Assembly (NCBI GenBank): GCA_037447605.1
Contig: CM074821.1
Location: 1 to 64,000 of the forward strand
Reading direction: 5' to 3'
Length of the DNA stretch: 64,000 nucleotides
Source of the DNA: Zygnema circumcarinatum SAG 698-1b
Lineage: Eukaryota > Plantae > Zygnematophyceae
Shown: piece after piece, positions 1 to 64,000 of the stretch
How positions within the stretch are numbered: position 1 is the first letter of the stretch
Layout: the number at the start of each line of letters is the position of its first letter
The notes under the pieces: generated by a model
What the model saw: only the letters and a program-made list of their open reading frames with translations
Databases searched by the model: none
What the model was told of the DNA's origin: nothing
Position numbers and translations under genes: made by a program

Positions 1-846
1 TAAAATTTAAAAATTAAAATTAAAAATTAAAAACCTAAAAACTAAAAATTAAAATTAAAAATTAAAAATTAAAAATTAAAAACCTAAAACCCTAAAATTA
101 AAAATTAAAAATTAAAAATTAAAAATTAAAAACTCAAAAATTTAAAAATCAAAAATTAAAAATTAAAAATTAAAAACCTTTAATCTAAAACCCTAAAAAT
201 CTGAAAAATTAAAAATTAAAAATTAAAAATTAAAAATTAAAAATTAAAAATTAAAAATTAAAAATTTAATAACTTAAAAATTAAAATTAAAAATTAAAAA
301 TTAAAAATTAAAAGTTAAAAATTAAAATTAAAAATTAAAAATTAAAAATTAAAAATTAAAAATTAAAAATTAAAAATTAAAAATTAAAAATTAAAAATTA
401 AAAATTAAAAATTTAAAACTTAAAAATTAAAAATCTAAAAATTAAAATTAAAAATTAAAAATTAAAAATTAAAAACCCTAAAAAACCTAAAAATTAAAAA
501 TTAAAAACTTAAAAATTAAAAATTAAAAATTAAAAATTAAAAATTAAAAATTTAAGAATTAGAAGCATGGAATCTAAAAATTAAAATTAAAATTAAAAAT
601 TAAAAACCTAAAAATTAAAAATTAAAAATTAAAAATCAAAAATTAAAAATTAAAAATTAAAAATTAAAAATTTAAAAATTAAAAATTAAAAATTAAAAAT
701 TAAAAATTAAAAACTTAAAAATCAAAAATTAAAAATTAAAAATTAAAAATTTAAAAATCAAAAACTTAAAAATTAAAAATTTAAAACTAAAACCTTTAAC
801 CTAAAAACCTAAAAATTAAAAACCTAAAAATCAAAAAACCTAAAAT
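1..846 (+). repeat. Telomere-like terminal array, dominant unit TTAAAAA (7 bp) with interspersed CCCTAAA/CCTAAAA/CTAAAAA/TCAAAAA variants
   Basis: Starts at base 1 with a 7-bp period. Exact plant telomere unit CCCTAAA occurs at 90, 191 and 476, with many CCTAAAA variants. C is present and G almost absent on +, as expected for the C-rich strand at a left end. A short unique insert lies near 555-575. Confidence 0.7.
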
Positions 847-1229
847 CCTTATAAAATCTCAAAAAATCATATGGTCCATATCAGTTCAAAATCCTTCATA
901 ACCCACAACGCATGATACGAATACTTCTGGCGAACACGATTTGACAGCCAATATGATGCTCCGAGTTTTCAATACCATCCTTCAAAAGCACAAGCAAACC
1001 TTACTGGTTTGAAAGTAAAAAATCGAAATCTAAAAAAAAAAACACAAAAATTGGATGTCAGTAAAAATATGAACTTCGAACGATCATCTGCTAATGTTAT
1101 ATGCACCTCATGAGGCGTGCGAAAATCTTCCTGATAATCCCGACCTGAGGTTGGTAGGGCCCCAGACTGCAGACAGGCCAAAGCAAAGCCCGCAACGCCC
1201 TTGAAGAGTTGAAGCGCAAGCTTTGTCCA

Positions 1230-4200
1230 CTAGTGGGCGCCCTTCACCCTCCCGCAGCGGTCGCAGGGAGCGGGCTGGGGAGCCGGCCCGCGGCCCGCCG
1301 CCTGCCGGACGAGGCCCGCCATGTCGTGTTCAAGCACCGCCTGCAAGGCGTCGGCTGCATCCTTCAAGTTCTGAGAGCTGCATAACGGGATCAGTTCAAA
1401 ACCAAGTCAGTGTTGAAGTCTCTTCGCTCGACGCTCTCACTGTCTCCCCCATCGTTTGCCTGCTGCAGGCTATTAGTGAGAACGAGACATGCGACAAAGA
1501 CCCCGTTACACTGAAATGGATACAAAATTCATCCAAAAAAACAAGAGGAAAACAGACGAAGGTAGATTCACACCACAACTGTATCTACAACATCCTCTTC
1601 AAAAATAAAAAAAGAGGGTAGCTAATTTGCCAACAACGCTGAGCGATCGACTTCAACACAAGTCAAGTACTTGAGCAGATTCATGAACGCAGACTACTTT
1701 GTTTTACGATACAGGAAAAAAACGTTACTTGAGGTTGGCTCTCACACAGATAAATTCATTGGTTACCTTTCCGGTTATGCTCTAACCTGTCAGGTCTCAA
1801 CTTTAAAACGTCAGGCTCCTTCCAGACCCTCAACCTCCTCAGGCAAAAGCCTACGTCACTTGTGGATAGGGTTGAACTAAAAACAGATTCAGGATTATGA
1901 ACAAAGTGACACATCTGGGGGAACGGACCTTATGGTAAGAGGCGGCGCCAATCGAATGATCGTGTTGTGGGTCGGCTTTGCAAGGATGCCTCGCTCTTTC
2001 AGGCCGAGACAGACGTCATACGCCGTCACTCCACCCTCCAATCCGGTGGGATCCATTTCCACTGCCATGAGCAGGCCGCGCCCTCTCACATGCCGGATGT
2101 AGTTTGGAAACTTTTGCTGAACTCGCAGCAGATGCGAACGGAGCTCTTCCCCGAGCTTGGCCGCCCTGAAGAAGCAGCATAGCCAAGCCACAACCTCCTC
2201 AGCAGGTTCTTGCTCACCGTGCCCAGGGTTGCAGCGTCAGCTGCCCACCTTGAGCTGGCCAATTGACCGAAACAAATTGCCAGAGGAAGAAAACATCAGC
2301 CCAGAGTTTATTGCAAGGAGCGTGTTTCTACGCACCTCTCTGCAAGGCCCTCCTCCGCCACCACTTCAAGAGCTGCTGTGCCAACAGCACAGGCCAGCGG
2401 GTTACCTCCGAACGTGCTGCGACAAACGCAGGCCAGTCAGATATTCATCTTCCAAAAAGGCTGCTCTCCCAGTGACAGATTCCGCCTCCCGCGCCCGCAA
2501 CAGCCTTTCATCGAGACAGCCGGCCAAGGCCGCCTCTCACCTGCCATGCGTGCCGGGGCCAAAGCAGCCCATCACGTCCTCATCGGCCAGCACGGCGCTC
2601 ACGGGCAGCACCCCCGCGCCCAGGGCCTTCCCTAATATCTGCGCACCCATGCCGCTACAGCAGCAGGACAGGGGTCAGGGTTTCAGGATCACTCACATGT
2701 TCACAAGTTACATGCGAGGCCACCCTGACGTGCAGAGCTCCATACGCACCAACCAATGCATGACCAGTAACGAAGATGAGCCAGAAATGGCACGTACTAT
2801 ATGCCTTCTCTAATAGAGCAGGACGAAGAGTCTCGTGAAGAAAGGATGCTACTGTGGTTGTGTTGGCCACTTAGATTGCTAAAAGTGAAGAACAATGCCC
2901 AGATTTTGGGCAATAAACTTTATCATATCTAATGTCCAATGTCAAGTAAAATCCTAATTTCAACAGAAAGAGAAAAACTGATCAAAACGGAGGTCATATA
3001 CTGTATATAATGATGAACAAATCCCGTCCAAGTTTGACATCACATACCACAACGTCAGGTCGCACTCCCTCCCAATCGCAAGCGAGAAGGCGCCCTGTCC
3101 GTGCAATGCCTGTCTGTATCTCATCTGCAATCATCAAGACATTGTGCTCTGAGCATAGCTCGCGCACAGCCTTCAAGTACCCGGCTGGAGGAATGATGAC
3201 CTGCGATGAAGCAATACCACCATTTACAATCAGACATCTAAAGTGTCTGAGTTCTTAAATGTGATGGCATTCCGCTACAAAATGTTAGCCTGATTGTTGG
3301 CGAAAGTATCTCCGAAGGGAAGGTATATACAAGCAGGACAGCACAAGCGCCTTTGTAAAACTGCAGGCAGCTTATCGGATGTAGTTTTGCTTTGCATTGC
3401 TCAAGGACGCAATCAACATTCGCAGGTGTGATTCAGCTGCTGCTCAAAGGACTAACTGCTAACTTTCTGACACTGGAGATTACACGGTGACCATCATTGA
3501 GGAAAAGCGAGCTGCAATCCGCCATAACAGTGCATGTTGCAATGGCGGAGTAACCTCACCCCAGCCTCGCCTTGAATAGGCTCAAACAGAAATGCGGCTA
3601 CGCGAGGTCCGTGATCTGCAGCCCATCAGAAGGTACCCCCCTGTTACCCTGCTGTCATCTTCAGGATGCAAGCTGTTGCTATTGGTTTGGAGGGCGAAAA
3701 ACGGCGACCAAAGTGCTGAACAGAACACTGCAAGGTTTCCGATCTTGAAATGGTAGACGAATTTCCAATGCAATCCAAACTTCTTAACCGCAGATTTGCG
3801 GAAATTTTCCAGCCCAAGCACTATCCCAATGTCCGATCAAAGGTGGCCTTTTTAGCCAACATGGGATTCTACAACAGAAGGCCCAAAAGCGACATTGTGA
3901 AAGTGGCCAATCTGCACAGGCTTGTTTGAGCTTTTCACGTTGGATACTTCCCGGTTGGATGACGTATGTCCACGAGCACAGTTACAAGTCCGAGGCAATA
4001 CGCATACGCATATACTATGAAATGAGATGCAGGGCTGCTTCGTCACCTTGCAGCACCTTCTGGAGCGCTTCAAGATCTCCAAAGTCAACCTTCGCCTGAT
4101 TGGGCAGCAGTGGCCAAAAGCCGCGTGTTGCTTCGTTATCACAGCTCATGGAGATGGCAGCCATTGTGCGGCCATGAAAGCAGCCACAGCAAGATACGAT

Positions 4201-5955
4201 AATTGCCTGCGATTGCATAAAATCCCAAAACTCGGGTGAATACACTCCCTAAGGCTTTGGTCATATCTCTCTACGGTGAAACTACCTCCCGAATGGGATC
4301 TCATTGTCATCAGCCAGTCGCAGCATTCCTGCCCGTCCTACCATCAAGATTGTCGCCAAGTTTCTTCTCGTTGTGAAACTCCTACTAAACCCTTCATGTT
4401 GTTTTTGCTGCCAACTGAAGGTCGCTGACAGATAACCACCTTCTTATGCGACCTATACCACTTTCCTGTTTTTCAAGCTGCTTCCTGGCTAAAGGCAATT
4501 CGCTTTCTTGGGAGATGGGGGGAGAGGGGAAGGAAAAGTGGCAGACGGAGAGGGAGGAGGCTCAGAAAGAGCTGGGCAACATCTGTCGCTCGAGCTAGCC
4601 ATGAGCAAGAAGCCACAGATGAGTAAGATGGACATGGACGAGCATGGGCACAGATAGAACAGGAAAAGTCGGAGCAGACGAGTTCAATAGTTGAAAATTA
4701 TCTCTTGAATAGAAAAACCTTGCCGAATTTGAGCTCAGCTCACCTATCCGAGTCTTTGAGAAAAACTGTTTCTTGCTTTCTTCAAATTGAAAGAGGGTTT
4801 AAACATATCGCGTTTCTGCAAGTGCGCCAAGGCAAGAAGGACAACTGGCTTAAGCGCATACCTCGTCCTTGGAAATGCCCTTCTTTTCATATCCCCACTT
4901 TCTTGCCAATTTGATCGCTGTTTCAACTCCCTCTGCACCGGTGTTCATCGGCAGCATCATGTCGTACCCAAACATCTCCGTCAGCGTCTTTGCAAACACA
5001 GGCAACTTGTCGTTGTAGAAAGCGCGTGAGGTGAGAGCGACCCGCTGCGCTTGGTCTACGAGGGCCTCGATGATCTTGGGATGGCCGTGTCCCTGGCATC
5101 TCCCGCGACACCAAAACGTCCAGTTCAGGAGTGCGGGGCTGCTTGATGCGACTCGACGTCAGATTCAGCTCCAGGCAGGATGGCGAGGTTCATTCAAGCG
5201 GACCATTGCTTGCGTAGAGGGCAAGGGATTTCAAGGAAAAAAAAAAAAAAACAAGTGCCTTCGTGCTAGCTGGCAGCATGCGGTACCATAAAGCGCTACC
5301 TCCCATCGTACACGCAATACAGCAAGAACTCCTTGACCAACGACGCTATCACCTTCTGGTTGAGCGTAAGCTTATACGTCTCATAACTAAAATTCTGAAC
5401 AGAACTGGCAAATTGCCAGGCAGAGAAGCCGACCTGATTGACGGCCGAGTAAGCGCTCAAGAAGTCGAGATAATGACGGCCTTCAGGATCCCACACATTG
5501 ACACCCTTGGCGCGAGCATACACCACCGGCAGCGGATGGTAGCTGCACAACCGCTCCGTCACGCATATCCATTCAGCATGCGCTCGTCAAGCATATTCTT
5601 CAAGAGACGGCTTTTCACTCAGTCTACTAAGGTGGGCGGACCAACCAATGTGAGGATTACCGAAACATTGGTTACGTCTACAGCAGAGTAATACGAAAAA
5701 CGGAAAGAAGAATTTTTGAGAGTCAGAAAAACGATTCATGCTGAGAGAAAGCAGCTCCAGCCGCGGGGGAGGACAGCGAGCGCACTTGTGCGCGCTGTGG
5801 CGCGCCTCGAGCTCCATCAGCTCGGCGCTCGCCAGCGGGCCCGCGTCGCGGCTCTCCGCCGCCGCCGCGCCGCCGTGCACGGCCGACCGGTACGCGCGCC
5901 ACCCCGCCCGCGCCGCGCTCGCCCCCGCCCTCGCCCTCGTCATGGCCATGGCCAT
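1230..5955 (-). CDS. OAT: Ornithine delta-aminotransferase (class III PLP aminotransferase), 10 exons, ~480 aa, probable mitochondrial presequence
   Basis: Phase-consistent GT-AG exons: 5786-5955, 5434-5542, 4862-5092, 4047-4206, 3560-3615, 3048-3200, 2541-2638, 2336-2416, 1929-2165, 1230-1377. Motifs: [76 protein letters not shown] (PLP Lys), [10 protein letters not shown], and the plant-type C-terminal CDRCGR. Confidence 0.96.
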
Positions 5956-6058
5956 GGCCGCCGTTCTGATGAGCGAGGGAGGGAGAGAGGGAGAGAGGGA
6001 GAGAGGGAAGGGAAGGCTTCTGCCGGGCAGAGCAGGGAAGGGACGAGACTGGGCGCTA

Positions 6059-6089
<31 letters not shown>

Positions 6090-6339
6090 GTTGGCGCCCG
6101 TCTACGTCCCTTTGTCCGTCCGTCCCTCACTCGCTCCCTCCCTGGCGGCGCCATCCGCGTGCGCGCCGTTGGAGTCGCTTCGCGTGTTTGTGTTTGTGTT
6201 TGGGTCTCCTGCTGACGTGGCTGCAATCCACAATCCGCTCCGCTGCCAGGTGGCGCGCCGCTGCCACGTCGGCGGGGGCCGGCGCCGAGGCGGGACGGGG
6301 AGGGCGCGGGCGTGGAGGAGCGTCCTGCCGCGTGGCGCC
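5956..6339. promoter_or_regulatory. Putative bidirectional promoter between OAT and CYP28
   Basis: 384 bp GC-rich interval between divergent ATGs; contains (GGCGAG)n and GA-rich simple repeats. Confidence 0.55.
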
Positions 6340-8085
6340 ATGGCTGCGACGGCGGCTCTCTCGTGCGGCCACGCGGCTGCGCGCCTCGCGGGCCTCCCCA
6401 ATGGCGCCTGCCCGCCGGCCCCCGCCCGCCTCGCGTGCAGCCGCCGGCGGGCGGCGCCAGCGTGCCGCGCGCAGGCGCGGGCGGAGGCGGAGGAGGAGGC
6501 AGAGCGGCGGAGCTGGGGGAGGAGAGCGCTGCTGGGCGCTGCGGCGGCCGTGGGGGGGCCCGCGCTCCTGGTAGGGTTGGAGGCGGAGGCGAAGGCGGAG
6601 GAGGCGAGCGAGCCGGTCATCACGGACCGCGTGTTCCTGGACTTCAGCCTCTGCCCCACGGCGGCGCGCCTCGAGCGCACGCTCGGCGACTCGAGCCTCA
6701 TCTGCGAACAGGGGGAGCCCATGGGCCGTGTCGCCATTGGCCTCTATGGAAGACAGGTACCTCGCACGGTCGCCAACTTCAAAGCTATGGTCACGGGAGA
6801 GGCGGGGTCATCCTACAAGGGCACCACCATCCACAAGATTCTGCAGGGGCAGTACATGGTGGCGGGGAGGCAGGGCGCGCTCGACAGGGGGGAGGTAGAG
6901 CCGCCCAAGCACTTGGAGCGCAACACGGAGACTGTGAATGCGACCTCGTTCCTGCTGCGCCACAGCAGGCCCGGGACGGTCTCCCTTTGCCTCGGAGCCA
7001 ACGATGACGATGATGATCGCAAGCTCAGTTCCGACTATCGGAATGTTGAGTTCCTCATAACCACAGGTCTGAACTCTTCGCATTGTTGAATGTGCATCGT
7101 CCGAGTAATGTCCACACTCGCTTTTTTCAAATGATGAATTGCAGGAAGCTGCTTCGAGGTGATCATTTCTTTAGAAAAAAAACTCTGAGCGTTGACTTAT
7201 ATGTGTTTCGTGCATTTCTTAGAATCTTACGGGGCATAAGTTTAATGTTTCAGAAGTTCAACGTTCATGTCAAGGTTCCTCAATGTGTCTTGTTGGACTT
7301 GAAGCCAGCGTATCTGAAGCGTAGCTGAAGCTGTCGAATTGATTTACAGCTTTCTGGAGGCCTGTGCAGAAGGTTGTCTGGATGAGTCTGTGAAGCAGTC
7401 CCTTGCCGCTCATGATAGGGTTTTTAACCTAAAGTCAAATACTAAAACTTTCACTAACCAGCATGTAGTTCCTAAAAGGAAACTAATCATGCAGCTGAAA
7501 GTTTAATTAATTTGTTTGTGAAGCAGTCCCTTTTACGTTTGTGTGGGATTGCTTGCTTTTGTTGCAGGTCCAGGACCCGCTCCACAACTGGATAATGGCA
7601 ATATTGTGTTTGGGAAAGTTTTGGAAGGTACATTCATTCTGCCACTGTCCGTCTGTCCGAGGATGAGGAGAGACATGTTGCTCGGTTGTGTGACAAGAAA
7701 AAAAGTAATATATAAAAAAGCGGTACATTTTTTTGTTGGAAAGGTCCACTCTAGTAAGGAATGCCTCGAGGTTTGATAACCTGACTGGAATAGAGCGGAA
7801 TTCGACAAGAATAGATGCTGTCGTTTGACAGTGTTTGGAGAGGCATGCTTGTTTACTTAGTGTTCAGGCGGAGTGGTTGGGATGGCTGGTTCTCCACGCT
7901 CCTGTTGTTTAGGAATGGACGTGATATCTGCCATCGCATCGGTGCCGACGTACAGACCCAGTGAGCGCATTCGTCAGTTCAACGAGTTCGCGGAATTTCT
8001 GGGTGACGATCGGGCCTCCAAGGGACGAAGTGTTTGGAATCGGCCGCTCAAGTCTGTTGTGATCAGGGATTGCGGCTTACTTTAA
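6340..8085 (+). CDS. CYP28: Thylakoid-lumen cyclophilin-type PPIase, CYP28-like, 3 exons, ~319 aa
   Basis: Exons 6340-7066, 7568-7627, 7913-8085. Motifs ITDRVFLDFSLCPT, GRVAIGLYGRQVP, NDDDDDRKLSSDYRNVEFLITTGPGP-PQLDNGNIVFGKVLEG and IRQFNEFAEFLGD match the plant CYP28 family. The Ala/Arg-rich transit peptide carries a twin-Arg (GRRALL) Tat-type signal. Confidence 0.9.
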
Positions 8086-8633
8086 AAAATGTTCAATCTT
8101 CCGCAGAAGCACCTTTTCATTCCGAGTTACGAGGGTTTTAGGGTGCCTCACTCCTGTACAAACAGGTTTAATAAAGTTGCCTATACAGGAGCTTTATGAA
8201 ATCTTTTTCTTTAGTGTATTTTTCGAATTGTATCTCAGCATAAACCTTTTTCTTCACCAACTTGCGCCCGTGTCCCTATTTGTTCATATTTTCAAAGTCA
8301 GTAGATATGTACATCAGCAGGCCGCTTATCCTGGCTGAAATGTAAGTGTGATCCGCTGAGTCCCTTAAGATGTTGTTATCCTACTCATGTTTCAACATTG
8401 CACTCAATTGAATTCACTGTTCACCACTCGCCACAATTGCGCAATCAACTTGTCATGGAAGCGTTATGGAAAGCAAAGTGCGCTTCCTGAAAAAGTTGTT
8501 TGATGCAGATCATGGCCCGGGCCAGCCTTGGATACGTTGCCTTGCGTGCACAATACCCTGCACGATTGCTGGAACCAATGCGACTGCGATTGCGTGGTGC
8601 CACTAAGCACAGTCGAGAGTTCTGCCCCAAGCT

Positions 8634-11600
8634 TTAGCATCGGACATTCTCTTGTAGCGGCCGTCGAGAAAGGCTCCCTCCCTTCTTGGCTTTTGCCAGT
8701 CGGAGACTGCGTTTATTGAGAGGCGCAGCATTCCTGGACGAGTCGCTCCCACCGCTTGAATCCGAGCCCGCACACGCCGTCGATGATAAAGTGGCCTTTG
8801 ACGACTCCATTTGCTCTCGATGTTTGCCCTCCTCAGACTTCTCTGCTGGCAGGCTTTGTTCACCCAGCGTTGCAGGATGGAGCGTCACTGGCGCTGGCGA
8901 ACCATAGCTGGTCATGTTCCTTGTTACAGAATCATCCACCTCTTTGAAGTTCCTACAGGGATGAAAATGAGCACCCTCCTTCGCATTAATGGTCTGCTTA
9001 TTCTTTACAGGCGTCGCCTCATCTTCCCCTTGATGGCCGCCAAGGTCAGAAAAGTAGCTCTCACAGATTTGCCCGCTCGCCACTGTAGGCTGACGCTCTT
9101 CAGCATGGTCAACCACATGCCTCACACATGTTTGCTGCCTTGTTTTGCCATTTTCTATGGGGTCTTGCCCCCTCACGAATGTACCATGGACATCCTCCCC
9201 TTCAGTTGTTGACTCACTCAAGTCTCGACTTAAGGCTTGTTGCCTTCTTGCTGCAGACTTTCGTTCAAGTCTCGAAGTTGATGCTCTGACTTTCGTAGCC
9301 GTCAATATTGCTTCTTCGGCTGGCTTTCTGCTTTTTGCTGTCCTTCGAAGAGCCGTTCTTTCAGCCATTCCATCGCTCGAATCCCAGACTCGGGATTCCG
9401 TCCCCTGCTTATTCACTCTCCTTGAAGGGTTCGCCTTGGTTGGCTTGGTTAACTTAGCCCTGCCCCTGTTGACTCTTGCCTTGCCATCGCGTGATTCTCC
9501 ACAAGAAGAGTCGTTGTCAGACGGCGTCGAAGATACCGTCGCTGCCACCTGTGAGGTAGGGCTGCTTCCAACCTCCTCGCCGGAGCTGGCTGAGTCCACC
9601 TCTGGTTCGGCCTTGGCCGTGCTCCTGCCAGTAGGCCGCGCATGTGATGGTTCCGGAATCTGCATTCTTCGCGCTACGATAATCGTTCCGTACGCAAAAT
9701 AGACGACAAGCAAATAGCCCGGCATCCCTCAGCAGCCCGTGGTTACCAGAGGATCCAACAACACAATGTGCATAGGAAAGAATACAAAAGCAGGAGTCCT
9801 TCGTCAACAATAGAATCATGCCAGACTTTCTCAGGCCATATCTGGTACACTTGTGTAAGGAGACGCTTTGCATGATATAATGGCTACAGCTGGCAAAAGC
9901 AACCAGACGTACTCAATGCGTTCTATCATATCAGCACCTTTGAACTTGTGATACATTCCGACCAATCCTATTTCCACTCATCCGCTTGCTGTAGGTATGA
10001 TCTTTCTACTTCAAAATCTTGCATCTTCTCTGAATAACCAATTGTCATTCCAAGTTCCTAGAAAAACTCGAAAATGTCAAACCTAGTGCATCCACAAGGA
10101 AATACACCCACGGCGATAGTCATGAACTGACCATTTCTTTCTTGGTCTGACATCTGATTGAGGCTTCCCCCAAAGCATTCTTTTCCAGAAAGAATATATC
10201 AAACGCATAGTCTACTGGAGCAGAGCATTAAGGTAAAGCCAACACACGAACCTATATGGAAGATCTGAAAGTTTAGGCACCGCCTAGTTCTTCTCAAGAG
10301 GGCACGCACCTAGGCTCCAATCACGACCTACCGCAGCATTTCAACCGAGCCTCAGCCGGTGATTATGATCGCCTTTCGAGTTTCACCGATGGCATAAGAA
10401 AAGCGCCAATAGCATACATTCGAATCCGTCGACTAATCCGTCAACTATGAGGAGGTCATTGACCTCTTCAACACAAAACTCATATGTCATTTATGTCCAC
10501 CTTGCCTGAAAAAATCGGCAGTCAGCTACCTACTCACCACGTTCCCTTGCCTCACCTGCTTTTGTACTTTTCGAGGCAGTGTTAGTGTCGCCTGCGGCTT
10601 CAAACGATCTGTCCACTTGCTCCGGCGAGAGGCTTTCAAGTCTTTCTGCAAGATCTAGCAATGCCCATAGATTAGTAAGATCTCGTTATTGCGAATATGG
10701 GATATCCCCTGGAGTGTGTTTAATCACTTGAGAGTTGACTAGAACAGCTAGAACACGAGGAACGAGTGGTCGAGAGAAGGCTATCCACGCCATGGTAACG
10801 AATGCAAAAGGGTCTAAGTGGGCACACGGTCCATTCTTCAAAGCCATCGATCACGTCACATTTTCAACTAATAGCCTAACACTTAGATGGTGATCTACAG
10901 CATTTGCAAGATTGAGCCATCAAGTTTGGGTATGTTTTCTTAAGGGCTTACCGATCAAAGAATGAATTTGTCCTTCGGAAAGAGGATTCATTGGCGACGA
11001 GTCGAGTGACTTTATCTGTGCAGTTAGCAACCTGAGATCTTTCAGAATGGAGACTTCTCTAGCCATAGCTGCCTCGATCCTGCCATAACCATTGCCAAGA
11101 AGAAACAATCGCTGATGTGCTGTTAGCTTGACAGATTTGGTACTCGAGAAGCTTCAATATGCTTTTATCAGACGACAACGTTGACACAAACCAACAGGCT
11201 AACTGAAAGGTATTGTGACAAAGATCCACACTTGAGAGGAATTCCACTAGCATTCCATTGATGGTGGAATGGGACGTGCTAGCAAGTGCTCACAAGATTC
11301 CGGTAGAGTTAACGCGTGCAGTGCAGGTCACTCACAGCACAGATTCACAGAAATTATAGAAAAAGCATCAAAATCTATACTGCATTACGACATTCCATGC
11401 ACTCTAGAAGTGTGCCATACACAATGGAGAGCTTACTGCGGAAGCAGGTATAGCAGGCTTTTCACGCCGTGCTGCGTGAGCTGCGGCAGCTGGAGGCTCG
11501 CCAGCGCGCGACACGTCAGCAGCCTGTACCCCCTCGCGGCCGCAGACCGTTGGCTTCGCCAGCGGAGCACCTGCACGCGCCAAGAGAAGGGCTAATGACG

Positions 11601-14600
11601 TCAGATGGGTGTTTTACCAATAGTGGTAGGCTCCAATAAACGAGTTCATAAGGCCAAGCCTGTCTTGACAAACCATTCATAAGAGAATGTCCACAATATT
11701 CGAGTACCCTTGCTGCTGGAGAGTTATGTTACAGTACCCTTTGATGAAGGGCACAGAATAATATTTCTAACGAAAACTGTAAACAGTCTCAGAACAATTT
11801 ATTCAAAATTCGAGAGATCACTGGAAGAACAACCGTGGGCAAAGGATACAAGCAACAACCATGCGATTTAAAAGAGATAAAAGTGTGCAGGTTAAGTGTC
11901 GTTGAGCGGGACACATTTTTTAATTACCTCTATGGAAAGTTCAAGTGCAAGCCGCTCCATCCCTTGAACTGCTTCGGCACCGAGGTTGGCCTTGTCACTG
12001 ATGCCGGTCCCGCCTCGACCGTCATTTTCTCCCGGGATGCTCTCCGGAAGCCCGGGCATGCACAGCATGGTGAGCATGCAGCTGGCCATCAAAGTCGCTC
12101 TCTTCCGACCGATAGCTGCTGCTTTCAGGTTCCCTAACTTTCCAGTCAGGCCTGGCCAGCTCTCCTTGATGATAGGGACAAACACCGAACAGACAGCCTC
12201 CTGCAACCAAACCCGTCAGATAAGAAATGCGCTTTCAACATATTCCGACAGAAATAATTCACATCACCGTCAACTCTCTGATTTCCGCTGTACGAGCCGG
12301 GAGTCCGATGCTCCGCAGTATTGGCAGACATTTAGAGTGCACGCCGCAATCCAAGACAGTCAAGCAGGGCACAATAGCAACAATCAACTCCACTTCTCGA
12401 TTTCTCGCGATTTTCTTTGTCTTTAAGTGGTGCTGCACATTGGGGATCCAGGAGCAGCAGGCACCTTGGCTCTCGCAAATCTGCCATAGCGTCTGAAGAA
12501 AGCACCGAGACATTTCCGTAATCTGCCCGACCAACAACAGCAACAAAACCACTTCAGGAGATCTTCAACAGAAGTACAGCTAAGCGCTGTGATGCGAGGC
12601 GCTGGAATCATTTTGAAAAACGGAAAAAAAAATTAATGTCGCAAATTGTGGTTCAAAGTTTCTGACTGCTCTTCCATTAACATCAAAAGTGATAGACCTG
12701 GAAGGGCAGTCTGACCCACCCAACGTGGTTCACAAGGGATTGACTGCAGAAGGCTTCCAAAAGCTTCCGAAGGATAAGTTGCTGTCCTAAATTTTTTTGA
12801 AGCAACTTGGCAAATCCTAAAGCGACAATCTCCTTGGCCGTCTGCTCTGGCTTCTCAAATTCCCTGTCGTCATCCTCAGCTTCATCTTGATCATTCATGT
12901 CCAGAAATTGCCCCAGCCTGGTAAGCAGTTTCTCCAACTGAACCTCGCTATTAGTTCCGTTATCCAGTGCCTCCACAGTGGTTTTCCCCGATTCCTTTGA
13001 ATTTTTTTTCGCTGGTGAAGGGACAGTCTCAGAAAGGAATGGCGACTTTTCTGAACACATTGGGAATATCCTCTCAATCCCGTGCCATATCATAATATCA
13101 AAAAGGGCTTTGATGGCCTCTGTCTGCACCAGAGGCACATCCGACAGAGACTCTTGGAGGACAGGGAGCTGTCGCTGGACTGTTGTAAGGTCCAGCAAAC
13201 AGTAGAGCCCTAGGCAGCGAACAGCGAGCTGCCGAACAGCAATGCTTCCATGTGCCGCCTGCGCAAAAAGAACATGTTTGTTGGACCACATTAGTCAACT
13301 TCATAAAGGCCGCATCGTACCAGTAAAATGGATTTTGCTGTCTCATTAGCTTTTCCGAATTTGCAAATATTACAGTCAGCACTGACAGGACCCCGAACGT
13401 TCAGCCAGTACGAACCTGCCATAAAAAAAACTGCGAGGATCTATTACTGGTAACAGCAGCTAGCTAGCTTCAGGCATATTTATGTCAGAGGATTTTCTGT
13501 CACTTTCACAGGATGACATTCACAGCTAACATAGTGAAATCTGCTTCCACTTCAAATGCGGCGCCATACTTCCCGTACGGCGAAGTGAACCCCGAGGTAC
13601 TCGCAGCCAAAAGCCTACTGATTCACGAGTCGCGCCTTATTCCGATTTTGCCATCGATCCAATGCCATGTGCGGGTCAGCCACTCACTCACCGCGCGCAG
13701 GACGAGCCAATGCAGCATCTCCCGCGGCTCGACGGCCCGCCCCGTGAGGGTCCCCACGGCGGGCGCGCGCCGCAGCAGCAGCGCCACCGCCGCGAGGCAC
13801 CGCAGCCACGCCGCGGGGGAGGGCCGCTCGGCCCGGCAGGGCAGGGCCAACTCCGCCACGACTTCCGTCAGGGCTTCCACATACTGCGCCGGACTGGCGT
13901 GTACTTTCACTGCCATTTGGGCCACCACCTCTCTCCATTTCTCATCAGCAGAAATGTCAGGATAACCTTGTAACTCCAAATTGCTCGTGGTATCGTCATA
14001 TTGCTTAGTCGCCTCTCCGCACAGAAGGTCGTGAAGGAGGGAGGCTGCAGCTTTGCGGTTGGTTGCATCAGCGAAGTCGAGCAGTGTAGCAAGTTGAAAG
14101 AGCTGGCGTCCAGAGAAGAGGTACTCCGAACCTGTACGCGCAACTGTGGGAGTCCACTCATCAGATGAATCTGCAGCAGCTGTCATGCAATGAAAGGAGC
14201 AGTGGAACCGCCTACACAAGCTGTACCTTATTGATTCACCTCGTGTCTTCTCCACATTAGAAGGATACAAGTGAGCGACACCACCTACAGCAGCTGTCAT
14301 TTGAGGTTGCCTGCATTGTGTGGCTCCTCTGCATTGTCCATTGATTGCAAGCCTGCCTAAACAAGTTTACGCGCAAAGTGAAACGTAGTTTTTGCGGCCG
14401 ATTTGATCTTCTTGAATTGGATTTTCTTACTATTTTGAGGCTTTAGGCCAGTGATTCGAAGCAGTCCAGCCCCAGTTTAAGATTCTCGTTTCTCGCGGCC
14501 TTTTCTGCCAGATATTGGTGCGTCCAAATATCACCTGAAGACATATGAATTTCCTTGGAACATCTTATGCCAATGAGTGCCTGCCATCAAACATAACTCA

Positions 14601-17327
14601 CCGGCTTGGAGGTATTTTCTGGCGAGCTTCACAAATTCAGCAACTGAATGCGGAAGCATCTTCTCGAGGAGTTCATGATGTTTAATAGCTGCTTCTGCAA
14701 TCATGACGGCTTCAGCTCCTGTTGCTGTAGCTGCTTTCGTCCTCATTTCCTGCAGTTGAAAGTTGTCGACATTTATTAAAAAACATATTTTCAAGAAACG
14801 TCAATGAGCTCTATGATTCTTTAAATATTCTTTTTAGCGCAGCTTTACAAGCTTGTTCATAATACTATTCAATGCAAAAACTGTCTCTGAATTTCTGCGG
14901 AAAAACAGAACGCTCGTCAAGGATTCCACATCGATGAACTTCATGCAGTAGATTGGATTTGGTGCACTGACCTCCGCCTCAGCCTCCACTTCAGTGCACA
15001 GCACCCGCCATAACAATGACTGTTCCGCATCCATAAAGGTGGCAGGTTCACTTCGCTCAGAGTTCTCCATCCCCTCGCCGGACTCGTCTGGGCACACAGT
15101 AATCACGAAGTTAGAGATGATGGTTCGCCTGCCTTGACCAGATTTGGCTTCCCCTGTACAACCGCATTCTTAACTCCCATGTCCGCTCCTACTCCATGGC
15201 GCCCTGACGATCAGAGATTTTTATCATGAACGATTTCTTACCGTTAAATGCACACCTGAAACCCAGCTCGCCAGGTTCCAGAAGTTTCCTTCTCCTCAGA
15301 TTCATGATTACCAGCTCTCCAGCGGTTTCATGTGTTTCAACGTCCAGGTACTTAAGCAAGGTCAAGACGTTTCCTTGAGAATCTCGACTTAACCAACAGT
15401 TAGCCAACAGGTCTGAGCATGCTTTCCCAACGGAAGGCTCGAGTTCTGTCAAGCCCCTCTGCAGCAGGTCGGCTCGTTGATATATGCTGCATACAGAAAC
15501 TGAACAAAGAATGATGTTTTGCACATGCAGTCGCTGGAAATGTCAGCTCTCTCTTGTGCCAACTAAAGTCGAGTCTCTGCTTGAATTCATTAGTTACAGT
15601 AATCTGTCACGAACTCAAGGACAAGGTTTGCACATTCATTGCATCTTGCAATCGAACAAAATTCGCATGAACTGGCAATGATGTTTTCTGAGTAACGCTG
15701 TTCAGCGCCCCCTGCATGGGGTCAAAACAGACAATGCTTTTCCCAACAACTACCCTGAAGGACTGTGATCAATTCAATAGGTGCTTTAGAAACGCTCTTA
15801 TTGTCATGTCACTGAGCTTTCAAGCATTGATTTGAGGTAAAACCAAAACAAGGAGCCAATACGAACGGCACAACAATCACTGGATGGACAAGGATGCTCT
15901 GCCTGCTCTTCCACTTCATGCAACCTCTTGGGATGTCAATTTGTTCCAAGCGTACGTACCTGAAACTGGTAATCGGAATGCATTGCAACTGGGTATATGC
16001 TACTTCCCGCACTGACTTCTCCACATCTGAAGTACGCCTTATGATATCCTTTATTGTTGATGACATTGGTGGCATGGACTTGAGGATAGCAGATCGCACA
16101 TCCTGGCAAAACATGAAGCATGAGCCAGTAGCGTTCCCACTTTAGCCGACCAGAATGTTTCGCAAACAGGCTAAAGCGAACAAAAATACGCGACAGCTTA
16201 ATGTAAGCCATCGATGGGGTGTAAAACGCTCTCCAGAAGCAGCATATTCCCATCCAGCAGAATGGACATTGCAAAAAATTACTGCAAGCCTACAGATGGC
16301 GTTGTTCAAGCACTGAAACTCTTTAGGGTCATTTGATGGCATCGCGATCGTGAGATCAATGCCACAAAAAAATTCCTTTAGGGTCAAGGTTGCACTTGAA
16401 AAAGTTTTTAGAAGCTCGTTGACGCTGTCATTCTCCTGAAAAGCGGATAGACAAGCAAAGGTACTTTTGCACCTTGTCATTTTCTATGGCAAGAGCCTGT
16501 CGATACAGCTGTACTGTCGAATCTTCACCAGGTTCTTCGTCTGCACATGAGACAAGTCTTGCCAAAGCGATGGCTGCCATTTTCCGAACTTCTGGCACCT
16601 TGTCCTCCATTCGAGATTGCATGCATGATAGAATATCCTCAAAAGTGTCAGCGCAAAGGTCTTGGTCTGAGGGGAACTTGATCAAAATCTGTGATGAAAG
16701 GGGAAAGCATTGGTAAAAGAGTGAGGCAAGATTATCCCACTAAAAAGGATTTCTGGGATTAGACAAGAGAACGCTGCTGTTATCGTGATATGATGCAGCT
16801 TACAGCGTTATCGTTTAAACTGCAGTTTAATTCACTTCTAGAGTGTTTTCGCGCAAGTTAACGTCCTTAAGTTTGACTAAGGATAATACTTTATTTGCAA
16901 GGCAGCTAAGATTGCTGTGTTTATTGTAAGGAGAAGCGGCAGCCAGTACTATGTGGTTTTGCTTTCTTACCTCTGCAATCAGCTGCGTTGAATAAGTCCG
17001 TACTAAGTTTTCTTGCGACGAAGCGCAAAGTATGAGAAACCTAAAAAGCTCCGCCACGAAGTCCAGCCACGAGTTCTCTTTTCCCTCCTCCAGCCAAAGT
17101 GCAAAACGGACGACAAACTTCAGAACTTTTTGTACAGGAGCTCCTCGTTTATTCGCGACGAGAGCGTGCGATAAGCATCGCTGGAACTCTGGAAAAAATT
17201 CAACCTGAAAATCCTCACGACAGTTGGCGAGCAAGCGAGCGTGACGTCTATGCACAGTGACACTGCGCTGGCATTCGTCGAACGCCCTCGAAACTGCCGT
17301 TTTCGGAGGCTCCCGCTTGCAAGCCAT
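8634..17327 (-). CDS. NCAPG: Condensin I complex subunit CAP-G (HEAT-repeat), multi-exon, with long low-complexity C-terminal tail
   Basis: Exons include 16971-17327, 16473-16688, 15960-16102, 15242-15486, 14972-15153, 14602-14749, 13692-14131, ~12717-13258, 12465-12522, 11928-12200, 11437-11570 and 10952-11079. Motifs: FDECQRSVTVHRRHA, RMEDKVPEVRKMAAIALARL, RRTSDVEKSVREVAY, RDSQGNVLTLLKYLDVE, AVRCLGLYCLLD, LRKCLGAFF. The 3' exons between ~10650 and the terminal ORF (stop at 8634) are less certain. Confidence 0.85.
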
Positions 17328-18060
<733 letters not shown>

Positions 18061-21000
18061 ATGGCCACGGGCCTCTCCCTCGTGTGCGAGCAATGCGGCG
18101 CGCAGCTGCGCAGCGCCAAGGAGGCTCAGACGCATGCAGACGTCAGCGGACACACCAATTTTTCCGAGTCTACAGAACCTGTAAGTGCGCACTCCGGCTT
18201 CTTGCAACCGGCATTTCATTATTGTTCACAACGCACTGTTGAAGGCGCTGTTGGATTTTTGGTCCATGCGATTATATTGATGTTTTCGATGTATCACCTC
18301 ACTTATTTTTTGCACGTCACTGTTCTGACTTCTCTTCTCAGGTGCTCAACTTGGTCTGTACCACGTGTGCGAAGCCGTGCCGCAGCAAAACGGTAGGCAC
18401 TGCTACGTGACCGCTACCAGAATGCAGGCCGCCGTAACAAACGCCGGTTGTGCAGCTTGTGGATGAATTACGGAACAACAAATGAGTCAGGGTTTGGTTT
18501 GGCTAGTAATGTGCGAGGAGATGTGGCGTGGAGTGTGAAACTACAGCATTCCTGGTGTGGTTTGATTTCTTGAAAGCGAACTGATTGGTAGAGCAGCTTT
18601 TTCTCTTGAAAGACAAAAAAAGATGGAATGTCAGCAATTAGAACGCCTCTGTATCGTAGCTGATTAGAAGCAGGAACAGGATTCTATGGTTCAGCAAGCA
18701 CGCCATGCCCAGGAGCATGAAGCATCAACTGAGAACCTAATTTGAAGTCTAAAGCATGATGTTTGCGTGTTTGGTGGCGCACTGTTGATCTTAGCCTAAA
18801 ATCTGAACATGCTTGCCCTGAAATTTAGGCATTGCAGCTGTTCTTCGTTCGAATGGGAAAGTCACGGGATTGTGGCTGATTGGTGCCTATGAATGGGCTG
18901 GACGATGCAGGAAACTGATCTCCATACCAAGAGGACCGGTCATGCTGAATTCACAGACAAGACTGAAGAGGCTGCCGAGCCGATTCAGTTTGTTCAGGAG
19001 AGAACAGTCGGAGGTGGTACCGCAGAGCAACCCGCAGCTGTCGTTGAATCACAAAATGGTAAGCTTTGCAACAGCATCCTCAACTGCTCTGTTTTCTTAA
19101 AGAAGTCAAGGAGGCTCCCGGAATGTGGCAAATCATGCTCTAGTTCGCAGCAAGCCTCATTTTATTCATTGCAATCCAGTGTGCGAAAAGCAAAAGGTTA
19201 AAGCAGGAGCTGGACGAACGTAATATTGAACGCCTGTTTTTTGCTTCATGGATTGGCGCGCTAACATAGCCTCTTGAAGGCAGAGTGCCAATCTCCGCTT
19301 AGCACTTCCTGTATTCTGGATGATAAGCTAGGGGTTTAAGGCCGATCTACATGAATGTGAAATAACGTCCATTTGTCACTGCTGTCTTCGCCATTCTGGT
19401 TCTTTTGTCCTCGTTTGCGTTCTTCATCGGTCTCTTTCTCCCTCGGCTGTTGCTCTTTATCTCCTCCTGTCTTCTTCCTCTATTTACTGTTTGTGGTTCA
19501 TAGAATCACTTGAGGAACTCTGACTGCAGTTTTATGTCTTTCCCTCTCAGTTCGCCCGCTTAATCATTTGCACAGCGTGACATTATCTATTAGTTCCATT
19601 CTTTTTGGCTGGGTTTTGAAGCTTGACGTTCTTGATTGCGAAGTGTTTTGGCAGAAATGGTAGTGCCTAGTGTCAGCAAAGAAGTACAGTCAGAACTTGA
19701 GGCCATGGGGTTCTCGACAGCGCGGGCGATTAGGGCGCTCCATTTTTCAGGTGTGTAGTAGGTCTGGTCGTCTACTTTGACCTTGCCATTGGAAAAGTGT
19801 CATATTGTTGATTGTTGTCCCTGCTTGCCAGTTACAAAACAGGATTGCTACAGGTGCCATTGTTCAGCTGGCTTGCATGCCTTCTAAGAAAAATGGGTAT
19901 TGAGCCTGGAAACTGTTTGAGCTACAGGAGGCAGTTCCGTGGAGGCCGCTGTGAATTGGATAGTAGAGCACGAAGATGATCCTGATATAGACGAGATGCC
20001 TATGGTAAAGTGTCAAATCAATCACTGAGCTTTTGCCTGCGCATTCAAAAATGTGGACGCGGAAAACATGTTTTTAGTCTGATCCCGTGCGGTTTCGTTT
20101 GTAACCATCCCTTGCAGGGCTTGCATTAGGCTGTGCTGCATGGCCTTGTCTTTCCCGATTTCCTAAGCTGTGTGCAGGTAAAGTGTGAACATCAAAGCCT
20201 ATAACTATCTTTCTTGACGACGGCCATGGCAATTCCTTGTCAGGTTCCGGCCGCGACTGAAGAGAAACAACCGCTTAGTGCAGAGGAGGCACGTGCTCGG
20301 GCCCAGGAGCTGAGGTCTGTTGTTCTATGTGAGCATTACAAGTGGCAAACAGGCATTTCTGTTTGGTGAACACTCAATAGTACCAAATTTTGTATAGCAT
20401 TACGAAACTTCCGGTCGTTTAGGCTTCTGGGGTAGGGCTGCAGAGAACGAGCACGGAAGAAAAAGGAAGAGGAGGAGAGGCGCATGGAAAGGGAGCGCGA
20501 GAAAGTGAGTTTTGCTGCTATTGTTGCTGGCGGGCGTGGTTACATGGTGGTGAAGTGACTTTGACAATATAGTTATAAGCGTGTCTAGCACTATATCTAG
20601 ATGTTTGATATCTCTGGAGGTTGATGAAGCTTCAGTTTGCTTTAAGTTGATTGGATACGTATCTGCCAACAGATCATCGCTGTACCATAAATGCATCGTC
20701 GTTTGTCAACAAATCCTGGTGACTTGCAGTAATTTTTGGAGACCGGCAGCTAATTGCACACTCTCCTATGGTTGCCAGGAACGCATTCGGGTGGGCAGGG
20801 AAATCCTTGAAGCGAAGAGGATTGAGGAGGACCAGGAGCGCAAAAGGTGCCCTACACTTACATCCTAGTTCTTTCTCTGTAGCACACATGGACTTGTTTT
20901 CAACAAACGCGCTTGCCGACCACCAGATTGCAAGATTGGTAGGACACTTAGAGGATGTGATGGGTTTCCGGCTCTGGTGTCACTTTCGTACTTTTGTTTA

Positions 21001-23034
21001 CTTCTTGAAATCAATCAACTAGCCTCCGTATGGCTTCACTTCTGCACTGTACGGCACTGCATGTACTGCCTCACTTGTGCAGTCCAGTCTGATTCATTTC
21101 CTTGACTGCTGTTAATTAGACTTTGACAAGGCAATTGTTTTTTGTTGGAATAGTGCCTTTCTGTACAGATTTTTTTTTTTTTAAACGAAGATAATTATCT
21201 TCGTTTGCCTTGATGGTGGTGGAGGGAAAGCTTCTCAACTTCATTGAAGTTGCAGCCGCTGCTGACAGTAGATTCAAGGTTGCTTTGTCAGAATTATCGC
21301 ACTGCGGAAGGCAGAGAAGGATGAGGAAAAACGCGCCCGCGAAAAAATTCTGGCACGATTGCAGGAGGATAAGGTGCCTATGGTTAACCCTTGATGCACC
21401 ATGGCGGTTGAAGTCTCCCTGGTCCGCCGATCGTTTATAATGACTGCGTTAGGAGAAAGTCAAGCAAATGCTGGAGAGGCTCAAGTGAGAAGGGTACCAT
21501 CCAGGTGGGACCTGCCTCCTTTGTGGACCAAGACCCAGTGATGTATTCAGTTGTACGTCTTACAAGTAAAGCCGCTATCCGAATGGGCCCAGGAAGAAAG
21601 GCGGAGAAAGCTAGGTTTACCGCCTGAGGAGCCAGTTGAGGAGGCCACAAGCACATCCTCAGAAACTGAGAAGAAAAAGGTGAATTTCTGTGACGCTCTC
21701 TTGAGGCTCGCTGGTACGGCATTTGCTACTGCAGCAGGAGCGTGAGACTGGTTTGCTGGTATCATGAGAGGTGGATCCATCATCCCTTACCAGCTACAGT
21801 TGGTTTTGCAAATCTGCAAGTAAGTTAAAGTATGTTTGCAGCATATCGTAGTGACGACGACAGGATCTCATTCCTTGGTGCTCTTGTAAGGCTGGGTCCA
21901 GGAAATAATAGTAGATGCTCAGGTGCAAAGAATTGTACGAACATCTCCTGTCTCAAAAGCTGTCCGCAGGCTGTTGATGTCGGCTCTCAGAAATCTGTTC
22001 ACTTCTATTTTTGACCTTTCACAGACCACAGTTCTGCCCGTCAGGCCTATCAGCAAGGCTGAGCAGATGCGCGAATGTCTCCGTGGACTCAAGCAGGCTC
22101 ATCAGGTGAATGTCCGCTATGAGTATTCTGCATGACTGTTATGTTGTATCTCTTACCTTCAGAAAGTTAACAACCTGCACCTTGGCTTGGATTGGAAGTC
22201 ATATTTCTAGCGGGTTAGAGTGAGGGCTTGGATAAGAGTTTCCTTTATTTGAATGTTCAAAGGCGTGCTGGTTGCCGAAAGGCATGCGCTTCGTGAGGAC
22301 TTTCAAAGGGAAAGGAAATAAGGGCGAAGGTTGGTGTCTGTTGGTGAAACAGGGAGAAGATGTGCGGGTGAAAAAGGCGTTTCAGACACTTTTTACATTC
22401 GTTTGTAATGTTGTCCAAAAGCCTGACGAAGAGAAGTTCCGACGAATACGGCTAAATAATCCTGCATTTCAGGTGGGCTGGCCACTCAGAATCACAGAAC
22501 CAGAAGGGTGTGTGTAGGCCGTGTTGTGAGGGAGACTGCATCTGTATTCAAGAGGAAATGGAGTCTTGATTGAGCCGGTTGCTTTGACAACGATCATACG
22601 TCAACTATTTGCTTGATAATGGTCTGGCACGAGGAGGGGGGAAGTCGGTACAGTGACGATAATCACTCTCGATAAGCAAGTAATTGGTCCACAGTCAAGT
22701 CGGGTTCAACCAGAGTTGAACGTGATCAATGTTCAAGAGACCTCACGTGAAGTCAAGGAGCTTCCTTTAAGAGCGCTCTGCCTTTGAAATGCCGGTTCAA
22801 GTTTGGGATTTTTGTTACAAGCCCATTGTGATTGGGTTACGCTCAACGGTGATGCAGGAACGTGTGGGAAGTCTGAAGAATGGAGTCGAGTTTCTGCAGC
22901 TTTGCGGCTTTGAGAAGGACGACTCCGGTGAATATCTTTTTGTACCGCGGGATAAAGTAGACCCTGTGCTTCTAAATGCGGCCGGAGCTGAGCTGAATTC
23001 AGCAATTGTTAATCCCTTTTTCGGTATACTGTAG
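18061..23034 (+). CDS. C2H2-ZnF x2 - UBA - coiled-coil - PUB domain protein (p97/CDC48 cofactor-like; plant UBA/TS-N family), 13 exons
   Basis: Exons: 18061-18180, 18342-18392, 18911-19058, 19655-19750, 19928-20004, 20244-20314, 20444-20504, 20779-20846, 21292-21373, 21593-21679, 22025-22105, 22353-22472, 22858-23034. Motifs: CEQCG..HADVSGH; [15 protein letters not shown]; [30 protein letters not shown] (UBA); [31 protein letters not shown] (PUB); C-terminal NPFFGIL. Confidence 0.9.
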
Positions 23035-24664
23035 TGACGCGGCATGCTAGCATGCAGTCTATGTGTACCATCAGTTTGGCCGTGCGATCAGCGTCGAGCA
23101 CGGTATGGGGAGTGTCGATCGTCGGCAATGTCATATGAAGACGCTGAATGATGAGACAGAGGGTTGGGCTCCTGTATTTTCTGCCCTGTCGTTTTGTGGG
23201 GACATTCAGCGGGCAGCAGAGGCAGGAGCTGTCTGTAGGCAAACACAGGCTGCTGGATGCGCTCTGTTGCGGTGAGCATACGAGTGGAGAGGTTGAGGCT
23301 GGTGGCACTGAAGGTTGTGGCTGCAGTCTTCGCACTTCAAATGCAGCGTGTCAAGTGCGTGACCCCGCCCTGTCTCCATCAGTCAGACGGCGCAAATGAC
23401 GTGGTGCCTGTGTGTTGCAAGTGTGTCACGTCAGGGGCCTCGTGAACGGCAACTCTTAAGGGGTGCGATGTTTGCGTGCGATATTTGTTCGAGCCTGGGG
23501 TTGCATCGTACCCGCAATGCACAGCCCGTTTGACCTCACGTGTGAATGCGCCACGAGCAAAGAAAAAGTTTCGAAAGGTACACGACTGAACGAAATCAGT
23601 GAACGCATATTAGACGTATTCGGACACCATCAAGGGAGTGCCTTATATGACGCAACTGCATGGCAGTTTCCATACTGTAAACCTGCTCGTCAACTGTGCG
23701 AGTTGCCTTACAAGTACACGAAGCCTGCCCAATTGTTGCCCAATTGTTTCTCCCTCGCAGATGCCGCGCCCCGTGAATCGTAGGTCTGTTTATTCGATTC
23801 GAGGTCGATTGGACCTTGTGCACATTGATTTGAATTGTTTAATGGATGGGCATTGATCATTGCTTTTGTCCATGTACATTTGATGGCCTCGCCATCGTGA
23901 GTTCAATGCCATTTTCCCAATGCATAGATCTCATTATGTCGCTGCCATCAAATGTACATGGACACAAAATGTCCTAGTTCCGGTCACATTTTCTAACAAG
24001 GTACAAACGGTGTTTGCCGACACCTCCACAACCGCCAACCGGCAGGCAATCTTCGTCAAGCACTGCGGATCTCACTCGACATGGCCGCAAAAAGATTCTT
24101 GCCCTGGGTACGGTAGAAATACACTACATGTTAACCTAAAGAGGAGGAAGTGGGGAGAAAGCGAGACAAGTATGGTGCTTGGAAGAGCGGCGCAGCAGCC
24201 GAGTTGCCGTCTCAGGTGTGCTTGGGACCCGCCAGAGACGCAATCAGATGAACCAATAGGACGACGCCAGGATACTAATACACATTCATCAACGTCAACA
24301 GTGGTCGAAAGTAACTCAGATCAGCAGCTCGTCTAGAGGAACAGGGAACAAGTGCCTCTGCTGAGGAAAAAATCGAGGAAGAATATTACACAACTGAACA
24401 AAGTCAGTGAAAGCACGAGAAGGACTTAGACACCATTCAAGATCGCCTCATATGACTTGGTTGCCACGGCAGCTTCCATAATGCCAACCCGCCCGAGCTG
24501 CCCTGCAAGGACACGAAGTCGCTCCAAAAGCCATCGCTCGCAGGTGCTCCTGTGACGATGCCGCCGCTCCATGGAATCCGACACGATGCATGCGACTGAC
24601 CCACTTGGCAAATGCAAACCCGCTGCCGGGTTTCTGTACAAATTCCAAAAACAAAGAATGTCGG

Positions 24665-27600
24665 TTACAAAGTCAAGTTAATGGCAAAGGAGCTCATGTT
24701 GATGTCCACGTCACTTGTATTCGGATCGCCATCAAACGCACTCCTCTCGAGAGTTCCGTCCCGGAGCTCGGATCTCTTCTGATCAAGTTGCAAAGGTTTT
24801 GAACATCGTCGAGACCCTCCCTGGTCCTCCGTGTTCCTCTGCTGCTCCCCTTCCTGCCCCAGTTCCGAGAAGCCGTGCCGATCCCCAGTGCAGCTCTCAC
24901 ACCTCCTCCGGGCACTCCTACATGCCTTGTGAAGCAGGGCACCGCATCCGGAACAATTCACTGCCGCTTCCGCCTGCACTCACGCAACACACCCTTAGCG
25001 ATGTTTGGCCCAACGGATAGCATTTTGAAGACAATTGGGGGGGGCTCATCCATCCACCTCTAACAACATCTTGAGAAAATAATGTCAAGAATCAGGGCAA
25101 TGGACGAGGACGCGATTCTAAACAACTGCCTTTCGACAAAGTGAATGGCTGGTCCACCTCAAACGGAAAAATTCGAGTGCCTCCTTCCCTATTCAAACAT
25201 TGAGCTCCGGCACCGCAAGGGATGCCAACCGCCCGGCAGGCAGCACAGCTGCGCTTGATGTGAGCCATGAGACGTGCAGCAACTCTCTCCAGGTAACCAG
25301 GCACAGCTGCTTCCACTCACACAAGCCACAGTTCCGCCAGTTGCATCAGCCTCTACACACCTCCTCGCCAAGTCCAACCTGCCCCTCTCCCCTTCACTTT
25401 CGTCGGAATTGCAAAGCAGTCGGTGCATCTTACCCCTTCACGCGAGACCAGGACAAGGTCGTTCATCAAATGAGCACATTAAGAACGGGCATCACCTCAC
25501 TATGGCACGGTTTCTAACCTGCAAAGGTGTCCAAAGAAAAGTCTGCCAGCTCCCGCATAGCGTAGAAGTCGTTGTCTGAGAGGAGGTAGCGGCGTGCCCC
25601 CAACTTCGTCTCCAGCCGGAGGCCAGCGCCACACTGCAAACTGCTTCGCAGCTTTGCCAGCTGTCGCCGCAGCGTTCGGACATGGTTGAGAACGGCGACA
25701 CGTGTGTACAGCAGAGGGTTCACTGCACTCACGCACAGCATGGGCTGGCAGAACGCAAACAAGGTGTTGGCAGAGAGAAAAACAATCAGCAAAGCTGGCA
25801 CATCAACCGCAGAGGTTAAGGAGAATTCAGAATAGAGGAATCTAATTCATGACGATATGGGCACACCAGGTCAATCAGGCTTTAGTCATTTGTGCGTGAC
25901 AACAAGGATGTCTCATTTTGAACGTAAATTGAATAACTGCGATACGCTTGGGTGCAAAATATTGTTGCTTGTAGACGGGTTCACTGATTCTGTGGATCTG
26001 ACTAGGTGAAGGACGATTCCTCCACTTGTCTTGAAAATAGGGTCAGACAATGGATTCAATGAACCCAGAAAGAAGACCGGGATCTATCATTTGATCTAAA
26101 GTTTTCACATACATGTTTTCACTTTTAAGACAAGCGTCACACACTTTGTGAACTCCATAGGGCACATTGAAGATTCACGCAACATGGAGCGAGGGGGCCC
26201 TCCGGGAAATGGGCGACGTAATGAAATGACTCAAATAAGAAATGGGACAAATTCTTGTGTCCAGCATATGTGCGCAAAAGGATGTAGATTTAAGTTGTAA
26301 ACTCACATGTCGCAAAAGCACAATTTTCCTGTTCAAGCTATGGCTATGGTGCAGCCGAGGTGCTGCATGACTATTTCTACACTCTTGCCTGTTCGGAACT
26401 GGGACTGCCCACTGCAGAAAAGTGGCACCCACCTGATCGTGGATTGAGTCCAAGTACGCCTTCGCTAGCTGGGAGACCTTCCTCGGCTTCTGCCACACGC
26501 GGACATTCACAGCGACGAAACCATCAGAGGACAGCGACCAGATCCTTGTCCAAGACAAGATCTCCATTGTTCATAAAGCACGCTGCCTGTGGCCTGAGCG
26601 AGCAACTGACGAAATCCCAGAAGTGCAGCACGCGTGCCGGGATGAGCGCGGCCTCCCCCGCGTGGCAGCCCCCGCAGAGGAGCTGCCCGCTGTACTCGCA
26701 CAGGCGGGGCCGCGCCGCGCCCCCCCCCATCACCCGCAGCCGGAGACCCCCCCCCGCCCCCTCCATAGCCAGAGGCCTGCACTCCCGCCCACCCCCGTGC
26801 CAGCGTCACAGAAGGAAGGCTCCATTACCCATGTGCCATTACCCATGTTGCCACTAGCCACGTGCCACTAGCCATGTGACATTAGCCATGTGCCATTAGC
26901 CACGTGCCATACTCCTTTCTCAATGCAGCAACCCTTCGCTGTACCTCCAAGCATGAGGACAACAAGATCGAGAAGCGTGATGCACCTGATGCTCTCACCT
27001 ATAGCAGCCTCCGCAGCGATAATGCTGCACATGTAGCTGCTGGATCACTGTTTTGGGTGGAGGAACGTGAAGAATCAACCGGATCGTTTTGCCCAATATG
27101 GATGCAGAACCACTGACCACCTGTCCAGATTCAGCAGTGTAATTGTAGCTTGAAGAAGCCACTGGTATGGACGGCCCATCCACCTCAATTGGCCCACCTT
27201 CAGACTCGGCCTGGGTGCAAGGCCCTTTCACGTTAAGGTTTGGGCTATGGCTGCCAGCGGCAGGTTGCCCGCCCGGGTGGAACCACGCCAGGTCCACCTC
27301 GCCCTGCTCGGCACCGCCCCCAAGAACGTCCAAAGGACGCCCTGTCCGCTTTGTCCGTCCCTTGGATGAAGGAAGGGGCAACATCCTGAAAGCACTCATC
27401 GACCCGAAGGAGCTTGTGTATCCGAATCCTTCCCAGGTTGGCGACAGAAACTCGGAAAGGACTCTATCAGACAGCATCGACGCTTGTCTTTCAAAAAGGG
27501 CTCTCAGGCAGCTCTGGAGTAACAAGCTTCTGCGTTCTATGACTTGAGGAGAATTGTTGCCAAACAAGCATCTGCTTTCCAAAATAAGCTTATTCCAGGG

Positions 27601-29528
27601 ATCCTGGTTGGAACCGCCTTCCTGTGCTCCTCCAATGCCCATTTCTTTCAGGATGTTACAGAAAACTATAAAATCTCGAAATCGTCGCTCTACTAGCCAT
27701 TCCTTAGTCGCATTCGTAACCTTAATTATGTACAGAGTATGCTCCTTCACTCCAACCACTCTATCGCCCAGGGACACCTGTCCTTTCACTTGCTTTGCTC
27801 CAATTACCTCCGTGTGCAATATCCGTTCCTCCCCCGACGGGCCTTCCCGTCGGGCAACCTCCCCCGACGGCCCGGCGAATTCATCCTCCTCTAGCAATTC
27901 AATTGTTGCTGACTCACGACTCTTGTTTTTGGAAACATTGTCTGCCCAAGCTCCCCAAATGCCTCTGAACAAAGAGGCATCTCCTCCTCCTGGGGGCTGT
28001 CGAGCACCGAACGACTCCGCGGCATGAAAATGGTGCGCACGAGCACCCGCAGATTCCCGACAGCTGAACTCTGCGTCTGGATGGAGGAGGACGTCCTCCA
28101 TGTCGGCCACCATGTCCATGTACGCTTCCTTCACCTCCATGCGCTCCACATACCTTACTACCTGGAGCAGATATAAAAACCCTCATGGTGGATCATGAAA
28201 TCATAAACACTTACGCATCAAAATTCAATCTCGACAAAGCCGGATTTCAACGAGCTATCTCGCAAGTAGGGCTAAGTAAGACCACTTCCTCCACCCTCCT
28301 CGTGAAATGACATGGTACCGTGTGCATGCTTCCCCTGTTGGGTGTCACTCGTTCCTAGCCAATAATAGAGGGTATTGTAAGCTTGGAGTGGACAAGACAA
28401 CAATAGGAATAAAATTTCAATTAACTTATAAAGGGACATAAGTGAGAGGTGGGAACACCGGCACTCTTCCAGCTACCAATTCTGCTAATGCATGTTGCAC
28501 AAGATGCCAATAAATAGATTGTTGATGGAGTGGGCCAAATGCGAGTCATGGTGTTTCGACGTTCATGGAGCCCAAGCTATGTTGACAGGAGTTAGACTCC
28601 GCTTTTGAGGACATGGATTACTCGTTAAACCGTTGCCATAGGGGATGCAGAAAAACTCAACGATGTTTGAAGTTCTAAGGAGACTCTACCGATTTCAGTC
28701 TTAACTAGCACCTAGGCTATTTGCGCAAGTGTCCTTCCCACCATAATGGCCAGTCCCGGCTCTCACCTCATCTGACCCCAATTCATTCAAAGTCGACGGT
28801 TCCACCAGTCCTCTTCGCTCCGGCAAGTCCTTCTCTACTGAACACGGGAATACGCTCTCATGGGACGTCATCCTCATGGCAACAGCATGTGTCCTCTCTG
28901 CTTCAGACGCGTCCAAAATTTCTGGCTGCTCAACCGTCCTGTTACGACTTCTCCTTTTCAGGCCCTCTCTGTTACTGAGACTGTCCGATGCATGATCAAG
29001 TAAATTCGCGCCTCCGTCCTCAATTCTCGGCCTGTCCGTAACACAACGCGCTGCTTCGTCCCTGGTCTCCGCGATCCTGGATACACTTTCGTTTTCAATC
29101 AAGGTCCTTCCTCGCAGAAATTGGGCACATTCTGATTCTCCCGGTTCTTGCAGCCGTCCCTTGCTCTCGCTCTGCATTGCAACGAACTCACTATGCCCTC
29201 GCCGTCGTGCAGCTCTCCTGCTGGCGGGTTTCCCTGAGGCATCACTGGAGCTCGCAGGCCCGGCCGAGTCGAGCCCCGCTTGTTGCAGCGGGGCGGGCCT
29301 GCCCGGCCGCCTGCGCGCATCCTTGAGGGCGGGCGCGGCGTAGAACGCGAGGTCCGCGGGCGGCCGCGCGGCGCCGCTCCTCCGCCGCGCCCTCGCCCTC
29401 GCCCTCGCCCTCGGCCCCGCGTGCTGCTCCGCGTCCCCGGGCGGCGGAAGCGGCAGCGGCAGGAGGGGCGTGTCGGAGTCGCTGGAGGAGGAGAGGAAGG
29501 AGGGCTCCCGTCTCGCGGCCATGGCCAT
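24665..29528 (-). CDS. Phox (PX) domain + Rubicon-homology (RH/DUF4206) zinc-binding domain protein
   Basis: PX: HTLYIIKV..EWLVERRFRDF..IERRSLLLQSCL (27500-27750). RH: QHYRCGGC, RPRLCEYSGQLLCGGCHAG..IPARVLHFWDF, KVSQLAKAYLDSIHDQ-PMLC, HIKRSCAAC, CSGCGALLHKAC..CESC. The start (MAMAARREPSF, 29528) and the stop are tentative. Confidence 0.75.
26821..26910 (+). repeat. Intronic 14-bp minisatellite, ~6 copies (consensus GCCATTAGCCATGT)
   Basis: Tandem degenerate units read directly from the sequence, inside an intron of the PX-RH gene. Confidence 0.85.
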
Positions 29529-30126
29529 GGACGGGCGGTCATGGCCGGCGGAGGAGGATGCGGGCGGCCCTCGCCGACCGTCCGTACGGCACTCAATACG
29601 CTCGCGGTACGATACGGTACGATATTTCGGCACACACTCGATACGCCGCCTGTGCATCCGGCGGGGGCATGAGGGGGCGCAGACGGAATAGCAAGTGCAC
29701 AGACGGGGCTGCTTTCGACCAGCACAGAGTTTCATAAGCGATCGCTTGATTAAAAAGATGTCTGTGCTGCTGCTACTCAGTAATGCAGTCTGCTGCATTT
29801 ATGGGCGCGCGACTCTGGATCAGCGCATAATTTAGGACATTTGGGCTGGAAGAATGGAGCATCCAAACTTCCTCGCCGCTTATCTTGCAGACCGACTTCC
29901 AGCGAAATAGCTCTGAGTTACATATCTACCCGACAGATGACTCACCCAAGTCAGACTCTGCCCTAGTCAATGAGCAACACTTGACCATGCTTCCACGCAT
30001 AGGGCGCCTCTAATACCTACTGCGATTATTATTTAAAATAAGGTTTGCTTTCTCTGGATAATTTGCTCACTACAATACCCAAAGTTTTAGGTGAGCTAAC
30101 CCAACAGCCCTCTCGGTCAGAGCTGA

Positions 30127-33100
30127 TCATGTCCGGCACCCCCCTGGGTATTTAGGCTTGCAGAGGTTGGTCCGGCCCGGATAGAGGCTTCTGTTTCTGC
30201 AGACAAAGCCACGATAGGCGCGGCCGTTCCAGTACTGCAGGAGCTTGTAGCTGCAGTGGTACATTCGCGCAGCCAGATTGGCACACGTGTCGCCCAGCCG
30301 CACCGTGTAGCAGCCGTATTTGCACGGGCATTTGCTGGCAGCCAGAAGAGCGCGCCGCCGTGCTGGCTCGGCCAATGGAATGGCGGGGACAAAGCTGAGT
30401 GTACAAACCTGCAGTCAAATGCACCAACCAAGCGGGCAAGGCTCAAGCACCACACATAAGGCTCATAAGGCATAAGGCGCTTGCTCTTGACAAGGTTATT
30501 CTTTGCTCACCTCGTCCCCTAAACGCAGATTATCGCAGTCGATCCCAGCGTTAAGGCGGAAAAAGCTCAGCTCGTCGAGCTGGTTGCGGGCGATAATGGC
30601 ATTGCATGTGTCCTGCTGGCGTACTCTATCGTAAGCGCTGCAGGGGTAACCCACCGCAGATTTATACCCGTATTCCACACATACCTGGAGGGAACATCCA
30701 CAAACGGATGGGCATCCGCATTAGAAAGACCCTGAGAGGAGCCACGACAGTGGATCTCCCGGACGGCAGTGCAAATGAATGGTCCGCGGTAGAGCAGTCA
30801 TTGCATTAGGGTGGCCAAGCTGCACCGCGAGCAGGCAAGAGTCGTGGACGGGCGGGAGTACCGTGGTTCGCGGGCTGCAAGTGCAGTTTGAGCCGTCCAA
30901 GCAGATGGTAGGGTTCAGCGCCGCAAAAGTCTCCCTACTGAGGCCGAAGAGCGCCCGGACGCCTTCGCACGACCGGGTCTGCACACGCCCTCCCCTCCTC
31001 CGTCAAAGTCAGAGGCTGACTCTGAGCCTGCTCGTTCAGACAGTGGGCCAGTGCAGTGCAGTGCAGTGCAGTGCAGTGCAGTGCAGCACCTGCGAGCCGA
31101 GCATGAAGGGCGTGGCGCAGCGGCTCTCCGCCGCGTCGGTGACGGGCCCCACTACCACCGCACTCCCGCTGACAGTGCTGCAGTCCACTCCCTGCCAGCA
31201 CGCACTCCACAAACGGAATTGAGGACGTATTCATGGGGAAGAATCAATGCAAAGTGCAGACGCGGAAGTGGGAGACTAGCTAGCTCTCAGTGAGGTGTCG
31301 AAACAAATGCGGTAATGGCTTGAAATTTCCACAGCCGGAAGTGTCATTGAAAATTAGAGTGACTGCTCCACTAGGTAAGTTTTTAGATCCTTTTCATGGT
31401 TTTTATACTCAGGACCAAGATGCTATACTAGCAACCCTTTGTTTTTTTTTTCAAACAGCATTGTTTAGTAGTTTTGGATGAATGTACAACGTGAACTGTG
31501 AGCACTCCACTCCTTGACTCTGCTGCTTCCATCTGCCATCAAGTCTGATCTCATACGCGTAAAAGCCGGAAGTGCAAATTGATAGAGGGACTGCAACAAA
31601 CCGCACATCATTCAGAAAAAAGAAGGTAAGAAAGCTAAGGCCGTTCTCAATGGCTGCTGTAACGCAGCTTCCTCCCTCCGGGACCACATAAATGTTGTCC
31701 ACCGAGTTGATTCCATACGCGGAGTCTGCAGGACCACCCACCCCAGACCCGCAGCCGTCACTGTGAAAACAGAGCACTAGTGTTAAACAACTGCAGCTGT
31801 AAGCCCCGCACAAGGGCGGCAGCGCCGGCAGCAGAGCTGCAAGGCCACTCGCTTGGTTTCAGAAATTCCCAAATTCAGTGAACGTTCTAGAAATTCATGC
31901 ATATACATATTTGGTTTTGAAGCGGATCCATGGAAACCTGCTCGTAACTGTGCAATTGCAGCCGGCTTCGGCATCTCGGTGTAGAGGCTTCTAGTTACAC
32001 GTCAACTTTTCGTGTAACTTTGTTAATGTAACAACTTTGTTCGTTAATTTTTTTTGCAATGACGGTAAAGTGTAGTACTACTACTCACTGGCGGTGCAGG
32101 TGACCGCCCCCCCGCTGTCCTCGGCCAGCAGCCACCCGGGCGGGCAGCTGCAGGAGTACCCCCCCGCGCCGTCGCTCGCGCAGCGGCCGAGGGAGCACGG
32201 GTTGGCCGACCCCCTCCCGCAGACGTCCTCTGCCTCCCCGCGGGCCAAAGCCAAAGGTCAGTCACCGCTCACTGGACGAACGGCTTCACAACTCGGACAC
32301 GTCATGAATATGTCACAGCATGACAAGCATCAAGGGGGAGGTGGTTAATAAGTGACCATTGCAGCATCCAGTCTAGGAAACAGATGGGTGAAAGTCACAT
32401 TCATAAACGCAAAGGAAACACCATCAGCTATTTGAAAGATACGCGTTTGAGGATCCGCTGGAGAAATTATGTACAAGAGAAAGAGGCTATAGGCGGCCAT
32501 TTGATAGGGCCACCCGAGCATAGATTGACGATTTCACGTATGGTCAACGGTGATCTTCGGGGGCCGACTTATTAGAGGTGCCGCTTCCGGCCAGCGGGCC
32601 ACTCGCCCCAATGCAGTCAGCGGCGGGTCTGCAATGCATGCATGAGCAAACCCGGCCATCCTTCCAGCTGGCCGGATGAGAGGCGTCTGCTTCAGAGGGG
32701 AAGTGGGGAGCATAGCCAAAAGGGCTGGGCTTGTTTATACTTGCGGATGCCGTCCTGTTTGTTTCAACTTCTCTGCAAATGGTTGCCTTAAAGCCGCACA
32801 ATAGTTCGCTGGTAGCTCCTGCACAGCTTTGGGTTTTCCCCAACAGAAAGTGGCGCTCGCTGCTTACCAAAAACGCATGTAGGCAGCCCTGACAGGTCGA
32901 CGACGCTAACGAAGCCTGTTGGGCAGGAGCAGGTAAACGGAAAGCCGCCAGAAGACGCTGCGGTCGAAGGCACACAGCTTCCCCCTCCACACAAAAATGG
33001 CGCCCCGCTTGGGCAGCCGTTGCCGAGAGGTGGTGGTGGAGGCAGACGCGGAGGAGGTCGGTGTGGTGGCAAGGGAGGCGGCCGCGACGGAGGAAGCGGA

Positions 33101-36100
33101 GCTGGGGAAGGCGGGGGGGCGGGAGGAGGCGAGGACGGAGGGGGCGGCGAGGGAGAAGGTGGGGGTGGCGGAGAAGGGTGTGGCGGTGGAGGTGAAGACG
33201 GAGGGGGCAGAAGGGGGGGAGAGGGGGGGGGTGGAAGAGGTGGGGGCGATGGAGGAGGTGGGGGCGATTGAGGAGGTGGGGGCGATGGAGGAGGTGGGGG
33301 GGAGTGGGGCGGGAGTGGAGATGCTGATTCCACAATAGTCAAGACAAAAAAAAAAAACCACATCAACGTTAGATTTGAGCCCATGAATCTTTTGAGGTAC
33401 AGGTTGTTGGTGGTAGTTCGCTGGCTTGTCATAAATCTCAAACACAAACTGCTGGCGAGAGTGTGCGGCAACTGCTGAAGAACGTGAGCAAACAACCCTG
33501 CGGGTGGCGAACGTCTTCAGAAGGATCAACGCAATCCAACCTCTTGGTTTTAAGGGCACCCGTAGCTTACACATGTGAATGCTGTCACATAGACGTTCCA
33601 TATTATTTCAAAAAGACGACAGCAAAGACATGAAAGAGACGAACGTAGAGAATGCATGAAGAAGGTGCCAACGAGCAGAAAATTGACGGGAGAAACGGTT
33701 GGGGCCGGGACATGCATACCAAGAAAAACTCCGAAAACCTTCACTTCACAGAGAGTGAGGACAGCGTCATTCCCCGGAAGGTAGACCCACACGAAGCGTC
33801 CGACGAGGGAGGAGCACTTCTTAACGAAGGGGAAGCCGGAGGAGGTGTTGGAGTATGTGAACACGTTGGCGGGGTCGCACTCGTTGTTCCCCCGCGCGGC
33901 CCACGAGGCGTTGCTCGGCCCGAGCCACAGCGCGGCCCCGTTCAGCCGCTCCTGGCAGCACTCCGTACGGCCGTACAGCTCCACCCTCTGCACGCGCGCC
34001 GGCGAGCCGAGGTCGACCTTCCACCAAACGGGGGAGCTGCCCACGCCGAACTCCGTGTGCGTGCACGTGCCTGACCTGCGCGGGTCGTCGACAACTCACG
34101 GAATTCACACACGGAGTTTGGCACAAAGGGATGGCTCCTTCTAGTTTTTCACGTTCAGCTTGTACTTTATGTCGATGAAGTATACTTGTCTTAAGGTGGG
34201 ATGTCGTACTGACTAACACTTTTGCTTGTTTTGTCCCGTTCGGTGCAAGATATGCTTTCACTGCAGCCGGAGCCTTTGCCACATTCCTATTCCTGAAATT
34301 CATTGACGGCGTGCGCAAAAAAATAACAAGAATAGAAAGAAATAGCATCTAACGCAAAGCTTGGGGCAGCTTGAAAAAACCCTAAAATTTCTCTGAAAGT
34401 GTATATGCTCAAGTGTGGCTTATGTCACGGGACGGTGATGTACCAGAAGTTTCCGTCGGCCGTGTTCCCATCCACCGCGTAATACGCCGCGCATCCGCTC
34501 GCGTAGTTGCTGCAGTTCATGGTGGTGCTCTCGAACGAGGGGCGGCCCACCGCCAGGTTCTCTGCGGACCCCCATAACCGCCGGGCCAGCTTGAGAGGGG
34601 CGTGGTCGGTCGATTCATAGCCAGAAGAAGCGCATGAAGTCAGCAAATTCTCACCTAAAGCGACAGGAGGAGGCGGAGCAGGGCTTGGGGTGGCAGGAGT
34701 GGCAGACTCCGCCAAAAGTCGACGCCTTCGGCTGAGGTTAGCCGGGGCTGAAACTGCAGTAAAAGGCATAAAAAGGGACCATTTAAACAACCAGACACGA
34801 AACTGTTCGGGCTCACCAGAGAGAGTCAGAGAACTGCTAGCGAGTCTCTGGAAGAAAGCTGAACACTGGTCGATTTGATTATAAAACGTCTGAACGCGAG
34901 CAAAAAGACTTTATTCTGCGTGAGTTCCCAACACACTAAAAGCGAAGTTCTATGCGAATGAAGCAATGTCAATTACCAATCGACGGGAGTGGACCCCTCT
35001 CTGCATGAAGGGGAAGGCATGCATGTGCAGGAGGGAGGGAGGGAGGGAGGGAGGGAGGGAGGGAGGGAGGGAGGGAGGGAGGGAGGACTGACGCAGCGGG
35101 TAGGCGACCGGGTAGACGGGCGGGACGAGGAGCATGTTGCAGGTCCCGGGCCCCCTCTCGGCGGTGCGGCGGATGCGGAGGAGGCCGGCGGCGGGGCCCC
35201 ACGGCGCGCGCGCGAGCCAGAAGCCCTCCCCGAAGCCGACGAGGAGCAGCGCGAGGTCCACCGTGTCGCGCGTGCAGTTGCGCCCCTCGTACACCGCGCC
35301 CTGCGCCATGCTCAACCAGCGGCGACCGGAAGGCAAAGAATCGGTTGAGTTGCGAGATTGGCACAGCACCGTCACAAGCTCGCTACTGCTTCAATTTCAT
35401 GTCCAAACTTGTTGAATCAGGTTGAAAAAAAAGGAATTGTCCTAAAACATCACATGTCATACAATTAGGTAGTACTGTGAAAGGGTGCATTGTCCTACTT
35501 TGTATTCGTTTCGGACTAGAAAAAAACGCTATGGAATTTGATAAGAGCGAAAGTAAGTTCGTATTTCGCTAGTACTATTTTTTTTTCCGGAAAGCATTGA
35601 CCTCACAATGGCGACGCCATCGTCTGTGCATAGAAAATCGCTGCACTGCGCGAAGGAAGTACAAAAGTAGTCCCGCACAGCATCGAGGACCGGCGCGTTG
35701 GCCGAACCACTTTGCGACACGTGGACGAGCGGCCCCGCAACGGGAGTGTCCCCCTCCGGCCCGCGCCCTTTTGTTTGCAGCTCGGGGAGCGGCAGCCAGC
35801 TCGCAGAAATTGTCACGAACGCATCGACATGCGAATCAGGGTGTGCTAAATTCGTTTCTCTCTCACTCTTGCCACCTCGCTGTGACTGAGAGAGAAAGAG
35901 GCTGCCAAATGAAAGGGAGAGCGAGAGAAATGGATGCTTCTCTCTCCCTGTGTCTCTCACTCTCACTTCCACTCCCGCTCTCTTGCTCTTTTCCCTCACC
36001 TCGTCCTCTCATGGCTCCCTTCTCCCTCCGTCTCATGGGAGTGAGTGCAGTGTGTGAGAGAAAGATTGCGAGAGAGGGCGAAGGCTACCAAGAGAGAGGG

Positions 36101-39100
36101 AGAGGGAGAGAAAGAAATGCCTCTTTCTCACTCCTTTGCTCTCTCTCACAGCACACACACTCTCTCTGTTCCTGTTCTTTCTCTCCTGTTCCCACGCTCG
36201 CATCCGTCTCCCTCTGTGTCACGGAAGTGAGAACGAGAGGGACACTAAAGAGGAAAAAGGCTACCACGCGAGAGGGAGAGAGAGAGAAAAGGAATGCCAC
36301 TCTGTCCCTTACTCTCTTGCTCTTTCTCAAGGGACCCTCTCTCTCTCCTTCTTCTCACGTCTCTCGGGAGTGAGAGTGCGCGCGTGCGAGAGAGGGAAAG
36401 GGAGAGAGGGAGAGAGAGAGAGTGAGAGAGAAGTGCCGACAAGACCTCCTCTCCCAGTCTCCGGTACATTTTACAGTGCGACATGTGGCGTCGCACGATG
36501 ACAATCGGCCAATGACACACGTCACATTTTGGGAGCAATATCGCTGGGCGTAATAATTTGGTCAGCCTATGCCTACCAGCTGAACCGGAAACTTAAATCA
36601 ATTTAGTGACTAAATACAGTTGGGGTAAGTGCAAATGTATTTTTTTAAATACAGTTCGACGGAAATGTACTCCTGTTTAGAAGGGCAACCCGTACACCGA
36701 CTTGTGAACGCGACGAAACTTGAGGCTTTGTCTAGTCAAATTTCTTTGTATCCCTTGCTTAGTGCGGGGCATAATGAGGGGCAAGATGCGAAAGGGGAGG
36801 TAGCGAGTGCTCACCGAGCGCCAGTCGCGCAGGCCGCCCTCCGAGGAGATGCCCACGACCACGGGCTGCCTCGCCACGGCGCGCAGCAGCGCTGCCGGGT
36901 CCTCCGTCGGAACGCGCTCCCACTCTACAATCTTAGGCCCTGAAAGAATGCCTTCCTGCAAAACGGGACCCCCTTGGACTGTCAGATGTAAGCTGCTACC
37001 TTTTTGCAAGGTTTTAGCTTTTCCAAAAGCCTGAAGGAAAGGTGATCACGACGGCCCATCCTTTGCTTGAGGACGAGGAGTGAAAGGCGCCTTTGCAGCA
37101 TCCTCACCACTGTCGAATTGGTGCAGGAGCCGTGAAAACTGCCTTGCGTAGAGATGGAGCCCACAGAGGCTGCGTACTCGAGAGCGTCCTCCGTCCAGCC
37201 CCCCCGGCAGGAGCTGAAGGGCCCCGAGCAGGCGAGCAGCTGCTCCGCCGCCAGACCCGGCCCCGCGTACCGCGCGCCGCCCCGCCCCTGCGCGACCAAA
37301 AGGGCGCCCTGGAGGGCCTCCGCCGCGCTGTAGGCCCAACTCCCGTCTGCGCCCCCCCCCCCCCTCCCCGCTGCGCCGTCACTTCGCCGCATACAAATTT
37401 TCTTTTGAAAAAACGTTGAAATTCCCCCTGTTTCAGACGGGGTTTGCACAAGAGAGCCCCTAGGGGCGGGGAACGTACTGCAGGAGCCCTGGTCCTGTGG
37501 AGGCCCAAAGAGGTGCGACCAGTCCACGCTTGATGGAAGGCTGTTGCTGCTATCATAGCGGAAATGCTTGCTGAGCCGCTTCACAGTGAGGATGCGCTCC
37601 TCATCGGCCTCTAGGTTGAGCTCTAGGCCAGTGGTGCGATTGCTGCTGGGGACAGGGGAAGGGCCGACGCAGGCTTCTACATTCTCTGCCAAGTCGCATA
37701 GGCCCGTGCTCTCATCGAAGAGAAGCCCGTCCTCACAGCGTCCAGAGGCCACTTGGACTCCGTTCTGGCACGTGCAGAAGAAGCTGCACAGGCCGCACCC
37801 ACCCGCCCTTCCCAGCGTGAGCGCGCGCCCCGACGCACGCGGGGCCGCGCGGCGGCAGAGGGGCGGAACTGACCGGCAGACCGGCGGCAGGCTCCGGTCG
37901 GCGTGCACTCCGTCCGCTCTCCCGCTGCAGCATTGCGGCAGAGCCTGCGAGAGCAGCAGCATGCCCGCCCGCCCGCAGTGTGAGGTTCGCTCAGTTTCCG
38001 GACCAGCCTAACCGCTTCTCGCACCACTTCGTCAGCAGCCGCCCTTAAACTCTACCAGCGAGCGCATTTGAACTAACCTTGACAACGACAAATGAGAATT
38101 TCTTTCCAGTTTAAAGCATCTCCTAACTGATGATAGTACTTTTTTGTTTGTGAAGATCTTCAGTAATGTGATTAGGAGTTGCAAGGAGAGGGGATACACC
38201 CACAGTGTAAGGGGGTGGTGGACTGCCAGGTGGAAACGGAGGAAAAGGGGGAAAAGTCGGAGGAAAAGGAGGAGGAGGCGCGTTGCTTGGAGTTGGCCTG
38301 CGATGCCTCCCCACGCCGGGCGGGTGCCGTCCACGGGGTCGCCGCTTTCCAACGCCGGGCGGACGCTTTCCACTAGGCTTCCTCTTTCCCACGCCCGGAG
38401 GATGCCGCCCGACGCCGGGCGGGTGCCGTCGAGAGAGCAGCCAGCGGCGTGTGGCAGCGGCCTGCCCTCCCTTTGCCGCATCCCCGGACCCCCCTCCCCC
38501 GGCCTGCCCGCGGCTGGACGGCGCGAAGGCGACCTCCTCGCAGACGCTCGTGACGGGGGAGAACAGGAAGCCTTCCGGGCAGTCGGCCTCTAGGACGACG
38601 CGCCCTCCGCGGCAGCGCCGGAACGAGCTCCCGATCCTGCTCCTGCTCCTGCTCCTGCTCCAGCGCCCACGCGCGGCAGTCAGCGCCTCGACTCCGCCCC
38701 GGGACGGAGCGGGGGGGAGGGGAGGGGAGGGGCGCGGCGCGCACCTGCTGCCGCTCTGCGGCTCCGCGCGCAGCGCCACCGCCAGCTCCAGCCCGTCGCG
38801 GCGGCCCGCGCAGGGTCCGCCCCCGCCCCCGTCCCCGCCCTGCGCCCGCCCGCCCGCCGGCCCCCCGCGGTCGGTAAGTCGGTTCGGTCGGTCGGCGACG
38901 CCGGGCGGCTGACGCGGCGGCCCGCCCCGGAGGACGCGAAGGACCTTCCGTACGCCGCCGTAAGGCCGGTAGGCCGGCGACGTACGGCCGCTCTGCGACA
39001 GTTGGCTCCGCGGGCGCGGGTCCTCTCCCCTCTCTCCCCGGCCGCCCGGGCGGCCCCGCCATGGCGGGGGGGGGAACGCTCGCGCAGAGCCAGCCATGGC

Positions 39101-39325
39101 GGGCCAGGGCCATGGGCCACGCCCAGGCCCATGCTCGCGCAGACTCACCCGTTCCTCGACCGCTCCCTCGAGGCTGCTGTTCTGCGCGACGCCGCCGTCC
39201 GCCCCCGCGGCAGAGGCAGCGCCCAAATGCATAAGCAGCACCAACACGCAGGCCGCGGCGCAGAGCGTGCGCGCCACAGTGAGGCCACGCCTTTCCTCGG
39301 ACGTCAGAATGTGCCAAGAGCGCAT
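30127..39325 (-). CDS. Large secreted mosaic protein: signal peptide - CBM14-like x2 - inactive papain (C1A) domain - F-type lectin - Ser/Pro-rich rod - EGF-like x2 - LysM-like x4 (~1,300 aa)
   Basis: Phase-consistent GT-AG chain with no stop: 39149-39325, 38745-38992, 38204-38636, 37874-37944, 37479-37783, 37108-37346, 36815-36955, 35093-35300, 34655-34753, 34444-34561, 33720-34075, 32868-33323, 32089-32229. LysM exons follow at 31607-31760, 31090-31191, 30862-30978, 30511-30684 and 30127-30408. Only the 32089-to-31760 junction is unresolved: it needs a small 3n+1 exon (e.g. 31938-31974) or a weaker alternative donor. Confidence 0.75.
31049..31083 (+). repeat. (CAGTG)7 intronic microsatellite
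   Basis: Seven perfect copies read directly. Confidence 0.9.
35031..35086 (+). repeat. (GGGA)n intronic microsatellite
   Basis: About 14 copies immediately after the donor of the papain C-terminal exon. Confidence 0.9.
35880..36430. repeat. Alternating GA-rich and CT-rich low-complexity tracts in the 1.5 kb intron of the mosaic gene
   Basis: Blocks such as gagagggagagggagagaaag alternate with ctctctctcacagcacacacactctctctg. Confidence 0.75.
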
Positions 39326-39665
39326 GGCTGCACCTGCAAGGCGCAGGACGCACCGCAATCAGACATGACTGACGTGCCGCCTCGCAGCTCCTCCGGCCCG
39401 CGCGGCCGTGCTCCCCTCGCTCCCCCCCGCTGCCACCCCTCTGCCTGCCTCCCCGACGATAGAAGCGCCCGCCGGCAGCACTTGCGCACTGTTGCGTGCA
39501 GAAGCGAGCAAGCGGTACCTGCTCGGAAGTTGCGCATTGAAGCGCGTCGGCAGGTGCGGGCGGCAGCGCGGGCTGGCGCCCCAAGGCAGGCCGCGACGGG
39601 CGTCGCTTGCGCTCAACTCCGGTCCGCGTGCGTGCGTGCGTGCGTGCCCGCAACCCGCGGCCGGC

Positions 39666-39880
39666 CTCTCCCTCCTCTCTCCTCTCCCTTCTCTCTCTCT
39701 CTCCTCTCTCTCCTCTCTTCTCTCTCTCTCCTCTCTCTCCTCTCTTCTCTCTCTCTCACCTCTCTCTTCTCTCCCTTTCCCTCTCCCTCCCCCTCCCTCC
39801 CTCTCTTCCTCTCCTCCCTTCCTCCCTCCCTCCCTCCCTCTTTTTCTCTTCTCCCCTCCCTGCCTCTCCCCTCTCCCTCT
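39666..39880 (+). repeat. Polypyrimidine (CT-rich) tract upstream of the mosaic gene
   Basis: About 215 bp almost entirely C/T. Confidence 0.9.
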
Positions 39881-40415
39881 CACTCGTCGGCCGCACGCCG
39901 CCGTCCGGCCCCGCCCGCCCGCCTGCCCGCCGCCGCAGAATCGCAGCGTGGCCGTACGGCGGGGTCCGCGTGGCATGCGCGGCGTATGGAGCAGCTCGCC
40001 GCCTTCGCGTCCGTCCGAGACCGCGGGCGGCAGCGGGCGAGCGGGCGGTCGGTCGGTCGGTGGCGGCAGGTCAACGACGACGAACGTGCGCGGGCGGGCC
40101 GCCCGCCCGCCTGCCTGCAGCGAGCCGGCCCGCCAGTGGGGGCGCGCGATTGGCCGGACATGCCCGGGCCTCGAACTGTGCCCCTGCGTCACGTCCCGTC
40201 CCGTCACGATCGGGGCCCCGACGGTGACGACCCCCGTCCGTACTGTTTCGTACCATTCACACATTCCGTACCATGTTCGTACTTATCGTACTTCTCGCAC
40301 GTTTCTCCGTGGTCACGTCACGAGCACGAAAAAATGCACGTACTGTACCCCCCCGAGGCAACGAATCGGGCCGGGACCAACCCTGCATTGCGGCCGTTCA
40401 CGCTCCCCAGACCGA

Positions 40416-40418
40416 CAC

Positions 40419-40465
<47 letters not shown>

Positions 40466-40494
40466 CAGCGACAAACAGAAACACACAGACAGAC

Positions 40495-40529
<35 letters not shown>

Positions 40530-40566
40530 CACAGACAGACAGAGACAGACAGACACACAGACAGAC
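40416..40566 (+). repeat. (ACAG)n imperfect tetranucleotide microsatellite
   Basis: About 150 bp of ACAG/ACAC/AGAG units. Confidence 0.92.
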
Positions 40567-40823
40567 AACACCACAAAGGCAGAAGGCAGTTGCACCAGGT
40601 CGGACCATTGCATCAACCATTAGGGGGAGCCAGACCTTGACTATCGCTTACGAGGCTCCCGAATTCCTTATACGAAAGGTCACTTCTTTCGTGTACGAAT
40701 TCCGGGTCGGGATCCGCGGGTCTGCCGTACACAGTCCTAGCGAAATGGGCACCTAGCCAATGCTTAATTTGCCCGACAGGCTTACAAAATTGACTTGGCG
40801 ATGGTCAAGGTCTGACTCCCCCT

Positions 40824-40995
40824 ATTGCCAATGGTTTGCAACCATTGCCATCAGACTGAAACAACCATTGCCAACGGATCCGAACCATTGGATGGCAATG
40901 GTTGCCAACCATGACAATGGTTGCCAACCATGACAATGGTTGCGAACCATGGCAATGGTTGCAAACCATTGCCATCCAATGGTTGTCCAATGGTT
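40824..40995. repeat. Self-complementary CCATTG/CAATGG repeat with a 19-bp tandem core (TGGCAATGGTTGCCAACCA x4, 40893-40968)
   Basis: Four tandem 19-mers, flanked by AACCATTGCCA and TGGCAATGGTT motifs in both orientations. Confidence 0.85.
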
Positions 40996-41128
40996 ACCGA
41001 TCCAACGGTCCGATCTGTACAGTTGTGAATCAAAACCACGCACTCTGAGAAGGCACAGCGGTAAAGGCAGTAGCCATTATTCATTTTATGCGGTGGTTGG
41101 CATGTGTTGAGTCTTCAGCCGTTTCACT

Positions 41129-44100
41129 CTACTGCCTGCCTTGGCTGCATTCAACTTCCTGCCGGCGCCTGCCGCCCTCGCGCCCGGAGCAGCAGCAGCA
41201 GCAGCAGCAGCCTCTTTCCGACCCGCCGCGGCCTCCGCAGGCGGCGCAGTCTGCACGCCACAGAGGGAGCAGCACGGTCACGGGCCGCCAATCCTCCCCA
41301 CTGCACCCGACAGACGAAACCTTGGCGGCTGGTGACCTCGCAAAAGCAAAGTCACTAGGGAGATTCACATGGTTGAAGCTCACGTTGACCTGCGCTGCCT
41401 TTTTCTTCCGCATCCTCTGCCGCTGCCGCCCCTTATTTCCCTTCGACTTCCTTTCCTTGCCCTTCTGTAAAAACAAAGCGGCCATGCCTCACGCCGAAAA
41501 GACCATCAAATCAAGTGCATCCCATGTGCAGGCATTCTCACAGATAGCAGAATGATCGATTTCATCGTCAATGAGTACAACACCAAACGGAACGGAGACA
41601 CACCCTCCATTCCGAAGGTAAACCAATCAAACTCCGGAAGAAAGCCAGGAAAGAGGGGAGCAAGACCGCCATTCCTACCTCGCTGACTGCGAGAATTCGG
41701 ACCATGCGCTCTGCGTGCGTCTCCGCCTGCTCTTCCTCCTCGCCATCGCTGTTGATGAACAGCAGCAGACGCCCTTCTGCAAGCTTCTTCAGCGACTGCG
41801 CATGGCCCTGCCAGGGACCTCACAAAGCCACAAGCAATAATTTCAAGCTTTGACACCCATGGCCTAAACCCTCTTCAGCACATGATGACTGGACAAACCT
41901 AGGCTTCACCAATGAAACTTTGGAAAGCCAATAAACGCCTTTACAACAACGCTTGTATACTGTAGAGAAAGTCCGAGCTGACCAAGATGCTCAAAGTCTG
42001 CTTGTTGTCCACTTGGCCAAAAAGTAGCTAATGATAAGATGTCTGGACCTTTCCTTTCTTAAGACTGGTACTGATGGACCTTGCAACATGCCTTACCTTA
42101 GATTTTAAGTGCGCCTCCATGGATGCCTCTGACAGGCAGAGCACCTTTGGACACACTCGGCATTTGAGCACTTTCCCTTCTCGTCCCGCGCGCACCACGG
42201 CGTACTCCTCCGCCATCCGGTCCTGCGCGCGCTCCGCCTCGTCCTCGTCGACCGCGTCCGCCCACTGGCTGCTCAGGCCGGCGGGCGGTGGCACTCGCCC
42301 CGTCTCCTGGTTTGAGCCGCTATGCTGCCGCTTCTGTCCTGTGCCGTGACCGACGTCGACCTCGCCATCTGATTCTTCTGCATCCTCACCTTCTTCATCA
42401 TCGACCTCACTGTTATCTTCAGTATCTGCATCTGACAACAGACGAAAAGAAGTAGGTATTGGCATGGGCGCGATAAGGTGCACTGTCTCTCTTGGATGAG
42501 GGGGCTGTTGGGTTTAACAGGCAAACAGAGCTGCATTAAAGCGCTGTAGTGGTTCTAAAGTTGACACTGCGTAATAGGTTGTGGATGTACGAAGGCTAAA
42601 TCTCTACTGGGGTCTAATGCTTCGACTGCTCTGACGGCATGGAGAGTAACCTACAATGCCCCTTCGCTCCCCTCAAGATTGCTGCTCTCCCATCTCATTG
42701 GCCGAGTCGGCTGACTGCTGGCTGCTGGCTGGTCGGACTGATAGCAGCAGTAATATAAGTGCTTGAGAAACATGACATGCTTTAGATATCGGGCTATCAA
42801 AGACATGCCTCTCAGCGCGGTCTCCCTCCCTCCCCCCTCCCCTCCCCTCTCTCTCTCTCTCCCTCTCTCCCCCCTCTCTCTCTGGAGTGAGGTACGCTGG
42901 ACACGACATGTTTTGCAAAATCAGCAAGGATGCTGCACGGCTTTTCGATGGAATACTACCACCACACAGTAGCCATCGCAGCCCGCAGGAGCAGAAGAAA
43001 CGTAAAAATTGACGGCACTCTCGTGATATGAGTACTTACACAACCAGAAGGAAAGGACAAATACAATCACCATATCATATGATATGGAACACAGCTCAAA
43101 ATATAAAAGCTACAACTGATATTATTCAAACAAGAAGGTATCTTTTTGAAGCATACCTGCTTCTCCCTTTTCTTGAGGATCCTGAGTTCTGTCTAACACC
43201 TCGTCCCCTGTTCCGTCAGATTCGTCTCCACTTTCACTGCTGCCTGCATGTCCGGAAGGCGCCAACTTAAGTGCAAGTCTCGCTTTGAGTAACGCCCAAT
43301 AGAACACGGCTGACTACTGCCGCCCCTCGAAGTCTCCGTACGTACAAAAGTACCATACAATCTAGAACTAGCGAATGGTAAGAATCTGCATCTCTCCTTC
43401 GAAAAAGCTCAAATCACTCCTGCCGCGACTGTCTTGGACCTCTCAGCAAACAAATGCAGCTGAGAAACACCTCCTGGATAGTCCCGAAAATCCATGCGGG
43501 GTTCGAATTTATTGAGGTTACGTCTCTGCTTAACCGCTACGCTCAAAATTTCTAACCGAGTCTATGCCGGAGGAATTTCCCAATCCTCCAGCCGTGTGCC
43601 TTTTTTTTGCTTAATGGCGGGAGGGGGCGCAGCAGGACTGTGGGTAAGCGCCACGGCCCTACCTCACCTTGCGAATCGTCGTCGTCTTCGTCGTCGTCGT
43701 CGTCGTCATCGTCGTCGCTGTCAGAGGAGGGGCGATCGCCATCGTTGTGCTCGAGCTTGTAGTAGCGCCGCTTGATCATGGCGCTGAGAAGCGGCAGGCG
43801 GGCGCCGCCGAGGACTCACCAGCCAGCCCCTCTCCCTTCTCCCCTCTCCCCTCTCCNNNNNNNNNNGACACCCATGGCCTAAACCCTCTTCAGCACATGA
43901 TGACTGGACAAACCTAGGCTTCACCAATGAAACTTTGGAAAGCCAATAAACGCCTTTACAACAACGCTTGTATACTGTAGAGAAAGTCCGAGCTGACCAA
44001 GATGCTCAAAGTCTGCTTGTTGTCCACTTGGCCAAAAAGTAGCTAATGATAAGATGTCTGGACCTTTCCTTTCTTAAGACTGGTACTGATGGACCTTGCA

Positions 44101-45798
44101 ACATGCCTTACCTTAGATTTTAAGTGCGCCTCCATGGATGCCTCTGACAGGCAGAGCACCTTTGGACACACTCGGCATTTGAGCACTTTCCCTTCTCGTC
44201 CCGCGCGCACCACGGCGTACTCCTCCGCCATCCGGTCCTGCGCGCGCTCCGCCTCGTCCTCGTCGACCGCGTCCGCCCACTGGCTGCTCAGGCCGGCGGG
44301 CGGTGGCACTCGCCCCGTCTCCTGGTTTGAGCCGCTATGCTGCCGCTTCTGTCCTGTGCCGTGACCGACGTCGACCTCGCCATCTGATTCTTCTGCATCC
44401 TCACCTTCTTCATCATCGACCTCACTGTTATCTTCAGTATCTGCATCTGACAACAGACGAAAAGAAGTAGGTATTGGCATGGGCGCGATAAGGTGCACTG
44501 TCTCTCTTGGATGAGGGGGGGGGCTGTTGGGTTTAACAGGCAAACAGAGCTGCATTAAAGCGCTGTAGTGGTTCTAAAGTTGACACTGCGTAATAGGTTG
44601 TGGATGTACGAAGGCTAAATCTCTACTGGGGTCTAATGCTTCGACTGCTCTGACGGCATGGAGAGTAACCTACAATGCCCCTTCGCTCCCCTCAAGATTG
44701 CTGCTCTCCCATCTCATTGGCCGAGTCGGCTGACTGCTGGCTGCTGGCTGGTCGGACTGATAGCAGCAGTAATATAAGTGCTTGAGAAACATGACATGCT
44801 TTAGATATCGGGCTATCAAAGACATGCCTCTCAGCGCGGTCTCCCTCCCTCCCCCCTCCCCTCCCCTCTCTCTCTCTCTCCCTCTCTCCCCCCTCTCTCT
44901 CTGGAGTGAGGTACGCTGGACACGACATGTTTTGCAAAATCAGCAAGGATGCTGCACGGCTTTTCGATGGAATACTACCACCACACAGTAGCCATCGCAG
45001 CCCGCAGGAGCAGAAGAAACGTAAAAATTGACGGCACTCTCGTGATATGAGTACTTACACAACCAGAAGGAAAGGACAAATACAATCACCATATCATATG
45101 ATATGGAACACAGCTCAAAATATAAAAGCTACAACTGATATTATTCAAACAAGAAGGTATCTTTTTGAAGCATACCTGCTTCTCCCTTTTCTTGAGGATC
45201 CTGAGTTCTGTCTAACACCTCGTCCCCTGTTCCGTCAGATTCGTCTCCACTTTCACTGCTGCCTGCATGTCCGGAAGGCGCCAACTTAAGTGCAAGTCTC
45301 GCTTTGAGTAACGCCCAATAGAACACGGCTGACTACTGCCGCCCCTCGAAGTCTCCGTACGTACAAAAGTACCATACAATCTAGAACTAGCGAATGGTAA
45401 GAATCTGCATCTCTCCTTCGAAAAAGCTCAAATCACTCCTGCCGCGACTGTCTTGGACCTCTCAGCAAACAAATGCAGCTGAGAAACACCTCCTGGATAG
45501 TCCCGAAAATCCATGCGGGGTTCGAATTTATTGAGGTTACGTCTCTGCTTAACCGCTACGCTCAAAATTTCTAACCGAGTCTATGCCGGAGGAATTTCCC
45601 AATCCTCCAGCCGTGTGCCTTTTTTTTGCTTAATGGCGGGAGGGGGCGCAGCAGGACTGTGGGTAAGCGCCACGGCCCTACCTCACCTTGCGAATCGTCG
45701 TCGTCTTCGTCGTCGTCGTCGTCGTCATCGTCGTCGCTGTCAGAGGAGGGGCGATCGCCATCGTTGTGCTCGAGCTTGTAGTAGCGCCGCTTGATCAT
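41129..45798 (-). CDS. Uncharacterised acidic (D/E/S-rich) protein with a single C2H2-like zinc finger and basic C-terminal tail; its 5' half appears twice because of the duplication
   Basis: Phase-consistent exons 45687-45798 (MIKRRYYKLEH..SSDSDDDD), 45176-45262, 44112-44446 (KCRVCPKVLCLSEASMEAHLKSK; copy at 42097-42431), 41679-41807 (GHAQSLKKLAEG..ETHAERMVRI) and ~41384-41464 (KGRQRQRMRKKK). The last exon and stop are unresolved. Confidence 0.65.
41852..43856 (+). repeat. Copy 1 of a 2.0 kb direct duplication
   Basis: Matches 43867-45875 in my manual comparison except one G-run (5 G vs 9 G); ends exactly at the N gap. Confidence 0.95.
43857..43866. other. Assembly gap (10 N)
   Basis: NNNNNNNNNN in the sequence. 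Confidence 1.
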
Positions 45799-45875
45799 GG
45801 CGCTGAGAAGCGGCAGGCGGGCGCCGCCGAGGACTCACCAGCCAGCCCCTCTCCCTTCTCCCCTCTCCCCTCTCC
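43867..45875 (+). repeat. Copy 2 of the 2.0 kb direct duplication
   Basis: Begins immediately after the gap with GACACCCATGG, the same as 41852; the offset is 2015 before the G-run and 2019 after it. Confidence 0.95.
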
Positions 45876-46305
45876 TGTGTCCTCCCCCCTCGCCCCTCTC
45901 CCCTCCCTCTCTCCCTCCCTCTCGTCCGCCCAGGGAGCCGCTTCCTGCTGCCGCTGCTGCTGCTGCGGCGGGCGGGCCAGCGGGCACCCTCCCGTGCGTC
46001 ACCGTACGTCACCGCACGGTGCGTTGCTCATGTCGTACTCGTGTCGTATCGTATCGCAGCGCCATCGCCTTACAGCGATAAGCAACGGAGTGCTGCGCAG
46101 TGCGGAAACGGCGGCGGCCCTCTGTCTCGTTCCCTCCCTCCCTCCCTCTCTGTGCCTGCCTCTGCCTCTGCCTCTGCCTCTGCCTGCCGGAGCCGCCGTT
46201 GCCGCCGCTCTAGTGCAAGGAGCTACCGGAATGCGCGTGCGCGTGTAGGAGGAGAAGGAGCGGAGAGGAGCGGAGTGCAGCGTAACATTCATCTGTGAAG
46301 GCGAC

Positions 46306-47130
46306 ATGGCGACTTGCATGACAAGTCTGGGACTCACTTGTGCTCTTTTGCAGCCTTGGGAGCATCCAAGTCCTCACACCAGCAGGCTTCTACATGTTCC
46401 CTCGCTCGCTTCGAATCCGGAGTGCCGGGTTTCAGTGTCAGTAGTTTTTTTCCCGGAAAGATGTTTTTGGCGCAGAAAGAAGACAATGACCGGGAGCCTC
46501 ACAACTGTGTTGAGGCCTCTCCCTCAAGCCGAAACATTTCTCCATGTGACGGCAGCAGCGGGCGTTGACCTGAGCGTGAGTGAAGGCGCAGGACAGCCTG
46601 TCCTCAATGACGAGGACGCGGCACGAATTCGGGCCGAGGTTTCGCGCAAGATCAGGAAATGTGGAAAGGTAGGGAAGCTCAGTGAGGCTATGGATACTAT
46701 GAAGAAAATGCAGGCTGCAGGCGTAGCTCCGGATACCTTAGCAATTACAGCCCTGGTTGACTGCTGCGTCCGCTGTAACAATGTGTCCCTGGCAGAGCAA
46801 GTATTTAGCTCTATGTTTTGTGGAGATTTGAAGCCTGATGCTATTGCATTTGGAGTGCTATTGCGAGCATATGGAGCAACGAACCCTCCCCAATGGATGA
46901 GGATTCAACAGCTCCTCGCCCGCATGGAGTCTGATTATGGAGTGAAGTTGACTACAGCCACTTTTAACGAGTTGATTGAAATTTGTGCTCGAAACAATGA
47001 TATTGCGAAGGGTATGGAGTTGCTGGAAAAGATGGAGGGCCTTCATTTAGAACCCGACTGGTTTACGTTTGAAGCGACTAAACGAAGGAGGACTTTGCGC
47101 TCACACCTTAAAAAAGTCTTTGGCAAATAG
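46306..47130 (+). CDS. Small P-type pentatricopeptide repeat (PPR) protein, 3-4 motifs, probable organellar targeting
   Basis: Uninterrupted ORF with 35-aa repeats: ..CGKVGKLSEAMDTMKKMQAAGVAPD / TLAITALVDCCVRCNNVSLAEQVFSSMFCGDLKPD / AIAFGVLLRAYG..LLARMESDYGVKLT / TATFNELIEICARNNDIAKGMELLEKMEGLHLEPD. The N-terminus and true start are uncertain. Confidence 0.8.
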   Translation: MATCMTSLGLTCALLQPWEHPSPHTSRLLHVPSLASNPECRVSVSVVFFPERCFWRRKKTMTGSLTTVLRPLPQAETFLHVTAAAGVDLSVSEGAGQPVLNDEDAARIRAEVSRKIRKCGKVGKLSEAMDTMKKMQAAGVAPDTLAITALVDCCVRCNNVSLAEQVFSSMFCGDLKPDAIAFGVLLRAYGATNPPQWMRIQQLLARMESDYGVKLTTATFNELIEICARNNDIAKGMELLEKMEGLHLEPDWFTFEATKRRRTLRSHLKKVFGK

Positions 47131-47763
47131 CATCTTCAATTTCTAATCTTATTGATCTGCCTTTTGGTTCGCCATCATAATTCCTTCAGGCTTGGTTCAT
47201 GCCTTTTGAAGCCATTGTTACATTTCTGAATATTTTCTGCCACCATACATATTTCTGATGCTGCTTTTGTGCAAACATCGATGTGCGCAACTGTGCTGAA
47301 GAGAAAAGCGGACTATTGGCCCTGTGCTAAAAACCATAGTGGGTAACGTCCTTTACAGGCCCTAAACACGGCAATATGATTTAATTGATTGGAACCACAG
47401 TTGGATGAGCTTCGGGTGGATTTTTGTAAGTGATTCTACAGAGGTGCGGTTGCATGTAGTTTGATATTTACCTCAGAGAATGAGGCCACGTCACTGAAAC
47501 AGCTTTAGGTTGAACGCTGGCAGCTATTTAAGCGAGCCCGTTACTGCAGCTTTCAGAGCTTTGACCGTATCTGCAGGTGCTGCTGCGCTGTCCCATATCC
47601 TCAACAACATGTACCATGAATGCACTGCCAGAAGCCTCATTCTCAGTGACCCATACACATACAGCAAGGCTAAGCTAAAAAATTGTATTCACAGTATTGG
47701 AGGCTCCAAAGGCTACCATACAGCAAACGATAATGCTTAATACGGATGAGTGGACAGCGGAAC

Positions 47764-49126
47764 TTATGAATTCCCAGTGGCGCCTATCCCACTGTTTGGT
47801 TGCTCGAGTTCTGCCGCGTCTGGTGGCACCACAATCAAATTGACGATCGATGAAATGCTCTCTCTTTCAACGGAGGGGAACACTCCGGCCAGAGCTCTCT
47901 CCAGAAGGATTGAATCTGCCAAAGTGACACTCCTTGAACCCAGGCAGCACATGCAGACGGCTTCCAAGGCCTTCTGAGCGCGTGCAAGCATTGGCACGTC
48001 CGGCAGCGCCAGTCCCGCCTTCGTTCTTCTCTGCATCTCCCCAAACTTGCCCTTCGGTCAGCTGAACGAGCCACTATAGAGCACTTCCACAAGCTGACGA
48101 TAGCTTGCAGACAATTGGAAGCATGGGGAAGTGCCCAAGTTCCCCTCGCTCATAGCTTTGCAGGCATGCCATTGGTCTGCTAGCAGATGATAACGGCGTT
48201 CAGAGAACAACATAAATTTTGCCCTTCGCCACTGAAAACCCTAGAAGCCCACGATCAGCCCAAGGACTGTGTTCGCTAACGGCACTTGCCTGGAGACCCT
48301 CATCCATGAGCATGTCAAGACGATCCAGCTCGTACTCCATGTCCATACTGGCACGCATGCGCTTCGCACCCGTCATTATTTCTTCACTTTTTATTAGGCC
48401 TGCCCCAACGGCTGCTGCCCAGCACCAGAAGAGCAAGACCTGCTTCCTCGCCATCTGCATTCAAACAGACACCATTCAGCATGCAAATGCATGAGCCACT
48501 TGCTTTCAGCTTCTTCCAAAGTCAGAAGGCAGTGAGAACAGCAGACTAACCATGATCAACGCTGACTTAGTCATCTATGACTCATTCAAGAATTAGGACA
48601 GTAACAATTTCAACTAAAAGTTGAAATTTGCGTTGAGATTAAAGGCTTAGAGCTAGAAACCCTTCCGATACACTCTGAGAAGTCTGACCTTGCCATGGCG
48701 AGCCTCAAGCTCCATCATGGCCTTCGCCGCCTCCTGTGACAGGTTCTTGTCAATGCGGCTGCAGAACTCCGAGTAGCGCAGTCGGTCAGTTCCGACGCCG
48801 CCCTCGTCGCTGAAAAGCCGCGAAAGGAGGCCCACTATGGGCAGACCTCCCTGCACCTTCTTGAAAAAAGAAGCCACGGGCCCGGACTTCGGTTCCTCGT
48901 TGTAAGCCCTAATCCCGAGAGAGCAGCCGCCATAGCTCCGCAATGACAGCTTGACCGCGGCGAAGCGGTCGTCCGCAGGCGCAGGCAGGCGAGGCCCTCG
49001 CCTCGCGAGCAGCGCGACCGCCGCAAGCTGCGCTCCGCCTCCCGCGCCTCGCCGATGGAGAGGGAGAGGGAGAGGGCGAGGGAGAGGGAGAGGGGCCGGC
49101 TTCAGCGCAACCGCAGTCCCGTGCAT
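47764..49126 (-). CDS. PSA3: Photosystem I assembly factor PSA3, 3 exons, with a GC-AG second intron
   Basis: Exons 48689-49126, 48290-48454, 47764-48030. Motifs IRAY, GGLPIVGLLSRLFSDEGGVG, VLLFWCWAAAVGAGLIKSEEI and PM..RAQKALEAVCMCC..AGVFPSVE match the land-plant PSA3 family. The start codon is tentative. Confidence 0.85.
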
Positions 49127-49446
49127 GGCCGCCCGCACCCGCAGAAGGTGCCACGCGGCGCGGGGAGGGCAGCTCTCCGCACGTGCCGCTCAGCGAGGGG
49201 CGAGGCGGAGGGGGGCGGAGGGGGCAGCGCCGCTGGCGGGCGGGCGCCACGTGTGCTCGCCCGCCCGGGGGGGCCGCGGGCGGGCGCCGCCACGTGGAGG
49301 TCGGAGGGCGGGCGCCACGCGGCGGAACGGAACGGAACGGAACGGAACGGGCACGCGCTGCGTCGGAGCGCGGGGCGGCCTCCCTCCCTCCCTCCCTACC
49401 TCCCTCCCGCGTGCGCGTTAGGGTTAGAGCAGGAGCAGGGGCTGCC
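49127..49446. promoter_or_regulatory. Putative bidirectional promoter PSA3/TRAPPC12 with G-box motifs and (AACGG)5
   Basis: 320 bp between divergent ATGs; CCACGTGT at 49247, CCACGTGG at 49290, and (AACGG)5 at 49326-49350. Confidence 0.55.
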
Positions 49447-52400
49447 ATGGCCGCCATGGACACGCTCGACTACGCCATCCCCTCGCCGTCCGCCCCCGCC
49501 TCGTCCTCCTCGCTTCCCTCGCTGGCGGGCACCTTCCCCTCCTTCTCGTCCGCGGCATGGGGGCTTTTCCAGAGCGCGGAGCAGAGCGCGGAGGGCCATC
49601 CCCTCATGGACGAGCAGCCGCGCCAGGACGGCGGAGCCGCGGCATTCTCCGTTCCAGGTGCAGGCGGGGACAGCGCGCCAGCCGCCTCGGGAGACGAAGC
49701 GCAGCAGACCGCCAGCACGAGCCCCTTTTCGCAGCCAAGCGGGCCTCACTATCGACGTGTTTCAAGCCAGGAAGTTGCGACTTCTCTGGAAGGCCTTCGC
49801 ATTCTCGCAGTGCGCGCCCTAACTTTAACTCCTTTATCAACAACCTTTTTCTTTTGCTTGACCTGTGGTTGCATAGCTACAAGTATGCATACAGTTACGG
49901 TGAGAGGAACACACAAGTTGACTGCATTCAGCGCAAATGCGGAGCTGCAGGATTTTAGATCGACCAAATTTGGAACTGCAAAATAAGATGCACCTTCGAG
50001 AAAATCCAATGAGGCTGTCAGGCTTGCTGCTTTTGTCCTGCTTGCCAAAATCTGGCTTTCTGCTCAGGAAAGGAACTAATATAATAGCTAGTGCGCTTTG
50101 TTTGGTATCACAGTTGGTGCATATTCATCTTCTGTGGTTCTACAGCAGGCGTTAGCAATTCATTGTGGCTGGTGGGAGCGCTGCTGCAGAGACAAGGGTC
50201 GTGGAGGGCTATTGTGGAGAAGGTGAAGGCTGCGAAAAAAGGATCGAGTTTGGAGCAGCATCTCGCCTTCCAAGCATACCATGTGTTGAGTCTGCTCAAG
50301 CTGCGTATGTACGGTGCTGCAGCAGATGAGCTTCGAGCTCTTGGGAGTCTGGATTCTCCTGAATATCGTTACGAGTCTCATCCACAGCTATTTTTGGGAA
50401 AAACAGGTACAAGAAAGGTCCCATGACGCAAGCTTTGGGCATCTGGAATGTCAGCGCGTTCTGCAACGTGGCTTTTTGGAATTGCTCTAGCATTCAATAA
50501 CCTAGATATAGAGGTTGGTGCAGGCTCTATGGTGCCTTTTGCCCTTCGGTGGCTGCACGCAGAATTGCCACTTCGGATGGGCCGAATAGGAAGCAGCATT
50601 GAGCGCTTATATAGCCTCTTGGATTACTGCAATAGACAGGTGACTCTTATGCCCATGTTCTCAGATTAGTCTTTTGAGGACTTTTTGTCCTAAGGTGGTG
50701 TAGTGCAGCCAATGATTTTTTTCAAGGTGTTTGTCGAATCGAAATCAAGTCGGTACCTCCAGACGTCTCAGTATCCGGAGATACTTCAGCTCAATTTCTT
50801 GTTGCGGTTGCAAATACTTTTACTTGTCTACTGCTGCTGCATCCCGCTGATTACTGGTGACGGCTCTGACTTGTGCCCATCGGCAATGGGAATGGCACAG
50901 ATCGACATATTATCGGGACAAGCTTCAGATGCTGATAGTTTGGCCAAAGGTTCTGACGATGGACTTACAGTGGTACGCTCAGGTGGACGGCCTGGTGCTC
51001 CGCCTGTGAGCACTGGAGGAGGGGCTACCTCCTCTGGAGAGTTGCCTTCTAGTGGGGCAGGGCCGTCGGAGCATTTTCCTGGCCACCTTTCTCCTATGCC
51101 TCCACTGTCTGATCGTCCGCCTCCGTCTCCTCCACCGCCATCAGCAAGTGATCAAGATGGTGACGTGGCAGTAGGGGGTGGGGCTTCTCGAGAAAGTTGG
51201 CAGCCTACAGGGCGCTCGTCTCAGGAGCCAGCATCTGCTGCAGACATTTTGGAGGGCCTTCTTTCTGGAACAAGTTTGGGAAGCTCCTTCTTGGCTGATG
51301 GCAGAATGGCAGCTTCGCCTATGATCCAAGAGCAGCAATTGCCAGCCCCGGGTCCACTTGTTGGTGGTGAGAAGTCTAGGCAAGCCGCAGAAAAGCATGG
51401 GGATGACGAGTTCTCAGACCTGTCTGGTGGAGGGACTCCGAAGGGGCCTTGCTTGGGAAAGAGTGGGCCAGATAACCTGCAAGCGGGCAGAGGTTTTGAG
51501 GGAGTTTTTGAGCTGGGGGAGTTGTCTCCTGCTGACGACAGTGAAAACTTGTTCCAGTTTCGAGAAAGCGATAGTGAAGCTCGGGCTCCTGCTACTAGCA
51601 GTGATGTCGACAGAAAGTCCGAGCCACATTGTGCAGAAGTTATTGGTACAAAAGATGTAGTTGGAAATAAAGAACAATTTGCTGGCTGTAGAAGAGGAAG
51701 GGGATTGGTAGAGAGATGGAGGCGACGGCATGAAGCAGTTCTCCATGCTGTGATAAGCCTCCATATGGGACAGCGCGATTTTTTGGTAGTCCTTCAGTGG
51801 CTGGAATGGCTGGCACGCCGGAGGCCGTGGGATTTCGAGTTGTTGTCAAAGTACGGCCTTGTGCAGCTGCAAATGGGGGATTTGCAAGGAGCGCAGGCCA
51901 CCTTCACGCGGGTGGAGGCGTTGGCTAATGCAAACAATGGGGGCGTGTTGGATCGCCGCACAAAAGCATTTCTGTTCCGGAACCGCGGGCTGCTCCTCTT
52001 TGCTCTTAAACGATATGCAGCAGCCCTTGTGGAGTTCAATGGAGCCCTTGCAGAGGACCCGACTGATCATGTGGCAGCTAATAATAAGGTGACAAGGCTC
52101 CCTGGGATGCATTTGTTTAAATCAGAACTTGTTCTGCATTTATATTCCTACAGCTGCCTTCTTTGTTTCATGGGACTTTCCCTGACTTTTCGTCTTATGA
52201 GCACTTCCTTTTTGACTTATCATAGCTTTTATCTGCTGGCCTTGCCTCCGCCCGCCCCTGCCTCTCCCGATGCGAGCGCTTACATTGTGGGGGGGTGCAG
52301 GCGCTGTGTCTGATGTACTCGCGCGACCTGGTGGGCGCCATCGCGGCGCTGGAGGAGGCGCTGCAGAGCGGTCCCCTGAGCACGCTGAACGAGACGCTGG

Positions 52401-52525
52401 TGCTAAACCTTTGCAGCATGTACGAGCTGGCGGCTGCGAACAGCGCGCAGACTAAGCGCACGCTCAGCAGCTGGCTGGCCCGCCTCGCCCCTGACGACTT
52501 TGACCTCATGTGCACACGCCTTTGA
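49447..52525 (+). CDS. TRAPPC12: Trafficking protein particle complex subunit 12 (TTC15-like TPR protein), 5 exons
   Basis: Exons ~49447-49809, 50190-50406, 50524-50639, ~50901-52088, 52301-52525. Motifs: GSWRAI, LSLLKLRMYGAAADELRALGSLDSPEYRYESHP, GSMVPFALRWLHAELP, TPR helices (LLSKYGLVQLQMGDLQGA; VAANNKALCLMYSRDLVGAI) and LVLNLCSMYEL. Confidence 0.87.
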
Positions 52526-53161
52526 GCGGGAGAGACTTGGCTTAAGATTTGAGACAGTAGTCGCAGTCATTCTGTCCGCCAGCCTCGCTTTCCTGGAAGA
52601 AGTCTGGTTTTTAAAGCACGTGTGAATTCTGCCTGTGAGCCTTTGGTTGTGTCGGAGTTGCAGCTGATGCACAAGCTCGAGTCTGCTTTCATGTTGGACA
52701 TGTGTCTGTTTGTCCAGCTGCTGCCTCCAATGCACACTGTAGAAGCCATCAGGTCAAGAGCCAGAAATAATTTGGAGACGTTGTAAAATGGCAGGATTGC
52801 CAGGCCGAGTCCACAAAATCGTTTTGGAGCAAAAACTGGAATGAGGTCTCAATGGACCGGCAACATCCGCCCTGCGCTTGCCCCGCACGGCGTCAAGATT
52901 GAATGGGAGCAGAGCATGTCCTGTAATGCAATGGCACATAGGCGATGTGGCGAACGCAGGGAGTGAGGGGAGGCTTCTGCGCGCAGCTCACTCGCTCCGC
53001 CCGCCTCCTGCGCCTCAGTAAACTCACACCGGTCATTTGTTGGTCGTTGTGTTGTGTGGAGCTGCCAACCTCCAGCTCTCCCACGCAAGGGCGGACAGAG
53101 GAGTGGCAGATGCGAATCGATGACCAAACCATGAATGCCATGAAGCGCTGCTTGAAGCGTG

Positions 53162-56100
53162 TCACATCACGGCCACTGCTCTGGGAGGGACAGAAGTCGG
53201 CAGGAGCGGCTCATCTGGCGCATGCTTCAACTTCTTCGCCTTCTCAGTGTACTTTGCATATGAGTACCATACGCCTCCGCACGAGTTGATGGCGAGCCCG
53301 GTAACGTTCAGCGCGTGCATTGGCACCCCTCCGAGGACGAAGAACCCCAAAGCCTGCACCCGCGAATGACGCAGCACAAGCACTTCAGCTCAGAGGGAGT
53401 TGTTGGCACAGCAAACACAATCAGGCAGCCGCACGCTTTAGAAGGGCAACATTTGATGAACCAAGGTCCAAGTCATCGCCTTTGACAGGGCATTTCACGC
53501 AACATGTACTTTTGGCCCGAAATCCAGCATGCACGCATGGGGTGCATGGCACCCCCGCGACTATGAGCGTGTCAGGCGATGGATGTCGGCATGCATAACG
53601 AGAGAATGATAAAGGGACCACATTGCATGGAGGGCTTCTGTGCCGCTGTTATTGCTTCCTTTATTTCTGTTTCTGATGTTTCTCTAGAAGTGTGTCATGC
53701 AACAAGATCATCGTGCACTGCAAGCAAGACAAATGTCCAGGTATGACATTGCTTGTGTTGTCTTGAGGTCAACAATTGCAGGGAATTTATATGTTCTTTT
53801 CAGGATGCCGTTACCTTTTTGCATTTGTTCTCTAATCCAAGCATTCTTCATCTACGTCAGAAGCAGACATGTGGTGAACTGGACAAATTTTGCATCGTCT
53901 AGATCAATTAGGGCACCCACTCACCGTGGAAAAAACTCCTTTCAGGACGCCGACAATGGTGGTGGTGAGCGCGGAGTTCCGCATGGTGCAGAGGAACATG
54001 GTGTAGTTGAGGAGGATGCCCGTCACCAGCGATGATGCGACCGCCAGAGCAAACGCCGGAGAGTTTGAACACTGCACAGCAGAACCCGTCCAGATGAGTG
54101 CGGTTGCATGCTTTCGGTGTGCGCTTATGCCAACTTCACACAAGACCTGCAGCTCTATCATGTAAACTGGTTGAAGAACGTTGGAAAAGCAGCGGAGGTC
54201 GAGGTGGTCTGGCAGCTACTCTATCCAAATGCTGAAGTACACAAACCACTCGGCTATGTGTCACAGAAACAAACGACTGAGGCAAGTGGACCCTTGAATC
54301 AAAGCGCCAGATTTGCTGCAAAGAAGCTTTATGAAAATTGCTGGAAATTTCCTCCTGTAGGTGACGCGTACCCGCAGTACAAGCTCAGGAAAAGATTTGG
54401 CTGCCTCTCCTGAAAAGAGAAGAATGGCTGAGAGCACGGGTAGAGATAGAATCGAATTGTAAAGCATGACTTCTGTGCTGGATAGGCCATCCTCAGCTCC
54501 TGTTTTCTCCACCAGAACCAAATACGCGGTCTGATCACACCCACATCCGGCCCGAACCACTCTGCAAGCTCTGATTAACGTCAAACATTTCAAGCAAGCA
54601 GCTATACGCATGTCATGCCTTCCCCCAAAGGAAGCTGCTTGTGCTTAACGAGAGAAGGCATTACCCAGAGACAAACCTGAAAGAAAACGGAAGCGAGAGC
54701 CATGATATAGCCCTGCGGGTCAAAGCTGAAGTCACCAAGAGCAGCGATGACGCAGCCCACGGCGATGAGCACCACTGACAGGGTCACCTGCCAACCCGCT
54801 CTCCGCCGTCTGTATCAGTCTCTTCTCCACTCTCCAAGGAACTTCTCAGTCCACACTATCAACATGGTAGTCAAAAGAAAATCTCACACGTGCAAGCAAA
54901 GCAACCTTTCCCGCACCCAGCAACTCCAAAAGAAGTGCAAGTGAACCATCACTTAAGACCTCTCGCCCTCGAAGAATTTTAGGCAACATGTTGCCGGAGA
55001 AAGATAAGATTTTAAGAACACAGACTTGGGAGCAGTTGGTCAATGTCACATCCGAAAGACACGCACCTGCAATGATGGCTTTTTCTTGCCTGTGAAGAAG
55101 CCTGCCACAAGAACTGCCATGGGTGTGAGCCGCTTGAGAGCAATGTACATGGGGATGTTGATGCCGTTCAGACTGGCGAGGGCGAAGGCCACATTGGCAT
55201 TATAGAAGAAGGAGAGCGGCATCAGCCTCCTCGCCGTCCTTGTGTCCCACGGCCGCACGGGAAACAGTCGGAGGGCGCCGCCGAGCTGAATGAGCAACGC
55301 AGATACGGCCATCTGCAGCACATTCCACATATCGCTCCCCGTCACACATCCCGAGAAGCACAAGCAAATAGTCTCTGATTTCCGTCCAACATCTTTGACC
55401 AATGCAGCTAGCTGAACGCAGACAAGACGCTCTACAAATTTTCCAGGGCGACGAAGCAGTTTTTTCTCCTTGGAAGCACCCATTTCTGTAAACGAACGGC
55501 AGAAACAGGGCATACCTGTAAGGTAAGAAGGGTGATGGAGTATTTATATTGCATAAGTAAGCCCTTGTTGAGGAAGACCATGGTCAGAGATGTCAGGCCA
55601 TAAGATATTGCTGCCAGAAGACTGTCAATGGTTTCCCCAAATCAGCAGTGAATGGTAGGCATCTTTGAAGGTACCAAAACACGTACAAGAGGGAAGCGAC
55701 TCAGAGGGAAAGCATGAGGTCAAACTAATGAAATCATGACTGCAAAAAAAAACCAATGAGACGGAATGCAGACAGAGTATCCATGTTGCCAGCCAGAAGA
55801 GGACTGAATTTTCTCTTTGCGCAAGAAGATTGCAACAGCAAATTATGCAAACCCAAGTTAAAACGGGACTTCGCCGATAACCTGTGACACTTGCAGCAAG
55901 ATAGGGCACCTCAGAAATACAAGAATACTATAGCACGCTCCTGGCCCTGGTCCTTTCGTGTATGAAAACTTTAAAATGCAGACGTTGGAGATGTACAATT
56001 GAATCCGAAAAGTGCTCAGCTTTAACAGCACATTGCATGCTTGCCATGTCGATAAGCCAAATGACAAAGCTTGACATTACAGCCGTAATCAATCTAGGCC

Positions 56101-56416
56101 GCTACGATTGGGGGGGGTCAGTTGGGGTTAGCTTTGGCCTAAAGATAGAGAGTGGCAAGCGCGATCACTAATGCAATACGGATTAGTTCAAGCACGCGCC
56201 GTTTCCCGTTCCTCTCATGCATTGGACTTGAGATGAGGGGAGAGGGGTGGGTGCGGACTTGAGAGCCTGCGTGGGAGGAAACCTCATCCGCTTCACAAGC
56301 GGATGTTCCTCATCCGAAGTGACCTCCTCCGCCTGCTCTGAAAACTTTGGGCTCTGGCGAACGCCATCTTCCCTGGACCGCACTGGTCGAGCGCTTGCTC
56401 GCCCGTGCAGACTCAT
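53162..56416 (-). CDS. Nucleotide-sugar transporter (SLC35D / plant UTr7-like, TPT/EamA fold), 7 exons, ~364 aa
   Basis: Phase-consistent exons 56283-56416, 55516-55621, 55067-55312, 54677-54787, 54372-54530, 53925-54071, 53162-53353. Motifs: AAISYGLTSLTMVFLNKG, FFYNANVAFALASLNGINIPMYIALKRLTP, AYLVLVEKTGAEDGLSS, LNYTMFLCTMRNSALTTTIVGVLKG, GGVWYSYAKY. An additional upstream exon near 56750-56821 is possible. Confidence 0.88.
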
Positions 56417-57667
56417 GGCGATGGTTGCAGGCTGCTCAGCTGTTTGCAATTAGAACGCAGGCTTTCCCTGCGAACCACTGGGTGACAATGTCGATTTCAG
56501 ACCCCAATTCAAACCCGACGTTGAGGGTTCTGGTTTAACGCATTGTCCAAACCCCGCTGCTGTTGAGGATTTGACAACAATTCTCTCTGAAGCTATGATA
56601 AGAAACCTTGAAGTTGACTGATTTCCATTACATAAAAGCCTCGCCAGGAGAGCATAGGAGCTGCGCTGAATGCCAGTGGGGTGATGGAACGACCTGACAC
56701 TCGTCAATGTCTTGGTGAACGCAACGCACACGCAGCATGACCCGCAAACCGTCCTCCAGAAAAACTTCTGAGCAGCTTCTCGTGCCCGCGCATCCTCAGG
56801 CGATCCACTGAAGCGTGGCATTCACCGGCTGCGCCGCATTCTCATTCGCATTGTCATTTCCTCTCCCACTCCCTCCCTCCCTCCCTTCCTCCCTCCCTCC
56901 CTCCCTCCCGCTCGCAGGAGCCGCGAACCGCATTTCCCTCGCCCTCGCCCTCCAGCAGGCGGGAGCGGCATCCCGCGGCCGTACATGTCCATCCGTACAT
57001 AAGTACTGTACTGTACCGACGCGCGGTACGGTCACAGGCGTACGGCGTGAGCAGCACGCACACCCAGGGCGGGGAGGGGAGGGGAGGCGGGCCAGATGAG
57101 GGTGAGGAAGGAAGGAAGGAAAGAAGGAAGGACGGCCCAAGCGGAGGCGGGCGCGTGCCCCAAGCAGGGCCGCGGGGAGCTGGATGAATGAGTCTACTTT
57201 GCGGCCTGCAGTCGAGCATCTTCCAGTTGCGCGTCACCGCCCCTGCACAGTGCTCGATTTGATAGGCACTATGCCTGGCATTGGTCTTCCGACGGCTGGC
57301 CGCCCGCTAGCAAGCGAGTGAGCGCGGCGCGTCGGAGGAGGGCGGGCGGAAGCGCAGAGAGAGGCGCCCGTTCGTCGCGCGGGGAGGGGCTGTGAGCGCT
57401 CGCTCGCTCACTCGCTCTCGGCATCATAACCATCGCGGCGCAGTGCAGTGCCGGGAGGGAGGGAGGGAGGGAGGGAGGGAGGGGGGGGGGGGGGAAGGCA
57501 GCGCTTCTGAGTGCAATCCTTGACCGCGGAGTGACGGCCTCCATAAAGTCAAGGCACTTTGTCAGCCTCCTCGCCAAAGTCAGCATGTCGGTTGTGTGAC
57601 ATGAGTCGCGTGCGGCCGCCGGAGAGCGCCGCGTGAATCTGTACGGACGCGCCGCCGACATTCAGGG

Positions 57668-57746
57668 TGGGCCGCCGCCGGGATGACGCGATGGCGCCAC
57701 GTGGTGGGCCGAACGATGCGGTGGAGACCACGTGGCATCCGCCAAT
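57668..57746. promoter_or_regulatory. Cluster of plant-type promoter motifs (2x G-box CCACGTGG, TGGGCC site II, CCAAT)
   Basis: CCACGTGG at 57697 and 57728, TGGGCC at 57668 and 57705, CCAAT at 57742; lies upstream of the transporter gene. Confidence 0.4.
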
Positions 57747-58922
57747 AGGAGGTCGCCACGCAGGTCAACCCACAAAATCAGAAAACCGCCCTCCGGTCGT
57801 TAACTTTACGCCGGAATCCATTGACTTTATCGAGGGAGGGCCTGTGCGCCGCCGTGCGCTGTCGCAGTGCCGCTCCGTCCGGCGGTGAGCGGTGAGCGAT
57901 GCCGCGACGGAGCGCGCAGCCGCGGATCAGACAGCGGGTCGGGCGCCCCTCCGCAACGAAAGCAGCGGTCATACAAGTTGGGCTTTACTTCATTCATTTT
58001 CGGCTTTCCGATGGTAGACTTCAGAGGACATTAAAGATGAGATAAACGATATTTCCCGGCTTTTTTTATGAATTTGAATAGCTCTCTAACTGGTTGCCAA
58101 CACCCAACACAAAACTTAACGACACACATGAGCTCACCTCACTTCTGTCTACTTTTCAATGCCCGAACAAACAGTCGCCCATGCCTGCAGTACAGTAATT
58201 TTGATTGAATAAAATTTTGTTCTTGAGGGCAATGTGGAAGCCAGCAGTCACACAGCCCACCAACCGCCCGTCTTGTTTTTGGCGCCAGCAATAAACCATC
58301 TGAAGTGTGCCCCATAGCTTTAAAAATACGAGCGGAACTGGCGATCGCATAGCACAAAAACGAAAGGAGTTGCAATTCTGTGCACGTCTCCAGGCGAGGG
58401 GGCAGCCTCGCTGGCAGCCCACCACACCTCCGCTAACGCCCTCGCCGCCAAGACCAACGGCAGCAGAACCGCAGGACAGCATGTAGCGCGAGGTGTTCGT
58501 CTGTCTTCATTGTAAACACAGCACCAAAAGACCTACCCAAGATGCATAGCATAGAAGAATGCTTGCGACCGAACTTTGCGGTAAGACGAAGCGACACGGA
58601 ACCATGCAAACGCTCCGTAGTTACAAGGCAGGAGAAAGGAGAATTGGACAATAAGCAAGCTTGGGTCTCATTGGGAGATGCAGGCATCCAATGAGGCAGG
58701 GGCGAAAAGCCATCCCCCCCCCCCAGCATGCACAACTCTTTGCACTGCCCTCAGATGGCTCACTCTCCATGTCCGCGCTGGCACTGCAAACTCGACAATA
58801 TGAGAGGCAGAGACGAGCTCTTGCAGCCCCAGGAACCAGCTGCCAATTGGAAGGCGACAGGCGCAAAGACGGTCAGCCACCGGTTCCATCCCACTGTTTA
58901 TACCCACAGCAAACTACAGCGG

Positions 58923-61900
58923 CTACGTGAGCGGAGTCTGCTGTGGGAGGGCGGCTTCAGGCTGAGGCAGGCAGGCGGCAAGCACCGCGGCTGCCAGCGA
59001 CCGGATGGCGGCGCTCTTGTCGGCCTGCGCCACAGCGGCCAGCACGGTCCTGACGTCTGCAGCCAGTGCGGGCCTGCCCTGCAGCATGCGCCGTCCCTCC
59101 GCGGAGGACAGGACCGCCTGCAGCCCCTCCAATGCCGACGACCGCACCTGCCACACGGAACCACGAGCACGTGATGTTCTGCTCTTTGCAAGCCAATAAC
59201 CAGCACTTGCTGCAACACGTGGTGCTCAAACAAGCGGCGCGGAAGGTAATACCTGAGAGTGCTTCGGATCATCCACCGCCACCAGCAAAGCGGTCACAAT
59301 GGCTTGCAGGTGTGGCCCAGCTGCGCCCTCGCCATCCTGCACACCATGGCCATGCAACCACGTGTTGGACAATAGGAATATTTTTCCGTTTGTAGCTGCG
59401 TCAAACAAGGACACAAACGACGACCATGATGTTTTTGTCGGTGGCCTATGCCGCACTCCTGCTGAGGTCCTCCTGAAACATCTCACCTTATTGGAGAAGT
59501 TGGCTCCTGTCCAAGCAATTGTAAACTTCTTGGCAGCATCCGCAGCCGCCAGACGCACTGTGCACAGACATAAAAGCAAGTAAGTTTCATTGCAAGCAAT
59601 TCATACAGTCCAACAGTCGCATAGAAGCCCACGCCACAGGCTGTGCTTCTGTAAACCACTCTCAAGCCTTAAGTGCAGGGATTACAAATAACTGAATAGG
59701 TGGTAGATGAAGCACGATTATGCACCTGTCCACGTTGACGACCCCAGGCTTGTCGTTAAAACAGTCACAATTGGCTCGGCCTGCCTGTTCAGAGTCTCGG
59801 GCGACCCGCCTTGGAGTGCGGCGGCGAGGCAGGCGATGGCAAGGACCACCACCGGCGGGCCGTTGCCGGCTGCCCCATTTGACGAAGATGATGATGCCGG
59901 AACGGTCCCTGCAGCAGCTTGCACATCATATAAGCAGCCTTAATCACACTGTGTGCGACCAGCTTGTCTGAGGAGAGAGAGGGGACAAGGGAAGGAATGC
60001 CCTACGAATAGAGTTCCACTTACAAAGGATAAAAAAAACATCCAATTCATGGTAAGGACCGTTGAACTAAATTTGCTTACGAGTAAAGGCAAGGCAAAAG
60101 ATGGCCAAACAAATGAAGTGTGTCCGCACCATCATTTGAAGGGGTGGGCGAAAGCGTAGGTTGAGTGCACATGTGAATCAAAGGCTGTGCCGCAAGGGCA
60201 AGCAGGTCGTGATTCTTGAACGCAAGCAGGACCTGCAGATGAATAAAGGATAATGAAGTACGACTTTGACATGTCCGGGAAGACAAAAAGGCATCCTGCT
60301 AACTGCAACCAATGCTGAATCGAGCTTATGGTTATCAGGATTTTCGGTTTGTCAAAGAGGGAATGTACATAATCCATTCTACTATGCGTGAACTGGTGCT
60401 GAATGCTTGGAGAAAGGATAAAAACAACAGAAACAACACACATACATGAAAGTAGCGACATTGTTGGAAACGGAGTGATTACCAGTTTGCTCTTTGTTTG
60501 CGCATCCAGGAAAAACAGAGTCCCTCACCTGTTCCAAGCAGCGTAATGCAGCCTCTTTAAATCCAACTTTTGGCCTCCCACAGGCCGCCAAAACTGCCTC
60601 TGCAACCATCACCGGACCCACACCTTCGTTTTCCGGTGCTTGCGCAGAAATGGCTGCTCTACAGTTTTTGCAAAGTGTAGATACTGCCTCCAGACATGAC
60701 TCCTTGCCCTGCACCAACGAATGTCAACGCGAACAACTCAGCCTCCTGGTAGACTGCTCAAGTAAACCCAACTAGAGCCGGGGAACATAGGAAATTCAAC
60801 TATCAGTTGGAGATCACTGGGCAGGCTCAAAAGTCAATTCCAATAAGGTACCATTGGCCAAAAACAAGGATACCTCGGCAAGCCATAAAGTCAAGTACAG
60901 CCTGTAATACGTGTGCATGCCGGCAAAGGGACACATTTGAAAACCACATTTTACTTAAGGTTTCAAGGCCTGATCGAGCACAACGTTCCCTTCTTCCTAC
61001 AAAGACATCTCATCAGAAAGATCAGAGGGGCGAGCTTCCCACCTCCCAAAGCCGTCCAGGGAGTTCTTGCAGAAACGCCTTCAGCAACCGCTGCACATTC
61101 TCGCTTCCAATGTCCTCTCGAACAAGCTCCGCTAACGCAACAGTTGCCTCCGCACACTACACGCAGAGCCCACATTGCTGTAACCCTCAGGGCTGCTTTG
61201 AGGCTCCAAGGCAACCTTTTCGTGGACATTCCGATTCATCCAGATGCATGAAACGCAGTCGTGGACAGTTTGCCCGAAGCGCATGCCTTTACGAGAATAT
61301 GCCATGAACAAGTTGCATCATCAGCAGAAAGGAGACAGCATTCACCTGCTTCTTGCGAGGCCAGGACGACGACTGCACGCCATCCACAATAAGAGCTGTG
61401 GTCTCTGGCAGATAGAGTTGCACTGCAGCACTCGTGGTGCTTGTACTTTCGTCCCACACCTCCGAAAATAAATCCTTCACTGCAGTCTCAGGATCATGCC
61501 TGCAGCGGGCGTAACGCTTGGCATCAGCAATCGTCCCAAAAACCGTATAGACGATCCTCTGTCACAAAGCTCTACACATCAAGAATAACCACAAAGGGTT
61601 TCTGATCTATGTCTGGGTGCTGCGACTGCATAACATAAGCCCAGACCTACGCAAGTTTAAGAGTCTGACAAACTGTAGACCAAACTTATCAGTTAAGGAG
61701 CCAACAAACCTCGACATCAACAAACCCCCTAGCATTACCGAGCAATAAATGTGAGAGGCAGCAGCACTGTGGACTGCGCACTGAGCAAGTCGGAAGCCGA
61801 TCGTGTGAGTTCGCGAATAAGGAGAGCGCTGCAGATCCGAGCCTCCTTCTCTCCCGCATAGAGTGCGGCTGCCTCCCCCACTAGACGAGTCACTCGAGCC

Positions 61901-64000
61901 TCGCCTGCACAGCGGGCCACGTCCACACTTGCAACGGCAAATGCGCGGCGAGCAGCAGAGCTCTTCTCAGACTTAGCGGCAGCGAGCAGCACCTGCAGCA
62001 ATGCACGAGGGCAAATAAGAGCAAGTCAGCTCATGCTAGAACATGGTCGGTTGTACAAACCATCTCAGCAATAGAGTTGCTGTTGCATATGTTCGAAGAC
62101 TTTCCGCAAAGTAGCTCCTAGGCTCGTTATATCTGTCAAAATATGTCTACTCATGCGCTATGCTGAATGGCAAGTTCATGTCAAGTGAATGCGACTGTTC
62201 AGGTTCCCAGCAGTGAAGGTTACACAGGTGGCAACACACACTGGCATCTGATGACGTCCCTAGGCCCCTTGGCTTTAAAAGTTACTTTGTTAAATAGTGC
62301 AAACGCTGCATGAGCGACCTGTTACACGGTTATCTAGCTAAGCTGGCATGCACTAAAATGCATAAAATCAGCTGACATCGACAGAAGGTCTTCTGGTAAA
62401 TGAAACAGCCTTGCCTTAAGAAGTGGAGCGACATGCGGTTTCATTTGCAAGGGACCACACCTCTGCACAAGCTGCGATATGAAGCGCGCCACCCCAACTC
62501 TGCACCCTCACGTGATGCCATCTCTCATAAGCCCATTGCCCTACTCACAAAATCACCTTGTCAAGCACTCGAAAACTTGCAGTCTACCCAGTCCGCCGAA
62601 CTCTGCAGGCGAAGTGCAATAAAAAAAAAGAACATGCAAACTATGCAAGCCAGCCAAGTAATCCCATGATCAGTGACAAATTTCCAGACATTCTTCACGC
62701 CCCAATTCCTTCCATTGGCCACGATTTTCCTAAAATTTTCCAGTATTCTAGCTGCAGTGGCCCGGATGCAGGGTCTGACCGCGTGTTGAGGCCGACCCCC
62801 GAGCGCGCCAGGTCCACGAGGCGCGGCGCGAGGGCGTCCAGCGTGGCAGCGTCCACGTGGCGCAGGCAGAGGTCCAGCGTGGCCCACATGGGGGAGCCGC
62901 GCGCCACGCTCAGACGGGCAACCTCCAACTTGTGGGCGTCGATGCCAACTCGTTCCGCATGGAGCTGCGTTGCTCCATCACGCAGTCAGTTTCCGTTAAC
63001 GAGTTTCTATGGCGAGCATATTGTCAATGGTTAATTGCAAAAACTGCTGCACACATCCTACCCATGCAACACCTAGTGCAGATTGTGTATCTGCTGTGAT
63101 CGTGAAACATCATAACGTTCCATCACAATGCACAGCCGGCTCCATGAAGTTCTCTGATTATTGGAAAACTGGCAATACCTCAGCATAGTTGAGCGTTTGA
63201 TCTTCCAAGCTTGAAAGAGCTTCCAGCATGGCCGCTACTACATCGGGAAGCACCTCTCTCAACGCAGGCCCTGCTCCCTGCCAGCAGGCACAGGCAGCCA
63301 TGCCACAGGCAAACAAAGGCATTGGAGAGGCAAAATGTCATTGGAAGACGAGAAGTGGCCGGCCTCTTCCAGCAGGACTAAAAGACTTCATGCTGTGACA
63401 AGTTCAGATCATGCCTACCTTGGCAAGTTTAGAAATGGTGGTGAGGGAAAACTGTCGCACTGTTGTGACTGAGCTGAGAATTCCTTGGTTGAGAAGAATG
63501 GGAAAGACAATCCGACAAGTAGCACTCGCATCCTTCTGCGGAGTTAGACTCAAGTCGCCAAGTCTGATGGAGAGAGAACTGAGCGTTCTACAAAGTTTCT
63601 CCCCTGAGAGCCGCACTGACTCCTTGATGTCATCTGCCACTCGGAACGCCATGATCCACAGGTCGGCCAAGTAGGGAGACACCTATCCACAGAGGCCCAC
63701 ATAGAGGATAATTCACTATTTGAAAAGGCTTTCGTTATCCAATAATGTTGCTGGCATAGATGCATCAGCATACCTCATCAAAACGCCGAGAAGGCAGGAG
63801 ATCTGTGAGAGCTAAACAGGCCGACTCCCTTGCGCGCCATAGCCGAGAGCCTGCCTCCTTCAACAAATCCTGAAGACACAATCCACAGTTCGAACAATCA
63901 GACTTGCTATTCAACTTGCCATTCACACTCTTGACTTTTGACAGCAATAACCCCGAGTCAATAAAAGCAAAGGCGGGCTAAGTTCGCTTGCTACGCTCCC
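58923..64000 (-). CDS. ECM29: Proteasome adaptor ECM29 (HEAT repeats), 3' part; the gene continues beyond the window
   Basis: Exon peptides: [130 protein letters not shown]. Stop TAG at 58923. Confidence 0.9.

What the first reader, a model, noticed from the sequence alone, without database searches (positions are those of the whole stretch)
30127..39325. Giant secreted multi-lectin protein built around a dead papain domain (CBM14x2 - pseudo-C1A - F-type lectin - SP rod - EGFx2 - LysMx4)
Seen: the six-frame track shows only scattered fragments, but manual splicing gives 13 consecutive phase-consistent GT-AG exons from a hydrophobic signal peptide to the second EGF, then five further in-phase LysM exons, with no intervening stop or new gene start. 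Established knowledge: CBM14 and LysM bind chitin/GlcNAc polymers (LysM also peptidoglycan), F-type lectins bind L-fucose, and SPPPP rods are hydroxyproline-rich wall glycoprotein spacers. Inference: an extracellular glycan-sensing or cross-linking scaffold that combines three unrelated carbohydrate-binding folds with an enzymatically dead protease. Candidate roles are microbial pattern capture (fungal chitin, bacterial peptidoglycan), mucilage/wall assembly, adhesion or mating recognition. I do not know a characterised protein with this architecture.
Basis: partly seen in the sequence, partly recalled or inferred. Interest (0 to 1): 0.88.

Follow-up and report, generated by a model that had tools for sequence, protein, structure and literature searches.

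The report
Secreted algal multi-lectin with dead protease
This is a real, expressed 18-exon gene of a green alga related to land plants, encoding a secreted 1,217-residue protein that strings several sugar-binding modules around a papain-type protease domain that has lost all three catalytic residues; it is an unusual member of a larger, so far unstudied algal protein family.

Summary
On the minus strand, 18 GT-AG exons (39325 to 30127) give one open frame of 1,217 codons. These run from the papain middle exon to the stop codon. The six 5' junctions rest on homology only.

Domain calls:
- **Solid:** CBM14-2, a papain fold with Ser/Leu/Ala at Cys25/His159/Asn175, an F-type lectin with its His/Arg/Arg triad kept, a Ser-Pro rod, EGF2, and LysM1, 3 and 4.
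- **Degenerate or weak:** CBM14-1, EGF1 and LysM2.

The architecture is not unique. Closterium species and Mesotaenium carry papain-EGF-LysM or CBM14-papain proteins with an intact triad. This scan has already noted the family 21 times on other DNA of this genome, and this stretch once. New here are the dead triad and a 305-residue insert of linker, F-type lectin and rod.

My best reading is a non-enzymatic extracellular glycan-bridging scaffold. That function is inferred, not shown. "Giant" overstates the size. Interest is moderate.

The parts
39149..39325 (-). Exon 1. Start codon at 39325. Signal-peptide-like N-terminus (aa 1-40, h-region TLCAAACVLVLLMHLGAASA) followed by a short acidic stretch.
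   Evidence: It is the first ATG after an in-frame stop. It holds the only hydrophobic 19-aa window of the protein, KD 2.14. The donor is GTGAGT. It was not checked on RNA.
38745..38839 (-). Exon 2. N-terminal half of the degenerate CBM14-1 (PCAGRRDG...).
   Evidence: It resembles the CCSGRADG start of CBM14-2 and has a phase-2 intron at the equivalent place. Inferred; not checked on RNA. Read unspliced, it stays in frame.
38204..38657 (-). Exon 3. C-terminal half of CBM14-1, then basic HPPGVG[RK] repeats and a Pro-rich stretch ending PPPPYT.
   Evidence: Pfam CBM_14 scores 20.8 bits against a cut-off of 22.1; my own CBM14 HMM scores 15.7 bits. The same (HPPGxG)n + Pro-rich linker follows the signal peptide in the homologous locus L001, ORF 3282-4280. 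The donor could be 38204 or 38198; both are in phase.
37874..37944 (-). Exon 4. N-terminal half of CBM14-2 (CCSGRADGVHAD...).
   Evidence: Removing the 90-nt intron gives an ungapped 49-aa match to Mesotaenium P0014 residues 28-76 at 43% identity.
37479..37783 (-). Exon 5. C-terminal half of CBM14-2, the NRTTGL linker (there is no I29 propeptide), and the start of the papain domain up to QDQGSC (Gln19 kept).
   Evidence: Pfam CBM_14 31.5 bits. The spliced CBM14-2 matches my CBM14 HMM end to end, 47.3 bits. L001, L002 and L003 have the same exon end after QGSC.
37108..37346 (-). Exon 6. Papain domain with Ser370 (37339-37341) at the Cys25 position, inside an N-G-S sequon.
   Evidence: Pfam Peptidase_C1 28.2 bits. 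PDB alignments to cathepsin L place the Ser at residue 25. Relatives L001/L002 also read DGSWA[YF]S.
36815..36955 (-). Exon 7. Middle of the papain domain (VPTEDPAALLRAVARQPVVVGIS...).
   Evidence: 63% identical to the L001 exon, with the same boundaries. Its 3' end is joined to 35300 in RNA contigs of four runs.
35093..35300 (-). Exon 8. C-terminal part of the papain domain. Leu510 stands at His159, Ala526 at Asn175, and three residues are missing from the NSWGxxWG loop.
   Evidence: PDB alignments to mexicain and glycyl endopeptidase. Alignment with 24 Closterium proteins. The RNA contigs are identical to the genome here.
34655..34753 (-). Exon 9. Linker (SAPANLSRRRRLLAESATPATPSPAPPPPVAL).
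   Evidence: Junction 34655->34561 is seen in four runs. Junction 35093->34753 fits the length of X1 contig record 5 and the zero depth across 34887-35067.
34444..34561 (-). Exon 10. N-terminal strands of the F-type lectin domain (ENLAVGRPS...AVDGNTADGNFW).
   Evidence: Junctions on both sides are seen in four runs. It continues directly into the exon 11 domain.
33720..34075 (-). Exon 11. Core of the F-type lectin: His642, Arg672, Glu674 (where the family has Asp), adjacent Cys675-Cys676, and Arg679.
   Evidence: PDB matches: FBP32 3CQO E 1.3e-29, eel agglutinin 1K12 E 1.9e-11, pneumococcal fucolectin-related protein 2J1R E 7.8e-5. Pfam F5_F8_type_C_2 46.6 bits.
32868..33323 (-). Exon 12. Ser-Pro rod (aa 755-853; 68% Pro, 15% Ser, no Tyr) followed by EGF-like module 1 (six Cys).
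   Evidence: Composition. Junctions on both sides in four runs. EGF1 shows the Cys pattern only; Pfam gives nothing significant. The stretch is colinear with the Closterium EGF region.
32089..32229 (-). Exon 13. EGF module 2.
   Evidence: Pfam EGF 24.3 bits against a cut-off of 21.5. Junctions on both sides in four runs.
31607..31725 (-). Exon 14. First part of LysM1. The acceptor is 31725, not 31760.
   Evidence: Joint 32089->31725 is in all four runs and is in frame. An HMM built from Closterium LysM1 scores 18.0 bits on aa 964-1000.
31090..31191 (-). Exon 15. End of LysM1 (GVDCSTV...VVVGP) and a linker.
   Evidence: Joint 31607->31191 is in four runs. Junction 31090->30978 is inferred from the length of X2 contig record 6, because the donor sits next to a (CAGTG)n array that the tool skipped.
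30862..30978 (-). Exon 16. LysM2, degenerate.
   Evidence: Only 7.7 bits with the Closterium LysM HMM and no Pfam hit. Its position is colinear with Closterium proteins.
30511..30684 (-). Exon 17. LysM3.
   Evidence: Pfam LysM 21.8 bits against a cut-off of 20.9. Closterium LysM HMM 32.0 bits. Junctions in four runs.
30127..30408 (-). Exon 18. LysM4 and the stop codon (30127-30129). There is no C-terminal hydrophobic tail.
   Evidence: Pfam LysM 24.6 bits. Junction in four runs. Homologous to the last LysM of the Closterium sp. Yama58-4 gene in L004.
28760..30126 (-). Apparent 3' untranslated region, or an overlap with a neighbouring transcript.
   Evidence: Contigs of X2, X3 and X4 that carry exons 16-18 run on for about 1.24 kb below 30000. 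Not analysed further.

Best explanation
**Shown.** One gene of a zygnematophyte-like green alga encodes a secreted, soluble protein of 1,217 residues. It is spliced and expressed in four RNA runs. The layout is:
- signal peptide
- degenerate CBM14
- basic HPPGVG[RK] repeats
- CBM14
- papain-fold domain without a propeptide and without its triad (Ser370, Leu510, Ala526)
- F-type lectin with its fucose-binding His/Arg/Arg kept
- Ser-Pro rod
- two EGF modules
- four LysM modules

It derives from a lineage-specific family of secreted papain-EGF-EGF-LysM x4 proteins whose other known members keep Cys/His/Asn.

**Inferred.** Without a nucleophile-base pair it cannot cut peptide bonds. It would instead act as a multivalent bridge in the extracellular matrix.
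- The F-type lectin, and perhaps the basic repeats, would hold it in the alga's own fucose-rich anionic mucilage or on fucosylated glycoproteins.
- The rigid glycosylated rod would space the two ends.
- CBM14 and LysM would bind GlcNAc polymers such as fungal chitin or bacterial peptidoglycan.
- The dead papain domain would be kept as a structural or binding module.
For: - **Gene and transcript:**
- **Secretion signal only at the N-terminus, even Cys count (60):**
- **Domains:**
- **Triad loss:** alignments to solved papain-family structures and to 24 Closterium proteins that all keep C/H/N where their models are complete. RNA contigs show no differing letters over exon 8.
- **Lectin triad:** His, Arg, Arg and the Cys-Cys pair align with those of eel agglutinin 1K12 and FBP32 3CQO.
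- **Family body:** colinear with Closterium proteins on both sides of a 305-residue insert.
- **Ligand context:** charophyte mucilage is described as anionic polysaccharide rich in fucose, galactose and glucuronic acid (PMC10762512). Secreted glycoproteins of Penium carry core alpha-1,3-fucose (PMC6027541).
- **Not a decaying copy:** an open frame kept over 18 exons, every disulfide pattern in CBM14-2, EGF and LysM kept, and RNA word depth of about 50-400.
Against: - No binding, localisation or activity data exist.
- The six 5' junctions and the signal peptide are not verified on RNA.
- The lectin has Glu where the family motif has Asp.
- CBM14-1, EGF1 and LysM2 are degenerate and may not bind anything.
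- The ligand of these algal LysM and CBM14 modules is unknown.
- The whole protein could not be run through Pfam or a structure predictor because a spliced product has no reference in these tools.
Confidence: 0.6

Rival explanations
1. The dead papain domain is a decoy or competitor. It would still bind the substrates of the active paralogues, or inhibitors that microbes secrete against them, and so regulate or guard those paralogues. The lectin modules would only place it where they act.
For: - Active paralogues or orthologues with the same body exist and are noted elsewhere in this genome.
- Gln19, Trp177 and the fold-defining cysteines are kept while only the catalytic residues changed.
- The closest relatives L001/L002 already carry Ser at Cys25 but keep His and Asn, which suggests stepwise loss under continued selection.
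Against: - There is no evidence that the cleft still binds anything.
- Three residues are missing from the loop next to Asn175.
- An N-G-S sequon sits on the former nucleophile and may glycosylate the cleft.
- No inhibitor or partner is known.
Confidence: 0.15
2. It is a building block of the alga's own wall or mucilage, or an adhesion or mating protein. All the lectin modules would bind self glycans, and microbes would play no part.
For: - The Ser-Pro rod is typical of algal hydroxyproline-rich wall glycoproteins.
- The mucilage is fucose-rich.
- The basic repeats would suit anionic polymers.
- Depth is steady and fairly high in four runs from three studies, which fits constitutive expression.
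Against: - CBM14 and LysM are GlcNAc-polymer binders in every characterised case (established knowledge). Chitin is not reported for zygnematophyte walls in the review read.
- The rod has no Tyr cross-linking motifs.
Confidence: 0.15
3. It is a recently disabled paralogue on its way to loss. It is still transcribed and spliced but has no selected function of its own.
For: All three catalytic residues are lost along with part of a loop. CBM14-1 and LysM2 are degenerate. One run shows an out-of-frame alternative exon.
Against: - 3,654 nt stay open across 18 exons, with canonical sites throughout.
- The lectin triad and all structural cysteines are intact.
- The Ser at Cys25 is shared with two other species-level relatives, so this state is old.
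Confidence: 0.07
4. These are two or more separate genes (a CBM14-papain gene and an EGF-LysM gene) that only look continuous.
Against: Spliced junctions chain every exon from 36815 to the stop codon in four runs, with similar depth throughout. Single contigs span papain-lectin-rod-EGF and EGF2-LysM1-4.
Confidence: 0.03

Closest known systems
Closterium spp. 'unnamed protein product' / 'hypothetical protein' Peptidase_C1 + EGF + LysM proteins (e.g. P0071 and P0106 of Closterium sp. Yama58-4, GCA_947470075.1; P0097 of Naga37s-1; CLOM_g14793 of NIES-68)
   Same: The papain domain (aa 331-560 here) and the EGF-EGF-LysM x4 tail (aa 866-1202 here) align in the same order at 30-34% identity, E down to 1e-37. 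They include the final LysM motif R-G-[FW]-x-C-R-x-x-S-L.
   Different: They keep Cys25, His159 and Asn175, and their papain domain is followed by EGF within about 15 residues. Here 305 residues of linker, F-type lectin and Ser-Pro rod are inserted and the triad is gone. None is characterised; I found no paper.
Mesotaenium endlicherianum ME000158S01651 (P0014), a CBM14-CBM14-Peptidase_C1 protein
   Same: A signal peptide, then a CBM14 starting CCSG.A.G.HAD, then a second CBM14, the NRT.GL linker and a papain domain without an I29 propeptide.
   Different: It keeps the catalytic Cys (CAACYSF). Its gene model stops inside the papain domain, so its tail is unknown.
Environmental homologue on Logan contig SRR9302961_755322 (L001), with L002/L003
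   Same: The closest relative found: 47-63% identity per papain exon, the same intron positions, the same HPPGxG[KR] repeats and Pro-rich linker, the same CBM14, and Ser at Cys25.
   Different: It keeps His159 and Asn175 and the full NSWGxxWG loop. After the papain domain it shows a Cys-rich, PAN-like stretch and then a Ser-Pro rod, with no F-type lectin seen before the contig ends.
F-type lectins (eel agglutinin AAA, PDB 1K12; striped bass FBP32, PDB 3CQO)
   Same: Sequence match over the whole core, with the fucose-binding His and two Arg and the adjacent Cys-Cys pair.
   Different: Glu stands in place of the motif's Asp. It is a single domain embedded in a plant-lineage mosaic. F-type lectin modules were recently reported in chlorophyte receptor-kinase ectodomains and are said to be unreported in land plants (PMC12757656).
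Non-peptidase homologues of papain family C1A (e.g. Plasmodium SERA5, rodent testin, sponge silicatein alpha PDB 6ZQ3); named from my own knowledge, except silicatein, which appeared as a weak hit
   Same: A papain fold with Ser at the nucleophile position, kept in a secreted protein.
   Different: Those keep His (and silicatein keeps Asn). Here His and Asn are gone too, and the domain is buried in a lectin mosaic.
Plant and fungal LysM proteins (CEBiP/LYM type receptors, fungal Ecp6) and CBM14 proteins (peritrophins, Cladosporium Avr4); named from my own knowledge
   Same: Extracellular, Cys-stabilised GlcNAc-polymer binding modules used in tandem.
   Different: No membrane anchor or kinase, and both module types sit in one chain with a lectin of a third fold and a pseudo-protease.

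Membership tests
Papain family C1A (Pfam PF00112) | Sequence and fold similarity over the whole domain | tested here: met
   Peptidase_C1 scores 28.2 bits on the N-terminal fragment against a cut-off of 20.7, and 14.5 bits on the C-terminal exon. PDB hits include cathepsin L, ervatamin and mexicain. The domain aligns colinearly with Closterium papain domains.
Papain family C1A (Pfam PF00112) | Catalytic Cys25-His159 pair and Asn175 | tested here: not met
   Ser370, Leu510 and Ala526 stand at these columns. Gln19 and Trp177 are kept. It is therefore a non-peptidase homologue, not an active member.
Papain family C1A (Pfam PF00112) | I29 inhibitory propeptide ahead of the mature domain | tested here: not met
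   There is no Inhibitor_I29 hit on 36985-38007. About 45 residues with a conserved NRTTGL motif link CBM14-2 to the mature start. Relatives L001/L002 and P0014 are the same.
F-type lectin (fucolectin) domain | Sequence similarity to solved F-type lectins | tested here: met
   3CQO E 1.3e-29 (both of its domains), 1K12 E 1.9e-11, 2J1R E 7.8e-5. Pfam F5_F8_type_C_2 scores 46.6 bits.
F-type lectin (fucolectin) domain | Fucose-binding motif His ... Arg-x-Asp-x4-Arg/Lys with the adjacent Cys-Cys | tested here: inconclusive
   His642, Arg672, Cys675-Cys676 and Arg679 align with the motif of 1K12, but Asp is replaced by Glu674. The effect on binding is unknown.
F-type lectin (fucolectin) domain | Binds L-fucose | not testable with these tools
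   This needs a glycan array or fucose-agarose binding of the recombinant domain.
CBM14 / peritrophin-A (PF01607) | Profile match above the curated cut-off, with six Cys | tested here: met
   CBM14-2 scores 31.5 bits against a cut-off of 22.1. After splicing it matches end to end at 47.3 bits against an HMM built from 409 repeat copies, and all six Cys are present.
CBM14 / peritrophin-A (PF01607) | A second copy (CBM14-1) also qualifies | tested here: inconclusive
   It scores 20.8 bits, below the cut-off, covering profile positions 16-45 only, and 15.7 bits with my own HMM. Four of six Cys remain. The two missing would form one disulfide pair (pairing taken from my own knowledge).
LysM (PF01476) | Profile match above the curated cut-off | tested here: met
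   LysM3 scores 21.8 bits and LysM4 24.6 bits against a cut-off of 20.9. LysM1 scores 18.0 bits against an HMM of the Pfam-positive Closterium LysM1.
LysM (PF01476) | A fourth copy (LysM2) qualifies | tested here: inconclusive
   It scores 7.7 bits and matches the middle of the profile only. There is no Pfam hit.
EGF-like (PF00008) | Profile match and six-Cys pattern | tested here: met
   EGF2 scores 24.3 bits against a cut-off of 21.5. EGF1 has the six-Cys spacing but no significant Pfam hit.
Zygnematophyte secreted papain-EGF-EGF-LysM x4 family (uncharacterised) | Colinear homology of the papain domain and the EGF-LysM tail | tested here: met
   blastp against 25 Closterium proteins gives two colinear blocks each, E 1e-37 to 1e-15. 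tblastn against the Closterium sp. Yama58-4 locus L004 agrees.
Zygnematophyte secreted papain-EGF-EGF-LysM x4 family (uncharacterised) | Intact catalytic triad and papain directly followed by EGF | tested here: not met
   The triad is S/L/A. 305 residues are inserted between the two blocks. This is therefore a divergent variant of the family.
Extensin-type hydroxyproline-rich glycoprotein | Ser-Pro(3-5) repeats | tested here: met
   Residues 755-853 are 68% Pro and 15% Ser, in SPPPP-type units.
Extensin-type hydroxyproline-rich glycoprotein | Tyr cross-linking motifs; hydroxylation and arabinosylation | tested here: not met
   There is no Tyr in the rod. The modifications cannot be tested here. 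It works like an algal HRGP rod, not a cross-linking extensin.

The most novel reading that the evidence does not exclude
The algae closest to land plants would use a catalytically dead papain domain, displayed on a lectin scaffold anchored in their fucose-rich mucilage, as bait. The bait would capture either microbial inhibitors aimed at the active papain-LysM paralogues or the paralogues' own substrates, while LysM and CBM14 hold the microbe's chitin or peptidoglycan. That would be a pre-land-plant version of the protease-decoy logic of plant immunity.
Probability: 0.12. Interest if true: 0.75.

Novelty: new variant of a known kind. Interest (0 to 1): 0.5.

Why it matters
Papain-like proteases and LysM receptors are two pillars of extracellular immunity in land plants. 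Here both are fused in one secreted protein family of the algal lineage closest to land plants. I found no paper on this family.

This member is a natural loss-of-catalysis experiment inside that family. It keeps the whole chassis and gains a fucose-lectin and a rod. That implies the scaffold has a function that does not need proteolysis.

It also offers a handle for separating binding from cutting in the active paralogues. And it adds an F-type lectin, a mostly animal and bacterial module, to the streptophyte record.

Tried and rejected
With the GTGAGT donor at 32089 it shifts the frame and stops after 54 codons. I considered donor 32084 and an acceptor near 31838 as rescues. RNA shows 31725 instead.
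2. **My first setting of exon 16 at 30982.** It broke the frame. Four letters (GCAG) are shared by both sides of the joint, so the true start is 30978.
3. **Search of 1.84 billion representatives with 36985-38007.** No near-identical protein, so this genome's own product is not in the library. Most hits were CBM14 repeat proteins.
4. **The look-up of encoding contigs for P0014.** Not on record.
5. **Metagenome scan with an alignment of the Ser-type papain exon.** One locus, L005: 72% GC, intronless, 37% identity. It is probably bacterial and says nothing about this architecture.
6. **PDB sequence searches with CBM14-2 and LysM4.** Only E 0.3-0.4, too weak to use.
7. **Paralogue in the window.** None; there are no tblastn hits outside 30000-39400.
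8. **Rfam and tRNA scans of the window.** Empty.
9. **Not done.** RNA check of 35400-39325, because read laying allows one call of at most 6,000 letters.


Full report
**Gene model**

The region is eukaryotic DNA and the gene lies on the minus strand. Stop-to-stop fragments already carry recognisable domains: CBM_14, Peptidase_C1, F5/8-type-C-like, EGF and LysM.

Joining them through GT-AG introns gives 18 exons, from the ATG at 39325 to the stop ending at 30127. The CDS is 3,654 nt and the protein 1,217 aa.

**RNA evidence**

Nine runs of the same organism were found, six of which hold 65-77% of the sampled words of the locus. I laid four runs from three studies on 30000-35400. This was the only call allowed and it is limited to 6,000 letters.

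All four runs are Logan contigs and all show the same spliced joints, with CT..AC ends on the plus strand (GT..AG on the minus strand):
- 34655->34561
- 34444->34075
- 33720->33323
- 32868->32229
- 32089->31725
- 31607->31191
- 30862->30684
- 30511->30408

Loose ends at 35301 in all four runs read GAGCGCCAGTCGCGCAGG..., which is the plus strand from 36816 onward. So the 1,514-nt intron between 36815 and 35300 is removed.

Two joints lie in microsatellites that the tool skips: (GGAG)14 at 35030-35086 and (CAGTG)7.6 at 31049-31086. Contig lengths settle both.
- X1 record 5 is 1,316 nt = 50 (exon 7) + 208 + 99 + 118 + 356 + 456 + 29 (exon 13).
- X2 record 6 has 247 nt ahead of exon 16 = 30 (exon 13) + 119 + 98.

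Depth is zero across 34887-35067 in every run. Single contigs therefore join the papain C-terminus, the lectin, the rod, EGF1 and EGF2, and separately EGF2 and LysM1-4. Word depth is similar along the chain (X2 about 100-185).

With 31760 the frame breaks.

**The 5' exons**

Their support is comparative.
- The introns after QGSC, after ...SCT..V and after ...W.S are at the same places in the homologous loci L001 and L002.
- Removing the 90-nt intron inside CBM14-2 gives an ungapped 49-residue match to Mesotaenium P0014.
- Exon 3's odd basic repeat HPPGVG[RK] and its Pro-rich end (…PPPPYT) recur in L001. There they follow a clear signal peptide in a much more AT-rich genome: (HPPGxG)n, then …PPPPVSYT. 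So exon 3 is coding.
- Exons 1-3 and their two introns all lie in one stop-free frame of 70% GC DNA. Introns 1 and 2 are therefore the weakest part of the model. Left unspliced, they would add 132 residues without breaking the frame.
- The N-terminus holds the only hydrophobic stretch of the protein (aa 14-40, A-S-A before the likely cleavage site). There is no C-terminal anchor, and the protein has 60 Cys.

**Domains**

| Module | Residues | Evidence | Verdict |
|---|---|---|---|
| CBM14-2 | 248-304 | Pfam 31.5 bits; end-to-end 47.3 bits after splicing | Solid |
| CBM14-1 | about 68-135 | 20.8 bits against a cut-off of 22.1; four of six Cys | Half-recognised |
| F-type lectin | 597-752 | FBP32 3CQO 1.3e-29, eel agglutinin 1K12 1.9e-11, pneumococcal fucolectin-related protein 7.8e-5 | Strongest call |
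| Ser-Pro rod | 755-853 | 68% Pro, 15% Ser, no Tyr | Solid by composition |
| EGF1 | about 857-905 | Six-Cys pattern only | Weak |
| EGF2 | 909-951 | Passes Pfam | Solid |
| LysM1 | 964-1008 | 18 bits against an HMM of the Pfam-positive Closterium LysM1 | Supported |
| LysM2 | about 1027-1066 | 7.7 bits | Weak |
| LysM3, LysM4 | 1082-1128, 1155-1200 | Pass Pfam | Solid |

In the lectin, His642, Arg672, Arg679 and the Cys675-Cys676 pair align with the fucose-binding residues. The motif's Asp is Glu674 here.

**The papain domain is dead**

Alignments to cathepsin L place Ser370 at Cys25. Alignments to mexicain and glycyl endopeptidase place Leu510 at His159 and Ala526 at Asn175, with three residues missing from the following loop.

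In an alignment with 24 Closterium relatives and a canonical cathepsin, every complete sequence has C, H and N at these columns. Only the window protein has S, L and A. Gln19 and Trp177 remain. RNA contigs show no differing letters over exon 8, so editing does not rescue it.

The closest relatives, L001 and L002, read DGSWA[YF]S but keep VDHALL and NSWG. This suggests that Cys->Ser came first and the loss of His and Asn came later. That order is an inference from three sequences.

The Ser sits in an N-G-S sequon. There is no I29 propeptide.

**Family context**

P0071, a weak hit of the first search, is Peptidase_C1 + LysM from Closterium sp. Yama58-4. Its neighbour gene is Peptidase_C1 + EGF + LysM.

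A search with P0071 returned 28 further proteins. All but one come from six other Closterium strains or from Yama58-4 itself, all are unnamed, and most carry Peptidase_C1 + LysM with or without EGF.

The window protein aligns to them in two colinear blocks, papain and EGF-EGF-LysM x4. In Closterium the blocks are about 15 residues apart; here they are 305 residues apart. The linker, F-type lectin and rod are therefore an insertion into a conserved chassis.

The CBM14 head with the same CCSG...HAD start occurs in Mesotaenium endlicherianum ME000158S01651, which keeps its Cys. In L001 a Cys-rich, PAN-like stretch stands where the lectin is here. That fits module swapping at this position.

Earlier notes of this scan, which I treat as unchecked leads, list 21 findings with papain and LysM on other pieces of the same genome. 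Among them are CBM14-headed active paralogues and F-type lectin heads. One separate note covers this very stretch and calls all three catalytic residues substituted. My tests agree with that last note. My Closterium and Mesotaenium results independently show that the family is real.

**Mechanism**

What is shown:
- one secreted-type mosaic protein that is expressed
- a protease fold that cannot use a Cys-His or Ser-His mechanism
- a lectin with its binding triad
- several GlcNAc-polymer binding modules

What is inferred: the protein bridges glycans.

Charophyte mucilage is described as anionic and rich in fucose, galactose and glucuronic acid, with associated proteins (PMC10762512). Secreted Penium glycoproteins carry core fucose (PMC6027541). 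The F-type lectin, and the segment aa 168-212 (15 Arg/Lys, no acidic residue), would therefore have self ligands.

CBM14 and LysM bind chitin or peptidoglycan wherever they have been studied (established knowledge). Those are microbial, not zygnematophyte, polymers. The Ser-Pro rod would hold the two ends apart.

Whether the dead domain is only structural, binds something, or competes with active paralogues cannot be decided here. These options are listed as rivals.

**Comparison and novelty**

I found no paper combining LysM, papain or cysteine protease with Zygnematophyceae or Closterium. F-type lectin modules next to LysM were reported in chlorophyte receptor-kinase ectodomains, and the authors call them unreported in land plants (PMC12757656).

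Dead papain homologues are a known class. So the parts and the chassis are known kinds. The combination of a triad-less domain with an inserted fucolectin and rod is a new variant inside an uncharacterised family that the scan has met many times.

Interest is moderate. The family matters for the origin of plant extracellular immunity, and this member shows that the scaffold is kept without catalysis.

**Limits**
- Only one read-laying run was allowed, so there is no RNA check upstream of 35400.
- No whole-protein Pfam or structure prediction was possible, because the spliced product has no reference.
- The metagenome scan gave one irrelevant GC-rich locus.

Noticed in passing
window 35602-35860 (minus strand), inside the 1.5-kb intron: In run X4 one contig joins an alternative exon ending at 35602 (donor GTCAAT) to the acceptor at 35300. 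The exon ends in phase 2 while exon 8 expects phase 0, so this isoform looks unproductive.
   Followed up: partly
window about 28760-30126: RNA contigs carrying the last three exons run on for about 1.24 kb past the stop codon in three runs, and 241 nt in X1. This is either a long 3' UTR or an overlap with a neighbouring transcript.
   Followed up: no
window 37339-37347 (aa 368-370): The Ser that replaces the catalytic Cys is the third residue of an N-G-S glycosylation sequon. Relatives L001/L002 read D-G-S there, so the sequon is specific to this copy.
   Followed up: no
L001:3282-4280 and L001:5600-6508: The environmental homologue (Logan SRR9302961) has a signal peptide, about 20 HPPGxG[KR] repeats, a CBM14 and a papain domain with Ser-His-Asn. 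After that comes a Cys-rich PAN-like stretch and a Ser-Pro rod, where the window gene has an F-type lectin. A near-identical fragment is in ENA metagenome ERZ19025762 (L003).
   Followed up: partly
window 1-847: A (TAAAAAT)n array of about 117 copies is followed by AAAACCT-like units that recall the plant telomere repeat CCCTAAA. GC is 0.30 over the first 2 kb, against about 0.5 elsewhere.
   Followed up: no
window 39665-39885 and 40408-40567: A CT-rich array of 16-29 nt units lies just upstream of the start codon, and a (CAGA)41 microsatellite lies further up. Another CT/GA-rich low-complexity block fills 35850-36500 inside the long intron.
   Followed up: no
L005:9920-10222: A 72% GC metagenome contig (Ga0299912_10001637) encodes an intronless papain-like stretch that also has GSWA (Ser) at the nucleophile position. 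It is probably bacterial.
   Followed up: no
L004:1-2085 and 6001-14712: In Closterium sp. Yama58-4 two papain-EGF-LysM genes lie next to each other on opposite strands, which suggests local duplication of the family there.
   Followed up: no

Follow-up and report, generated by a model that had tools for sequence, protein, structure and literature searches.

Several proteins with a papain fold carry Ser in place of Cys25, among them silicatein, Plasmodium SERA5 and rat testin, and these are regarded as weakly proteolytic or non-proteolytic. In TINAG/TINAGL1 and soybean P34, a C1 domain that lacks the nucleophile has been reused as an extracellular binding or matrix module. To our knowledge, none of the latter is fused to CBM14, F5/8C, EGF or LysM modules, and their defect lies mainly at the Cys position. 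Dead papain-family domains are a known kind of pseudoenzyme, and the gene described here would by itself be a modest case. What it adds is a gene, probably belonging to a so far undescribed family of apparently secreted lectin-papain-LysM mosaics in zygnematophytes, in which the catalytic loss has gone to completion. The gene lies in a window of 64,000 nucleotides (positions 1 to 64,000 of contig CM074821.1, Zygnema circumcarinatum SAG 698-1b). It resembles TINAG/TINAGL1 and P34 in having a C1 domain without a nucleophile in a predicted extracellular protein, but it differs from them in lineage and in partner domains. Our searches of the literature for the zygnematophyte lectin-papain-LysM family or for algal papain pseudoenzymes found nothing relevant. 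The nearest relatives of the gene, about 50% identical (49-53% at the amino acid level), lie on two environmental algal contigs, L003 (Logan SRR9302961_755322) and L001/L002, the latter with a partial gene.

Our exon model, derived from the sequence, places the papain (C1A) domain in four exons on the minus strand at 37783-35093. Exon 1 (37783-37479) encodes the C-terminal half of a CBM14 chitin-binding module (CBM_14, 32 bits in Pfam), a linker of about 50 residues (NRTTGL...RYDS) and the start of the papain domain (LPSSVDW...QDQGSC), and it ends one base after QDQGSC. The linker contains no I29 inhibitor prodomain; the exon 1 ORF matched only CBM_14 and Peptidase_C1, and the linker itself had no Pfam match. 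The acceptor position of this exon is common to L001. Intron 1 (37478-37347; GTACGT..CAG, 132 nt, open in frame) interrupts the codon of Asn23 (A+AC = Asn), and the motif joined across it reads Q-G-S-C-N-G-S-W-A-Y-S. Exon 2 (37346-37108) carries the Ser at the nucleophile position, keeps LLAC, SSC and CRGGW, and scored 29.8 bits against PF00112, over the cut-off of 20.7 (32.2 bits for L003 and 26.3 for L001). After intron 2 (37107-36956), exon 3 (36955-36815) contributes 47 codons (WERVP...ALLRAVARQPVVVGIS...); the corresponding exon in L003 and L001 also has 47 codons, with 62% and 53% identity, respectively. Its counterpart in plant papain-like proteases is residues ~110-141, which makes the order of the four exons colinear with papain. 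Intron 3 (36814-35301; GTGAGC...CAG, 1514 nt) contains GA/CT-rich blocks and inverted repeats. Exon 4 (35300-35093, phase 1 at its end) bears the His159 and Asn175 positions and keeps Cys153 and Cys200; it lacks Trp181 and has a shorter loop behind Trp177. Every intron examined was GT..AG.

The original prediction held that all three catalytic residues are replaced, and the codons and coordinates it gave proved correct when read from the sequence. By HMMER alignment to solved papain-family structures, the Cys25 position is Ser (AGT, 37341-37339), the His159 position is Leu (CTC, 35255-35253) and the Asn175 position is Ala (GCG, 35207-35205). The same three columns were obtained when canonical relatives were aligned with each exon entered as a row of its own. 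In phmmer searches against PDB chains, the exon 2 Ser stood opposite Cys25 of ervatamin B and others (E 2.8e-6), and exon 4 (E 4.9e-6 to mexicain) paired VDLALLLVGFG with tDHAVtAVGYG and FWLARAPWG with YlLlKNSWG in mexicain, caricain and glycyl endopeptidase. No PDB chain matched the last 34 residues of exon 1, which are too short a query. The residues that define the fold are retained, as had also been predicted. Gln19 of the oxyanion hole is present (CAG 37491-37489, within DQGSC), as are by alignment all six disulfide cysteines (positions 22, 56, 63, 95, 153 and 200, forming three pairs), Gly65-Gly66 (the GG of CRGGW) and Trp177 (the Trp of APWG). With significant Pfam and PDB matches that are colinear with the papain fold, and with none of Cys25, His159 and Asn175 present, the domain is, as read from its sequence, a true C1A homologue that is incapable of the Cys-His-Asn mechanism. 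The observation behind the original prediction is confirmed, and its interpretation is supported in part.

An intron within the active-site motif, with a G13 run (37364-37352) just upstream of its acceptor, might raise the suspicion that the gene model or the assembly is at fault and that the real transcript has a normal CGSCW, His and Asn. We consider this extremely improbable. The Ser codon abuts the Trp codon (AGT directly precedes TGG) inside exon 2, and therefore no acceptor choice restores Cys. This rules out the alternative splicing to CGSCW that the original prediction had named as a refutation; use of the in-frame acceptor further upstream (37372-37371) would merely insert eight Gly-rich residues. 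The Leu and Ala codons are likewise in mid-exon. When the whole window was searched by tblastn with a relative's His/Asn-bearing exon 4, only 35294-35094 was recovered, with no second or hidden exon 4, and no other papain domain was found in the window. Furthermore, intron 1 recurs at the same position and phase, together with C-N-G-S-W, in two independent environmental contigs (65 nt in L003; 81 nt, with a stop inside, in L001).

Silicatein and cathsilicatein chains were among the PDB matches of exons 2 and 4. With silicatein, a Ser-type papain homologue, as the model, the domain could still be an enzyme in which Ser25 works with another base, and the Ser is indeed conserved in three related genes through two codon families (AGT in the window gene and L003, TCT in L001). 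However, silicatein, SERA5 and testin keep both His and Asn. L003 fits this Ser-His-Asn type, but the window gene does not: its Ser is present, and His159 and Asn175 have given way to Leu and Ala, residues without acid-base function. With both gone, Ser-His chemistry is ruled out as well. The Ser also occupies the last position of an N-x-S sequon, and this could account for its conservation without invoking catalysis. Catalysis by some other chemistry is therefore very unlikely.

The environmental relatives suggest an order for these changes. The window gene, L003 and L001 agree in the position and phase of all introns that can be compared, and all three have C-N-G-S-W, whose Ser stands at the nucleophile site. 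L003, the relative that reaches exon 4, retains His and Asn (VDHALLIVGYG and WLARNSWG). With C-N-G-S-W in the relatives and His and Asn still present in one of them, Cys>Ser is probably the older change, whereas His>Leu and Asn>Ala have so far been seen only in the window gene. We propose a stepwise loss in which Cys would have changed to Ser within C-N-G-S-W first, and the window lineage would later have dropped His159, Asn175, Ser176 and the loop with Trp181, which by then would no longer have been needed. L003 also shares with the window gene a CBM14 directly upstream, an NRTTGL-type linker without I29 and the four-exon layout. It differs in keeping His159, Asn175 and the full Trp181 loop, in its GC-poor codons, and in its tail, where Cys-rich PAN-like modules and a Pro-rich stretch were recognized by eye and no Pfam match was obtained.

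The pattern of change within exon 4 was examined over the 16 columns that are invariant among four His-bearing relatives. Eight are kept (Tyr, Cys153, Val-Gly, Trp177-Gly178, Gly185 and Cys200) and two are conservatively changed (Tyr to Phe). The only invariant columns lost are His159, Asn175, Ser176, Trp181, Gly182 and Tyr186, that is, the catalytic residues and their shield. Indels in this exon are in frame. Little of the family signal is left in this exon, which is also the picture expected of early decay.

A young unitary pseudogene must therefore be considered, in which a member of a large paralogous family is in early decay, its His/Asn exon drifting and frameshifts not yet accumulated. 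Exon 4 scores only 15.0 bits against PF00112 compared with 59.2 in L003, and relative-rate counts give it an excess of lineage-specific changes (10-14 window-only against 2-6 L003-only). Repeat-rich DNA has enlarged intron 3 to 1.5 kb, and neither the word-indexed nor the exhaustive representative protein searches returned a transcript or protein from the window gene. The open frame, which the original prediction took as intact, counts for little, since exons 2 and 4 are open in all three frames, as is expected by chance in this GC-rich DNA. Against decay, exons 1-3 show no excess change in the window gene relative to its relatives, and the catalytic set has been lost while cysteines and core glycines stay. 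GC3 is 0.71-1.00 in the exons and reaches 1.00 in exon 4, compared with an intron GC of 0.45-0.59, which indicates that third positions have not undergone neutral decay. Splice sites are canonical and occupy conserved positions, the indels preserve the frame, and no frameshift, premature stop or broken splice site was found in the seven exons examined; splice sites and frame hold across the papain domain, whose frame had been predicted to be intact, and at least three exons downstream. Based on these observations, the window gene is likely not a pseudogene, and we give early decay perhaps a minor share of the probability. A dN/dS ratio was of no help, since synonymous divergence from L003 and L001, the sole relatives available, is saturated (pS 0.75-0.93) and purifying selection is therefore not measurable.

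The exons that follow the papain domain on the minus strand give it a context. Exon 5 (34753-34655) is read from the sequence as a Pro/Ala-rich linker, and its entry and exit phases match L003; exon 6 (34561-34444) is read as the start of a lectin domain. Exon 7 (34075-33722) encodes a galactose/fucose-binding type lectin (F5/8 type C, NedA-like) that exceeds the Pfam threshold (PF22633, 46.6 bits). Exons 4 to 7 join in frame, with the split codons C+TT, G+AG and TG+G read through. Further along the minus strand are an EGF module (32257-32084; Pfam EGF, 24.3 bits) and at least two LysM modules (30720-30499 and 30414-30130; Pfam LysM, 21.9 and 24.5 bits). The order is thus CBM14 head, C1, F5/8C, EGF and two LysM matches, with in-frame joins traced to exon 7, and we infer that the EGF and LysM pieces (32257-30130) are on the same transcript as the papain domain.

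Taken together, these analyses make it reasonably probable that the dead C1A domain has been kept as a non-cutting module of a large secreted multi-lectin protein. Such a protein would run from CBM14 chitin binders through the dead papain domain and an F5/8C-type lectin to a Pro/Ser-rich stalk, EGF and LysM. Its sequence features suggest that the papain domain most likely binds rather than cuts; it may now serve as a rigid spacer or as a peptide- or protein-binding cleft, and the lectin modules may tether it to chitin-like or other extracellular glycans. Inhibitors from pathogens frequently target the papain-like proteases of plants, and the dead cleft might instead act as a decoy or bait that captures microbial protease inhibitors or effectors while the lectins hold it at the cell surface or on chitin. 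The cleft-forming Gln19, Gly65-Gly66 and Trp177 are kept and the domain is fused to the chitin-type binders CBM14 and LysM, as a decoy would have it. However, the cleft is altered, the adjoining loop being shortened and Trp181 lost, and a glycan on the N-G-S sequon at the former nucleophile site could block it. We therefore regard the decoy role, one of those that the original prediction suggested, as doubtful. If the domain is a non-cutting module, the window gene and the Ser-His-Asn intermediates offer a comparison set for the role of such modules, and they bear on whether binding-only protease folds already belonged to the extracellular repertoire of the algal lineage nearest to land plants.

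Word-indexed protein searches with the exon 1-2 ORF, exon 4 and exon 2 were blank, no sequence in the collection sharing 5-residue words, a result that is weakly informative given the length filter and the word requirement. An exhaustive representative search returned mostly multi-CBM14 proteins; about 11 matches touched the papain part, none above 59% identity. A metagenome scan with the exon 3 alignment yielded a sole locus (L004), which was discarded as a high-GC bacterial contig matched in the wrong frame. In Mesotaenium endlicherianum, ME000158S01651 (P0014) likewise has two CBM14 modules followed by C1 and is colinear with the window gene, exon 1 included, from CCSG...HAD through the papain domain. 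It differs in that its nucleophile site still has Cys (D-C-A-A-C-Y-S); identity is only ~26-45%, and its model ends before His159. One could speculate that the CBM14-headed papain mosaics form a degeneration series from Cys-His-Asn (Mesotaenium) through Ser-His-Asn (L003) to Ser-Leu-Ala (window gene), in which the old nucleophile site became a conserved N-G-S glycosylation sequon and the dead cleft, anchored on chitin through CBM14 and LysM, was kept as extracellular bait for microbial proteins or protease inhibitors, an algal forerunner of the decoy proteases in the immunity of land plants; we hold this full scenario to be improbable. Closterium C1-LysM proteins (P0082, CAI5459432.1; P0088 and P0102 of NIES-65) have, as here, a papain domain without a prodomain and with LysM downstream, but their CGSCW is canonical. 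P0082 and P0102 retain His, P0082 also retains Asn, and P0088 ends before both.

Our analyses have shown that all three catalytic residues of the papain-family (C1A) domain are replaced, by Ser, Leu and Ala, as the original prediction held. This was demonstrated, exon by exon, by phmmer comparison with PDB chains and by alignment to canonical relatives. When exon 2 was compared with all PDB chains, Ser (AGT 37341-37339) aligned with Cys25. In exon 4, V-D-L-A and L-A-R-A-P-W-G aligned with t-D-H-A and l-L-K-N-S-W-G in mexicain, caricain and glycyl endopeptidase, so that the His159 position is taken by Leu (CTC 35255-35253) and that of Asn175 by Ala (GCG 35207-35205). An alignment of canonical relatives to which each exon was added as its own row gave the same three columns, and every codon quoted in the prediction lies where it was said to lie. 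Alignment also bore out the claim that the oxyanion Gln19 and structural residues are retained, the latter being Trp177, the GG of CRGGW and all six cysteines that form the disulfides. An Asn (Asn23) is formed at intron 1 by the split codon A + AC, so that the motif reads Q-G-S-C-N-G-S-W-A-Y-S. Exon 2 carries the Ser and Trp codons side by side, so that neither the Cys nor a CGSCW motif can be regained by alternative splicing. No second exon-4-like sequence was found within the 64-kb window.

The region around the domain is eukaryotic DNA with introns and GC-rich exons. The domain is encoded on the minus strand by exon 1 (37783-37479), exon 2 (37346-37108), exon 3 (36955-36815) and exon 4 (35300-35093, ending in phase 1), separated by introns of 132, 152 and 1514 nt, each of the GT..AG type. 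Exon 3 corresponds to residues about 110-141 of the papain fold, and the four exons are therefore colinear with papain. A CBM14 chitin-binding module (Pfam, 32 bits) ends within exon 1, and Pfam detected no I29 prodomain in the linker of ~50 residues that follows it. Downstream on the same strand, exon 5 (34753-34655), exon 6 (34561-34444) and exon 7 (from 34075) are joined through split codons that remain in frame. Exon 7 encodes an F5/8C-type lectin domain (46.6 bits), and EGF and LysM modules lie further downstream on this strand. The intron 1 acceptor (37348-37347) is preceded, four bases upstream, by a run of 13 G (37352-37364). Use of another in-frame acceptor, at 37372-37371, would insert eight Gly-rich residues and leave the Ser unchanged.

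Word-indexed protein searches with the exon 1-2 ORF, exon 4 and exon 2, which reach only proteins sharing 5-residue words with the query, gave no match. An exhaustive representative search returned mostly CBM14 proteins, together with a small number of exon-sized ORFs, through which two environmental algal contigs were found: L003 (Logan SRR9302961_755322, 6.5 kb) and L001 (1.1 kb; the same gene is present in a second sample as L002). Both have the layout of the window gene, namely CBM14, an NRTTGL-type linker and a papain domain, and the three genes are 49-53% identical at the amino-acid level. Wherever comparable, intron positions and phases are identical, the intron that interrupts the active-site motif included, and exon 3 has 47 codons in all three. 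Since L003 and L001 both read C-N-G-S-W, the Ser is shared by the three genes. Exon 4 of L003 retains V-D-H-A-L-L-I-V-G-Y-G and W-L-A-R-N-S-W-G, and the window gene is so far the only one seen to lack His and Asn. More distant relatives differ at the nucleophile: ME000158S01651 of Mesotaenium endlicherianum (two CBM14 modules, then C1) keeps the Cys, and the C1-LysM proteins of Closterium have a canonical CGSCW, with His and Asn also evident in CAI5459432.1. These relatives indicate that the family belongs to the zygnematophyte green algae. Following its papain domain, L003 (5790-6508) has what look by eye like two Cys-rich PAN/apple-like modules and a Pro-rich, extensin-like stretch, a tail unlike that of the window gene and one in which Pfam gave no match. 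The sole match from a metagenome scan (L004) was a high-GC bacterial contig in an off frame and was rejected as a relative.

The Ser codon is AGT in the window (37339-37341) and L003 (4825-4827), and TCT in L001 (475-477). Each codon family is one step from TGT (Cys) and two steps from the other, a hint that Cys gave way to Ser independently or that Ser is selected for. The three Ser-type genes all carry N-G-S in place of the former G-S-C; N-G-S is an N-glycosylation sequon, and its Ser occupies the old nucleophile position. Judging from the motif, the sequon could explain conservation of Ser without catalysis, and we infer that a glycan there could block the cleft.

We were interested in whether the domain is retained or decaying. 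Synonymous differences among the window gene, L003 and L001 (pS 0.75-0.93) are saturated, too far for a dN/dS ratio, and indirect measures were used in its place. Pfam scores for exon 2 were 29.8 bits in the window, 32.2 in L003 and 26.3 in L001; for exon 4, which is not on the L001 contig, they were 15.0 in the window and 59.2 in L003. Loss of family signal is thus limited to the exon with the His and Asn positions. Relative-rate counts with three outgroups showed no excess change in exons 1-3 of the window gene, and 10-14 window-only versus 2-6 L003-only changes in exon 4. Sixteen exon 4 columns are invariant in four His-bearing sequences. Half are kept in the window (Tyr, Cys153, Val-Gly, Trp177-Gly178, Gly185 and Cys200), two are changed conservatively (Tyr to Phe), and six are lost (His159, Asn175, Ser176, Trp181, Gly182 and Tyr186); the six lost make up the catalytic set and the loop that shields it, which is shortened at 178-186. 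Exon 4 has two deletions, neither of which shifts the frame. A young pseudogene is a real, if rather unlikely, alternative. It would fit the result that neither the word-indexed nor the exhaustive protein searches found a transcript or protein from the window gene, and the intact frame is weak evidence against it because exons 2 and 4 (37108-37344, 35094-35300) have no stops in any of three frames in this GC-rich DNA. GC3 is 0.71-1.00 across the four papain exons (1.00 in exon 4, which has 69 codons) versus an intron GC of 0.45-0.59, which indicates no third-position drift toward non-coding composition. We consider it somewhat more probable than otherwise that the gene encodes a retained, non-cutting papain-fold module within a secreted multi-lectin protein. 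Such a module would have arisen stepwise, with the Cys-to-Ser change, common to the relatives, coming first and the now useless His/Asn apparatus being lost second. The decoy role originally suggested would be a putative special case of a binding module.

Intron 3 (35301-36814) is 1.5 kb long, versus 65-77 nt for the corresponding L003 introns, and contains GA/CT-rich blocks, a 4-copy degenerate 60-nt repeat and inverted repeats of 37-50 nt; this repeat-rich expansion may be an old insertion. Intron 4 carries a perfect (GGAG)14 microsatellite (35030-35086; (CTCC)n on the gene strand) near its start, a few bases past the exon 4 donor. Just upstream of the gene, 39600-40640 holds long low-complexity tracts: CT-rich runs, and CAGA-type repeats that translate as DRQT or SVCL depending on the frame. 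The GC content of 38001-40000 is 0.70. At the very start of the window (1-847, GC 0.30), a 7-nt unit, TTAAAAA/TAAAAAT, is repeated ~117 times, interspersed with CCTAAAA and CCCTAAAA variants; the array may represent a degenerate satellite of telomere-like or subtelomeric type.
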